Source: a virus
Taxonomy: Duplodnaviria; Caudoviricetes
Reading direction: 5' to 3' (one strand)
Virus record (IMG/VR): IMGVR_UViG_3300043443_000068
Span: 1-43,079 of that record
Length of the DNA: 43,079 nucleotides
The stretch's first letter is position 1, and each line of letters begins with the position of its first letter. The notes beneath the pieces were generated by a model. The model had not been told where the DNA came from. It ran no database searches and saw only the letters and a list, made by a program, of their open reading frames with translations. The position numbers were made by a program, and so were the translations under genes. This document shows, piece after piece, positions 1 to 43,079 of this stretch.

Positions 1-312
1 CCGTGGGAAGTCTGGGAAGCATACGACATGAATGGTTGGGAGGCTAGCGCAGTTAAGTATTTAATGCGCTGGAAAGACAAAGGTAAGCCACTAGAAGACC
101 TGTATAAGGCACTACACAATGTTCAGTATTTAATTGCACGTGAAGAAAGGAAACAACATGTACAAGCTCAAAAACGTGAAGGGCAGTCTGCCAAAATCTT
201 TGAAGGTGTCCTTCAGCAACTACAACAGCGCACGTTCAGCACTTCGGAAATTCATGAGGAAGCAAGCGTCCCTGAAGTCGGGGGAGCATCTACCGATGTA
301 CATCATTCGTAG
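1..312 (+). CDS. DUF3310-type (T7 gp1.7-like nucleotide kinase family) protein, 5'-truncated
   Basis: Frame open from base 1: PWEVWEAYDMNGWEASAVKYLMRWKDKGKPLEDLYKA matches the family pattern (P....KY..R...KG..EDL.KA). The C-terminal extension overlaps the next gene. Confidence 0.7.
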   Translation, partial: PWEVWEAYDMNGWEASAVKYLMRWKDKGKPLEDLYKALHNVQYLIAREERKQHVQAQKREGQSAKIFEGVLQQLQQRTFSTSEIHEEASVPEVGGASTDVHHS

Positions 313-343
313 TTTTGGCTACGACATTGTACGAGTAGCATAA
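158..343 (+). CDS. small basic hypothetical protein (61 aa)
   Basis: AAGGAAAC RBS before ATG158; ends at the terminator. Confidence 0.6.
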   Translation: MYKLKNVKGSLPKSLKVSFSNYNSARSALRKFMRKQASLKSGEHLPMYIIRSFGYDIVRVA

Positions 344-345
344 AG

Positions 346-368
346 AAAGGGGCCTAGCGCCCCTTTTT
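346..368. terminator. bidirectional intrinsic terminator between the convergent genome arms
   Basis: AAAGGGGC-CTAGC-GCCCCTTT hairpin with an A-tract on one side and a T-tract on the other, lying between convergent stop codons. Confidence 0.9.
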
Positions 369-919
369 TATTCTTTAATTTTTAGTTGTAATGTAGAGTA
401 TACTTCAGCCACTGTACGTGGCTTTTTTGTTTTCTTATCTTCAAAGATTGGTAGGTTAGCTTTATACTGACCTGGAGACACAACATCTTTGATTGATTTC
501 TTAGGAGAAGCAGCTAATAGCTTTTTCGCTCCATCAGCTCCTAGAAAATGTGCTGCATATAGCTGTGTATCTGTGGGGTCAGATCCAAGATATTGTTGTA
601 GTTGTTTCTTATTGTCTTCTGTAAACCTCTCAACTACTTGTCTTGATTTTTGGGGATCAAACCTATCTTCTAAACTAAACCCCAGACCATACTTCTTATT
701 GTAGTCTTTCCAAGTATTTTCTGTAAATTGATATAGACCTGCGGCACTACTAGTTTTAGCCTTAGCAGCAGCCATCCCACTACTTTCAGCCTGTGCTAGA
801 CGTTGATAGTAGTCTGGTTTAGCGGGTGGTTCAGCATTCGTAACTGTCCCAGAAGAGACGTTACTAGTAGTTGCACTACCTTTTCCGAGGAACTTTTGGA
901 AGTCTTCCCAAACACTCAT
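368..919 (-). CDS. virion-associated lytic transglycosylase (SLT/lysozyme-like fold)
   Basis: AESSG...SSAAGLYQF..TW motif and YAAHFLG; last gene of the internal virion block. Confidence 0.8.
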   Translation of the reverse strand: MSVWEDFQKFLGKGSATTSNVSSGTVTNAEPPAKPDYYQRLAQAESSGMAAAKAKTSSAAGLYQFTENTWKDYNKKYGLGFSLEDRFDPQKSRQVVERFTEDNKKQLQQYLGSDPTDTQLYAAHFLGADGAKKLLAASPKKSIKDVVSPGQYKANLPIFEDKKTKKPRTVAEVYSTLQLKIKE

Positions 920-920
920 A

Positions 921-3215
921 TTAGTTTCCGATCACATCTACGCCTTCAGCCTCTAGCTGAGATACGGCATCACTTACAGAAATTTTCTTCTCTGCTGCAT
1001 ACCTAGCTACATCAGCCATACTTGCTGTACGTTTCCCACCGCCAGTGATGCCTGCGTTAGCAGCAGGGGCTGCACCTGCAGCACGTTCAAATTCTGCAGT
1101 GAAAACATCACTAGGTAGAGCAGAGCCTTTGATGTCAAAGTTCTTAATAAAGTTTTGACGTAGCTGCTGAATGGGTGTGCCAGTAGTTAAAGACTGGACA
1201 CGTAACATGTCGTCTACAGCAGAAAGTACTTTGTTGCTTTCTACAGGTTCAGTTAGTGTTGCAATGTTTGCAGGAGGACCAGCACGTCCTACAGGACGAG
1301 GACGGTTGTCTGTGCGACGAGAGACGATTTTTAGTGGTGAAGCACCTGTTTCGTCAGCAAAAGAGTTGTCTGTGGTTTTACCTGCATTCAAGAACGTTTC
1401 GTTATCTCGCTTAAACTCTAAGAAAGCGTTCTTTGCTTTGTTGCCGTGCCCTGTTGTGCTGTATAACATGAAGTTAGCACTCTCATTAACAGACTTTACA
1501 ACACCTGCTTTGTCTGCCTCTGGAAGACGACTTAGTGTCTGACTAATGATTGACGTACCTTTAGCTAGTACCTGCTCTGTGTTTGCAGGGTCATGGAAAC
1601 TACTTGCAACATACTTAGCTAAATCTTCTGCTGTAGTACTAGTAACAGCGCCTGTAATAGCACCTGTGCGTAACTTCTCATGTAGCTGCTGGTTTACAGA
1701 AAGAGATGCTAAACGCTCGTTTTTAGTAGTAGGAGGTGGTGTTACCTGTGATACTTTGTACTTGTCAATTTGTCCCAGTAGGTTAGTAAACTCTTCTGTG
1801 GTAACTCCTGACAGCACTTTCTCGCGCAACATGTTTGCATGGTCAATGATAGCTGCAGCACGAGGATAACGCCCACGTGCAGTGTTATACCCTTGCGTAT
1901 CACCAGACATACCTAGCTGTGCAACTACATCAGCAGGAATGCCTAGGCTGCGCACCATGGTGTCTACAATGTTTAAACGCTTTTGAATAACAGTTTCTCT
2001 GTCATCCTTAGTTGCAACAGCAGTTAACCAACTGGCAGGATTCTTAGTGTAAAATTCGGTTTGCTCTTTATACCAAGCATCAAGAACCCCCTTAGCAGTT
2101 TTAACCTTATCTGCATCTGCTGGAGTTGTACGTGCTTTAGTGTTAAGTTTAGCCACAGCCTCAGTATATTGTGCATCTAGTAGTTGTAGCACAGACGTAC
2201 CTGCATCGGCAATGAGCTTTTTATAATCTGCGTTGTTTTTAACAGACTCAGGAATGTTTCCAGAAGCAATGTCTGCACGAGACAGCTTGAAAGTGTTCAT
2301 TAGCTGCGCATAAACTTTTGAGTTGTTTGCAATTAGAACGTTGCCAAAATCACCGACAGTAATTGTTGCAAAGTTAAGAAGTTGATTTCCACCAGCTTTA
2401 AGAGCAGCCTCTGCTTCTTCTTTAGATCGTGCTTGTTGTACAGAAGCATTGGCTAGTTCTAGCCGCTGATCTGGAGGTACGGCTTTAAACTCAGCCATTG
2501 CCTGTGTTTCACTAGCGCCACCTTTCACACGATCTTTTACGTAAGCTGCTAGCATTGCCTCTTGTGCTTTCTCAAAAGCCTTACCTGCTGCTTCTTTTTG
2601 CTTTTCGATGTAGTTTACATCTTCGTACAGCTTCTTTACAGAGTATAGTTCTAGTCCTTCTTTACCAGTAACTTCTAGAGCTACTTTACGAAACGCATTA
2701 GCAAGCCCTGGATTTTGTGTAATGTACTGCTTAAGAATCTTTTCTGACCGACTCATAAACTCATTGTAACGCTCAGGCACTGCGTCACGAGCAGCCGCTA
2801 CCTTTTGTTGCTCAGCACGAAAACGTGCAACAATTGCGTTTTCTTCTTTTTTAGCAAACGTTGTGGTTGCAGACCGCACAGCCTCCGGATCTTCTCCTGC
2901 TACTACTACACCACTACGGTACGCATCCACCCTAGATGGTATTTCACCCATTTCTTCTTCATAAGCAGCTTTTGCTGTAATGTCTGCTTGTTTAACAGCG
3001 TCCATTTCTGCTTGTAAAGAGGCTACTTGCCCTTGTAAATCTTCACGTAGTTCTGCTTTTTTAGAGCCTACATACACACCAAACATAGTGTCAGCAACTG
3101 TACCAAGCGTTGTGGTAGTAGCCTCTGCTTGTGCCCGCCCTGCCCTTGCAAGAAGTTCAGGGTTAGCCATCTGTGGTTCTACGCTACGCGTAATGTCTTG
3201 ACGATAAGTAGCCAT
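921..3215 (-). CDS. internal virion (ejection) protein
   Basis: 764 aa, Ala-rich and helical; follows the tail genes in podovirus gene order. Confidence 0.65.
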   Translation of the reverse strand: MATYRQDITRSVEPQMANPELLARAGRAQAEATTTTLGTVADTMFGVYVGSKKAELREDLQGQVASLQAEMDAVKQADITAKAAYEEEMGEIPSRVDAYRSGVVVAGEDPEAVRSATTTFAKKEENAIVARFRAEQQKVAAARDAVPERYNEFMSRSEKILKQYITQNPGLANAFRKVALEVTGKEGLELYSVKKLYEDVNYIEKQKEAAGKAFEKAQEAMLAAYVKDRVKGGASETQAMAEFKAVPPDQRLELANASVQQARSKEEAEAALKAGGNQLLNFATITVGDFGNVLIANNSKVYAQLMNTFKLSRADIASGNIPESVKNNADYKKLIADAGTSVLQLLDAQYTEAVAKLNTKARTTPADADKVKTAKGVLDAWYKEQTEFYTKNPASWLTAVATKDDRETVIQKRLNIVDTMVRSLGIPADVVAQLGMSGDTQGYNTARGRYPRAAAIIDHANMLREKVLSGVTTEEFTNLLGQIDKYKVSQVTPPPTTKNERLASLSVNQQLHEKLRTGAITGAVTSTTAEDLAKYVASSFHDPANTEQVLAKGTSIISQTLSRLPEADKAGVVKSVNESANFMLYSTTGHGNKAKNAFLEFKRDNETFLNAGKTTDNSFADETGASPLKIVSRRTDNRPRPVGRAGPPANIATLTEPVESNKVLSAVDDMLRVQSLTTGTPIQQLRQNFIKNFDIKGSALPSDVFTAEFERAAGAAPAANAGITGGGKRTASMADVARYAAEKKISVSDAVSQLEAEGVDVIGN

Positions 3216-3218
3216 TGA

Positions 3219-6200
3219 TTATTCTCCGAAAGGATTTGTTACTAGTAAACGATTTTTGTGTGAAGACATTTGAGTAGCCCACTTTGCAAACGCTTCTCGC
3301 CCAACTGTATCGTAAGAAGTGTTGTCTTTAATTAGACGTTTAATAAACTGTCTGTCAGCCTCAGGAAGTGGTCCCATAACAGCTTCTGCTGCTGCATAGT
3401 TTTTATTCATTCCGTCAGTGTCGCCGTCTAAATAAGCCTTACGAGCCAAACCTTCTAAACGCATTACGGCATCAGCATATCGCTGCATAGTTGCTGCGTA
3501 AGCTTGTTTAGTTTCAAACACTGTAGAGCTTTCATACGCTTCCGTGCTTTGGAAACCAATTGCTTGTGCAAACAATTCTGTCCACGACAGTTTAGCAAGA
3601 GGATCACCACGTCGGTTTAGAACCATGTTGTTAGCGTGGTAGGCCCAGTATGCTTTGTCAATGTTTCTCCATGAAGAAGATAGACTAGCACCAGCGGTGG
3701 ATAGTGTCTTAGCAAAGTCTGAAAGTGTCCATTCGTCTTTGTGCCGATAATCTAGGAAGATGTTAGGTAGTTCTAGAAGAGACACTAAAGTAGAGCCTGT
3801 TGGACCGGCTAACTTTTTAATGTCTACTTTATCTCCCTTAAACAAACTAAATACAGCATCTCCTAAGTCTTCATACCACTGAATAGAAGATAGTCGAGTA
3901 CCTAACGCAATGTTAGTACGTTCGCCAGTTACAGTTTCTCCAATTGTAGAAATTAAACCAGCTAGTAGACCTTGTGTTAAATACTGTTTTTGTTGTTCAC
4001 TAAGTACACCATTGAGCTTCTCACCCAACCAATCCTCAATAAAATCAGGTGTGGCGTTGTTATTAATACCATACAATAGGTAACTTCCTAGCGTTAGTCT
4101 GAACGCATCTTTAGTTGTTAAGGATGGCGCTTGTTTCCCCACTACTGCACTTGTTTGAGCTAGCAAAGTAGTACCAAGACGAATATTATGCTGTAAGAAT
4201 TGCAGGGGAATGCCTAGCACACCTTGGGATAGTCGTGCTTCATTAACAGAAGCCATGTTTAATGTTAGGTCATCAGCACGTTGTACAATAAGCTGTAGCG
4301 CACTATCGGTGTTCCAAGCAACTCCTGGATTAGCAGCAATGTATTCTCGACGTGCAATTTCAAAAGCACCCACACGGTTAATTTCTTCACCTTTGTTGAA
4401 GAACATCATTTGTGCTTGGTTAAACTTTGCTTTACGTTTAGCAAAAATATTTAGTGCACCATCCGCGCCATTGTATACAGAAGAAGCACCAATGTTGTCT
4501 AACAGACCAACACGTTTAATTGCCTCAGCAACTTCGGAGAACTCTGTTTCTGTAATTGCACCCTTTTTAGCTACGTCAGTATTTTTAAATACCCATTTCC
4601 AAACAGACGGCTTATCTGACGACAAAGCAATTAGAATAGGCCGAATAGAGAATGCTGCTGCTAAACCGTGCTTCGGACTCATGCTAGTGGCAAGAAGCAT
4701 TCCTGATGCCTGTACTGCAAGCTGTGCTGCTGAAAACATGCCTAGCATTAGTGTAGAGTTAACACTCTTAACCCAATCAATAACGTCTGTACGCCGAATT
4801 ACTTGGCCTACGTGTGAAAATCCTGGCACGTTAATATTATTGGTTAGACTGTTAACGGCGTGTTGAATCAACTTTTCATCTACACTTTTAACACCTAATT
4901 GTGTAACAATAAAATCTTTAGTTGCTAACATTTGTCGGGGTCGAGCATCTGATAGTGCGTAACCCTTTGCATTGTTAACTACGTTAAAGAAAACATCTTC
5001 AGCACTTTTTGCGCCTAGTTTATCCCTAGGTGAAATTACATCTTCAAAAGTATTGTACCAACGTTGAATAGCATTTCTACGCCATTCATTAAGGGCTGTG
5101 AAACGAGCAGTGTTGCTAATTTCTGCCTCAAGACTTTGTAATGGACCTAGAGTTTCAACATCTACACTTCCTGTAGAAATAGACTTAATTCCGTTTTCAG
5201 AACGACCTGACCAAAACACTTTACCATCTGCGAGATTGTCACTACCAATACCAGTAACGTCACGAAAAAAGTTATCGTCTACCCGCGAGTAATTGAAGGT
5301 AGCTTTAGCCCCATCGAATTCACCGTTATTAATACGCTGTGCTAGATCATCTGCATTTTTCTCAAATACACCGAGTAGTTTTGCTACATCATCTGCCTTA
5401 ACTAAAGCAGCAGAAGTACGAATATCTAGTAGTTTATTAAATCCAGCAACATAAGCAGCCGCATCTTTTTCAGATACAGCAGTTCTAAACGCATAGGATA
5501 CGTCTTGTAGATCGTCATCAATAAGTTGCTTACCGTTAATCTTAATAAAGAATTCTTCGGTATATACACGGCTATAAGCGCCATCTACACGGCCCACAAC
5601 AGTATTTACGTCGCCTATAGTAGCTCGATTAGGATCGACGGCTATACGTGTAATAGTGCCTTTATAATCACGTAGGTTTTGTCCTTTAGCATATTCATAA
5701 ATTTGAATACCTTTAGCATCTAAAGACTTAAGAACATCGTCCGTAACTGTTACGTAGCTTTTAGACTCTACATCAAATACGCGTTTACCACGCATACTAT
5801 CTAGCGACACAGGTTTAGCAGGTCCAGATAGTACGCCTAAATCGTCCATACCCACAACTACGTTATAATAACCACGTGCAGTTAGTGCGTTAGCGGCTTC
5901 TTTATTTTTAAGGTAGTATTCTACGTTACGCATAGTGCGGAACGCATAATATGCTTCAATTTCTTTATCTGCAGTAATACCTTTTTCACCTAGTTCTGCA
6001 AGCGTCATGTCTCGCTTAAGAACTTCAGTTTGTTTAAGAGCACTATTTACTTTGTCGATTTCGCCGCCATTCAGTTTATCAAAACTTTGACGAATAAAAT
6101 CAGCCTGCACCTTACCAAACCGCGTCTTCTTGTACATTGACAATAGAGCAGGACTATAAATTGAGTTAACTGACGATAGACGTGGATTTAATTTTCCTAG

Positions 6201-8576
6201 ATTTAAATGAATTTTATCTAGTTCTGACTGACTAATTTTACCAATGTCATCTACAAATACAGGCATGTCAGTTGTTTGCCGAACATAAAATCCTGTAGGC
6301 GCAGATTTCTTTTCCAGTTCAACAGATGCACGAGCGTACACGGCATCTTCGTATTGCTGTAAAAGATTGTCTGTCTTTTTATTAGGTAGATAAGCAGGAA
6401 ATACACGGTTAACATCTAACATAGAAACAACACCAGTGGGTGTTTCAATTTGTTTTGCTAGTGTAACTCGCAGTCCTTGTTTAGTTAGTTCTTCGTTAAT
6501 ACCAAACCACTCAGCAAGTGCAGTGTCTTTCTTTGCAAATCCTAGCAGATCTTTAAAAGTATCCCATAGTTGGCTTAGTAAAGTAGTGTTTTTATACGCA
6601 ATGCTATTTAGAAACACAGCTACTTTAGGCAACTGATTAATGGACCACAAACCAGACGTAGCAAACTCTTCAGTATTTTTAGTCAGGTAAGTTAGGTATC
6701 CTTTTAGTTCTTTGTCTTTTACTTTAGGAATTTCTTTAATTACGGCTGCACGTAGGTTGTCTAGTCTAGTAGTAATTTTACCTAGTTCACTACTTGGATT
6801 TAGCTTGCCATATTTAATTTTGTGCGACGTTACAGCATGAATAACCTCGTGCGTAAACACATTGCTACTACGATTACCATTGTACATTACTAGTACATCA
6901 GTACCCGGAGAATAGAAACTTACGTCGTCACCCTCTCGTACAATTACGCGGGTTTGCTTAGGAAGTAGATCTACAATTTTGTCTACTACTAGTTTTTCTG
7001 GCTCAGTTGCTGTAGCACGAACAGACGCCCACGCGTCTTTTACAGTTACAGTTTTTGAAGGATACGCAAGTTGTACATTGTTTGACGTAGCTGAAGCACG
7101 TACAGGCTCGTTTAGTAATGGAAACTGTTTTTTTACATCTTCTACAGTTCCAGAAGTACCAATTCGTGGAGCATATTTTACTTCATCAAGCTGTTTAGTT
7201 AGTGAACTAATTTGCTCATCAAGTTGTAATACAGCAGCGTCTACTTCGTCAGCTTTGCCAAAAGCAGGTACAACTTCTAACGTACCTTTTTTAATGTTTT
7301 TATAGTAATCAAGTGCTTCTTGTGCTGTAGCAAAGGGTAAACCAGCAGCATTACCGTATGTAACATCAATGCCTACTTTTCCAGTGTCTACGTTTGCCGA
7401 TACTTTACTAGTAACAATTGAAGGGTTGTTTTCTGTAGAATAGATGCGCTGCAGACGTTCTTTAGTAGCAATAATTTCAGAGGCGTTAGCGCCACCTGTG
7501 TACAAAGTACCTTCTAAGTCCTCAATTGTTTTCTCTAACCGATTGCGCAATTCTGTCTGTACACCAGAAGAAACTCCGTCTAGTTCTTTTGATAAAAGAG
7601 TGCGAGCAGATGTAGCAGCATCTACAGCTTCTATAGTGTTAACACCTAACGTATTAGTTTTGCTTGAAATTTGACTTGCAACACTATCTACAACGGCTTT
7701 TTCGGCACCTAGTTTACGCGCTAAAGCAACTCCACGTGTAGTATTGACAGCAACTTTTGCACCTGCTTTTAGTAGTGAACCAAGCATTAAAGCGTCCATT
7801 GACGCAAATACAGCATCTACGTTTGAAGAAGCAAAACCTTGTAGTGCAGATTCAAAAAATCTACGTGTATTTTTTTCACCAACAATTGGTGTCAAAATAT
7901 TGCTAATGTTATTAATAACTTTAGTTCGATCTTCTGGTGGAATAATGTTCAGTGTGTCTAAGAAAGCGTTTACACCAGATTGAAAAGAGAATGCACGATC
8001 ACCTGTGTATCCAAGTTTTTCTAGCTCTTGGTTTAAAATAGGTGTTAGTCGGCCTACATCTGCAAAGGATTGTACGCCAGTTATGTCCATGGCTAACTGA
8101 CCTAGAGTACTACGTTTATCGTAACTAGAAGCAGCTACTTCTAATGCTGCACGAGTAGCGGTATTTGAAGAGTAAATATTTGCAAGATTAATCACTTCTT
8201 CACGTGATTTTTTCATTGAAATACTAATACGCTCGATTACTTCTTCGGCGCTATCTTTTACATCGTCGTGAAAAGAAGGAGTTACTGGAGTAGTTTCAGC
8301 TTCTTGAATTTTACGAAATGCTTCTTCTACTGCAGGACCATTGTTTTGTTTTGCAAGTTCTAACGTAGCGTTTTTAAGCAGTAGTAGATTGTCTTGGCGA
8401 ACTAAACGTGCACGCTCAGCAGCAACATATGCTGGCCCCATAGTTGCTGTTTGCTGTGCTACTTGTTCTACTGTGTTGCTATCGGCACCTAATAGAACAG
8501 CCAAAGTATTGTTAACTGCAGGTACTGCAGCATAATCACGTTCTTCAGGTGTATCGTAGATGTTTAGTTCTTCCAT
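3219..8576 (-). CDS. large internal virion protein with an HExxH metallopeptidase-like domain
   Basis: 1785 aa; FTHEVIHAVT followed by EEFAT; position in the internal virion block. Confidence 0.7.
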   Translation of the reverse strand: MEELNIYDTPEERDYAAVPAVNNTLAVLLGADSNTVEQVAQQTATMGPAYVAAERARLVRQDNLLLLKNATLELAKQNNGPAVEEAFRKIQEAETTPVTPSFHDDVKDSAEEVIERISISMKKSREEVINLANIYSSNTATRAALEVAASSYDKRSTLGQLAMDITGVQSFADVGRLTPILNQELEKLGYTGDRAFSFQSGVNAFLDTLNIIPPEDRTKVINNISNILTPIVGEKNTRRFFESALQGFASSNVDAVFASMDALMLGSLLKAGAKVAVNTTRGVALARKLGAEKAVVDSVASQISSKTNTLGVNTIEAVDAATSARTLLSKELDGVSSGVQTELRNRLEKTIEDLEGTLYTGGANASEIIATKERLQRIYSTENNPSIVTSKVSANVDTGKVGIDVTYGNAAGLPFATAQEALDYYKNIKKGTLEVVPAFGKADEVDAAVLQLDEQISSLTKQLDEVKYAPRIGTSGTVEDVKKQFPLLNEPVRASATSNNVQLAYPSKTVTVKDAWASVRATATEPEKLVVDKIVDLLPKQTRVIVREGDDVSFYSPGTDVLVMYNGNRSSNVFTHEVIHAVTSHKIKYGKLNPSSELGKITTRLDNLRAAVIKEIPKVKDKELKGYLTYLTKNTEEFATSGLWSINQLPKVAVFLNSIAYKNTTLLSQLWDTFKDLLGFAKKDTALAEWFGINEELTKQGLRVTLAKQIETPTGVVSMLDVNRVFPAYLPNKKTDNLLQQYEDAVYARASVELEKKSAPTGFYVRQTTDMPVFVDDIGKISQSELDKIHLNLGKLNPRLSSVNSIYSPALLSMYKKTRFGKVQADFIRQSFDKLNGGEIDKVNSALKQTEVLKRDMTLAELGEKGITADKEIEAYYAFRTMRNVEYYLKNKEAANALTARGYYNVVVGMDDLGVLSGPAKPVSLDSMRGKRVFDVESKSYVTVTDDVLKSLDAKGIQIYEYAKGQNLRDYKGTITRIAVDPNRATIGDVNTVVGRVDGAYSRVYTEEFFIKINGKQLIDDDLQDVSYAFRTAVSEKDAAAYVAGFNKLLDIRTSAALVKADDVAKLLGVFEKNADDLAQRINNGEFDGAKATFNYSRVDDNFFRDVTGIGSDNLADGKVFWSGRSENGIKSISTGSVDVETLGPLQSLEAEISNTARFTALNEWRRNAIQRWYNTFEDVISPRDKLGAKSAEDVFFNVVNNAKGYALSDARPRQMLATKDFIVTQLGVKSVDEKLIQHAVNSLTNNINVPGFSHVGQVIRRTDVIDWVKSVNSTLMLGMFSAAQLAVQASGMLLATSMSPKHGLAAAFSIRPILIALSSDKPSVWKWVFKNTDVAKKGAITETEFSEVAEAIKRVGLLDNIGASSVYNGADGALNIFAKRKAKFNQAQMMFFNKGEEINRVGAFEIARREYIAANPGVAWNTDSALQLIVQRADDLTLNMASVNEARLSQGVLGIPLQFLQHNIRLGTTLLAQTSAVVGKQAPSLTTKDAFRLTLGSYLLYGINNNATPDFIEDWLGEKLNGVLSEQQKQYLTQGLLAGLISTIGETVTGERTNIALGTRLSSIQWYEDLGDAVFSLFKGDKVDIKKLAGPTGSTLVSLLELPNIFLDYRHKDEWTLSDFAKTLSTAGASLSSSWRNIDKAYWAYHANNMVLNRRGDPLAKLSWTELFAQAIGFQSTEAYESSTVFETKQAYAATMQRYADAVMRLEGLARKAYLDGDTDGMNKNYAAAEAVMGPLPEADRQFIKRLIKDNTSYDTVGREAFAKWATQMSSHKNRLLVTNPFGE

Positions 8577-8584
8577 ATGATCTC

Positions 8585-9067
8585 TTAGTATTTACCTGAA
8601 ATTGGCACTAGTGGTGTTTGTTTTAGTAGTGTTTCGTAACCATCCATACCACTAAAAATAGTACCGCCTATTTTACCAATAGAACCATAGATAGCAGCAT
8701 TACTAGTAGCTTGTGCACCTGCAAGAGCAGCAGAACCAATGGCTGTGTTCTGTTCAGCAATTTGTTGCATGTAGTTTAGGTTGCCTGCTAGCTGTGTGCC
8801 TACGCTAGCTACACCACCAGCCAAACCACTGCTACCCATGCCCCCTGTCTGTGCACCTACGTTAACCATAGACGCTTGTGCTAGGCGTGCCTCACGAATC
8901 TGCTGGCGAACAGAACGAATGTTTTGAATCTCAGCTTTACGAGATTCAGCAGCATATTGTCGTTCAGCAGCCCTGCCTGCTTTACGTTGTTCACTTGCAC
9001 TTGCAACAGTGCCTACAGCAGCAGTACCAGCAGCAATGTATGCTAATGTAACCGGGTCCATTCCCAT
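8585..9067 (-). CDS. internal virion protein (gp14-like)
   Basis: MDPVT start, Ala/Gly/Gln-rich; gene order. Confidence 0.65.
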   Translation of the reverse strand: MGMDPVTLAYIAAGTAAVGTVASASEQRKAGRAAERQYAAESRKAEIQNIRSVRQQIREARLAQASMVNVGAQTGGMGSSGLAGGVASVGTQLAGNLNYMQQIAEQNTAIGSAALAGAQATSNAAIYGSIGKIGGTIFSGMDGYETLLKQTPLVPISGKY

Positions 9068-9068
9068 A

Positions 9069-9359
9069 TTATTTCTCCGTAGAACAAGCCATTAAAAGAA
9101 CACCTTCATGTTCTTTGATAGGCGTAAAGCCAAACATTGTTTCAAACTTAATTAGTTTCTTATCGTCAGATGGAATAAGAACAAATACTTCTGTGTAGCC
9201 ACGTTCCCGTAATTCTTCTATAGCTACATACCAAGTATTTATACACTTTAAATATACACGCTTATTCCACACATGTACTTTAGCATGTGCAAACACTTTG
9301 TTTTCGTAATATTGAAAAGTTAGACTTCCGTCTTCATCTTCCCAAAATACGTCATACAT
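9069..9359 (-). CDS. GNAT-like protein (T7 gp13 position)
   Basis: Start overlaps the tail gene stop; KLIKFETMFGF resembles a GNAT C-terminus; gene order. Confidence 0.55.
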   Translation of the reverse strand: MYDVFWEDEDGSLTFQYYENKVFAHAKVHVWNKRVYLKCINTWYVAIEELRERGYTEVFVLIPSDDKKLIKFETMFGFTPIKEHEGVLLMACSTEK

Positions 9360-11556
9360 TTGACGACCCCACAAAGGTACCTGTCCAACCCACAATCTTC
9401 ATATCTTTACCGGGCTGAGAGCTATACTTAAACTGCACAGCTTTACCACGCCCCCGTAACTTATTCTTGCTAATTACCAGTGGATAGCCGTCATCAAATA
9501 TAGTGGATGGTGCAGCAAAGAAGGGACGTGGTTGACGATAGACTTGCACCTCATCTGCCCACTTACCTGCGTTAGCATTGTCTGTAAAGTCCCAACGGCT
9601 TTGCATTAGACAACCACTTTCGTTATAAGGCACACCGTTAGCATCAAAAGATGTTTCAGTGCGCTTCATAAACACAGTTAGGTACATGCCAGTCTTGGTA
9701 CGTGCAGGACCATTACCACCCATGTTGTAGCCAGTAATAAAGTAGGCGTCCATTTCAGAACCACCAAGACTATACCTAAACCAATCTTTAAATTTAGTGG
9801 CACTATCTCGCTCGTTTAAAAAGTCAGCAAACGTTAGCGAATAATTATTAGAAGATACAGGATGTAATGCAACAATTTTAAACGTTTTACGAGTACCATT
9901 AAGTACAGCAATATTAGCAACTACATCATTAGTGCTTTGATTTACGTCATCATTACCTACATATACATCGTAAACTAAACTAGTTTCGTTAGTTTCTTTA
10001 GTTGCCTCAATAGATACAGGAATAACACCTACAGTAGTATCAATGCTAAACCAATACCAAGCATTTAATCGTAAATCTAATGCTAGTACACTGTTTTTAT
10101 TAAAACGTCCAAAACTAGTATTTTCTGTAGGAGTTGAAGAGTACAGCCAGTAAATAAGTTTGTCAGTAGCGTTATAACTGCCTTCTACGTATAATTTACT
10201 AAGTACAGGAATATCTTGATAGAACGACTTTATGTTCTGGTCGCTAATGTTACGGCTAGAAAACTCTGCACCAGAGTTGCCAGGAGCTACTGCATAAATA
10301 CCGCTGTTAGACCAATAAAGCAATGTATCCTCAACTACTACCACGCTTTTAGTAGATACACAGCCAACAGAAGATACCCGCTCAACTGAATAGCTAGCAG
10401 CAGTAAAGCCACGATCAATCCCACTGATGAACCAAACCCCGTTCGTGGCAATGACCATGATACCTCGTCCAAGCGGCTCAAGAGCGAGGATCTCACCGCT
10501 ATCAGGAATTTCAATAGTACCGCCATCATCATCTTCCAAATCACTAACAACTTCTGAGGTAGGATCGTTAGACTGGTAACAATCGCCTACCTTATTAATA
10601 TCGTCTAGCACTTGACTAAAGTAAACCGTACCTAGTTGCTCTGTAGTGGGCATACCTGCATACCATGTGCGCCCTGCAAAGAATGCACATACGCGAGGGC
10701 GATAGGTAATGGTTGTTACAATACCACTGCGATCTTGACTAAATGCGTTAATAATAAACCTGCCTTTAGGTGCAGGTGATGTACCAAAGTCTTGTTTGTT
10801 TAATACGCTAGCTGAGAAATCGTCGTTTGTGTCTTTACCAAAAATCCAGCTTTTGCTATTAGCAGGTAACGTACCTACAGCAGACTCATACGTATTAATC
10901 TGTGTATCAGTCCAGCCTTGGTTGTATAGGTTGTATTTAGCTTGTGTTAGTAAACCAGCAGATGTCCATTCTGCTGATGTCTTCTCTACGTTTACAGCAT
11001 ACGGGCTTTGAAAGCCTACAAAGTCACGAATCTTAATTGTAATTGTAGAAACACTAATTGTGTCTGTAGTACTGTTGTATGTAATTACAAGAGGCTCAGT
11101 GCTTTTACTAGTAACAATGAGTTTACCGTAGGTAGATGCAAAACTACAGATAGACGTTCCTGCAGTGTCGGGGTTACCCGGTGCAGTGTAAGACGCAAGG
11201 TTTACAGTGAATGCCTTCTTAGTATTACTTACGGTACCAGATGCAGCACTGTAGAAATGCAATGTGGTACCCGCTTGTACCACCATAAAGTCTAGGTTAG
11301 AGTTACCACCAACACTAGTCCATACACCACTAGTAAATGCCCAAGTATTCTTTTGTTCTGCTGTAATGCCTAAAGCAGCAAGGGCATAGTTAGTCTCATA
11401 GTCAAGACCGTTCCTACGCTCAATGCTGCCATCAATAGTTGGCACTACGTTTACGCCCTCTTTCCAAGAATTTTCAGGCGTAACAAAAAAGCCGCCTTCA
11501 GTGTTGAGGCCACCTACGAAAGTAAACGCATCCTTAACTGCGGCTTGTACTGCCAT
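9352..11556 (-). CDS. tail tubular protein B / nozzle
   Basis: 734 aa beta-rich; FVGGLNTE N-terminus; RGRGKAVQFKY C-terminus; gene order. Confidence 0.8.
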   Translation of the reverse strand: MAVQAAVKDAFTFVGGLNTEGGFFVTPENSWKEGVNVVPTIDGSIERRNGLDYETNYALAALGITAEQKNTWAFTSGVWTSVGGNSNLDFMVVQAGTTLHFYSAASGTVSNTKKAFTVNLASYTAPGNPDTAGTSICSFASTYGKLIVTSKSTEPLVITYNSTTDTISVSTITIKIRDFVGFQSPYAVNVEKTSAEWTSAGLLTQAKYNLYNQGWTDTQINTYESAVGTLPANSKSWIFGKDTNDDFSASVLNKQDFGTSPAPKGRFIINAFSQDRSGIVTTITYRPRVCAFFAGRTWYAGMPTTEQLGTVYFSQVLDDINKVGDCYQSNDPTSEVVSDLEDDDGGTIEIPDSGEILALEPLGRGIMVIATNGVWFISGIDRGFTAASYSVERVSSVGCVSTKSVVVVEDTLLYWSNSGIYAVAPGNSGAEFSSRNISDQNIKSFYQDIPVLSKLYVEGSYNATDKLIYWLYSSTPTENTSFGRFNKNSVLALDLRLNAWYWFSIDTTVGVIPVSIEATKETNETSLVYDVYVGNDDVNQSTNDVVANIAVLNGTRKTFKIVALHPVSSNNYSLTFADFLNERDSATKFKDWFRYSLGGSEMDAYFITGYNMGGNGPARTKTGMYLTVFMKRTETSFDANGVPYNESGCLMQSRWDFTDNANAGKWADEVQVYRQPRPFFAAPSTIFDDGYPLVISKNKLRGRGKAVQFKYSSQPGKDMKIVGWTGTFVGSSNV

Positions 11557-11557
11557 G

Positions 11558-11695
11558 TTACATTACACCTTTCCACTTGTGCTTATTAACGTCAGGCTTT
11601 TCTTCAGCAATACCTAGCTGACGTTTAGCTCTGTCGCCTGCTTCTGCAAGTTTTACCAAGCGTTGTTGACGCTGCATAGCGTCTTCTTTTAGCAT
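11558..11695 (-). CDS. small hypothetical protein (start uncertain)
   Basis: Fills the gap between neighbouring late genes. Confidence 0.4.
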   Translation of the reverse strand: MLKEDAMQRQQRLVKLAEAGDRAKRQLGIAEEKPDVNKHKWKGVM

Positions 11696-11705
11696 TGGTT
11701 TTTGT

Positions 11706-11969
11706 TTAGGCTGCGTTTTCAACTTCAATACCTTTTTGTTTAGCAATGGTAAGGATACGCTCCTTACGAGTAAACAAACCTTTAAGGTCATCAGGCACTT
11801 GACCACGCATAGAATAGCGGGCTTGATATAGACCTACAGGGGTCATTTCAATAACTAGCTTATTAACAATGCCAGATTCTTCACGCACTTCTTTACGCTC
11901 TTTAGCTGCTTGTTTCTTCTCAGCAGCTTTCTCCATTACTCTATCGTATGCAGATTTATTTACGTCCAT
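11706..11969 (-). CDS. hypothetical protein
   Basis: GGTGAG RBS-like sequence; overlaps the tail A stop. Confidence 0.6.
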   Translation of the reverse strand: MDVNKSAYDRVMEKAAEKKQAAKERKEVREESGIVNKLVIEMTPVGLYQARYSMRGQVPDDLKGLFTRKERILTIAKQKGIEVENAA

Positions 11970-12663
11970 AACTCACCTTAGTGTTGTACTTAGCTTCACC
12001 GTTTTCATTGCGCCAACTTTCGTTACGCATTGCCATACGGCCCCTAGTTGCTTTACGTTCTTCCCTTGCGTTACTTTGTTGTTTGAGGTTTACGAAGGCT
12101 TGGCTTTTAGCTTCTGCTAACAGCGTTGGAAAAAACTTCTCAGGAATGTTGGGTGTGAACGTGTCTAGATGCGTCCAAGTAGCTTCACGTGTGCCATAGA
12201 CAGCCGATTTTGATGCTTGTAGTGTGCTGTCAATAGACTGATTGTAACCATCAAAAATAATGTAAGTGTCATCATAGCTTGTCCAATACTGAGGGTCTTG
12301 GTTGATAACGTAGCCTGCGCTATTAATAACACCTGTCTGTGCTACGCGCTGTGAAATGATGGTGTGAAATGTTTCTGGGTCTGCGTAGGTAACTTCTTTT
12401 TTGTTGTATTTAATCCATTTAATTTTATTCCATGTATCAGGAATCTTCATTTTAGTTGGATTGTTTAAATCGCCTAAGCCATCTAAATTACCTAACACAT
12501 ATAAGAAAGGCCAGTCACGCTGGCTAAGAAGTTCAAAGTACGCTTCTTTAATGAGTTCAGCGACTTGAATAGATTCTACTGTTTCGTCAATAGAATCCAC
12601 CGGGTCGCTGTCAAGTGCAGAAAGAATGTTCTGCGTCATTTGTAGGAGTGTTTGCTTAGCCAT
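11956..12663 (-). CDS. tail tubular protein A / adaptor
   Basis: TLLQMTQNILSALDSDPVDSI N-terminus typical of gp11-like adaptors. Confidence 0.8.
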   Translation of the reverse strand: MAKQTLLQMTQNILSALDSDPVDSIDETVESIQVAELIKEAYFELLSQRDWPFLYVLGNLDGLGDLNNPTKMKIPDTWNKIKWIKYNKKEVTYADPETFHTIISQRVAQTGVINSAGYVINQDPQYWTSYDDTYIIFDGYNQSIDSTLQASKSAVYGTREATWTHLDTFTPNIPEKFFPTLLAEAKSQAFVNLKQQSNAREERKATRGRMAMRNESWRNENGEAKYNTKVSYGRK

Positions 12664-12665
12664 AA

Positions 12666-13247
12666 TTAAGTGGGATCAACTAGAAGAATGCTGAAGCCAG
12701 CTTCTTTAGGCGTAATGTTTGTACCTGAAGAAGTACCATCACCGCCAACGTGGATAGAAACAATGTCATTGGCAGCTAGCGTAGTGTACCCAACTGCACT
12801 AACGTTTAAAGTATCTACGTTATTAGTAGTTTTCTTTACGTATACTTTACGAGCAGCAGGGGTGCCGTTTACGGCGTAATGAAAGTTGTAAGCTGCACCA
12901 CTTGAAATGGCTGCAGTCTCAAATACAATCCAAAAATCTAGCTGGTAAACACCAGCTTGTAGTACAGTAATTTGACCGTTGGCAGCATCCATAGTCACTG
13001 CCTGATTACCGTTAGCAGTCCAAGCACCTGTTGGATTTAGTTTTGCTTTAGCACTGGAAGCTGCAAGAGTTTGTGCTGTAGAGCTAGCCGTAATGTACAT
13101 GTCACCGTAAGCATGTCCCGCAGGATATTGCCAAACACCACTACCTGAGCCGTTGGCAATGTATACTTTTCCAGAAGCAGCAGTGGAAACTCCTTTTGGT
13201 TCATGAAGATTCGGATCAGTGAGTGCACTATGTTGTACGGTTGCCAT
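12666..13247 (-). CDS. virion structural protein, possibly a head fibre with a C1q/BclA-like C-terminal domain
   Basis: HEPKG N-terminus; GQITVLQAGVYQLDF and TTLAANDIVSIHV strands. Confidence 0.55.
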   Translation of the reverse strand: MATVQHSALTDPNLHEPKGVSTAASGKVYIANGSGSGVWQYPAGHAYGDMYITASSTAQTLAASSAKAKLNPTGAWTANGNQAVTMDAANGQITVLQAGVYQLDFWIVFETAAISSGAAYNFHYAVNGTPAARKVYVKKTTNNVDTLNVSAVGYTTLAANDIVSIHVGGDGTSSGTNITPKEAGFSILLVDPT

Positions 13248-13257
13248 CTATTACTCC

Positions 13258-13296
13258 AAAAGGAAACGGAGAAGCCCCCGTAGGAGCCTCCCCGTT
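13258..13296 (-). terminator. intrinsic terminator after the capsid/decoration genes
   Basis: Minus strand AACGGGGAGGCTCC-TACG-GGGGCTTCTCCGTT followed by TCCTTTT; UNCG tetraloop. Confidence 0.8.
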
Positions 13297-13304
13297 ATGC
13301 TACA

Positions 13305-13763
13305 TTAAAGGTAGCGAACTACGATGGTAGCGGTACCGGCAGTGAAAGTGCCAGTGAAAGCTACGTCTAGGGTGTCGGCAGCGGCGTAAACCTTGCCTAG
13401 ACCACGGTTGGTAGCAGCATCACCGATAGCGTAAGCACCAGCAGCGCGAACAGTGGCACCAGCAGTTAGGTTAGCAACAGCGCCTTGAGTAGCTGAAATC
13501 CAGCCATCAGGATCAGTGCCGTCACCTAGTTGCACGTCAGTACCACCGGCCCAAGCGGTACCAACCTTCATTACCACGTCTAGCACAACAGCGCCAGCGG
13601 GGATATCGATGGTAGCACCAGAGCTTTGATAGGTGATGGCTAGATGGGCTTCTTTAACAGCACCATCGTGATCATACACACCAGCAACGTTACGCTCGGG
13701 GATGTTAGCGCCAAAGCCTACAACTAGGCCGTCAGCGTTAGTCCATGAAGAAGCACGGGTCAT
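13305..13763 (-). CDS. capsid decoration / minor capsid protein
   Basis: Follows the major capsid gene; WTNADGLVVGFG and IPAGAVV motifs; high-expression codon pattern. Confidence 0.65.
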   Translation of the reverse strand: MTRASSWTNADGLVVGFGANIPERNVAGVYDHDGAVKEAHLAITYQSSGATIDIPAGAVVLDVVMKVGTAWAGGTDVQLGDGTDPDGWISATQGAVANLTAGATVRAAGAYAIGDAATNRGLGKVYAAADTLDVAFTGTFTAGTATIVVRYL

Positions 13764-13780
13764 TTTCTATTTCCTTTCAA

Positions 13781-14746
13781 TTAGATGGTGTTCTTGGTGA
13801 TAACAGACACCAGACACTCAGGACGATATAGCTTTAGACCGAAGCGGGCGTTCATCACGTACTCATCACGACGTAGGTCTTTGTTGCGCTCGTACTCTAC
13901 GCGGGGTAGCTGACGATAGGCACCAACGAAGGGGGTTAGGTCGCCACCAACAGACATGAATAGGTTCACGGTGGGGGTAGCAGGAACGGTAACACCGCCT
14001 AGGCTAGAACCAGCAGCTTCGGAAGCAGCAGGTAGGAAGTTGGAAACATAAACGTCGAAACCGAAGATGTTGCGGATGAAACGCATGCCGGTTACTTCGT
14101 TAACAAAGCCACCCTGAACAATACCCTCGAAAGCTGGGTTGTTGGTGAAAGCTTGTGCGCCAACTAGGGTGTTGAATACATATTCCTGTGAAGGATCAAT
14201 GATTGCAACACGGGTACCACCAGCTTGAGCCTTGTCTAGGGCATACTTAGCCTTAGCAAAGTCAGATAGTGCTAGGACGGTAGAAGAGCTACCAGAAGCA
14301 ACGAAACGATGGTCAGCACCGTTGATGGAGTTAGCGTTACCAGAGGTTTGCTGGTTGGCTAGAGAGAAAACAGAAGATTCTAGGTTCTCGTCTAGAGCAC
14401 GACGCATCTTGGTGGGAAACATGCCGATTAGCTGTTGAGCGTAGTAGCTGTCCTGCTTAGCCTTATCGGTAATGTAGGTAGCTGATTCGACATAACGGTC
14501 GATGGTGAAGTTGAATTCACCAGTGTCCATTGAGTCGTACACAACAGGGGTTAGTTCGGCAGTCTCGCGCATTGGTAGTTCACCAACGGAAGGGATGGTA
14601 AACTGGTTGCCATCGGGGAAGCCGTTGAGCATACGCACGTAGCGAGTGCCCATGAGTTGTTCTTGAAGAACATCTTTTAGTTCAGCAGACCATAGTTCAG
14701 CACGAACTAGGTTTGCATCAACTTTTGCAAAATCTACACCAGCCAT
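13781..14746 (-). CDS. major capsid protein
   Basis: 321 aa after the scaffold; ELWSAEL, IPSVG and FGFDVYVSN motifs of P22/T7-type coats; AAGGAG RBS. Confidence 0.9.
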   Translation of the reverse strand: MAGVDFAKVDANLVRAELWSAELKDVLQEQLMGTRYVRMLNGFPDGNQFTIPSVGELPMRETAELTPVVYDSMDTGEFNFTIDRYVESATYITDKAKQDSYYAQQLIGMFPTKMRRALDENLESSVFSLANQQTSGNANSINGADHRFVASGSSSTVLALSDFAKAKYALDKAQAGGTRVAIIDPSQEYVFNTLVGAQAFTNNPAFEGIVQGGFVNEVTGMRFIRNIFGFDVYVSNFLPAASEAAGSSLGGVTVPATPTVNLFMSVGGDLTPFVGAYRQLPRVEYERNKDLRRDEYVMNARFGLKLYRPECLVSVITKNTI

Positions 14747-14756
14747 TTAATTCTCC

Positions 14757-15491
14757 TTATTGCCCAAAATATAGGGCGGGGTTTTGAGAAACAGTTTGTT
14801 GTAGCTTATATTGGAAATCTTGTGACCAGTAGGTTTTAGGATCTTCTTTACGAACCTTTGTTGCCCACTCTTTAGTGCCAACAATTTTACTACGATCACC
14901 ACCACTAGAAGCTACAGAAGTAGTATTCATTGAGCCTGTATCCATGTTATTAGCAGGTGCAGTAGGTGCGCCTCCAAACAGGTTTACAAATTCAATTGGA
15001 TCAGTTGCAGCTAGTTCCATTAGAATCTTTGCTTTTTCAGGGTTTGCAGCACGTTGTTTAAACATTTCTGCAGCCTTTTCACCAAACTTCTCTTTCATAA
15101 GAGCATCGGCTTTTAGCAGGTTATCCGTCTTAGACTTAGCAGCCTCACGACCCTCTAACGTCTTCTCTACAAGCTGTTGCACAACGTCAGGTGTAATACC
15201 TGCGACAGGAGGGTTGTCGTCCTCTGGTGCGACATTTTGTTTTGACATACGTTCCAAAACCTCATCAATAGTCTTGGCAGAAGCAGCCTGCTCACGTAGT
15301 TTGCGATTCTCTTCTTTGAGAGTTTCAATAAACTGATCAGCGTTGGTATATGCTTTTGCTAGCTCTTCGGGGGTTTTGTATTTTTGACCTTCACCGACAA
15401 GTGCGGTAAATAGTCCTGCATCAGTTGTCGCTGGTGCGGTGTTGGTGCCTTGGTTGTCGCCATTATCACCAAAGATTGTTGCATTGGTCAT
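14757..15491 (-). CDS. capsid scaffolding protein
   Basis: KYKTPEELAKAY motif, coiled coil; between portal and capsid. Confidence 0.8.
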   Translation of the reverse strand: MTNATIFGDNGDNQGTNTAPATTDAGLFTALVGEGQKYKTPEELAKAYTNADQFIETLKEENRKLREQAASAKTIDEVLERMSKQNVAPEDDNPPVAGITPDVVQQLVEKTLEGREAAKSKTDNLLKADALMKEKFGEKAAEMFKQRAANPEKAKILMELAATDPIEFVNLFGGAPTAPANNMDTGSMNTTSVASSGGDRSKIVGTKEWATKVRKEDPKTYWSQDFQYKLQQTVSQNPALYFGQ

Positions 15492-15518
15492 GCGTTTTAA
15501 CTCCTAAAAATTGACAGC

Positions 15519-15551
15519 CTTAGAGTAGGCTTTTTTAAAAACGTCACTTTT
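15519..15551 (-). promoter_or_regulatory. candidate late promoter, copy 1 (AAAAGTGACGTTT-N12-ACTCTAAG)
   Basis: Identical boxes and spacing recur at 26366-26398; lies upstream of scaffold/capsid. Confidence 0.65.
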
Positions 15552-15795
15552 TTGCTGTGTCGGGCAGTAGTGACATGACAAACTCGTAGGCTTTAATCTG
15601 TCCTAAATTGTACGCAAGTTTAGCATAATGGTTAGGACAGTCAAAATCATCCTTTTTAATACTAGTAATTTCTTCTTTTAATGTATTTAAAGTATTATAT
15701 AATGCTTCTAATACATAACTACTGTTATTCCAAGCTTTAGTAAACTCTTCATTAGTACTATCTTTAGGTTTATTATTTAGTAGTAATTTATTCAT
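15544..15795 (-). CDS. hypothetical protein between portal and scaffold
   Basis: 83 aa ORF in a typical position; AT-rich. Confidence 0.65.
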   Translation of the reverse strand: MNKLLLNNKPKDSTNEEFTKAWNNSSYVLEALYNTLNTLKEEITSIKKDDFDCPNHYAKLAYNLGQIKAYEFVMSLLPDTAKK

Positions 15796-15822
15796 ATATT
15801 ATATTAGTAATAATATACTAGT

Positions 15823-17616
15823 TTACATCATTTGTTGTTCCATGTCAATACCCTCTGGAGGCATTTCCTCCATGGGTATCTCTCCTTCAGGATTGACAGT
15901 GGCTTCAGTCTGGATGTCTTCAGACACTTGGTTCATTAAACGCTGGGTTTCAGCTTGTTCAAAGATCATTGCATTATCCTGCACAATCTTGTAGTTCTGC
16001 CAGCCTAGGTTCTCTTCAAGGGCCTTAGCAATTGCCTTACCGCTAATGTGCGCTGCTACGGTAGGAATGGCTTGTACAGCAACCATAGTCTGGTTTAGTT
16101 CCTGAATAAACCGTGCTTGCTCCCCAAAGTGACGTGCACCAATAGGATAGATCTTGCCAGCAGCCATCAGATCGTCTTTGGTGACTTCGACGAAGGATTC
16201 GGTGCCATAGTCCTCATCTACAGTGCGAATGCGCTCTACGCCTTCAAAATTGCGGATAGATTCGGCTAGCATACCATTAAGTAGAGGTTCTAGAATGTTA
16301 CGCTCAAACCAGCTTACTTTGCTTTGGAAAATACGACCAGCAGCATTCTCAAGGCTTTGTACTTCGTACTTGGTCTTTTCACCGGGAGTACGGATGCCCA
16401 TAGCTTGCTTAGGTGCACCAGCTAGTTCTTCCATCCGGTTCATAAGTTCATTAATTTGCAGATCTGCTTGTAAAGCAGTGGCATCTGGGCGTAAAAACTC
16501 TAAACCACCCTCATCTCCCACAAACACGGTTGCACCGGGTTCGTACTCAAACTCCTCAACAGTAGAGCCTTTAACCACCATCACTGGATAGGCAATCAGG
16601 TCAAACACGTCTGCCTTCAGGTTTTCTAGGTGGTCAATGCGATATTGCATACCTACTAGCTGATCAAGAGGACCTTGTGCCCATAGGTTGTCTGTACGTA
16701 GACGCCAGCCACAATGGAACATAGGTTTGCTGCCTGTCCACATTGGGTTGGGTTGTTTACGCAGAATCCATTTCCGGTCAATGACGGTGACTAGTTGATT
16801 ACGTAGCAGTTGCTTTGTATCGGGATCATAGATGTCGCCCCAGAACTCTAGTAGTTCCACCATATCGCTATCTAGGTACTCATCAGCACTACCAAAGCCG
16901 TCGATAGCCATGTTAAGTTCTTTCTTGAACTCAGGATCATCGCGGTAGTTTTGACGGAATGCCATTGCTTTGTTAAGCACTGCCTTGTTGTAGTTTAGTG
17001 CAGGTTTTGTTTCTACGTCAGTCATCAGATCACCAATGCTCTTAAGCATACGGCGAACCACAGGAGTCTTGTCAAAAGTCTCTGCCAGTGGGTTAAATAC
17101 AAGGTCAGTGGGGTTGATACGGTAGGCTTTGGGGCCAACATACCGGCTTACTACATTACCAGTATTGTCACTAATTACGTCGCGTACATAGTCATAGGTA
17201 ACAACTACGTTACCAAAGTCAATGTAGTCGTATACCAATTGTGACACAAGAAGCTGAAAATTAGATGCTTTTAGCTTCTGTTTTAGGTAGTTGGTAATTG
17301 CATACCGCTTTTTAGTAAGTTCTGGGCTTTTGTCTGTAGCTTCCCAGAAAAACCAATTCTCAGATGGGAACAGTGCTGCCATGTAGTTTGCATGCAGGTT
17401 GTCCCGAATCTGAGTAAGTTTAGGCGTAACAGTGGAGTTTTTCCATGGTAGTTTGCTGTTACTAGTTTTACGTGTGTCTGTAGCAAATAGATAGTTACGC
17501 AGTTCTTGCTGGTCACTTTTCCATACGTTACGAGCATTATCCCAGCGTACCCACATGTCTGCAATTTTATTGGCTAGACTATCGTCTTCAAAAGACACTT
17601 GAATGTTTTCGTTCAT
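15823..17616 (-). CDS. portal protein
   Basis: 597 aa after the terminase; acidic C-terminal tail; GIRTPGEKTKYEVQSL. Confidence 0.9.
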   Translation of the reverse strand: MNENIQVSFEDDSLANKIADMWVRWDNARNVWKSDQQELRNYLFATDTRKTSNSKLPWKNSTVTPKLTQIRDNLHANYMAALFPSENWFFWEATDKSPELTKKRYAITNYLKQKLKASNFQLLVSQLVYDYIDFGNVVVTYDYVRDVISDNTGNVVSRYVGPKAYRINPTDLVFNPLAETFDKTPVVRRMLKSIGDLMTDVETKPALNYNKAVLNKAMAFRQNYRDDPEFKKELNMAIDGFGSADEYLDSDMVELLEFWGDIYDPDTKQLLRNQLVTVIDRKWILRKQPNPMWTGSKPMFHCGWRLRTDNLWAQGPLDQLVGMQYRIDHLENLKADVFDLIAYPVMVVKGSTVEEFEYEPGATVFVGDEGGLEFLRPDATALQADLQINELMNRMEELAGAPKQAMGIRTPGEKTKYEVQSLENAAGRIFQSKVSWFERNILEPLLNGMLAESIRNFEGVERIRTVDEDYGTESFVEVTKDDLMAAGKIYPIGARHFGEQARFIQELNQTMVAVQAIPTVAAHISGKAIAKALEENLGWQNYKIVQDNAMIFEQAETQRLMNQVSEDIQTEATVNPEGEIPMEEMPPEGIDMEQQMM

Positions 17617-17625
17617 ATTTCCCTC

Positions 17626-19149
17626 TTAGTAGGCTACGCCACCAAATTTAGAATTAAAAGCAACTACGTTTGTTTTCTTACCCCATGTACGGCTAGATAA
17701 TGGGGACTTACAAATCTCAACACATGAAGCCACAGCATCTTTTACGTCGTCATGCTCTGGGTTGTTCATAATTAGTTCTTCTTCTAGAATCTGGCAGTTA
17801 CCACCTTTATAGTGCCAAATCTGGTTATTGTTGTAACGTGGTTCTAGAATGGCTGCAATGCGCTCTGTCTTGCTCATATTACGTGGAGGATTATATTCTT
17901 CCACTGTAAATACAATGTTTTGACTGCGCATATAGTCTTTAAACTGTGTAACGATTAACCGCTGTGCTGCAACTACTTCACAACGTAGTTTCTTAAATCG
18001 CCACTTTCTAAACACTGTTTCTGCTCGGTCATACATAACAGAAATTTTATTTGTTTTAAAGCGGTCAATATCTAGTATGTAGTAATTATTATCTTCGTCT
18101 ACGCCTACTACGGCAATAACGGTATAATCGGAACTATGGTTGACTGTGTACGCAAAATCCATTGCTGCATACACATGCAAAAGTTTATCACCAAAATACC
18201 AAGCACCGCTAAAGTTTTCAATTTTATCTCGCTCATAATAGTTAAACCTGCTACGGTCAATAAGCTGTGTTTCTACAGCATTAGGGTTATTGTAATATTG
18301 AGCGTAAAATTGAGTAATGTCTAGATATTTAGCTTTTTTACGGGCTAGTTCTTTTGCGTCAAATCCAAATGTTTTACCATCTGTACGACGCTGTTTAGGC
18401 CAAAGGAACTCGCCATTAGTTTCTACGGTACGCTCAAACACCTCATAGACTTCCAACTCTACTTCGTCATCCGTAACGTCGTCAAAGTAAGTCTCAGTCA
18501 TTTCCATCATATCTTTGTACAAATCGCCGGGATGGTAGCGTGTACCTACTGCCCATTCTTTTGCACCGGTAGATTCAATGGAAGAAAGCTGTGAGTAAAA
18601 TGCTCGCACCTGCTCACGCCCTAGTTGCGTGTAAGCGTTGTCAGGCACCACTACGTCGTCTAGTACAGCAACAGAGCAATGTAGGCCCGTTACGTTAGCC
18701 GTAATACCTGCAGCCTTTACAGTGGCATCACGAATGCCCTCTGCTTTGCGTTTAGGGTGATCCACACTAATCTCATCCACAGCCCAACGTTCACGTTTAC
18801 CTTCTAGTTCGTTGACCATCTCAGGCCAATAGAAACGGTAGATGTCAGACAGTAGAATGTCTTTAACTGCTTTTAGCTGTTTTTCAGCTAGGTTGGCAGT
18901 TGCGGACACATACAGTACGGTAGCTTCTGGATGTTTAGTAATGTGGTGTGCTACACGGTAGGCAATCATTGCCGACTTCTGGTGATCCCGTGGCAGCAAT
19001 ACAAGCTGGTTGTCTTTGGCATCTTCACGCTGCCACCATGCGCACAGTTCTTCGTGCACTGCACCAAGCACACGATGTGGAGCAACAAGTTTAATAAAAG
19101 TAAGCAGGTCAGCTTCCGCCGCCTGCTTTACCATTTCTTTTTCAGTCAT
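17626..19149 (-). CDS. terL: terminase large subunit
   Basis: Walker A variant PRDHQKS, Walker B AVLDD, GTRYH motif, nuclease DFA...SDY and HDDVKDA; TAATG-coupled start. Confidence 0.92.
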   Translation of the reverse strand: MTEKEMVKQAAEADLLTFIKLVAPHRVLGAVHEELCAWWQREDAKDNQLVLLPRDHQKSAMIAYRVAHHITKHPEATVLYVSATANLAEKQLKAVKDILLSDIYRFYWPEMVNELEGKRERWAVDEISVDHPKRKAEGIRDATVKAAGITANVTGLHCSVAVLDDVVVPDNAYTQLGREQVRAFYSQLSSIESTGAKEWAVGTRYHPGDLYKDMMEMTETYFDDVTDDEVELEVYEVFERTVETNGEFLWPKQRRTDGKTFGFDAKELARKKAKYLDITQFYAQYYNNPNAVETQLIDRSRFNYYERDKIENFSGAWYFGDKLLHVYAAMDFAYTVNHSSDYTVIAVVGVDEDNNYYILDIDRFKTNKISVMYDRAETVFRKWRFKKLRCEVVAAQRLIVTQFKDYMRSQNIVFTVEEYNPPRNMSKTERIAAILEPRYNNNQIWHYKGGNCQILEEELIMNNPEHDDVKDAVASCVEICKSPLSSRTWGKKTNVVAFNSKFGGVAY

Positions 19150-19430
19150 TACCACTTAACTTTGTCTGCCCAATAAGCGGCACTCATTTTGCCTTTAGAA
19201 ATGTTGCTAGCATGCCGAGCTTTAAAAGATTCACGACGCTTGCGATAACTCTCAGACTCGCCTTCTTTTTTAGGGCTACCAGACACACCTTGTTGACCAA
19301 AGCGAATGGTTTTAACTTGATCGCCCTGTTTAGCAACGACTACATGAGATTTAGTGGGGTGGCTAGGAGTGCGCTTAGGTTTATTAAAGCCAGCTACGCC
19401 AGCACGTTCTAGTCGTGGGTCTTTAGCCAT
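19149..19430 (-). CDS. small basic protein (RRESFKARH...SAAYWADKVKW)
   Basis: Lys/Arg-rich; translationally coupled to terL. Confidence 0.75.
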   Translation of the reverse strand: MAKDPRLERAGVAGFNKPKRTPSHPTKSHVVVAKQGDQVKTIRFGQQGVSGSPKKEGESESYRKRRESFKARHASNISKGKMSAAYWADKVKW

Positions 19431-19537
19431 TACTTACCCTTCATCATACACTTACCTGCTTTTTTACATTTAGCAGGAGTAGGACAGCCAGCACAAGGTT
19501 TGAATTGTTTGATTGGGATAGATTTTTTGGTTGCCAT
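19430..19537 (-). CDS. 35 aa Cys/Lys-rich microprotein (absent from ORF track)
   Basis: AAGGAAC RBS; MATKKSIPIKQFKPCAGCPTPAKCKKAGKCMMKGK; TAATG coupling. Confidence 0.7.
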   Translation of the reverse strand: MATKKSIPIKQFKPCAGCPTPAKCKKAGKCMMKGK

Positions 19538-19545
19538 GATGTTCC

Positions 19546-19776
19546 TTATCGGTATTTAGCTGTTTTTGCAGCAATCTTTTTGGGTTGTGAGACAAACTGC
19601 TTGCCTTTAGCGTTACCTTTAGCTTTAGCCTTATTAGTAGCGGCTTTTTCAGCAGGAGATAGTGCGTTCCATGCAGCGTCTGGTAGATAACGCTTTTTGC
19701 CTTTAGAGGGCTTGCCGTCTGATGTGCGCCACTTCTGTGCGGTCCATTCTTTTAGTGACTGCTGTGGATTCTTCAT
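19546..19776 (-). CDS. DUF5872-like protein, C-terminal half
   Basis: QQSLKEWTAQKWRT...RYLP.AAW..LS..EK.ATN..K...GKQFV. Confidence 0.7.
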   Translation of the reverse strand: MKNPQQSLKEWTAQKWRTSDGKPSKGKKRYLPDAAWNALSPAEKAATNKAKAKGNAKGKQFVSQPKKIAAKTAKYR

Positions 19777-19961
19777 GACTTGTACCCACCGCCTTTGGCT
19801 TTATATTCACGTGCAAGAAGTTGGGCTTTACGAGCAGACCACTCACCAGGATCGCCCCCTTTGCTACCCGCTTTAATTTTCTCAAACAAAGCTTTACGCA
19901 TAGTTGGCTTAGTATAGACACCAGCTTCGTTTACACGGGATTTAGTAGCCTTTTTTTTCAT
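19773..19961 (-). CDS. DUF5872-like protein, N-terminal half
   Basis: YTKPTMR...KGG.PGEWSARKAQLLAREYKAKGGGY. Confidence 0.7.
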   Translation of the reverse strand: MKKKATKSRVNEAGVYTKPTMRKALFEKIKAGSKGGDPGEWSARKAQLLAREYKAKGGGYKS

Positions 19962-20227
19962 TTCATTTTTCCCGTTTTAGTACGCGCAAAACTTTTGTTA
20001 GCTGATGCAGAACGGACGCGTAGGTTTTTCTTAGCATTGCTTCCACCTTTGCTAAGTGGTGTTTTATGGTCAACATCATTGCCGTCTCCTTTAGAAACAC
20101 GACCTTCACGCTCTAACATTCGACGAGCACCGTTGCGTTTGGCACGGTCTTTTTTAACATCGTCTTTACCATCGTACTTTTCGTACTGTTTCTTATAATC
20201 ACGTTTACCATTTGTCATGTATGGCAT
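19958..20227 (-). CDS. small HNH-like protein
   Basis: DVDHKTPLSKGGSN...NLRV....N. Confidence 0.7.
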   Translation of the reverse strand: MPYMTNGKRDYKKQYEKYDGKDDVKKDRAKRNGARRMLEREGRVSKGDGNDVDHKTPLSKGGSNAKKNLRVRSASANKSFARTKTGKMK

Positions 20228-20706
20228 TACTTCTTACCCCCTACAACAATGCCTAAACGAGCCATATCGCCCGCAATGCGCCCCATTGATGGGGTAGGTA
20301 TTTCTTCTTCCTTCTTAGGCCGTCCTACAGGTTTCTTAGCAGTTTCTGCAGCATAACCTTTGTCAGCAAGCCATTTAGCAGCAGCCGTGCCCCCGGGTTG
20401 TTTGGCGTGCAGTTTCATTTGTCCAATGGCTTCCGAACGTAGTTTAACTTCTAGTTCAGTTTGCCATTTGTCTACGTGAGGTTTGACTAGAGGATGGTTG
20501 CGAACTTCTAACCAGTGGTCCCAATCACCTAGCAGTGCTTGTGCAGGAGCATACTCAGAAGGATCACGGCACTCTAGAAATACTTCTTTCCACTGCTGCA
20601 GTGTGTACACAGGCTTAAACTTAACGTCGGGTCGCGCAAACTCTTTGAAGAGTTGTAAAATTACGCGCTTTCCGCTTCCGTCGAGGAACTTGGTTCGGTC
20701 AACCAT
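20227..20706 (-). CDS. probable terminase small subunit
   Basis: Helical 159 aa protein upstream of terL; AAAKWLADKGY and GRPKK motifs. Confidence 0.5.
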   Translation of the reverse strand: MVDRTKFLDGSGKRVILQLFKEFARPDVKFKPVYTLQQWKEVFLECRDPSEYAPAQALLGDWDHWLEVRNHPLVKPHVDKWQTELEVKLRSEAIGQMKLHAKQPGGTAAAKWLADKGYAAETAKKPVGRPKKEEEIPTPSMGRIAGDMARLGIVVGGKK

Positions 20707-20927
20707 TCGATTCTCCTAATCATACCGCGAGGTATTTGGTTTCGACGAGCTACAGTGCCGTCTTCAATTACGCCATTAGTAACAACAATTCCTTCTGGCC
20801 CATCATAAAGTAGGAAACCTACTTGCTTACAATAGACAGGTGCATACTGAAAGTCTTCCTCATGCTCTGCCCATGCTGTTACATCTAGCTCTGTAGCGTC
20901 TTCCCACACTACATACACTAACTTCAT
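20661..20927 (-). CDS. hypothetical protein
   Basis: VVWEDA...VGFL...IPRGMI pattern common in phages. Confidence 0.65.
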
Positions 20928-21094
20928 TTTTTATTGGCTTTGTGTTTAGCCATACGCTCGCCACGCTTAGGTAGTGACTTGCCTGCCTTACTTAGTGCAA
21001 TAGCAATTGCTTGTTTTTGAGGCTTGCCTTTTTTCATTTCAGCACGAATGTTTTTGCTAATAGTTTTTTGAGATTTACCTTCAGACATTGGCAT
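20924..21094 (-). CDS. small basic protein
   Basis: AAGGA RBS; [29 protein letters not shown]. Confidence 0.7.
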
Positions 21095-21095
21095 G

Positions 21096-21554
21096 TTAAA
21101 TTCCTTTGTGATAAACAGTTTTACCGTTTTCTTTAACGGCACGTAATACGTTACACTTTAAATCATTTTCGTCGTACGAAACATGTACCCAACCACTGTC
21201 AGGTATGTCTTCTGTGTAAAACTCTAAAATAAGTTGGGTAAACTTAAAGTTGTCTCGGATGTATTCGGCTAATACTTTGTTGTCAATGCCGTTAATTTCA
21301 ATGTCTGCTGCCATACCTAGACAGTGGTCGCTAACAGGGCTACCTCCCACAGCAGTATTCACTGCAGGACTTCTGTACCCACTTGTAATAGTTACTGGCC
21401 CAAACTTATCACGCAATGGCTGTAGCACATTAGCAACAAGAATTTGTAAATTATTTTTTACTTTTTCAGATGGCGTATTGTCAATGTTGCGACGAATTGC
21501 AACTTCTGATTTGCATAGTTCTGCTAGAGTAAAGTTTCTAGATAGTTGTGTCAT
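21096..21554 (-). CDS. endolysin, peptidase M15A family
   Basis: [31 protein letters not shown]. Confidence 0.9.
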
Positions 21555-22048
21555 TTAGAACCTGGTTTAGATAGTAGTTCTGTTTTAGCTTGTGAACCAG
21601 CAGAAGAACCAAAATAATAGGCGATGATGCCTGTCCATGCAGTACCTAGGGAGCCTAGCATCATAGTAAGTGCTGTATTGTCTGCAACAGACATTTTGCC
21701 AAACATCATGCCTCCAAGAATAGCAAAGAACCCTACAGTAACTGCGCCAGCTAATGCTGGAGGAACTAGTGACCGAGTAGTAGCCTGCATTTCACGGGCA
21801 GACTTTCTATCGTCAACAGCTAGTGCTTCAAAGTTTAAACCTAGCTCATTCTCTTGTTTTTTAAGTTCTAGTTCTGCGTGCTTAAGAGATGCGATTTGAT
21901 CAGGTGTAAGTTTGTTATTACTAATAACTTCCTGTACCTTATCCTCATCTACACCGATGGCTTTAGAGATGGCAGATACAGCAATGCCTGCAAGAGGCCC
22001 ACCTAATGCAGAAGCAACTGTAGGAGCAATTTGTTTTAACCAATCCAT
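21551..22048 (-). CDS. holin-like membrane protein (3TM/GTA-type)
   Basis: DRKSAREMQ, two C-terminal TM segments, YYFGSSAGS. Confidence 0.7.
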   Translation of the reverse strand: MDWLKQIAPTVASALGGPLAGIAVSAISKAIGVDEDKVQEVISNNKLTPDQIASLKHAELELKKQENELGLNFEALAVDDRKSAREMQATTRSLVPPALAGAVTVGFFAILGGMMFGKMSVADNTALTMMLGSLGTAWTGIIAYYFGSSAGSQAKTELLSKPGSK

Positions 22049-22536
22049 GCGTTACCTCGTGAATTAATTACAGAGACTACCATTACTAATATTGACGCAA
22101 ACGCAACACCGACTGCAAGCATAGTGGCAATACCAATTGCCCAATCTACACGCTGCTTTGCTACCTTCTTACGTTTACGTTCTAGTTCACGGGCCTCTCG
22201 TTCTTTAGCTTGACGTATCTTACTGCGCTCAAGAAGAAGCTGTTCCCAAAGACCAGATTGTCCATAGCCATAAATTAACAGGTGCTTCAATTCTTCTTCA
22301 GACTGGCGCAACTGTTCCGCGTGCATTACAATTTCAAGAGCCTTACTAGTATCAGACTGACCCTTTTTACCTAGATCATTTGCTGCTTTTTGTACAACAT
22401 CTTTAGCGTCAAAGAACTTACCAAACTCTCCGATGATATTGGAAATATCTTTGCCTAAAGCTTGCGCCTTCTTAATCGTAGCTACAGCAGTTTGAGCAGC
22501 AGCAAACGCTGCAGCAGCGGCGCTTATTGGGTCCAT
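22036..22536 (-). CDS. coiled-coil protein with C-terminal TM segment
   Basis: Hydrophobic C-terminus; lies in the lysis block. Confidence 0.65.
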   Translation of the reverse strand: MDPISAAAAAFAAAQTAVATIKKAQALGKDISNIIGEFGKFFDAKDVVQKAANDLGKKGQSDTSKALEIVMHAEQLRQSEEELKHLLIYGYGQSGLWEQLLLERSKIRQAKEREARELERKRKKVAKQRVDWAIGIATMLAVGVAFASILVMVVSVINSRGNAWIG

Positions 22537-22760
22537 TAGGGTTTGTAGTTAGACCAAAACGCCGTAACTGCTGCTACTAAACCAGCAATCCACAAGATAG
22601 GTTTAGCTACTTTAGCTAAAAACTCTAGAACAGCAAAAGCCCCTCGCGCAGCATTAAACGCATCAACAACGTCTTTAGTGTTTTGATTAATACAATCTAC
22701 TTTGCTTTCAACAGCAACAAGACGTTCGTATATTTCTGCGTGAGTTACTTCTTCAGCCAT
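22536..22760 (-). CDS. small membrane protein (lysis region)
   Basis: Short coiled coil plus a C-terminal TM segment. Confidence 0.65.
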   Translation of the reverse strand: MAEEVTHAEIYERLVAVESKVDCINQNTKDVVDAFNAARGAFAVLEFLAKVAKPILWIAGLVAAVTAFWSNYKP

Positions 22761-22762
22761 AG

Positions 22763-23122
22763 TTAATCAGCAAGTAAAGATTTAGCAATAGTTGCAGGAT
22801 CTACACCGGCTGGAACCATGGCAGGATCTAAAATATCGCCCACACCATCACCAGAACGAAGTGCGTGAATACAATAGGCTACAGTACCATCGGTCAAAGC
22901 CTCTAGTTCATGCACTTTATCTGCTTTAATATAAATCATATACGGTGCTGTAAACTCACTAACTTGACCCTCAACAGTTACTTTAAGTTTACCCTTAGCA
23001 AGTAGTGTTAGATGGTCAAACTGATGTGTGTGCCCAACTTCAATGTCACCGGTTTTCTCAAAATACATCATGCGAGAAAACAAGTTTGCTACACAACCAA
23101 TCATTACACCGGGTGCACTCAT
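22763..23122 (-). CDS. cupin-fold protein
   Basis: GHTHQFDH...KGKL...KVHELEAL...CIH metal-binding cupin motifs. Confidence 0.75.
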   Translation of the reverse strand: MSAPGVMIGCVANLFSRMMYFEKTGDIEVGHTHQFDHLTLLAKGKLKVTVEGQVSEFTAPYMIYIKADKVHELEALTDGTVAYCIHALRSGDGVGDILDPAMVPAGVDPATIAKSLLAD

Positions 23123-23496
23123 ACAATTTCTCCAGGTACAGCTACACGAATTTGAGTTGCAGGAGGTGTGTAGTCATGTACTTTATCTAAACCAGCTTCT
23201 TTTACAAGAAGATCTTTTAATTCTTGCATTCTAAGTTTTGCTGTTGATTTTGATGTAAATTCTTCATAAATACCTTGGTAGTGATTAAACACACGATAAC
23301 TACCTTCTTCACTATCGTCTTCTTTAACATCTCTCCACAACGTATTAGTACCTTCTACAAATACTACTGACATACAAAAACGAACAGCTTCACGTTCTAA
23401 ATAAGCAACACGCGCAGTTTGAAGTAAATTTTCAGCGTCAGTTAAATTTTCAAAATGTTGTGGACCGTTTATTTGGTCAAAAACAGTGTATTTCAC
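23119..23496 (-). CDS. hypothetical protein (tail fibre associated)
   Basis: GTG start; overlaps both neighbours. Confidence 0.6.
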   Translation of the reverse strand: MKYTVFDQINGPQHFENLTDAENLLQTARVAYLEREAVRFCMSVVFVEGTNTLWRDVKEDDSEEGSYRVFNHYQGIYEEFTSKSTAKLRMQELKDLLVKEAGLDKVHDYTPPATQIRVAVPGEIV

Positions 23497-24512
23497 GATA
23501 TTGCTCCATAAACTCTAGTTGTATTTCCACTTACCCAAGTAACAGTTCGTCCATTTAATGCAACAGCTTTTCCTCCTGCAGCACCCTGATAACTTGGGTT
23601 TCCAGTATTACCGCCAGATGCTCCCCATCCACCACCACCGCCCGCGCCTGCACCACCATAAGGCCCAGCCCCACCGCCTCCAGGACCTCCACCTGCAGAA
23701 TTAGCAGAGCCACCAGCACCGCCTGTAGCTACAGAAGCGCCACTTGCACCTCCACCACCAGCGCCCCCACCTCTACCGTACCAGTTAGTGAATGAACCAC
23801 TGCCGCCCCCAGCACCTCCTGTGCCGGGAAAAATACGTCCGCCACCACCGCCTCCTGCGGCGTAATACGTTCCATAGGGGCCTGAATAACTATACCAATT
23901 CCCGTTAGCTCCGGAAGAACCTAAACCGCCGCCACCTCCGGAACCCGTTCCTGTAGCAGGGCCACCTCCTGCGCCGCCACCACCTTGCGCATAACCACCT
24001 GCTCCACCGCCGCCGCCTCCACCAATGTACGCAGAAGCGTTAGTATTGTTAATAGTAGTATTAAATCCCAAACTAATTGCAGGGCCGCCCACACCTGGAT
24101 TAGATGGTGAGCCAGCCCCTGTACCACCCATACCCATAATGTAACCGTTATTCACTAATGTAACGGTATCTCCTGAAGCGCCGCCAGAAAGTGTTAATGC
24201 AGGAGTGCTAATTGACGTTGCATATACATACACACCTGAATTTACAGTAATAGTAATGTCTGATGTTCCAGCAGAATATCCTGGAAGAGAAGCTACGTTA
24301 ATAGACGCATGAGCAGTATTAGAACTAATTGTGTATGAAATTGCAGCACGGTTAGACTTGCCATAACCGTTACTCATAGAAATAGCACCACTAGGTACAC
24401 CAAACAGAGTGCGCACGTTTGCTGCGCCCATGTTAATAGAGGCTGTGGAGCTAAGACCTAGTTCTACGTTAACTTGAGAGAGCGAAATTGCTCCTGAAGC
24501 TGGTAGCGTCAT
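23493..24512 (-). CDS. glycine-rich tail fibre adhesin (gp38-like)
   Basis: SGAISLSQVNVELG start; NNGYIMGMGG, multiple poly-Gly runs, GAAGGKAV end. Confidence 0.7.
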   Translation of the reverse strand: MTLPASGAISLSQVNVELGLSSTASINMGAANVRTLFGVPSGAISMSNGYGKSNRAAISYTISSNTAHASINVASLPGYSAGTSDITITVNSGVYVYATSISTPALTLSGGASGDTVTLVNNGYIMGMGGTGAGSPSNPGVGGPAISLGFNTTINNTNASAYIGGGGGGGAGGYAQGGGGAGGGPATGTGSGGGGGLGSSGANGNWYSYSGPYGTYYAAGGGGGGRIFPGTGGAGGGSGSFTNWYGRGGGAGGGGASGASVATGGAGGSANSAGGGPGGGGAGPYGGAGAGGGGGWGASGGNTGNPSYQGAAGGKAVALNGRTVTWVSGNTTRVYGAIS

Positions 24513-24514
24513 AG

Positions 24515-24901
24515 TTACATTGTCCCGTAAGCAGTTACGTTGCCGACAACAGTTAGGTTACCAGAACCATCTAGTTTAGCTTTAGCAACACCACTCACTT
24601 CAAAAAATAATACACCACCCGATTCGTACACTTTCCAAGTGGAACCAATAGGTACTTTAGCAGAAGCATCACGCTTTACATACTGGTTGTTGCCAGTGCC
24701 TGCACCGTAGGTAGCTAAATCTGTTAGATCGCTATCTAGTGCCTGTGCGCCAATGTCACCCGGCGTAGTGTTTGCTTTGACGTAAGTAAGAAGCTGTGCG
24801 CCAGTAACTTTTTTACTAGTTAAACTGTCGTTTACCTCAAACTCTTGTGTGCCAGAGGCTGCTGCTGCAGCCGTAAGGTCCGAAATTTTAATGTTAGCCA
24901 T
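24515..24901 (-). CDS. tail fibre-related protein
   Basis: IKISDL start; GNLTVVGNVTAYG end. Confidence 0.6.
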   Translation of the reverse strand: MANIKISDLTAAAAASGTQEFEVNDSLTSKKVTGAQLLTYVKANTTPGDIGAQALDSDLTDLATYGAGTGNNQYVKRDASAKVPIGSTWKVYESGGVLFFEVSGVAKAKLDGSGNLTVVGNVTAYGTM

Positions 24902-25575
24902 TAGTAAATCCTTTTCCAGTTACCTGAAATCTTTTTGTACACTGCTTGTAGAGCGTCCCAATTGCCGTTATATTTTGCATCAACATCAACTGTTTTCCAA
25001 ACACCGCCAGTTTTATAATAGGCAGTGCTGCTGAAAGGAATGTATGTGTCGTTAGCTACCATGCTACCAATCATTTCATTAGTAGGAATGGCATTAGTAA
25101 TGCGGTTGTCACCACTTTCGGTGACGCGATAGTCTTCACTTTCCAGAATACGTAAAAACTGCTCGTTGCCGCTAACTACAGACACATACTTGACAACACG
25201 ACCTGTAGGACTAAACGTCCCTTGTGCGCTGCCAGCAAACTCTCCCTTAGCAATTAGTTTTTCATCTGCAGCCAGTGTTCCAGATGCAGTGAGGCTGGTT
25301 TCCCCTCCAGTTTTTCTGGCACCAGCAGCAGTCATCGTACTGCTGTTTGCTACAAGTGTAGCACCGTAACTAATAACGTTACCAGAAACAACTAGGGACG
25401 AGTCGCCTACAAAAGCTACTGCAGCACCTACCTTTGCTGTTGCAACAAAGTCGTAGCTGCTACTAGCAGAGAAGCTTACTTCTCCGGTTTGAAAGCCTTC
25501 AGTAACTCGCGTACCACCATTTTCTAAGAGGCGACTATCGCCGCCCTCGGTAATACGGTAGCCAGCAACTGCCAT
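24901..25575 (-). CDS. tail/virion structural protein
   Basis: Repeated R-[IV]-TE-[GS]-G-D-x-R motifs near both ends. Confidence 0.6.
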   Translation of the reverse strand: MAVAGYRITEGGDSRLLENGGTRVTEGFQTGEVSFSASSSYDFVATAKVGAAVAFVGDSSLVVSGNVISYGATLVANSSTMTAAGARKTGGETSLTASGTLAADEKLIAKGEFAGSAQGTFSPTGRVVKYVSVVSGNEQFLRILESEDYRVTESGDNRITNAIPTNEMIGSMVANDTYIPFSSTAYYKTGGVWKTVDVDAKYNGNWDALQAVYKKISGNWKRIY

Positions 25576-25967
25576 TATGCAATGGTTAGGTCAATGTTAC
25601 CAATTGCAAACTCTAGGGTGTCGCCATCACCAATGGTTTTGGAGGCAGTGATGCCGCCGTGCCACAGGAGGTTGCCGCCCGAAGAGTTGTCAAAAATACC
25701 TACATGGCTAACTGTACCCCAGCTGCCACCAGATGCCGTGAATGACAGGGCACCCGTGTTGGAGGTCGTACCACCGGGGGTTGACGCGGCAGCAAAAGTT
25801 ACCGCCTGACGGCTGTAGCCGTTGCCAGACACCTCAGTGCCGCCACCGCTGTCAGAAGGGGCAGCAGTGAATAGGCCAACGTACCAAGCTGTGGGCCGGG
25901 TAGCTGAACCAGTGGTCATTAGCCAGTCAAGAAGGAGTTTCTCGGAATAATCAGAAAGAGCAGACAT
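25575..25967 (-). CDS. tail fibre-associated structural protein
   Basis: SDYSEKLLLD...YVGLFTAAP.D.GGGTEVSG.GY.RQ..WGTVSH.GIFD. Confidence 0.7.
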   Translation of the reverse strand: MSALSDYSEKLLLDWLMTTGSATRPTAWYVGLFTAAPSDSGGGTEVSGNGYSRQAVTFAAASTPGGTTSNTGALSFTASGGSWGTVSHVGIFDNSSGGNLLWHGGITASKTIGDGDTLEFAIGNIDLTIA

Positions 25968-25976
25968 AGTGTTCCT

Positions 25977-26336
25977 TTAAGAGCTTACTTTAAACCAAAT
26001 GTCACCATTATTACCACCAGTTGGGGAGGAGGTAGAAACGGTGACTTTTTGTGTAATTGACAGATAGTTGTTGTAAATGGTGGTCATTGCAGCAGAGTAG
26101 GTATCATAGTCATCCTCTAGCTTGTCAATGTAGTCAATGCCATCTAAACCTTTAACTGAAGATACGTTAATTAGCCCATAGCCGTTCATGTCAATGTTTG
26201 TGAGCATGAAGTTGGGGCCGGTGCCGTCGCGGGACAGGGTGTTGTCGAACGCGGTTTCCACCGTATCAAAGTTGTCGTTCAGTGCGTCAATTGATCCGTA
26301 ACGACTGCCAATGGGGTTTAGTGTGATTTTAGCCAT
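25977..26336 (-). CDS. first late gene, tail fibre N-terminal-like
   Basis: CAGGAAAC RBS; LNDNF...LSRDG...DMNG; PTGGNNGDIWF. Confidence 0.65.
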   Translation of the reverse strand: MAKITLNPIGSRYGSIDALNDNFDTVETAFDNTLSRDGTGPNFMLTNIDMNGYGLINVSSVKGLDGIDYIDKLEDDYDTYSAAMTTIYNNYLSITQKVTVSTSSPTGGNNGDIWFKVSS

Positions 26337-26365
26337 GGTTTCCTGTGTTTGGAAAATATTGGGTG

Positions 26366-26398
26366 CTTAGAGTGTGTTTTGTTGCAAACGTCACTTTT
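26366..26398 (-). promoter_or_regulatory. candidate late promoter, copy 2
   Basis: Same boxes and 12 nt spacing as 15519-15551. Confidence 0.65.
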
Positions 26399-26430
26399 GT
26401 ACGTACATGTTTAAATAGTTTATAGGAGCC

Positions 26431-26494
26431 TCTAGGAGGCGTTTTTACCCCTTGTGGCTACCATCCCCTTACCTACCCCCTAAAAACGGCTAGA
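26431..26494. repeat. imperfect inverted repeat enclosing a C-rich/G-rich loop
   Basis: TCTAG..CGTTTTTA / TAAAAACG.CTAGA. Confidence 0.6.
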
Positions 26495-26646
26495 AACCCC
26501 CTTAAAATTGATTTTAGATTGTGTGGTGGGTGGGTGGGACTATTCAAAATAATAAAAAAGCTAGGTGGGTTAATTTCTATGAGATAGTTTTGAGGTGTTG
26601 TGCAATATAAAACCAACCCCCCAACCCCCCTTACCCGGGTCAGCCA

Positions 26647-26930
26647 AAATAATTACTGTCGTAAATTGTGAGAACTTTAGTATTATACTACTTTATTACT
26701 ATATATACTACTAATATACTATATATAATACTATATACTTATATATATATACTACTTAGTTAATATATAGTAGATATATAACCCATTATCTATTTATATT
26801 ACCCCCAGCTATATATTATATTAGTTATTTATATAATTATATGTTTATTTATATATAGTTATATGTATACTGAGTAAGTTAGTGAGTACTTGCTAACATT
26901 ACTAGGAACATTCTGTAGATATATTCTATA
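26647..26930. other. extremely AT-rich low-complexity tract (putative genome end/origin region)
   Basis: TATA/TACTA arrays between the divergent arms; no ORF. Confidence 0.6.
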
Positions 26931-26996
26931 TGTTGACCGCACTAGGGGCCGTGCTACCAGGGAACATAGTACTTTTTACTACGTATTCCCCTACGT

Positions 26997-27025
26997 TTGA
27001 CTTGGGTATTGGATGCTGTTACATT
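26997..27025 (+). promoter_or_regulatory. sigma70-type early promoter P1
   Basis: TTGACT-17-TACATT with extended -10 TG. Confidence 0.75.
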
Positions 27026-27101
27026 AGACCCATCGGTTCAGCGGCGTTGCACAAAAACAACGTTACCAGGGTGATGAGCTTAACAGCGAATTCCCCTAGG
27101 G

Positions 27102-27130
27102 TTGACAAGGTTTTAGGAACCCGCTAAATT
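27102..27130 (+). promoter_or_regulatory. sigma70-type early promoter P2
   Basis: TTGACA-17-TAAATT. Confidence 0.8.
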
Positions 27131-27136
27131 CGGTAC

Positions 27137-27345
27137 CACTGAGAGCAAGTTGCATTGAAGCTCTATAAATAAATGCAGCCCGAAAGCTTAGACTCCGGCT
27201 ACCCAAAGTCCGGACGAGTTCGGTAGGGGTAAAGGGTTATGCTACTTAGCCCGGAAAAGGTAGACTAGCTGGAACGTTACTAGTAACGGATATGCCAGTA
27301 AGAATCGCTAGATTCTGGAAAGATATTGTGTTAGTATCTTTCTTC
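27137..27345 (+). ncRNA. putative structured early leader / ncRNA with tandem pseudoknots
   Basis: Hand-derived pairings cover nearly the whole leader (see findings). Confidence 0.45.
27275..27288. repeat. perfect 14 bp palindrome CGTTACTAGTAACG, the longest perfect copy seen of the dispersed motif
   Basis: Core TTACTAGTAA occurs 11 times in the window. Confidence 0.9.
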
Positions 27346-27382
27346 AACCTAGTAAGTCTTAACCAAAGCAAAAGGAAACATC

Positions 27383-27889
27383 ATGTACGCAGCCGATCTT
27401 CGCCACGCCCTGCAACTTGCCAAAGATGGCAAAGACATTAGCCGGGAGGCTGGAACTGGAATCTGGGCCAACTATGTCCGGGCAACTTGCTACCCGATTC
27501 AACCCCGAAACGTGGAAGAATTGGACCGGGAGCATAAACGGGTAGTGGCAGAGTTGGAATCCATCAAGGAACTATCCAAAGATGAAAAGAATAGTCTCCG
27601 CTCCGCTAAGTCAGTCATCGGCAAGGCCGTTACTAATAACGTCGATGTCTGGAAGCGTAAGGATGACGGGTCTATCGAGACTGACGAAAAGGAAAATCCT
27701 ACCCCCAAAGGTAAGAGTGAGTTGCAGGAAGCTAAGTCCGACTTTGAGCGTATGATGGCATACATTGAAGCAGCGCAGAAAAAGTGGGACAGCGAGACTC
27801 GCGAATCGTTCACCACTGAGGAACTGGATCGCCTGTGGGGTGCCATTGCGGTGCTCGCTGACAACGTGAACGGTGCCCGTGGTAACTAA
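27383..27889 (+). CDS. first early protein, unknown function
   Basis: AAGGAAAC RBS downstream of the early promoters. Confidence 0.8.
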   Translation: MYAADLRHALQLAKDGKDISREAGTGIWANYVRATCYPIQPRNVEELDREHKRVVAELESIKELSKDEKNSLRSAKSVIGKAVTNNVDVWKRKDDGSIETDEKENPTPKGKSELQEAKSDFERMMAYIEAAQKKWDSETRESFTTEELDRLWGAIAVLADNVNGARGN

Positions 27890-27897
27890 CTAAGGAG

Positions 27898-27920
27898 CAG
27901 GGGCAAAAGCCCCTGTTACT
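27898..27920 (+). terminator. hairpin / weak terminator
   Basis: CAGGGGC-AAAA-GCCCCTG followed by TTACT; poor U-tract. Confidence 0.45.
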
Positions 27921-27926
27921 AATAAC

Positions 27927-28049
27927 ATGCTGTACAAAATCCCGAAACGTAAGCCTCGGATGTCTGAGGAAGACAAACTAATAATTGTTTTCGGATGCTT
28001 CCTGATGGTTATGAAGCTTGCCCTTGCTGTTGTCCTTACCGGAGGTTAA
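27927..28049 (+). CDS. 40 aa membrane microprotein
   Basis: MLYKIPKRKPRMSEEDKLIIVFGCFLMVMKLALAVVLTGG. Confidence 0.5.
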   Translation: MLYKIPKRKPRMSEEDKLIIVFGCFLMVMKLALAVVLTGG

Positions 28050-28051
28050 TC

Positions 28052-28129
28052 ATGGCTAAATCTAATGCTGGTGTGTTCTACTGTGTATTGTTTATAATTG
28101 TAACCATCGTCGGTTATCTCATCAAATAA
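28052..28129 (+). CDS. 25 aa TM peptide
   Basis: GGAGG RBS; MAKSNAGVFYCVLFIIVTIVGYLIK. Confidence 0.55.
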   Translation: MAKSNAGVFYCVLFIIVTIVGYLIK

Positions 28130-28138
28130 GGGGCTAAC

Positions 28139-28384
28139 ATGCGCAAAATTGAACAGGCTATGTGTCTCGCAGTGGGTCAAAAGCGTAACTGGAAAGACGG
28201 GAACACTGAGGTTAAATTTGTGGAAGATGAGTTCGGAGAGTATGCCGACGTGTTCCTACACAAAAACCACATCGGAACCTACAATTACATGCACGTTAAA
28301 TTCTTTGTCAATCAGGGTACTCTGGCTCGCTGGCCTACCCGTACCACAAAATCACGCCTGCGTGCATTGGGAGCTAGCGTATGA
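28139..28384 (+). CDS. hypothetical early protein
   Basis: TAAGGGG RBS; VFLHKNHIG...TRTTKSRLRAL. Confidence 0.75.
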   Translation: MRKIEQAMCLAVGQKRNWKDGNTEVKFVEDEFGEYADVFLHKNHIGTYNYMHVKFFVNQGTLARWPTRTTKSRLRALGASV

Positions 28385-28464
28385 AAGACTTCTTCAATAC
28401 GTTACTAGTAATCGGCCTGGTGTTCATTGCACTCGGTGCATTCTTTGATGTACTCTGGAGGTAA
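28381..28464 (+). CDS. 27 aa TM peptide
   Basis: GGAG RBS, ATGA overlap; MKDFFNTLLVIGLVFIALGAFFDVLWR. Confidence 0.55.
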   Translation: MKDFFNTLLVIGLVFIALGAFFDVLWR

Positions 28465-28465
28465 T

Positions 28466-28603
28466 ATGATCAAGTACTACATGGTTAAGTATGCCAACTA
28501 TAAAAAGGTAGGTGGCTTGCACTTCATCCGTATCTACAAATTCGGGTTCAGTTTCTATTGGAGTAAAAAGGTCTGTCATCATGTCCAATCGTCGCTTAAT
28601 TGA
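28466..28603 (+). CDS. 45 aa basic/aromatic microprotein
   Basis: GGAGG RBS; YKKVGGLHFIRIYKFGFSFYW. Confidence 0.55.
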   Translation: MIKYYMVKYANYKKVGGLHFIRIYKFGFSFYWSKKVCHHVQSSLN

Positions 28604-28766
28604 GTTCAAAACTCAGGAAGAGCTTGCAAATTTCATTGAAGAGTTCAACCAAAGATTGAGGGACAAAGGTATGCAACTTGATTTTGAGACTGAAAAATGG
28701 CTGGATAGCGAGTTCCATCGCATCTTTGTGGCATACAATTATGCCGACGTTACATCGGTGCAATGA
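28581..28766 (+). CDS. hypothetical protein (61 aa)
   Basis: AAGG RBS before ATG28581. Confidence 0.6.
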   Translation: MSNRRLIEFKTQEELANFIEEFNQRLRDKGMQLDFETEKWLDSEFHRIFVAYNYADVTSVQ

Positions 28767-28858
28767 TGGTCAACTGGCCCTTCCCCGCAAAGCCCATCCC
28801 GGTAAACCCTCGCAAGCCTGCGCCCGCACGGCCTGATCCTGAGGACGCACCATTCTGA
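28763..28858 (+). CDS. 31 aa Pro-rich peptide ending EDAPF
   Basis: ATGA coupling; MMVNWPFPAKPIPVNPRKPAPARPDPEDAPF. Confidence 0.6.
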   Translation: MMVNWPFPAKPIPVNPRKPAPARPDPEDAPF

Positions 28859-28865
28859 GGAACAT

Positions 28866-30575
28866 ATGACTACCTACCTTGACGTAAAACAATTCGAGAC
28901 TTACGTAGCAGCATGTGCCCGCAATTCTGGTGTGTCGGTGTCGTGGGATACGTCCGACAGTGTGCCTCGCACTGATGGCAAACAGATGTGGCTACCTGCC
29001 ATTACTAGTAGCAGCACCGACGAGTGGCTAGCCCGCATGCGCTACTTTGTAAAGCACGAGACAAGCCACATCGTGCAGAGTGACTTCGACTATCTCAATG
29101 AGCAGGCACCTACCGGTCTACTGGCCCTCCTGAACAATCTAATTGAGGACCACCGCATTGACTACCGTAACGATGCGGAGTATGTGGGTGACAGGAAAAT
29201 TAGTAACGACTTCTGGACAATCCATGCCAAAGACATCACTAGTCGGTTGTCTGGCAAGGACAAAGAACTACAGGAACAACAGTTACTAGTATTGCCTGTG
29301 TTCGCATGGGATGCTGCCAATCGTGATTGGATTTACAGTAGTGCAGAATCCGTAGCGCAGATGCTTCCCTTGCTGGATGCGGAAGGACGCGAGCGTTACA
29401 AAAAGCTGCAAGCCTACACTGACGAGCTACTGGATGTGCGTGAGCACGGCGGTGCTGTAGAAGTTATGGAGCTTGCCAAGAAAATCCTCCGTGACTTGTA
29501 CGACGAAGACCCAGAGAAGTACTTGGACAAAGACAAGAGCAAAGGTAAAGGCAAGGGTGAGGGTGAGGGAGATGCTGACGACGGCAAGGGTGAGACGGTG
29601 TGTGATGACGTAGACCGACTCATTGAAGTTGACAAGCTGGTGGCATCTATGGGTCACGAGCACAAGCCTAGCCGTACTGGTATCCATCTTAAGCATGTAG
29701 AAAAGGGTAGTGGTGTCTATGCAATTCCTACCCCTGATGAGTACTACATCCTAGGGTTTGACAAGCCTGTGCCTGCGGTTATGCGTGAAGCTATTTCCAC
29801 ACATCCGTACTTCAATAGTGGGGAAGTACAAAGCTACATTACTAATAACGCTAAGCCGCTGTCCAACAAGCTACGCATCAAGCTTCAGACACGCAGCCGT
29901 GACCGGTATGAGTACGGTAAGAAGCGTGGTAAGCTGCACAATGGTAGTCTACATCGTGTGTTGCAGAAAGATAGCCCGATGGCAGAACGTGTGTTCCGTC
30001 AGCGTGTTACTAGTGACACACTTGACACTGCGGTATGCTTGCTGGTTGACTGTAGCGGTAGCATGTCAGGTAGCAAGTTTGAGATGGCATGTGCTGGTGC
30101 TGGCGCACTAGCTGAGGCACTCAAGCCCCTGAATATCTCCTACAGTGTTTACGGGTTTACTAACCTTGCATTTGACAGACTGGATAATCCTGTGGTATGG
30201 TTGTTCTCTGAGTTTGGAGAACGTGTGTCGCAGCCTGATCTAGTCAAGCGATTCAAGGTAGCATCCGGTGCGCTGTGGGACAATAGCGACGGTGATGCCA
30301 TTGCCTACGCATCCTATCGTCTGAGCCAACGCAAGGAACATCGCAAGGTACTCATTGTGCTGTCAGATGGTAGTCCTGCGGGTCGTGAGCGTGCTGGTGA
30401 TGTCACTGGCTACACGCACAAAGCTGTCCTAGATGCTGAGAATATGGGGATTGACACCTATGGTATTGGTATTCGTGATAATAATGTGCGTAATTTTTAT
30501 AAAAAGCACGTAGTTGTAGATCAACTAGACAAGCTTTCTCCTACCATTCTTTCAATTGTAGATCGGAGTATTTAA
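28866..30575 (+). CDS. CobT-like VWA-domain protein
   Basis: N-terminal HETSH; MIDAS DCSGSMSG; VLSDGSP. Confidence 0.85.
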   Translation: MTTYLDVKQFETYVAACARNSGVSVSWDTSDSVPRTDGKQMWLPAITSSSTDEWLARMRYFVKHETSHIVQSDFDYLNEQAPTGLLALLNNLIEDHRIDYRNDAEYVGDRKISNDFWTIHAKDITSRLSGKDKELQEQQLLVLPVFAWDAANRDWIYSSAESVAQMLPLLDAEGRERYKKLQAYTDELLDVREHGGAVEVMELAKKILRDLYDEDPEKYLDKDKSKGKGKGEGEGDADDGKGETVCDDVDRLIEVDKLVASMGHEHKPSRTGIHLKHVEKGSGVYAIPTPDEYYILGFDKPVPAVMREAISTHPYFNSGEVQSYITNNAKPLSNKLRIKLQTRSRDRYEYGKKRGKLHNGSLHRVLQKDSPMAERVFRQRVTSDTLDTAVCLLVDCSGSMSGSKFEMACAGAGALAEALKPLNISYSVYGFTNLAFDRLDNPVVWLFSEFGERVSQPDLVKRFKVASGALWDNSDGDAIAYASYRLSQRKEHRKVLIVLSDGSPAGRERAGDVTGYTHKAVLDAENMGIDTYGIGIRDNNVRNFYKKHVVVDQLDKLSPTILSIVDRSI

Positions 30576-30576
30576 C

Positions 30577-31620
30577 ATGAGCAGCCCTGACCTGAACGAC
30601 CGCGTAGCTAAAGCCATTGCAGAACACCTCGGCAAGGCACCAAAGACCGCAGCCCCCAAAGAACCCAAGCCTGCAGCTAAGGAACCTGTGGGTCTGAAGC
30701 CCGGTCAAGTTTGGTTCTCATCTGTGTTCGACTATCGTCCCAAGTTTGGCGACTTCGGAATCACTGCACCTGAGCCTGTCGTTAACCCAGAGGTTGCACG
30801 CCTGATCCCTTCTATTGATCCTGACTATGTTGTGCAGCGTGATGAAGCTGCATTACTAGTAGCGGGTATCGAGGATGGTGACAAGTCCCTGATCACTGGC
30901 CCTACTGGTAGCGGTAAGTCATCTCTGGTTAAGTATGTGTGTGCTAAGCTTAACCGCCCATTCATTCGCATTAACATGTCGGGTGACGTAGAGAGTGCAT
31001 CTCTGTTCGGTACGCTAGTTGTGCGTGGTGGTGCTACCGAGTGGGAAGATGGTGCCATCACTGAAGCAGCTAAGTACGGTGCTGTGTGTCTAGTTGACGA
31101 GTGGGAGCTTATGCCCGCAGAGATTGCCATGGGTATGCAGAACCTGTTGGAAGACGGTGGCTATCTCTATCTCAAGGAGAAGCCCGGTACTAGTGATGAT
31201 CGTACGATTGTCCCGCACAAGGACTTCCGTCTGGTGTTTGCTGGTAACACTGTGGGCCAGGGTGACACGACGGGTGCGTTCTCTGGTGTCGGTATCCAGA
31301 ACAGCGCAACTATCGACCGCTTCACCAACACTGTGCGTCTGGGCTACCTTAGCCAACAGCACGAGATTGACATCATTACTAGTAAGACCGACGTTGACAA
31401 AGACGTAGCTACTAAGATGGTGCGGTTTGCACACCTTGTGCGACAGGCATACGACAGTGGTAAGATTGGCCTCACTGTGTCACCACGTACCCTGATCAAT
31501 TGGGGTCGCAAGATGACTCGCTACGAGGCACAGTATGCCCTGCAAGTTAGCTTCCTTGAGAAGCTGACTCCTGACGACAGCAAGAGTGTGTCGGAGTTGT
31601 ACGTCAAAGTGTTTGGCTAA
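30577..31620 (+). CDS. CobS/MoxR-like AAA+ ATPase
   Basis: GPTGSGKS, CLVDE, FRLVFAGN, DRF, SPRTL. Confidence 0.9.
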   Translation: MSSPDLNDRVAKAIAEHLGKAPKTAAPKEPKPAAKEPVGLKPGQVWFSSVFDYRPKFGDFGITAPEPVVNPEVARLIPSIDPDYVVQRDEAALLVAGIEDGDKSLITGPTGSGKSSLVKYVCAKLNRPFIRINMSGDVESASLFGTLVVRGGATEWEDGAITEAAKYGAVCLVDEWELMPAEIAMGMQNLLEDGGYLYLKEKPGTSDDRTIVPHKDFRLVFAGNTVGQGDTTGAFSGVGIQNSATIDRFTNTVRLGYLSQQHEIDIITSKTDVDKDVATKMVRFAHLVRQAYDSGKIGLTVSPRTLINWGRKMTRYEAQYALQVSFLEKLTPDDSKSVSELYVKVFG

Positions 31621-31922
31621 TGTGCCACCAACACATCAGCGCGTTTGTATATGACAAGAGGGGGCGATTGCTTTCCTCTGGTCAGAACAGCTACGTGAAG
31701 ACACACCCGCTACAAGCACGTATTGCTGCGGAGGTAGGGGAACCCCACAAGGTTTTCCTGCATGCAGAGGTTGCAGCACTGGTTAAATGTGATTGGAACA
31801 AGGCACACCGAATACTAGTAACGCGCTATAACAAACAAGGCAAGCCCTTGCTGGCAAAGCCGTGCAAGGTCTGTCATCAAATTATTCGCATGACTAACAT
31901 CAAGATTGTGGAGCACACATGA
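31620..31922 (+). CDS. stand-alone Zn-dependent deaminase (CDA/TadA superfamily)
   Basis: LHAE and KPCKVC motifs; TAATG-coupled to the ATPase. Confidence 0.85.
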   Translation: MCHQHISAFVYDKRGRLLSSGQNSYVKTHPLQARIAAEVGEPHKVFLHAEVAALVKCDWNKAHRILVTRYNKQGKPLLAKPCKVCHQIIRMTNIKIVEHT

Positions 31923-32248
31923 ATACAAAAGAAATTTTAGAACAACTTGCTACTCTACAGAAACAAGTGGAAGCACTTGACAATGGTGAGATTGTAGAGG
32001 AAGATGGGTTCGTAGAGCGCATCATGTCTAGCGGTGAAAACACCTACGTCCTGAAAGCCAATGCTGGATATACTAAGGACGTTGACGTATTGTGCAGCAT
32101 TGAAGACACTGGTAATGGGTACATTGCTAACTTCCCGTCCTATTCATCCTGTGAACAGGAGAACTATATTTGTATGGATTATGCAGAGGCAGATTATCTA
32201 CGCAAATTGTTGACCTATTTGTTCAAAAAGCAACACACGGAGATTTAA
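31919..32248 (+). CDS. hypothetical protein
   Basis: GGAG RBS, ATGA overlap. Confidence 0.7.
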   Translation: MNTKEILEQLATLQKQVEALDNGEIVEEDGFVERIMSSGENTYVLKANAGYTKDVDVLCSIEDTGNGYIANFPSYSSCEQENYICMDYAEADYLRKLLTYLFKKQHTEI

Positions 32249-32251
32249 AAC

Positions 32252-32827
32252 ATGAGCATCGAAGTGATGAAGCAGGCGCTTGAGGCGCTGGAGAAGTCGG
32301 TTTCGACCTGTTTCGACAGGTATTCCCACGAGCAGGTGCTGAGCCGCCCAGAGCATTTTATCAATCAGACCATTACCGCCCTGCGCCTCGCCATTGAGCA
32401 GGCCGAGCGAGTTAAACGCGCAGAGGAAGCCTTTGCTGCAGCCAGCGATGAGATGAAAGGCGAGCAGGCCGAGCGGCAGGAGCTAGTGTGTGAATACTGC
32501 GGAGGCGACCGATTTATCGCCCCGCCCCAGCAACCCGAAGCCCTGCGGCTGGCTGATGAGATTGGCGAGGACTACTGCCGCTGCCTGCCTGCATACAAGG
32601 ATAGAGGCCGAACTGATCCGCAGTGCGAGTCCTGCAACACGGAAGACTGGCGACACGAGGCCGCCGCCGAACTGCGCCGCCTGCACAGCGTGAACGAGAA
32701 ACTGCTGGAGGCGCTGCACAGCATTAGCCTTGCATCCCAAGACTCAGGCAGCACCCGAGAAGGTATGGGCTTATACGCCCGCGCCGCAATCGCCGCCGCC
32801 ATCCGCGCAAGAAAGGAACTAAAATGA
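32252..32827 (+). CDS. hypothetical protein, GC-rich insert
   Basis: MSIEVMKQALEALE...AAAELRRLH...AAAIRAR; visibly higher GC. Confidence 0.7.
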   Translation: MSIEVMKQALEALEKSVSTCFDRYSHEQVLSRPEHFINQTITALRLAIEQAERVKRAEEAFAAASDEMKGEQAERQELVCEYCGGDRFIAPPQQPEALRLADEIGEDYCRCLPAYKDRGRTDPQCESCNTEDWRHEAAAELRRLHSVNEKLLEALHSISLASQDSGSTREGMGLYARAAIAAAIRARKELK

Positions 32828-32994
32828 ACGAACGTTTAGCACAAGAAGTTTTTGATATGTTAGAAGATGCACTGTGTGATCAAGATTGGGATTACGTAGT
32901 GGAAGCTAGAGAAACCTTGAGTAACTATCTGAGTAGGTGTGATGCACTTACACAGCTAGTGCAAGAGGGGCAAAGGTTAGGCGGTTACGACTGA
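32824..32994 (+). CDS. 56 aa hypothetical protein
   Basis: AAGGA RBS, ATGA overlap; absent from ORF track. Confidence 0.55.
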   Translation: MNERLAQEVFDMLEDALCDQDWDYVVEARETLSNYLSRCDALTQLVQEGQRLGGYD

Positions 32995-33002
32995 GGAACA
33001 AC

Positions 33003-33836
33003 ATGACTACACTGTACGGACGCGAAGCTTTAGATGTGTTACTAGTAAGCACTCCCGACTTTGAACGCATTCTTGACGGTAAGCAGGAGAAATACAACCA
33101 CGTCGATTGTCCTGCCGGTGATGACACTAAGCAGCGTCTGTACGTTAAGCATGTTGATGGTGCCATCCTATTCCACTGCCACCACTGCGACACCAGTGGA
33201 TACTATCGCCCACGTGAGAGGTACTCTTCAATCGCTGACGCAGAGAACCGCATACCCCACACTGACGATGCCCGCGCTGCTCGTGCGTATGAAACGATAG
33301 GGGAGGAAGACTACAACAAGTTCCGTATTGAGGGGCAGCTTTGGCTTGGTCAGTATGGGTTTGACGCACAGATGTGCTGTGACTATGGCATCAAAGAGTT
33401 TGACAATGGGCTTGTATTACCTGTTTATTTCAGGGACATTCTTGGCCTTACAGGAGTTGATGGTTATCAAGTTAGACGCTATAATGGTGTTCCTAAGTAT
33501 TCCACGTACACACAAAGAACATACAGCTATCTCTACGCTGGCCCATCAATGAGGCCGCTAGTCATCACGGAGGACTTGCTAAGCAGCTACAAAATGCATG
33601 CTGCAGGATTCTCTACGCTATGCCTTCTGGGTACTTCAATGCCACCAGAGGTTTGTTCGTGGATTGCGAGAGACTATCCTAGGCAAGTGTTATGGCTAGA
33701 CGACGACAAAGGTGGGCACCATGGGGCACTTAAAATTATCAAGGAGTTCAGTGTGCTCATGCCAGAACTAACCGCCATCTTTCATAAACAACCAAAAGAA
33801 ATTGACATGGATGAGTTAAAACAATTGGAGCTTTAA
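33003..33836 (+). CDS. DNA primase (Zn finger + TOPRIM)
   Basis: HVDC...CHHC; VITED; LLGT; WLDDD. Confidence 0.85.
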   Translation: MTTLYGREALDVLLVSTPDFERILDGKQEKYNHVDCPAGDDTKQRLYVKHVDGAILFHCHHCDTSGYYRPRERYSSIADAENRIPHTDDARAARAYETIGEEDYNKFRIEGQLWLGQYGFDAQMCCDYGIKEFDNGLVLPVYFRDILGLTGVDGYQVRRYNGVPKYSTYTQRTYSYLYAGPSMRPLVITEDLLSSYKMHAAGFSTLCLLGTSMPPEVCSWIARDYPRQVLWLDDDKGGHHGALKIIKEFSVLMPELTAIFHKQPKEIDMDELKQLEL

Positions 33837-35098
33837 TGAGTTACGACATTGATTTGCTAGCAGTTACTAGTAACAAGACAACATACGAGAGGTTCAAAGA
33901 TCATGTAAAGAAACACAACGTATCCTCCATCACACTAGAGTTGTTCAACGCTATGGGTGAGTATTGGGAGAGCTACCCACTGCGCACAGACGTGGATGTC
34001 GCAGAGTTCAAGACATTCTTCTTCATTGTCAAGGGCAAGAAGATCAAAGATCCTTCTAAGTATGAATTAGCATTCGACAACTACGAGAAGGCACTGGAGC
34101 TAGAGAAACCGATTGTCAAGGACATTCTAGCCAAGCTGATTGAAACCGATTACGCTACACAGGTGTACGATGTGTGTGTTAAGATCGGTACAGGTCGTGG
34201 TGGTGATCTGCTCTCTGTAGAAGAGATGCTCAACAACTACAAGAAAGAAATTGGTGCCACCATAGAGAAGAGTGAGGTGTTCGTTAGCCCTAGCCTAGAC
34301 TACCTGTCTAGCACAGTGGCTAGTGGAGGTCTTACATGGCGATTGAAAGAGCTTAACGTAGCGTTAGGTCCGATTCGTAAGGGCGACTTCATCATCATTG
34401 CTGCACGGCCTGAGACAGGTAAGACAACGTTTGTTGCTAGCGAAGCTAGTCATATGATGTCGCAGCTACAGCCTGACGAGCATGTGATTTGGATCAACAA
34501 CGAGGAAGCCAGTAACAAGGTAATGATGCGTGTAATTCAGGCAGCATATCAAGTTACTAGTAGCGAACTGCTCAGCGATCCCAAGATGTACGAGCTAGGA
34601 TTCCTAGCACAGGGCGGTGATAGGTTTCTGATTCTTGATGACGACAGCAACATCAAGTCAGCTAACAAAATCTCTGCACTGTTCAAGGAGTTCAAGCCCG
34701 GACTCATCATCTTTGATCAGCTAGACAAGGTGCACGGGTTCCAGAATGACAGGGAAGACCTGCGCATCGGTAAGCTGTACGAGTGGGCACGAGACGTAGC
34801 TAAGGAATATTGCCCGGTCATTGCTGTCAGTCAGGTTGACGGCACTGGTGAGGGTGAGAAGTGGATTCAGATGAATCAGCTACGAGGTAGTAAGACAGAT
34901 AAGGTTGGTGAGGCAGATGCCATCATCACAATTGGTAAGAGTAACGAGCCGGGGATGGACTTACAGCGGTACATTCATGTGCCTAAGAACAAACTGTTCG
35001 GAGGCAAGGATACGCTAGAAGCACATCGTCACGGGTGTTTTGAAGTTGATATTGAACCAGCGAGGGCACGATATGTCAGCAAGTGGAAAGTCCGTTAA
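33836..35098 (+). CDS. DnaB-like replicative helicase
   Basis: ARPETGKT, NEE, IIFDQL, VSQ, GEAD, KNK. Confidence 0.9.
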   Translation: MSYDIDLLAVTSNKTTYERFKDHVKKHNVSSITLELFNAMGEYWESYPLRTDVDVAEFKTFFFIVKGKKIKDPSKYELAFDNYEKALELEKPIVKDILAKLIETDYATQVYDVCVKIGTGRGGDLLSVEEMLNNYKKEIGATIEKSEVFVSPSLDYLSSTVASGGLTWRLKELNVALGPIRKGDFIIIAARPETGKTTFVASEASHMMSQLQPDEHVIWINNEEASNKVMMRVIQAAYQVTSSELLSDPKMYELGFLAQGGDRFLILDDDSNIKSANKISALFKEFKPGLIIFDQLDKVHGFQNDREDLRIGKLYEWARDVAKEYCPVIAVSQVDGTGEGEKWIQMNQLRGSKTDKVGEADAIITIGKSNEPGMDLQRYIHVPKNKLFGGKDTLEAHRHGCFEVDIEPARARYVSKWKVR

Positions 35099-35321
35099 GA
35101 ACGGCGATGTCTACATGGATGATGACGGGTATATGCGAGTTCTACTATCTAATACGTCGGATGTGTGGTTTACATATTTGGTACCAACAGAAAGCAAGTT
35201 TGCGTGGGTAAGTGAGCCTAGAGCAAAGGCATTCATTCCTGACGAAAGCAAGTACGTGATGAACATAAAGGACATGCTAGTCAGTGTGCGAGAGGAGTTG
35301 CTGAGTGAACCTAGTAATTGA
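35073..35321 (+). CDS. hypothetical protein
   Basis: Bridges helicase and polymerase genes. Confidence 0.55.
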   Translation: MSASGKSVKNGDVYMDDDGYMRVLLSNTSDVWFTYLVPTESKFAWVSEPRAKAFIPDESKYVMNIKDMLVSVREELLSEPSN

Positions 35322-37215
35322 CCTAGAGACAACCATGCGGTGCCCTGTTGGAAACAACGCGGCTAATCCTATGTGGCCCGCCAATAAGGCAGTGGCATAC
35401 GGAGCTATGTGGTTAGACACAGAGTTAGAAACCTATGCACATGCTTATGCAAAAGAGGGTTTAGATCTAGACGTACTGCGAGAAGCGTGTGATAGGGCTA
35501 GCATTGTGGTGGGTCACAACGTCAAGTTCGACTTGCTGTACGTCTACCGCAATACTAGTGACAAGCTTCCCCGTATCTGGGATACGCAGCTAGCCGCCTA
35601 CATTCTCAGTGCACAACAGCATCTGTACGCTAGCCTAGACGACTTGACGCTACAGTATATTGGGGCACATGCACTGAAGGATGACAAGATCAAAGCCTAC
35701 TGGAAAGCTGGTGTACGCACTGAAGACATTCCAAAGGGTGAGCTACTGTCCTACCTAGAAGGTGATGTACGTAACACTACAGCCATTTTCAAAGAGCAGT
35801 GGGACGAGTGTGAGAAGCTAGACTTGCTACCTCTGATGCTCACACAGATGGATGCACTACGTGCCACCATTGAGATGAATCGTAACGGTATGCGGGTTGA
35901 CTGGCACTACGTAGATCTACAGCGCAAGGCATACAGTCAGGTGCTGAAGGCAGCTAGGGAAGATGCAGAGGAACTAGCGCCCGGTGTAGACACTGCTAGT
36001 CCTAAACAACTGTCCCTCTACTTCTTTGGTGGAGAGGAAAAATATAAGGAGAAAGAACAAGATGGCTTTTATAAGAACGGTAATCCACGCTTTAAAACTG
36101 TGGAAAAGATTCGTAAGATCGAAGGTAAATACCCACCTCCGGGGGAGCTAGGTAAGGGTGGCTATTACAGCACTGACGATAGTGTGCTGCGCGAACTAGC
36201 ATACAATCGTGCTGACCGTCTTGCCGAAACATTACTAATAATCCGTGAGTCTAGCAAGATCAAGGAGACATACTACGACGGCCTGAATAGTCTGCGGTTT
36301 CTAGATGACAACATCTATCCTAATCTCAATCACTGTTCAACCAAGACAGGACGGCTATCCTCCACTAACCCCAACCTACAGAACCAGACAGACGCAGGTG
36401 ACGTGAAGCGTTCCTACGTTAGTCGCTACGGAGACAATGGTCGCATCCTAGAGCTAGACTATTCGCAGCTAGAGATGGTTGCACTGGCCTACCTAGCAGA
36501 TGACAAGCAACTTATCGACGACATCAACAATGGGCGAGACATGCACCGAGAGCTGTACAAAGGCATGTATGGTGTGTATCCCACTGACAAAGAGCGCAAG
36601 CCATTCAAGCGGTTTAGCTTTCTGCTGGTGTATGGTGGTGGAGTTGCTACGTTGATGGCACAGAGTGGTTGCGACAAAGCCACTGCAAAGAAGTTCATCA
36701 ACACGTTCTACACACGCTACAAAGGAGTGAAGGAGTACCATGAGCGAATCGTAAAGGAAGCTGAAGCTAAGGCAGTGGTTAGCTACTTAGCCGACAAGAC
36801 TGGCCCCGAATATCACTACTACCATGCTAGTCCCACTGGTAGGCACTACATCTTCAAGAAGTATCCTAACGAATACAAGGGTGGGCTATCGTTCAGTCCT
36901 ACCGAGTTGAAGAACTGGCCCATTCAAGGCTTTGCCACTGGCGACGTTGTACCTATGATGGTGGGTCTACTTCTCAACAACCTAGAGAAGGAAGGCTTGC
37001 ATGAGGAAGCGAAACTAGTAATGACTGTGCACGACAGCGTAGTGCTTGACGTACCAGAAAAACTACTATACAATGTAGCTTCAGTTGCAAAAGATACTTT
37101 AGAGGCTGCTCCGTCATATCTAAAGGCTATCTTCAATATTGACTTCCCATGCAAACTAAGCGTAGGCGTGGAAGCAGGAATTAACTGGCAAGACAAAGAG
37201 GAAATTAAACTATGA
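35305..37215 (+). CDS. polA: family A DNA polymerase with 3'-5' exonuclease domain
   Basis: DLET, GHNVKFD, TGRLSS.NPNLQN, DYSQLE, RxxxKxxxFxxxYG, NWPIQG, VHDS. Confidence 0.95.
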   Translation: MNLVIDLETTMRCPVGNNAANPMWPANKAVAYGAMWLDTELETYAHAYAKEGLDLDVLREACDRASIVVGHNVKFDLLYVYRNTSDKLPRIWDTQLAAYILSAQQHLYASLDDLTLQYIGAHALKDDKIKAYWKAGVRTEDIPKGELLSYLEGDVRNTTAIFKEQWDECEKLDLLPLMLTQMDALRATIEMNRNGMRVDWHYVDLQRKAYSQVLKAAREDAEELAPGVDTASPKQLSLYFFGGEEKYKEKEQDGFYKNGNPRFKTVEKIRKIEGKYPPPGELGKGGYYSTDDSVLRELAYNRADRLAETLLIIRESSKIKETYYDGLNSLRFLDDNIYPNLNHCSTKTGRLSSTNPNLQNQTDAGDVKRSYVSRYGDNGRILELDYSQLEMVALAYLADDKQLIDDINNGRDMHRELYKGMYGVYPTDKERKPFKRFSFLLVYGGGVATLMAQSGCDKATAKKFINTFYTRYKGVKEYHERIVKEAEAKAVVSYLADKTGPEYHYYHASPTGRHYIFKKYPNEYKGGLSFSPTELKNWPIQGFATGDVVPMMVGLLLNNLEKEGLHEEAKLVMTVHDSVVLDVPEKLLYNVASVAKDTLEAAPSYLKAIFNIDFPCKLSVGVEAGINWQDKEEIKL

Positions 37216-37433
37216 CAGGCGAACTAGAAGATGCGTCAGACGCATTTTGTTGTGGTGATGTTACCTTTTTGAAGGGCGGTTACGAAAACCAATTCTCATT
37301 GAGGCGATTGTTTGAGTACAAAGAAAAAAAATACGAAGTAAAAGCAACTAAATTGCTTGAAGAAATAGAAGAACACCCACCAATGTATATTTGGCATGGT
37401 GGTTACGAAACATTTGAAATTAAAGGAATCTAA
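37212..37433 (+). CDS. hypothetical protein
   Basis: GAGG RBS, ATGA overlap. Confidence 0.6.
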   Translation: MTGELEDASDAFCCGDVTFLKGGYENQFSLRRLFEYKEKKYEVKATKLLEEIEEHPPMYIWHGGYETFEIKGI

Positions 37434-37943
37434 ATGAGCTATATCATCGAGAACATCACCCAGAAAGAAGTCAACACCAAGTTCGGCCCTAAGCCAGCAT
37501 TCACTGTGCATGCTAACGGTGATCGGTTTAGCTACGGCTTCAAGAAGCCAACCTTCAAGATTGGCGACACCGTAGACTTCCAATATACCGAGAACACCTA
37601 CGGCAAGAACGTCGATCTAGCAAGCGTTCGTCTACTCAGCAAGGGGGAGGGTGCACCTGCTATCTCCGGTGTTGTTGTAGGCGGTTCTAGCCCTGGTCCT
37701 AAGGCTTATAGCAACCCTGCTAAGGTGTTCCCAATTCCCCCGCTACATGGTGATCGTGCCATTGTGCGTCAGAATTCAATCACCAATGCTGTGAAAGCTG
37801 TGTCTGATATTCTCGACAGCGATGGTATGCATATCGAACTGTACGTAGACACCATCATTTCAGTTGCCCGTAAGTTTGAAGCCTACTCCTGTGGCGATCT
37901 TGACGCAGCACAAGCTGAAGAGATGGTTTCTAAAGAGGCATAA
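37434..37943 (+). CDS. probable ssDNA-binding protein (OB-fold-like)
   Basis: Aromatic beta-rich N-terminal domain, IVRQN motif; lies between polymerase and nuclease. Confidence 0.5.
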   Translation: MSYIIENITQKEVNTKFGPKPAFTVHANGDRFSYGFKKPTFKIGDTVDFQYTENTYGKNVDLASVRLLSKGEGAPAISGVVVGGSSPGPKAYSNPAKVFPIPPLHGDRAIVRQNSITNAVKAVSDILDSDGMHIELYVDTIISVARKFEAYSCGDLDAAQAEEMVSKEA

Positions 37944-38770
37944 TGAAGACAATCGACACCCTAGTAAGCGACGTTTACAAGTTCATCAGTGGTGAGGTTC
38001 CCGCAGCCACTACGAACAACAATGTAAGTGTCAGCTACGACAAGTGGCTTAGCCCACGGTCTTCTGTTCGGGAGAAGAACATTCTGTACTTCAGCGAAGT
38101 AGGTGATCCCTGCCCACGACGCCTGTGGTACAAATACAACTCTCCTGAAATTGCAGAGAAGCATGACGGCAACACCCTGCTCAAGTTCTTCTATGGCGAC
38201 ATTCTGGAAGAGCTAGTGCTCAACGTTGCAGAGGATGCTGGTCACAGTGTTACTAGTAAGCAAGAGCGTGTGCTGTATGACGTTGGTAATGGCTGGTATA
38301 TTCGTGGTCGCATTGACGCAATCATTGACGGCGTAGTTGTGGATGTGAAGAGCACCACCAAGTACGGCGAAGAGAAGTTCAAGAACAACCTACGAGAGGA
38401 CCCATTCGGCTACTACCAACAACTAAACGGATATGCTTCTACTCTTAACCATGATAATGCTGGCTTTGTTACTATTCAGAAAGAGCTAGGGCATATCAAC
38501 TACTACCCCATCGAGGTAAACAAAGCGCTGTTCAAGCTGCAAGCTGACCATGCTGTAGAGTCTGTATCACAGGCTACCCCTGACAGCATTCCACGGCTAG
38601 ACCCTGTTCCAGCTAGTAAGACCAGTAAGAATAGTAAGCTGTGTACATCGTGTAGCTATTGCACCTACAAGAAACAATGCTGGCCTGAGATGCGTACATT
38701 CTTGTATGCTAGCGGTCCAGAGTTTCTAGTGAATGTTGTGGATGTTCCACGAGTTCAGGAGATTGTATGA
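37943..38770 (+). CDS. Cas4-like PD-(D/E)XK exonuclease
   Basis: CPRRLWY; GRID...DVKS; QLNGY; CSYC.....C. Confidence 0.85.
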   Translation: MKTIDTLVSDVYKFISGEVPAATTNNNVSVSYDKWLSPRSSVREKNILYFSEVGDPCPRRLWYKYNSPEIAEKHDGNTLLKFFYGDILEELVLNVAEDAGHSVTSKQERVLYDVGNGWYIRGRIDAIIDGVVVDVKSTTKYGEEKFKNNLREDPFGYYQQLNGYASTLNHDNAGFVTIQKELGHINYYPIEVNKALFKLQADHAVESVSQATPDSIPRLDPVPASKTSKNSKLCTSCSYCTYKKQCWPEMRTFLYASGPEFLVNVVDVPRVQEIV

Positions 38771-38976
38771 GAGTAATTAAAGAAGGGTACGTTCTGTATC
38801 ACATCGCAGGCAAGAATTATGTCTGCATGCAAAACACACAGACACCTAAAGTATATGCGTCCAAAAAGAAAGCTATTGAAAGTGCAGGTTATCGTAATGT
38901 AGATAACGATCCACAATTTAAAGTTGAGAAAGTATTTCTAGTAACAGGAGAAGATGATGACAACCAAGCAATTTGA
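38767..38976 (+). CDS. hypothetical protein
   Basis: AGGAG RBS. Confidence 0.6.
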   Translation: MRVIKEGYVLYHIAGKNYVCMQNTQTPKVYASKKKAIESAGYRNVDNDPQFKVEKVFLVTGEDDDNQAI

Positions 38977-39247
38977 ATTTTCATACTCAACCAACGAAGA
39001 TCCTGACGAGGTTACATTCGACGACATTGAGTATCCCCATCACAAACGCATTGACCACCGGGTGTATTTCACCGACAACACTCGCTGGCCTGACGTACTA
39101 CGAGAGTTTGCAAAGTTCCTAGATGCTACCGGCTATGTAGGTGTGTACGAGCGCATTGAGAAATTCATTGATGAGAACGATGCTCCACTACGTAAATATC
39201 TAGAGGAAGACGATGAAGATACTAGTAATCCCGGATTGTCAGATTAA
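38954..39247 (+). CDS. hypothetical acidic protein
   Basis: AGGAG RBS. Confidence 0.65.
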   Translation: MMTTKQFEFSYSTNEDPDEVTFDDIEYPHHKRIDHRVYFTDNTRWPDVLREFAKFLDATGYVGVYERIEKFIDENDAPLRKYLEEDDEDTSNPGLSD

Positions 39248-40001
39248 AGATGGCGTTCCTACTGATCATCTCGATTGGGCTGGTCGCGCTATTGCTGATT
39301 ACCGTCCTGACGTTGTGGTTAACATGGGCGACTTTGCAGACATGCCAAGCCTCTCTACTCACGATGTTAGAGGAAGTAAGTACTTTGAAGGACTACGATA
39401 CAAGAAAGATGTAGAGGTAACCAAAACAGCAATGCAGAAGCTTCTGGCACCTCTCCGCGAACTTCAAGACAAACAGAAGAAGAACAAGGAGAAGGTGTAC
39501 AAGCCCCGCATGATTATGCTTCTTGGTAACCACGAAAACCGCATTGATCGAGCCATCAACAACAACCCTACACTAGAGGGTTTAATCTCAACTAAGGATT
39601 TATGTTATGAACGAGATTGGGAAGTACACGCATTCCTTCACCCTGTTTTTATCAATGGTGTTGGTTTCAACCATTATTGGCCTGTTGGAGCTATGGGTAG
39701 GCCCGCAGGTACTGCTGCCGCTATTATTAGTAAGCTCCATATGTCTTGCATTGCTGGCCATCAGCAAGGAAAGCAAGTAGCGTACGGTAAGAGGGCAGAC
39801 GGACAACCCATCTGCGCCATCATTGCTGGCAGTTATTATCTTCACGACGAGAGTTACATGGACCAACTATCCAACAAACACTGGCGAGGTCTTGTGATGC
39901 TCAACGAAGTTAATGACGGTCACTTTGATGAGATGTTTCTATCCATTGAATATTTAGGTAAGCGGTATGGTAAACTACAGCAGACGACTACGGAGGGTTA
40001 A
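39213..40001 (+). CDS. calcineurin-like metallophosphoesterase
   Basis: IPDCQ, GDFAD, LGNHE, HY, GHQQ. Confidence 0.85.
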   Translation: MKILVIPDCQIKDGVPTDHLDWAGRAIADYRPDVVVNMGDFADMPSLSTHDVRGSKYFEGLRYKKDVEVTKTAMQKLLAPLRELQDKQKKNKEKVYKPRMIMLLGNHENRIDRAINNNPTLEGLISTKDLCYERDWEVHAFLHPVFINGVGFNHYWPVGAMGRPAGTAAAIISKLHMSCIAGHQQGKQVAYGKRADGQPICAIIAGSYYLHDESYMDQLSNKHWRGLVMLNEVNDGHFDEMFLSIEYLGKRYGKLQQTTTEG

Positions 40002-40221
40002 GCAGTTTATCGAGGAAAACTTTGACGACCCTGTAGAGCTAACCATTGCTCTCGGGTTGTCAGTAGAAGACATTGTTAATCTGCTTCCTGACGTACTGGT
40101 GGACAACTACGATAAATTCTTTGACGACGATGACAACACTGAAGAACACACGGGTAAAACTGAGCCGGACAACACTAGATCAGGAGAAGATTGGGAAGAC
40201 CCGGAAACGAGAGATTATTAA
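39967..40221 (+). CDS. hypothetical acidic protein
   Basis: DPVELTIALGLSVEDIV. Confidence 0.6.
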   Translation: MVNYSRRLRRVKQFIEENFDDPVELTIALGLSVEDIVNLLPDVLVDNYDKFFDDDDNTEEHTGKTEPDNTRSGEDWEDPETRDY

Positions 40222-40262
40222 TAATGTGCAGGAACGTGATTGGGAAACGGAGTTAAAAGATT

Positions 40263-40910
40263 ATGAGCGAGGTCAACTTAGTATGGACGACCCCGGATGG
40301 GGAGAAGCAGATAGCTTACATGGCGCGGGTGTCAAATCCTGATAACCAAGACAACCCTGAGTCAGCCAAGCTTCTTAAATATCTAGTGCGTAACAAACAC
40401 TGGAGTCCATTTGAGATGGTGAATGTCTGTATGGAAATCACCACGACACGAGACATTGCACGGCAGATCCTGCGTCACCGTAGCTTCAGCTTTCAGGAGT
40501 TCAGCCAGCGTTATGCAGAGGCAAGCGACTTTGAGATGAGCGAGGTTCGACGACAAGACACTGTTAATCGACAGAACAGCATTGATGTCAACCCTGCAAC
40601 GTCCGATACAGATCGACAACTAGCCTACTGGTGGCAAGGTATTCAGAGTAAAATCCTGAATGACGTAGAGTTTCTGTACAAGAGTGCGTTAGATAAAGGC
40701 ATTGCCAAAGAGGTTGCCCGTAAGATACTACCTGAAGGCATGACTGTTTCTAAGATGTATATGAACGGTACGCTACGCAGTTGGATTCACTACGTAGAGC
40801 TACGCACAGAAGCAGGTACACAGAAGGAACATCGTCAAGTTGCTTTACAATGTAAGGATGTTCTGGTACAATGTTACCCTTTCTTGGAGGAACTATGGCA
40901 GCGTGGTTAA
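40263..40910 (+). CDS. thyX: flavin-dependent thymidylate synthase
   Basis: HWSPFE; RHRSFSFQEFSQRY; GTLRSW; QKEH. Confidence 0.95.
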   Translation: MSEVNLVWTTPDGEKQIAYMARVSNPDNQDNPESAKLLKYLVRNKHWSPFEMVNVCMEITTTRDIARQILRHRSFSFQEFSQRYAEASDFEMSEVRRQDTVNRQNSIDVNPATSDTDRQLAYWWQGIQSKILNDVEFLYKSALDKGIAKEVARKILPEGMTVSKMYMNGTLRSWIHYVELRTEAGTQKEHRQVALQCKDVLVQCYPFLEELWQRG

Positions 40911-41041
40911 TTGCACTTATCGGTGTAGTATACTTGGTAGTGGCAATCAACCTGCTGCTTACTAGTAAGATTGGCCTAGGCATTGCATTCATTGGGTACG
41001 CCCTAGGTAATGTGGGCCTGTACATGGAGGCATTAAAGTGA
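40895..41041 (+). CDS. 48 aa two-TM protein
   Basis: GGAGG RBS; WLIALIGVVYLVVA...GYALGNVGLY. Confidence 0.65.
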   Translation: MAAWLIALIGVVYLVVAINLLLTSKIGLGIAFIGYALGNVGLYMEALK

Positions 41042-41274
41042 TTAGCGAAGTAGATATTAATGACATGAAAGCACTGTATGACTTGGATAACAACACGTAT
41101 TTCAAACTTGCTCCTACAGATGTCGTGTCAGTTCCACCTGACAGTAACGAGTTTCACCTCTCAGGGGTGTATAAATTTCTGGGTCTTGATGGAATGTATA
41201 GCCGCTGTCTTGACGAAGCTGGGAATCTACATCACTTTGCAGCGTGGACTAACGTAATTCCGTGGAACGAGTGA
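41038..41274 (+). CDS. hypothetical protein
   Basis: GGAGG RBS, GTG start. Confidence 0.65.
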   Translation: MISEVDINDMKALYDLDNNTYFKLAPTDVVSVPPDSNEFHLSGVYKFLGLDGMYSRCLDEAGNLHHFAAWTNVIPWNE

Positions 41275-41798
41275 GGAACGACGGGGAGTGGACAGAGGGT
41301 CGCTATAGATCGTTCATTACTAGTACGCTACGTGGTGGGATGAGACGGTGGCCCCCTAAGTGGAAGGCACTGAAGAAGGCAGAGTTAGGTAGGAAAACAA
41401 ACAAGAAGACAGGCAAGCTAGCCATGCACTACCTGTGTGGCATGTGTAACGAAGAGCACACAGCCAAGGATGTACAGGTAGACCATATTCAGCCAGTAGT
41501 AGACCCTGCTACTGGTTTCGTTTCTTGGGACTTGTACATTGATCGTTTGTTTTGTGAGAAAGACAACCTGCAAGTATTGTGCACCAAGTGCCACAAACTA
41601 AAGACAAAGGAAGAGAATGAATCTACGAGAGTATCAAGAGCTAGCAACAAGGTTCGCACTACCGACAGCCCTAAACCGCGAGTATCTAAGCCTAGGGCTA
41701 GCAGCAGAAGCGGGGGAAGTAGCAAGCCTAGTAGCAAAAGCAGTACGAGACAGCGACGGGAACCTAAACCGAGAGTCGTTAAAAAAAGAGTTAGGTGA
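41262..41798 (+). CDS. HNH endonuclease
   Basis: CGMC...VDHIQP...NLQVLCTKCH.LKT. Confidence 0.85.
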   Translation: MERVRNDGEWTEGRYRSFITSTLRGGMRRWPPKWKALKKAELGRKTNKKTGKLAMHYLCGMCNEEHTAKDVQVDHIQPVVDPATGFVSWDLYIDRLFCEKDNLQVLCTKCHKLKTKEENESTRVSRASNKVRTTDSPKPRVSKPRASSRSGGSSKPSSKSSTRQRREPKPRVVKKRVR

Positions 41799-41931
41799 TG
41801 TGCTATGGTTCGTTGCTGTGCTAGGCCAACACTACAACATTGACATGCTAGACTTAGCTATGGGCAATATTAATAAACTACGCAGCCGTGCATCGCGTGG
41901 TGTTATTGGAGGAAGTGGAGATGACCGATAA
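41617..41931 (+). CDS. mazG: MazG-like nucleotide pyrophosphohydrolase
   Basis: LGLAAEAGEV; KELGDVLW; NINKL..R..RG.I.GSGD.R. Confidence 0.9.
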   Translation: MNLREYQELATRFALPTALNREYLSLGLAAEAGEVASLVAKAVRDSDGNLNRESLKKELGDVLWFVAVLGQHYNIDMLDLAMGNINKLRSRASRGVIGGSGDDR

Positions 41932-42109
41932 TACACAATCGGAAGAGTTCTGGGTACACCACGTAGTTAAGGATTTTGACTACATCGTTAGCAGTGGTAA
42001 GTATCCAGATTCAATTTATAACCTGCTGTCAGATAAGACAAAGACCAAGTTGTTCACACTTGCAGCAAACCAAATTTGTGAGGAGACAACCAATGGTAAT
42101 GGCTATTAG
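41921..42109 (+). CDS. hypothetical protein
   Basis: GGAGG upstream of ATG41921. Confidence 0.5.
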   Translation: MTDNTQSEEFWVHHVVKDFDYIVSSGKYPDSIYNLLSDKTKTKLFTLAANQICEETTNGNGY

Positions 42110-42227
42110 ACTAATGGCGGGCATTGCTTTAGGTTTTGACGTAAATCCTGCTCCGGGTGTTTACGTCAGCATTTACTTAGGCATTGTTGAACTTGCATTT
42201 TATAACCCAGAGGAAATTGAAGAATGA
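42093..42227 (+). CDS. 44 aa hypothetical protein
   Basis: AGGAG RBS. Confidence 0.5.
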   Translation: MVMAIRLMAGIALGFDVNPAPGVYVSIYLGIVELAFYNPEEIEE

Positions 42228-43079
42228 CACTTGGTACTTACGAAACTTTCATTGCGAAAAGCCGCTACTCACGATTCCTAGACGACAAGAATCGTCGAGA
42301 GCATTGGCCTGAAACTGTAGACCGCTACATGAACTTCATGAATCAGCAGCTACAGAAGAAGCATAACTACTCTATTCCACCATCCCTATACACGGAGCTA
42401 CATGCAGCCATCCTAAACTGCGAGGTGATGCCCTCCATGCGGGCTATGATGACTGCAGGTGATGCTCTGGAGCGAGACAACACTGCAGGTTACAACTGTT
42501 CCTACCTGCCTGTGGATGATGTTAAATCCTTCGACGAGGCTATGTATATCCTGCTGTGCGGCACGGGTGTCGGCTTCTCTGTAGAAAGCAAGTATGTCAA
42601 CAAACTACCTGAAGTACCTACGCAGCTATTTAATAGCGATACTACTATCGTTGTGTCTGACAGCAAAGCTGGTTGGGCCAAAGCCCTACGTCAGCTTATC
42701 GCCCTACTGTATTCCGGGGAAGTACCAAAATGGGACACCTCTAAAGTCCGTCCGGCAGGGGCACGCCTTAAAGTCTTTGGTGGTCGAGCTAGCGGCCCTA
42801 AACCCCTCATTTCACTCTTTGAATTTGTTACTAGTAAGTTTAAAGGTGCGGCGGGACGTAAACTTACCAGCCTGGAGTGCCATGACATTATGTGCAAGAT
42901 TGGCGAAGTCGTGGTTGTTGGTGGGGTACGTCGATCAGCGATGATTAGCCTCAGTGATTTGTCAGATGATCGGATGCGGCATGCAAAAGCAGGACAATGG
43001 TGGGAGCGAGAAGGACAACGAGCACTTGCAAACAACAGTGCATGCTATAATGACAAACCCACTGTTGGAGAGTTTATGT
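42224..43079 (+). CDS. nrdJ: class II (B12-dependent) ribonucleotide reductase, 3'-truncated by the window
   Basis: SRYSR, PSMRAMMTAG, YNCSY, GTGVGFSVE, GGRASGP, GGVRRSA, RALANNS; frame open to the window end, so absent from the ORF track. Confidence 0.9.
   Translation, partial: MTLGTYETFIAKSRYSRFLDDKNRREHWPETVDRYMNFMNQQLQKKHNYSIPPSLYTELHAAILNCEVMPSMRAMMTAGDALERDNTAGYNCSYLPVDDVKSFDEAMYILLCGTGVGFSVESKYVNKLPEVPTQLFNSDTTIVVSDSKAGWAKALRQLIALLYSGEVPKWDTSKVRPAGARLKVFGGRASGPKPLISLFEFVTSKFKGAAGRKLTSLECHDIMCKIGEVVVVGGVRRSAMISLSDLSDDRMRHAKAGQWWEREGQRALANNSACYNDKPTVGEFM

Follow-up and report, generated by a model that had tools for sequence, protein, structure and literature searches.

The window, by which the whole analysed virus record of 43,079 bp is meant, belongs to a podovirus related to the Zobellviridae, and the sequencing runs containing most of its sequence are freshwater metagenomes. 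According to the PHROG/Pfam annotation, it is organized into a structural arm on the minus strand (368-26336) and an early/replication arm on the plus strand (27383-43079), and the arms converge. As in the Zobellviridae, the two-arm genome falls within 40-55 kb and its capsid and packaging genes are related to those of named members, the major capsid protein sharing 44-46% identity with that of cobaviruses (Cobavirinae). Two converging arms, a size of ~45 kb, a family A polymerase, ThyX and RNR are common to the window and SIO1, ICBM1/2, CRP-4/5 and MEP402, as is the position of the capsid gene as the most codon-selected gene. Unlike the named Zobellviridae, however, the clade of the window is uncultured and of freshwater origin and displays a CTA/TTG dimorphism of its capsid genes at 93-95% protein identity, while the window itself carries a small deaminase gene that was not found in the Zobellviridae TC6 and VpV262.

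The ends of the window break inside the RNR and DUF3310 genes. Contig L085, which matches one end at 99.9% identity over 10,919 bp and the other at 100% over 412 bp, bridges them and closes a gap of 1,936 bp that contains the end of RNR, an ECF sigma factor gene, two small ORFs and DUF3310, giving a genome of 45,015 bp with the gap included. The ECF-type sigma factor gene (L085 11311-11856, minus strand), which lies after RNR inside the segment absent from the window, possibly encodes a late-transcription factor. Between the arms a very AT-rich tract of TATA repeats, which includes a 34-nt inverted repeat (26680-26870), is likely to represent a terminus or origin region; the relatives G002 and G005 are classed with terminal repeats.

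The major capsid protein gene (13781..14746, minus strand; phrog_267) has the strongest translational-selection signature in the genome, and 21 of its 25 leucine codons are CTA, with CTG used once. The gene after it (13305..13763, minus strand; CTA 7/8) has no PHROG or Pfam match and, judging from its position, likely encodes a decoration or minor capsid protein. The remainder of the late arm has a low GC3. On the plus strand, the first early gene (27383..27889; CTA 1/11, and 0-3 CTA codons in all 27 orthologues examined) has 203 homologues, with no family named among the 120 matches listed and no function given by the atlas. It is followed by a VWA/CobT-like gene (28866..30575; CTA 14, CTG 14 and TTG 8 of 52 Leu), a MoxR/CobS-like AAA ATPase gene (30577..31620; CTG 12 and CTA 3 of 27) and, adjoining the latter, a gene for a 100-residue protein with the Zn-dependent deaminase fold (31620..31922, plus strand; phrog_174, E 9e-11), which marks the codon step described below and is a candidate tRNA-Leu editor. 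Downstream of the deaminase gene lies a GC3-rich (0.69) gene (32252..32827, plus strand) that is patchy in relatives, is an exception to the step (CTG 11/17) and has likely been acquired recently. The replication block (33003..43079, plus strand) comprises primase, helicase, polymerase, exonuclease, ThyX, MazG and the 5' part of RNR and uses CTA for 109 of 283 leucines. Within it, MazG (41617..41931, plus strand; CTA 13/16) is generally A-ending (A3 0.43). An HNH ORF (41262-41798) with a basic S/R/K/P-rich tail overlaps MazG by 60 codons in another frame, an overlap preserved in L092; MazG was not found in the TTG-type genomes G001-G004 and G042.

A sequence-only reading of the window had proposed that leucine codons switch from CTG to CTA between early and late genes. 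The hand counts on which it was based, namely those of the capsid, decoration, MazG and MoxR genes and the single CTA of the first early gene, are exact, and the polymerase gene is CTA-rich as claimed (32/69). CTA accounts for 385 of 1034 leucine codons genome-wide (37%; 55 ORFs), the capsid gene being enriched over this mean (p=2e-6) and the capsid and decoration genes together (85% CTA) over other late genes (p=1e-7). The boundary, however, was misplaced: CTA is the top leucine codon in both arms, and its share in the plus arm (133/408, 33%) hardly differs from that of the late genes without capsid and decoration (224/593, 38%; p=0.09). MazG, taken for a late gene, sits in the replication arm, like the polymerase, and several tail genes are CTA-poor (e.g. 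9352-11556, 9/40). Furthermore, AAG-to-AAA (lnOR 1.32), GAG-to-GAA (1.13), GTG-to-GTA (1.09) and Gln (0.94) shift across the arms about as strongly as CTG-to-CTA (1.23), which therefore reflects a general A-ending drift at that level. Contrary to the sequence-only reading, such a drift does exist, all boxes shifting from G to A. Two contrasts are real: the capsid and decoration genes differ from all others, and the earliest genes (CTA 24/125) from the replication genes (109/283; p=1e-4). The earlier observation is therefore half right, with real counts, a wrong boundary and a partly general drift.

The second of these contrasts is conserved. In nearly all relatives, CTG and TTG prevail in the three earliest large genes, and the change to CTA takes place ahead of primase. 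In the window, the four genes up to the deaminase gene contain CTA 20, CTG 32 and TTG 15 of 98 Leu, compared with CTA 113, CTG 70 and TTG 32 of 310 in the later plus-arm genes. The odds ratio for leucine is 0.38 (p=0.001), with the other A/G boxes also shifting (OR 0.71, p=0.005). Across the CTA-leaning lineages, ln(CTA/CTG) rises by ~1 to 2.4 while the other A/G boxes move by 0 to 0.8; group 47283, which offers few codons and whose contigs were paired by name prefix, shows no step. When eight genomes were pooled, the in-frame CTA/CTG counts changed from 99/198 to 463/210, and the out-of-frame counts only weakly, from 265/325 to 513/481. What remains of the proposed temporal remodelling of leucine decoding is this Leu-biased step, located after the first three genes and not between the early and late arms; it is linked to one gene and has an independent cultured example and two exceptions.

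As to the first contrast, the capsid gene contains 119 favoured and no disfavoured codons, and the decoration gene 76 and none. Taken together, the two genes use AAC 24/0, TTC 17/6 and ATC 15/4 and lack AGR, GGR, CGR and ATA, which is the universal high-expression signature. From this pattern it follows that CTA is very likely the best-read leucine codon in the cell at the time these genes are translated. RNA contigs from two runs span the capsid operon, from which genes are not rankable. Within the late arm, the CTA share rises with the use of C-ending Phe/Tyr/Ile/Asn codons (rho 0.60, p=0.002, n=24).

An ordinary explanation for such a preference, a phage-encoded tRNA-Leu(UAG) that decodes CTA, can be given next to no credence. 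The sequence-only reading had seen no tRNA gene in the window, and ARAGORN and Rfam searches agree, finding none in the window, the closed gap, 56 related loci (L085 among them) or five of five near-complete relatives; the tRNA-free gap of L085 also removes the escape that the gene might lie in the missing segment. Such a tRNA does account for a distant carrier of the deaminase gene, Streptomyces phage Karimac (capsid CTA 15/27), which has its own Leu-TAG tRNA pattern and was, for this reason, set aside as uninformative about the deaminase.

Alternatively, the CTA excess could be made at the DNA level, by A/T drift, avoidance of CCWGG and CAGCTG and enrichment of CTAG and of the palindrome TACTAGTA, with module age giving the CTG of the early genes. 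The arm-wide G-to-A shift in all boxes speaks for such causes, as do the departures from synonymous shuffles: CCWGG occurs 14 times (51 expected), CAGCTG once (20 expected) and CTAG 248 times (202 expected), and GGWCC and TTCGAA are also avoided. This avoidance, with CCWGG down to 0-1 copies in the 41-46 kb relatives G001-G004, points to restriction or methylation by the host. Of the 33 leucines of the capsid and decoration genes, 10 are at positions where a CTG codon would form an avoided site; at the 23 unconstrained ones, however, CTA is still used 18 times. The TTG-type relatives avoid CCWGG even more, yet their capsids lack CTA, and the step is in-frame. The data do not support a DNA mutator that acts on CAG, as the CAG-to-TAG signal is absent in carriers of the deaminase gene (lnOR -0.20 vs -0.69 in non-carriers), and an effect on dNTP pools would not single out leucine. 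As a sole cause, DNA-level effects are improbable and largely refuted, although they contribute to the difference between the arms.

The product of the gene at the step carries the HxE and PCxxC motifs (HAE...PCxxC) of the Zn-dependent deaminase superfamily (PF00383 clan). Its PF00383 match is below the cut-off, while viral PF00383 clusters match at 0.96-0.97. Residues H48, E50, P81, C82 and C85 are invariant in 28 relatives, the NSYxKTH segment is likewise invariant, and the protein, with 76-100% conservation where MoxR shows 74-95%, is more conserved than its neighbours. The corresponding clusters are dominated by viruses, and the family occurs in up to 222 phage records. Among the features given in PMC3239186 for the dCMP deaminase/ComE clade are a bihelical insert with a second Zn site, NA two residues after HxE and NxxP ending strand 2; the phage protein reads HAEVAA and has no Cys between N23 and H48. 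The EPCxMC motif and two C-terminal helices that the same source describes for TadA/Tad2 are missing as well, since the protein reads KPCKVC and ends 15 residues past the motif. Matches of its profile to PDB entries are weak, with nucleoside and dCMP deaminases first (E 0.008-0.018), followed by tRNA deaminases (E 0.44-0.73), and a single-sequence PDB search gave chance matches only. With both motif lists failed and the PDB matches weak, any substrate is a prediction. What the phage protein shares with TadA/ADAT2, CDAT8 and the dCMP deaminases is the HxE/PCxxC Zn site and the weak profile matches; it differs in its size of 100 aa, in KPC instead of EPC and in lacking the C-terminal helices, the second Zn insert and the NA motif. 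TadA/ADAT2 convert A34 to I, and CDAT8 converts C8 to U. In locus L146, a shortened match to the deaminase gene (2198-2425; 76 codons aligned to residues 1-100) is possibly a decaying copy.

The size of the step varies with the presence of this gene. Among 39 distinct relatives spanning the MoxR-primase junction (rows with identical helicases collapsed), 26 are carriers and 13 non-carriers. The median CTA share of the replication genes is 0.30 (0.22-0.43) in the former and 0.19 (0.14-0.31) in the latter (p=1.9e-5), and the step, computed on rows with at least 40 early Leu, measures 0.92 (n=21) vs 0.21 (n=12; p=1.8e-5), whereas the earliest genes have a similar CTA share in both (0.17 and 0.18, p=0.25). 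Since the deaminase label changes five times on the helicase tree, four of the changes being forced by well-supported branches, there are only about five gains or losses, and these p-values overstate independence. The ranges also overlap, the non-carriers L174 (0.31) and L178 (0.28) running counter to a role of the deaminase. L151 and L190 end before the position of the gene, for which reason neither was by itself scored as lacking it. Regarding the capsid, CTA is the top or joint-top leucine codon in six of seven carrier records (21/25, 18/22, 14/25, 10/22, 15/22 and 6/21) and in none of six non-carriers, where TTG leads (CTA 0, 0, 0, 0 and 1 of 24; 3 of 21); this tally leaves out groups 5662, 47283, 47275 and 31758, in which different contigs had been paired by a shared name prefix. 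Five of the six non-carrier capsids form one clade, and the sixth is tied to a non-carrier contig only by a 2,553-bp stretch of 99.96% identity. Carrier G756, with an intact deaminase gene (57%), counts against the deaminase with a capsid of CTG 11 and CTA 0 of 24, yet shows the largest early-to-middle step. No other early ORF tracked the CTA type as well as the deaminase gene; MazG and 28139-28384 did so partly.

An independent example is provided by Xanthomonas phage DES1, which carries the deaminase gene (51%) and whose sole tRNA is a tRNA-Arg. Its capsid gene uses CTA 12 and CTG 2 times of 21, while AAG (10/11), CAG (11/13) and CCG (14/17) are kept, and CTA rises from 13/68 in the eight genes upstream of the deaminase gene to 74/202 in the eight downstream (p=2e-4 vs CTG+TTG). 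Its relative StenR_269 (capsid 58% identical) has no deaminase gene and uses CTG for 20 of 25 capsid leucines and CTA for none. The two capsids differ in leucine (p=2e-7) and show no difference in Lys/Gln/Pro (p=0.34). Xanthomonadaceae generally prefer CTG, with StenR_269 serving as their proxy here. Rollin and TC6, likewise without the gene, use CTG 20/27 and 21/27. Aeromonas phage 2L372X, however, is a carrier (45%) whose capsid has CTG 11 and CTA 1 of 19, which counts against the deaminase. These comparisons cover three of about seven named carrier groups, to which RaK2-like, phiKZ-like and cyanophage carriers also belong.

Taken together, the step co-varies with the deaminase gene, and the enzyme is predicted to edit the wobble base C34 of host tRNA-Leu(CAG) to U, making CTA the best-read leucine codon, an explanation to which we give somewhat less than an even chance. 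The deaminase would be expressed early, in a host that would itself prefer CTG/TTG. C34-to-U editing, with the substrate tRNA, the position and the leucine specificity all being predicted, would turn tRNA-Leu(CAG) into a tRNA with a UAG anticodon. Such an anticodon reads CTA and, by wobble, CTG. Genes expressed before the enzyme acts would retain the CTG/TTG of the host, and among the later genes those translated most, presumably with the capsid gene foremost, would move furthest to CTA. Superimposed on this are the general drift of the late arm towards A-ending codons and the avoidance of CCWGG-type sites. The conservation of the protein and of its catalytic residues speaks for editing, as does its lack of the second Zn insert and NA motif of dCMP deaminases. 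Further points argue against it: nucleoside and dCMP deaminases lead the PDB matches, the TadA motifs are absent, ThyX and RNR in the genome provide a reason for a dCMP deaminase, other A/G boxes shift at the step of the window as well, and the CTG-rich gene 32252-32827 lies just downstream of the deaminase gene.

A different reading, which deserves serious consideration although we would not call it probable, is that the host already prefers CTA in its highly expressed genes, that the capsid gene follows this preference, that the TTG-type relatives infect other hosts, and that a dCMP deaminase merely travels along with the lineages adapted to the host. It gains support from 12 named Zobellviridae, whose capsid leucine codon varies with the host: CTG takes 21/27 in P. 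aeruginosa phage TC6 and 11-18/24 in phages of enteric hosts, TTA occurs 10 times in the capsids of MEP402 and RIO-1, and VpV262 reaches CTA 12/22 without a deaminase gene. These would be the codons that the respective hosts prefer. The rise of late-arm CTA with the expression signature agrees with such a preference, too. It leaves unexplained, on the other hand, the difference between DES1 and StenR_269, the earliest genes being alike in carriers and non-carriers when the later genes differ, and the CTG of MoxR despite a fairly selected codon set (86 favoured vs 16 disfavoured codons).

The capsid genes themselves bear on both readings. Among 68 distinct capsid alleles, 30 are of the CTA type, 28 of the TTG type and 10 mixed. 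Alleles whose proteins are 94-95% identical to the window capsid have 0-1 CTA and 12-14 TTG of 24; the capsids of L012, L016, L022 and L023 share 94-95% protein but 79-81% DNA identity with 13781-14746, with 9-12 aligned CTA-to-TTG swaps. Different hosts would also account for further differences between CTA- and TTG-type capsids, in Gln (CAG 0.35/0.10), Lys (AAG 0.66/0.43) and Phe. In a quick tree built from 62 portal rows, however, CTA-, TTG- and mixed-type capsids are interleaved, with nine changes, 4-5 of them forced by supported branches, which speaks against a matter of host alone. Capsid identity is at odds with portal and polymerase identity, suggesting exchange of the capsid gene, and some of the changes on the portal tree are probably such exchanges.

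No host emerged from the searches. A scan of genome contigs gave three loci. An 83% match in an Aquiluna MAG was discarded, as it lies in an all-phage, TTG/CTC-type stretch of 42% GC (~54% in host genes) and is probably mis-binned. Neighbours of the endolysin gene gave no host clue, a class-wide draw of EF-Tu genes contained no clear Burkholderiales and no CTA-rich gene, and G062 turned out to be an order with a single genome. Against a CTA-preferring host, none of 194 sampled rpsA genes of presumed Burkholderiales groups is CTA-dominant, TTG- and CTG-dominant ones being common. The maximum CTA share is 14% in presumed Burkholderiales (n=95, extracted from 100 of 251 matches), 22% in the genus of G384 (n=29; by its inferred name Polynucleobacter) and 26% in the family of G425 (n=70; by its inferred name Methylophilaceae). 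Ranking hosts by codon likelihood proved panel-dependent, with the G384 genus and CTG-rich members of the G425 family fitting the non-Leu codons about equally (0.24-0.27); Pro usage mismatches both. CTA-preferring hosts do exist, since CTA-dominant EF-Tu genes were found among 78 loci selected for two CTA codons (up to 22/26 and 24/27, several at 60-90%). Among the genes compared, one of these (L443, 0.31) matches the codons of the capsid gene best overall. EF-Tu genes of the Aquiluna genus reach CTA 12/26.

The departure of phages from host codon usage is an old question, the usual answers being phage tRNAs or tRNA cleavage. An earlier study reportedly dealt with how structural genes of phages adapt their codons and with codon differences between early and late genes. 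Differences in synonymous codons between early and late genes were described for 50% of 14 phages (PMC5683454); the residual step seen here differs in being Leu-biased and in tracking one gene. In T4 infection, host tRNA-Leu(CAG) is cleaved. A similar cleavage of host tRNA-Leu(CAG/CAA), by a phage gene or a host anticodon nuclease, would leave tRNA-Leu(UAG) as the main decoder and predicts the same codon pattern as editing. Candidate hosts have both the CAG and TAG isoacceptors of tRNA-Leu (9 of 10 genomes), and several small early ORFs have no family; nevertheless, no nuclease was recognised among the early genes by PHROG/Pfam, and, as noted, no other early ORF follows the CTA type so closely, so that we consider cleavage unlikely. 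T4, which encodes its own tRNA-Leu(UAA) (PMC4810235), shares with the editing proposed here a move of leucine decoding away from CTG during infection; the window differs in having no phage tRNA and no recognised nuclease, in its target (CTA, not TTA) and in the proposed chemistry. For Syn9 in Synechococcus WH5701, the supply of LeuTAA is described as limiting phage translation (PMC11726456). There, phage translation is decided by the supply of one leucine isoacceptor, the cause being a host-side loss of tRNA expression rather than a phage enzyme. At the level of titles and abstracts, the literature yielded no description of a host anticodon being edited by a deaminase from a phage.

The presence of a single gene thus predicts a codon shift in a single amino acid, first among the uncultured phages of one clade and again in a pair of cultured ones, and editing would add a third route to the two usual ones. 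It is conceivable, though clearly short of probable, that these 100-residue deaminases, a family widespread among phages, rewrite an anticodon of the host and that gain or loss of their gene recodes the capsid between CTA and TTG/CTG. Were this true, host decoding would be retuned without a phage tRNA, capsid leucine usage would report on the enzyme, the annotated dCMP deaminases of up to 222 phage records would acquire a function as phage anticodon-editing enzymes, and codon-based host prediction could mislead. If it is false, the clade nevertheless offers a clear-cut example of CTA/TTG recoding of a capsid at 93-95% protein identity.

The palindrome TACTAGTA (consensus RTTACTAGTAAY) has 24 sites in the window, where ~1 is expected, in two reading frames (e.g. 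at 3240, 7406, 27278, 31377, 33040, 38251 and 42829); 22 copies lie in coding sequence, compared with 2.7 under synonymous shuffles. G001-G004 contain 31-40 copies, and G005, TC6 and MEP402 show no excess. The motif co-occurs with CCWGG avoidance and not with the CTA type, and it is likely bound by a protein on the phage DNA. In 261 genomes, RTTACTAGTAAY shows no enrichment (at most 4 copies) and hence gives no host clue, and no related paper on this 10-mer in phage was found. In L096, a 50.8 kb contig of a 45% capsid relative placed in a Pseudanabaena MAG, GATC occurs 0 times in the 21 kb examined, where 80 sites are expected.

Follow-up and report, generated by a model that had tools for sequence, protein, structure and literature searches.

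A short viral deaminase family, associated with a CTG-to-CTA switch in phage genes, as a candidate editor of the host tRNA-Leu(CAG) anticodon

A 100-aa deaminase encoded in the early gene block of a podophage has intact catalytic motifs, belongs to a distinct viral family, and is tracked by a switch of leucine codons from CTG to CTA in the phages that carry it. We propose, with moderate confidence, that this protein edits the host tRNA-Leu(CAG), converting C34 to U. We infer each biochemical step of this proposal: the substrate is likely to be a tRNA, the edited base C34, and the tRNA that reading CUG. The established way for a phage to adapt translation to its own codons is to carry tRNA genes. 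The stretch of DNA that we analysed (the window; 43,079 nucleotides, IMG/VR record IMGVR_UViG_3300043443_000068) comes from a podophage related to the Zobellviridae, its capsid protein being 44–47% identical to those of SIO1, P12053L and the ICBM phages, and a search of the window for tRNA genes returned none.

The preliminary description of this DNA had reported a stand-alone HAE/PCxxC deaminase lying apart from thyX, nrdJ and mazG and coupled to a VWA/MoxR pair. The ORF is real (Table 1): the MoxR stop overlaps its ATG (TAATG), its own stop overlaps the ATG of the next ORF, and thyX, mazG and the partial nrdJ are indeed found about 8–11 kb downstream. The coupling to VWA/MoxR holds within the clade of the window but not beyond it, and a general link was rejected, since the deaminase genes of the phiKZ-like phage SL2, of DES1 and of Karimac sit among small unannotated genes. 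Some neighbourhoods have features of their own: in the unrelated Aeromonas phage 2L372X the sixth gene upstream of the deaminase encodes an ATPase (L064:350-1501); DES1 has a single tRNA gene, for Arg(UCU) (L063:19544-19619), situated ~380 bases upstream; and in record G001 19 tRNAs are called in a cluster (L061:64-5887) 4–10 kb upstream. Within the window, an HNH endonuclease gene (41262-41798) is located between thyX and mazG and overlaps mazG in another frame.

Table 1. Features of the window that bear on the deaminase and on leucine codon use
Feature	Position	Strand	Remarks
Major capsid protein	13781..14746	-	21/25 Leu codons are CTA, 1 is CTG
VWA/CobT-like protein	28866..30575	+	early (14 CTG, 14 CTA)
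MoxR/CobS-like AAA ATPase	30577..31620	+	early, CTG-rich (12 CTG, 3 CTA)
Candidate zinc deaminase ORF, 100 aa	31620..31922	+	HAE (48-50), PCKVC (81-85), pI 9.9
Early-region ORF	32252..32827	+	11 CTG vs 2 CTA; within the CTG-rich early block
DNA polymerase	35305..37215	+	middle gene, shifted to CTA (32 CTA, 15 CTG)
ThyX-type thymidylate synthase	40263..40910	+	
MazG-like gene	41617..41931	+	CTA is 13/16 Leu codons
Partial nrdJ (class II ribonucleotide reductase)	42230-43078		leaves the window at its end; 83% identity to the G090 copy

The deaminase family is basic and almost purely viral. A tblastn search (E 0.01) matched 228 phage records, including 57 Synechococcus phages and 47 records from Pseudomonas, those among the matches listed being all phiKZ-like; enterobacterial jumbo phages, Aeromonas myoviruses, Streptomyces phages and the Xanthomonas phage DES1 are further carriers, and metagenomes hold 952 homologues. 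The phiKZ orthologue is PHIKZ260 (37% identity). In the ESM Atlas only viral PF00383 clusters were found, 94–100% viral, and 400 genomes from the class of Pseudomonas gave a single weak match; that lone bacterial ORF (L616:1372-1800) has the KTHP motif and may be a viral contig in the bin. The family members inspected are stand-alone proteins of 100–128 aa, with Karimac encoding a distant one, and N23, K27, T28, H29, H48, E50, R69, P81, C82 and C85, among others, are invariant in 66/66 aligned homologues. All 26 members tested have a pI of 8.7–10.2, a basic charge that would fit a nucleic-acid substrate; the pI values of two dCMP deaminases from phages are 6.3 and 6.7.

The ORF matches Pfam dCMP_cyt_deam_1 under the curated cut-off (E 5e-5) and PHROG174, named dCMP deaminase, at E 9e-11; the NCBIfam profile search returned zero matches, TadA model NF008113 included, and a sequence search of the PDB returned designed repeat proteins only. 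Judged by sequence against the clade marks of the deaminase superfamily given in the available parts of PMC3239186, Table 1 included, the family fits none of the three clades dCMP deaminase, TadA and Bd3614. With dCMP deaminases (T4 cd, ComEB; PF00383, PHROG174) it shares the HxE/PCxxC zinc core, the Asn at the end of strand 2, a fold match of Z about 7 and an occurrence in dsDNA phages. However, it lacks their NxxP after strand 2 (N-S-Y-V-K-T-H-P, where two dCMP deaminases of phages have NGMP/NGTP), their NA after HxE (HAEVAAL as against HSESNAL/HAEMNAL) and their TxxxT in strand 3 (ILVTRY as against TLFCT/TLYTT), as well as their extra Zn site, the insert having no conserved Cys and the protein stopping at strand 4; moreover, it is basic and not neutral, and it co-occurs with true dCMP deaminases. 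TadA and ADAT2 have in common with it the fold (Z 6.8–7.0), the HAE, the strand-2 Asn (N23, also present in dCMP deaminases) and, if our proposal holds, tRNA position 34 as the target, but their EPCxMC is absent here (AKPCKVC), strand 5 and the C-terminal helices are missing, and the reaction of TadA is A-to-I. The Bd3614-like proteins also lack strand 5, but their HAExN and the Met of their CxMxC are missing here, and the Pfam score is 19.6 bits against a cut-off of 38.5.

The predicted structure (pLDDT 91) runs from strand 1 to strand 4, without helix 1 and with nothing past strand 4; in the SL2, PBECO4 and cyanophage members an N-terminal extension stands at the expected place of helix 1. 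HxE and PCxxC lie on a deaminase fold (Z up to 7.9), which places the protein in the CDA-fold zinc deaminase superfamily. The best Foldseek matches in the PDB are human dCMP deaminase and CDAs (TM 0.55–0.62); TadA and CDAT8 are absent among the matches listed, but tie by Z in a second fold comparison, in which CDA, GuaD, dCMP deaminase, TadA and CDAT8 are equally near (Z 6.4–7.9). The comparison with TadA, CDAT8 and dCMP deaminase that had been suggested earlier thus confirms the deaminase fold but singles out no class, and structure does not name the substrate. Among the BFVD fold neighbours (TM 0.6–0.7) are short giant-virus deaminases from Feldmannia virus, Solivirus, Catovirus and an iridescent virus.

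Three known C-to-U editors of tRNA resemble the proposed enzyme in what they do. CDAT8 of Methanopyrus, which is fused to a THUMP domain, edits C8 to U and can be superposed on the window protein (3g8q, Z 6.4, rmsd 1.7 over 64 residues), but it is a 278-aa chain acting at another position, whereas here a lone 100-aa core is found. TrcP of Vibrio, in the part of its description available, is likewise a C-to-U tRNA editor but modifies C32. The chemistry that we propose is that of TbmCDAT, the Trypanosoma mitochondrial cytidine deaminase which, according to the available text of PMC8677022, changes C34 of tRNA-Trp to U34 and so the codon read, UGA then being decoded; its likeness to the phage protein is one of proposed chemistry, and it edits the organelle's own tRNA in a eukaryote.

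In the window, CTA dominates the capsid gene (Table 1) and the gene next to it (7/8 Leu codons), and accounts for 43% of Leu codons in nine pooled late genes; the CTA preference previously ascribed to late genes is therefore real, but it is not theirs only, as it extends to the polymerase (32 of its 69 Leu codons) and mazG. When same-strand early and middle genes are compared, a split inferred from gene order, CTA/CTG goes from 25/46 to 85/43 (p=3e-5) and TTA/TTG also shifts (p=5e-4), while CCA/CCG changes weakly (p=0.035) and nine other pairs do not (p>0.15); a clear shift is seen only in leucine codon pairs. The cross-strand contrast of CTA between early and late genes was not used, since every codon box shows a strand difference. 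Genome-wide, the A3 share is high in most boxes.

Across phages, the capsid gene has more CTA than CTG in 22/26 carriers and 3/23 non-carriers, and CTA makes up at least 30% of capsid Leu codons in 18/26 and 0/23, respectively (Fisher p about 1e-7, a value inflated by kinship, the genomes not being independent). The carriers comprise the window, 11 cultured phages chosen from the 228 records so as to cover different groups, and 14 IMG/VR records in which a capsid gene was located; G001, G044, G058, G096 and other fragments without one were left out. Most capsid-bearing IMG/VR records are fragments in which the deaminase cannot be scored. Without the distant Karimac the counts are 21/25 and 17/25. 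The correlation with CTA bias anticipated in the preliminary description has thus largely held over several unrelated groups, with matched controls in about three: the clade of the window, the phiKZ relatives and the cyanophages.

The contrast is sharpest in the phiKZ relatives. The capsid gene of SL2 (L185:5805-8048) contains 44 CTA, 1 CTG, 0 TTA, 7 CTC and 11 CTT, and its putative chimallin gene, so named from the start of its sequence, 35 CTA, 3 CTG and 0 TTA, the sole Leu tRNA of this phage being UAA. In the gene-less sister jumbo phages PhiPA3, PA1C, 201phi2-1, RVTF4 and Noxifer, by contrast, there are 0 CTA and 56–63 CTG; PA11, Klyazma, GP100 and SIO1 also have 0 CTA, the last three scored as gene-less by the Pfam model only. 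SL2 is AT-rich (36.9% GC), but its capsid gene keeps CCG (21, vs 0 CCA) and CAG (19 vs 10), and that of DES1, with 12 CTA and 2 CTG, keeps CCG (14/0) and CAG (11/2) as well, which argues that the switch is not a general A-ending drift. In PBECO4, G072 and ACG-2014f, the capsid genes do end in A in most boxes. Separately, TCG is at 0 in the SL2 capsid gene and at 11–17 in PhiPA3, PA1C and 201phi2-1 (L199-L201), TCA showing no matching rise; tRNA-Ser(CGA) may be a second target.

In the cyanophages, carriers without tRNA-Leu(UAG) show CTA/CTG counts of 13/4 (S-SCSM1), 6/0 (ACG-2014f, where CTT and CTC exceed CTA), 14/0 (S-CAM7) and 20/1 (Sf-CH8), and 5/8 non-carriers have 0–1 CTA. Of the other non-carriers, S-PM2 (9/1) and S-CAM1 (6/8) both encode Leu(UAG), which was looked up only after their codons had been seen. 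S-CRM01 (L571, L654-L656) has a capsid gene with 11 CTA and 5 CTG, lacks the deaminase and has no Leu(UAG) among the tRNAs read. Among cyanophage-like gp23 genes, 2/77 have at least 40% CTA, both on fragments too short for deaminase scoring. The PBECO4 capsid gene has 24 CTA and 0 CTG, with no Leu tRNA in 6 of 7 tRNA matches read.

Not every genome follows this pattern. Four carriers have no codon switch, three of them being CTG-rich and without Leu(UAG) (CTA/CTG 1/11 in Aeromonas 2L372X, 0/10 in G067 and 0/11 in G090); G075 uses CTT and CTC in its capsid gene, G095 (TTG) and G058 tend towards TTG or TTA, and G098 has 7 CTA and 6 CTG without the deaminase. On the deaminase tree, the carriers that depart from the pattern are not grouped together.

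In the clade of the window, 80 close capsid genes range from 0 to 82% CTA and fall into a CTA-rich and a TTG-rich group (L072-L151), a split that holds even at 94–95% capsid identity and may mark the gene or the host. The deaminase was found in 3/42 clade records searched, most of them fragments. Six of seven clade carriers have 6–21 CTA and 0–1 CTG in the capsid gene, CTA/Leu being 21/25 in the window, 18/22 in G029, 10/22 in G038, 14/25 in G042, 6/21 in G049 and 15/22 in G056. The exception is the complete genome of G090, whose capsid gene has 0 CTA and 11 CTG and whose polymerase and VWA genes have CTA/CTG of 20/6 and 6/24. Five near-complete non-carriers (G009, G010, G013, G014 and G015, which represent one clade) have 0–1 CTA of 24 in capsid genes 94–95% identical to that of the window; the sister record G024 has 1 of 23, but stops short of the slot of the gene. 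On a MoxR tree the deaminase has a scattered distribution, including a loss (L621, L623) that falls within a group of carriers. Since the clade non-carriers use TTG instead of CTG, and their AGA and ATA frequencies are different too, a host difference may confound or contribute to this contrast. In the middle genes, CTA/(CTA+CTG) does not separate carriers from non-carriers of the clade, and CTA/Leu does so with overlap (0.22–0.43 vs 0.13–0.33). In AT-rich clade carriers (G058, L310-L312; G049, L198) TTA exceeds TTG, by 81 to 31 in the largest gene, and editing of tRNA-Leu(CAA) is possible there.

CTA is preferred in 15/18 scanned carriers without tRNA-Leu(UAG), in agreement with the anticorrelation that had been predicted between the two genes, but in its strict form this was rejected, because five carriers (G001, G072, G075, Karimac and SCTP-2) have both. 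Hosts have a native tRNA-Leu(UAG), so the need for an edited anticodon would be quantitative. In the carrier G095, one ARAGORN prediction (L331:16824-16894) is a tRNA whose anticodon is TTA (ochre). We also looked for C34U in RNA, using Logan contigs from 4/24 listed RNA runs over the tRNA-Leu(CAG) gene of P. paraeruginosa (C34 at L544:265). In the phiKZ-containing runs X12 and X10 and in the control X21, contigs, which drop minor variants, read C at 34 with no variant of at least 1%, and the contig of the infected run X1 stops at 264, the base before C34, an ambiguous result. G37 of tRNA-Leu(CAG) is modified, and the contigs, from runs whose infection times are not given, show no misreading there, which suggests precursor reads and makes the C34 test a weak one; the change that had been predicted was not seen, in an assay insensitive to it.

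According to the mechanism that we favour, the early phage deaminase would convert C34 of the host CUG-reading tRNA-Leu(CAG) to U, and the resulting UAG anticodon would favour CUA, the codon used by the phage capsid gene. Bacterial LeuRS ignores the anticodon, so the edited tRNA should stay charged, and an edit that stays within the four-codon CUN box cannot alter the amino acid inserted. According to the available part of PMC13602947, codons ending in G are read more poorly by unmodified U34 than by xo5U34, so that a U34 without xo5U would account for the loss of CTG. The CUG-rich mRNAs of the host and the early mRNAs of the phage would be slowed, and the CUA-rich middle and late mRNAs would gain. 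The deaminase would take the place of a phage-encoded tRNA-Leu(UAG), with better CUA decoding as the same outcome; but where such genes add a tRNA, it would convert the host's own, draining the preferred tRNA of the host and removing CUG decoding at once. By dRNA-seq mapping of early infection, PHIKZ260 is assigned a primary TSS of its own, in the part of PMC8244752 available. That the widespread family, PHIKZ260 included, flips host decoding from CUG to CUA early in infection, as a temporal switch for which no phage tRNA is needed, is in our judgement an evenly balanced proposition.

The deaminase could instead be a minimal dCMP or cytidine deaminase feeding dUMP to ThyX, the conventional alternative named in the preliminary description, with the codon pattern a coincidence. 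The name of PHROG174 and the best Foldseek matches agree with this, as does the presence in the window of thyX, mazG and nrdJ with no second deaminase of the same family in its ORF scan. However, the sequence marks and second Zn site of dCMP deaminases are missing and the codon association is left unexplained; PBECO4 and G001 encode a canonical dCMP deaminase in addition to the family member, SL2 a dCTP deaminase common to the gene-less PhiPA3, and G009, G013 and G015 (98–100% complete) have thyX without the deaminase. Because three carriers already encode a deaminase for dCMP or dCTP, and the gene is missing from close relatives that have thyX, a role in dUMP supply looks redundant, and we regard it as quite improbable.

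Two other possibilities keep a nucleic acid as the substrate. The enzyme could disable a host leucine tRNA, by acting on another base or by triggering cleavage, so that the native tRNA-Leu(UAG) is the fallback and CTG is avoided; T-even phages have host tRNA-Leu cleaved. Most carrier capsid genes are nearly CTG-free, ACG-2014f avoids CTG yet places CTT and CTC above CTA, carriers with their own Leu(UAG) fit a knock-out-and-replace design, and the X1 contig end one base before C34 would agree, although it is ambiguous and we do not otherwise take it as evidence. We nevertheless consider this reading rather unlikely, as conversion is favoured over destruction by SL2, in which CTA stands far above CTC, CTT and TTA in spite of its own UAA tRNA; together with the absence of CTA in its gene-less sisters, this excess would point to a gain of CUA decoding and not to a loss of CUG decoding alone. 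Alternatively, the target could be wider or different (several C34 tRNAs, another RNA, or DNA), the leucine pattern being one facet of it or a correlate of an AT-rich, lytic way of life and of the choice of host. The missing TCG of SL2, the TTA/TTG shift in the window, the high genome-wide A3 share, the scatter of counter-examples over the deaminase tree and the giant-virus proteins among the fold neighbours are all in keeping with such a target; the retention of CCG and CAG in SL2 and DES1 and the strength of the codon bias in the most abundant proteins speak against it, and we think it unlikely. A mutational origin of the pattern, from CAG to TAG in DNA, has little support: such a process should deplete C before AG, but SL2 shows no depletion there (0.22, against 0.20 before AA) and the window a mild one.

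A search of the open-access literature (subscription papers lying outside its scope) returned neither a phage enzyme acting as an editor of host anticodons nor any function for PHIKZ260. The C34-to-U chemistry itself is known from TbmCDAT (PMC8677022, in the part available), and its use by viruses would be new. If the proposal is true, it explains why CUA fills the capsid and nuclear-shell genes of phiKZ and is missing from those of close Pseudomonas relatives; a family whose members in hundreds of genomes now bear the annotation dCMP deaminase would be reassigned; and a chain of 100 aa would suffice as a C-to-U RNA editor. The proposal can be tested in a model system, with PHIKZ260 in phiKZ and PAO1.
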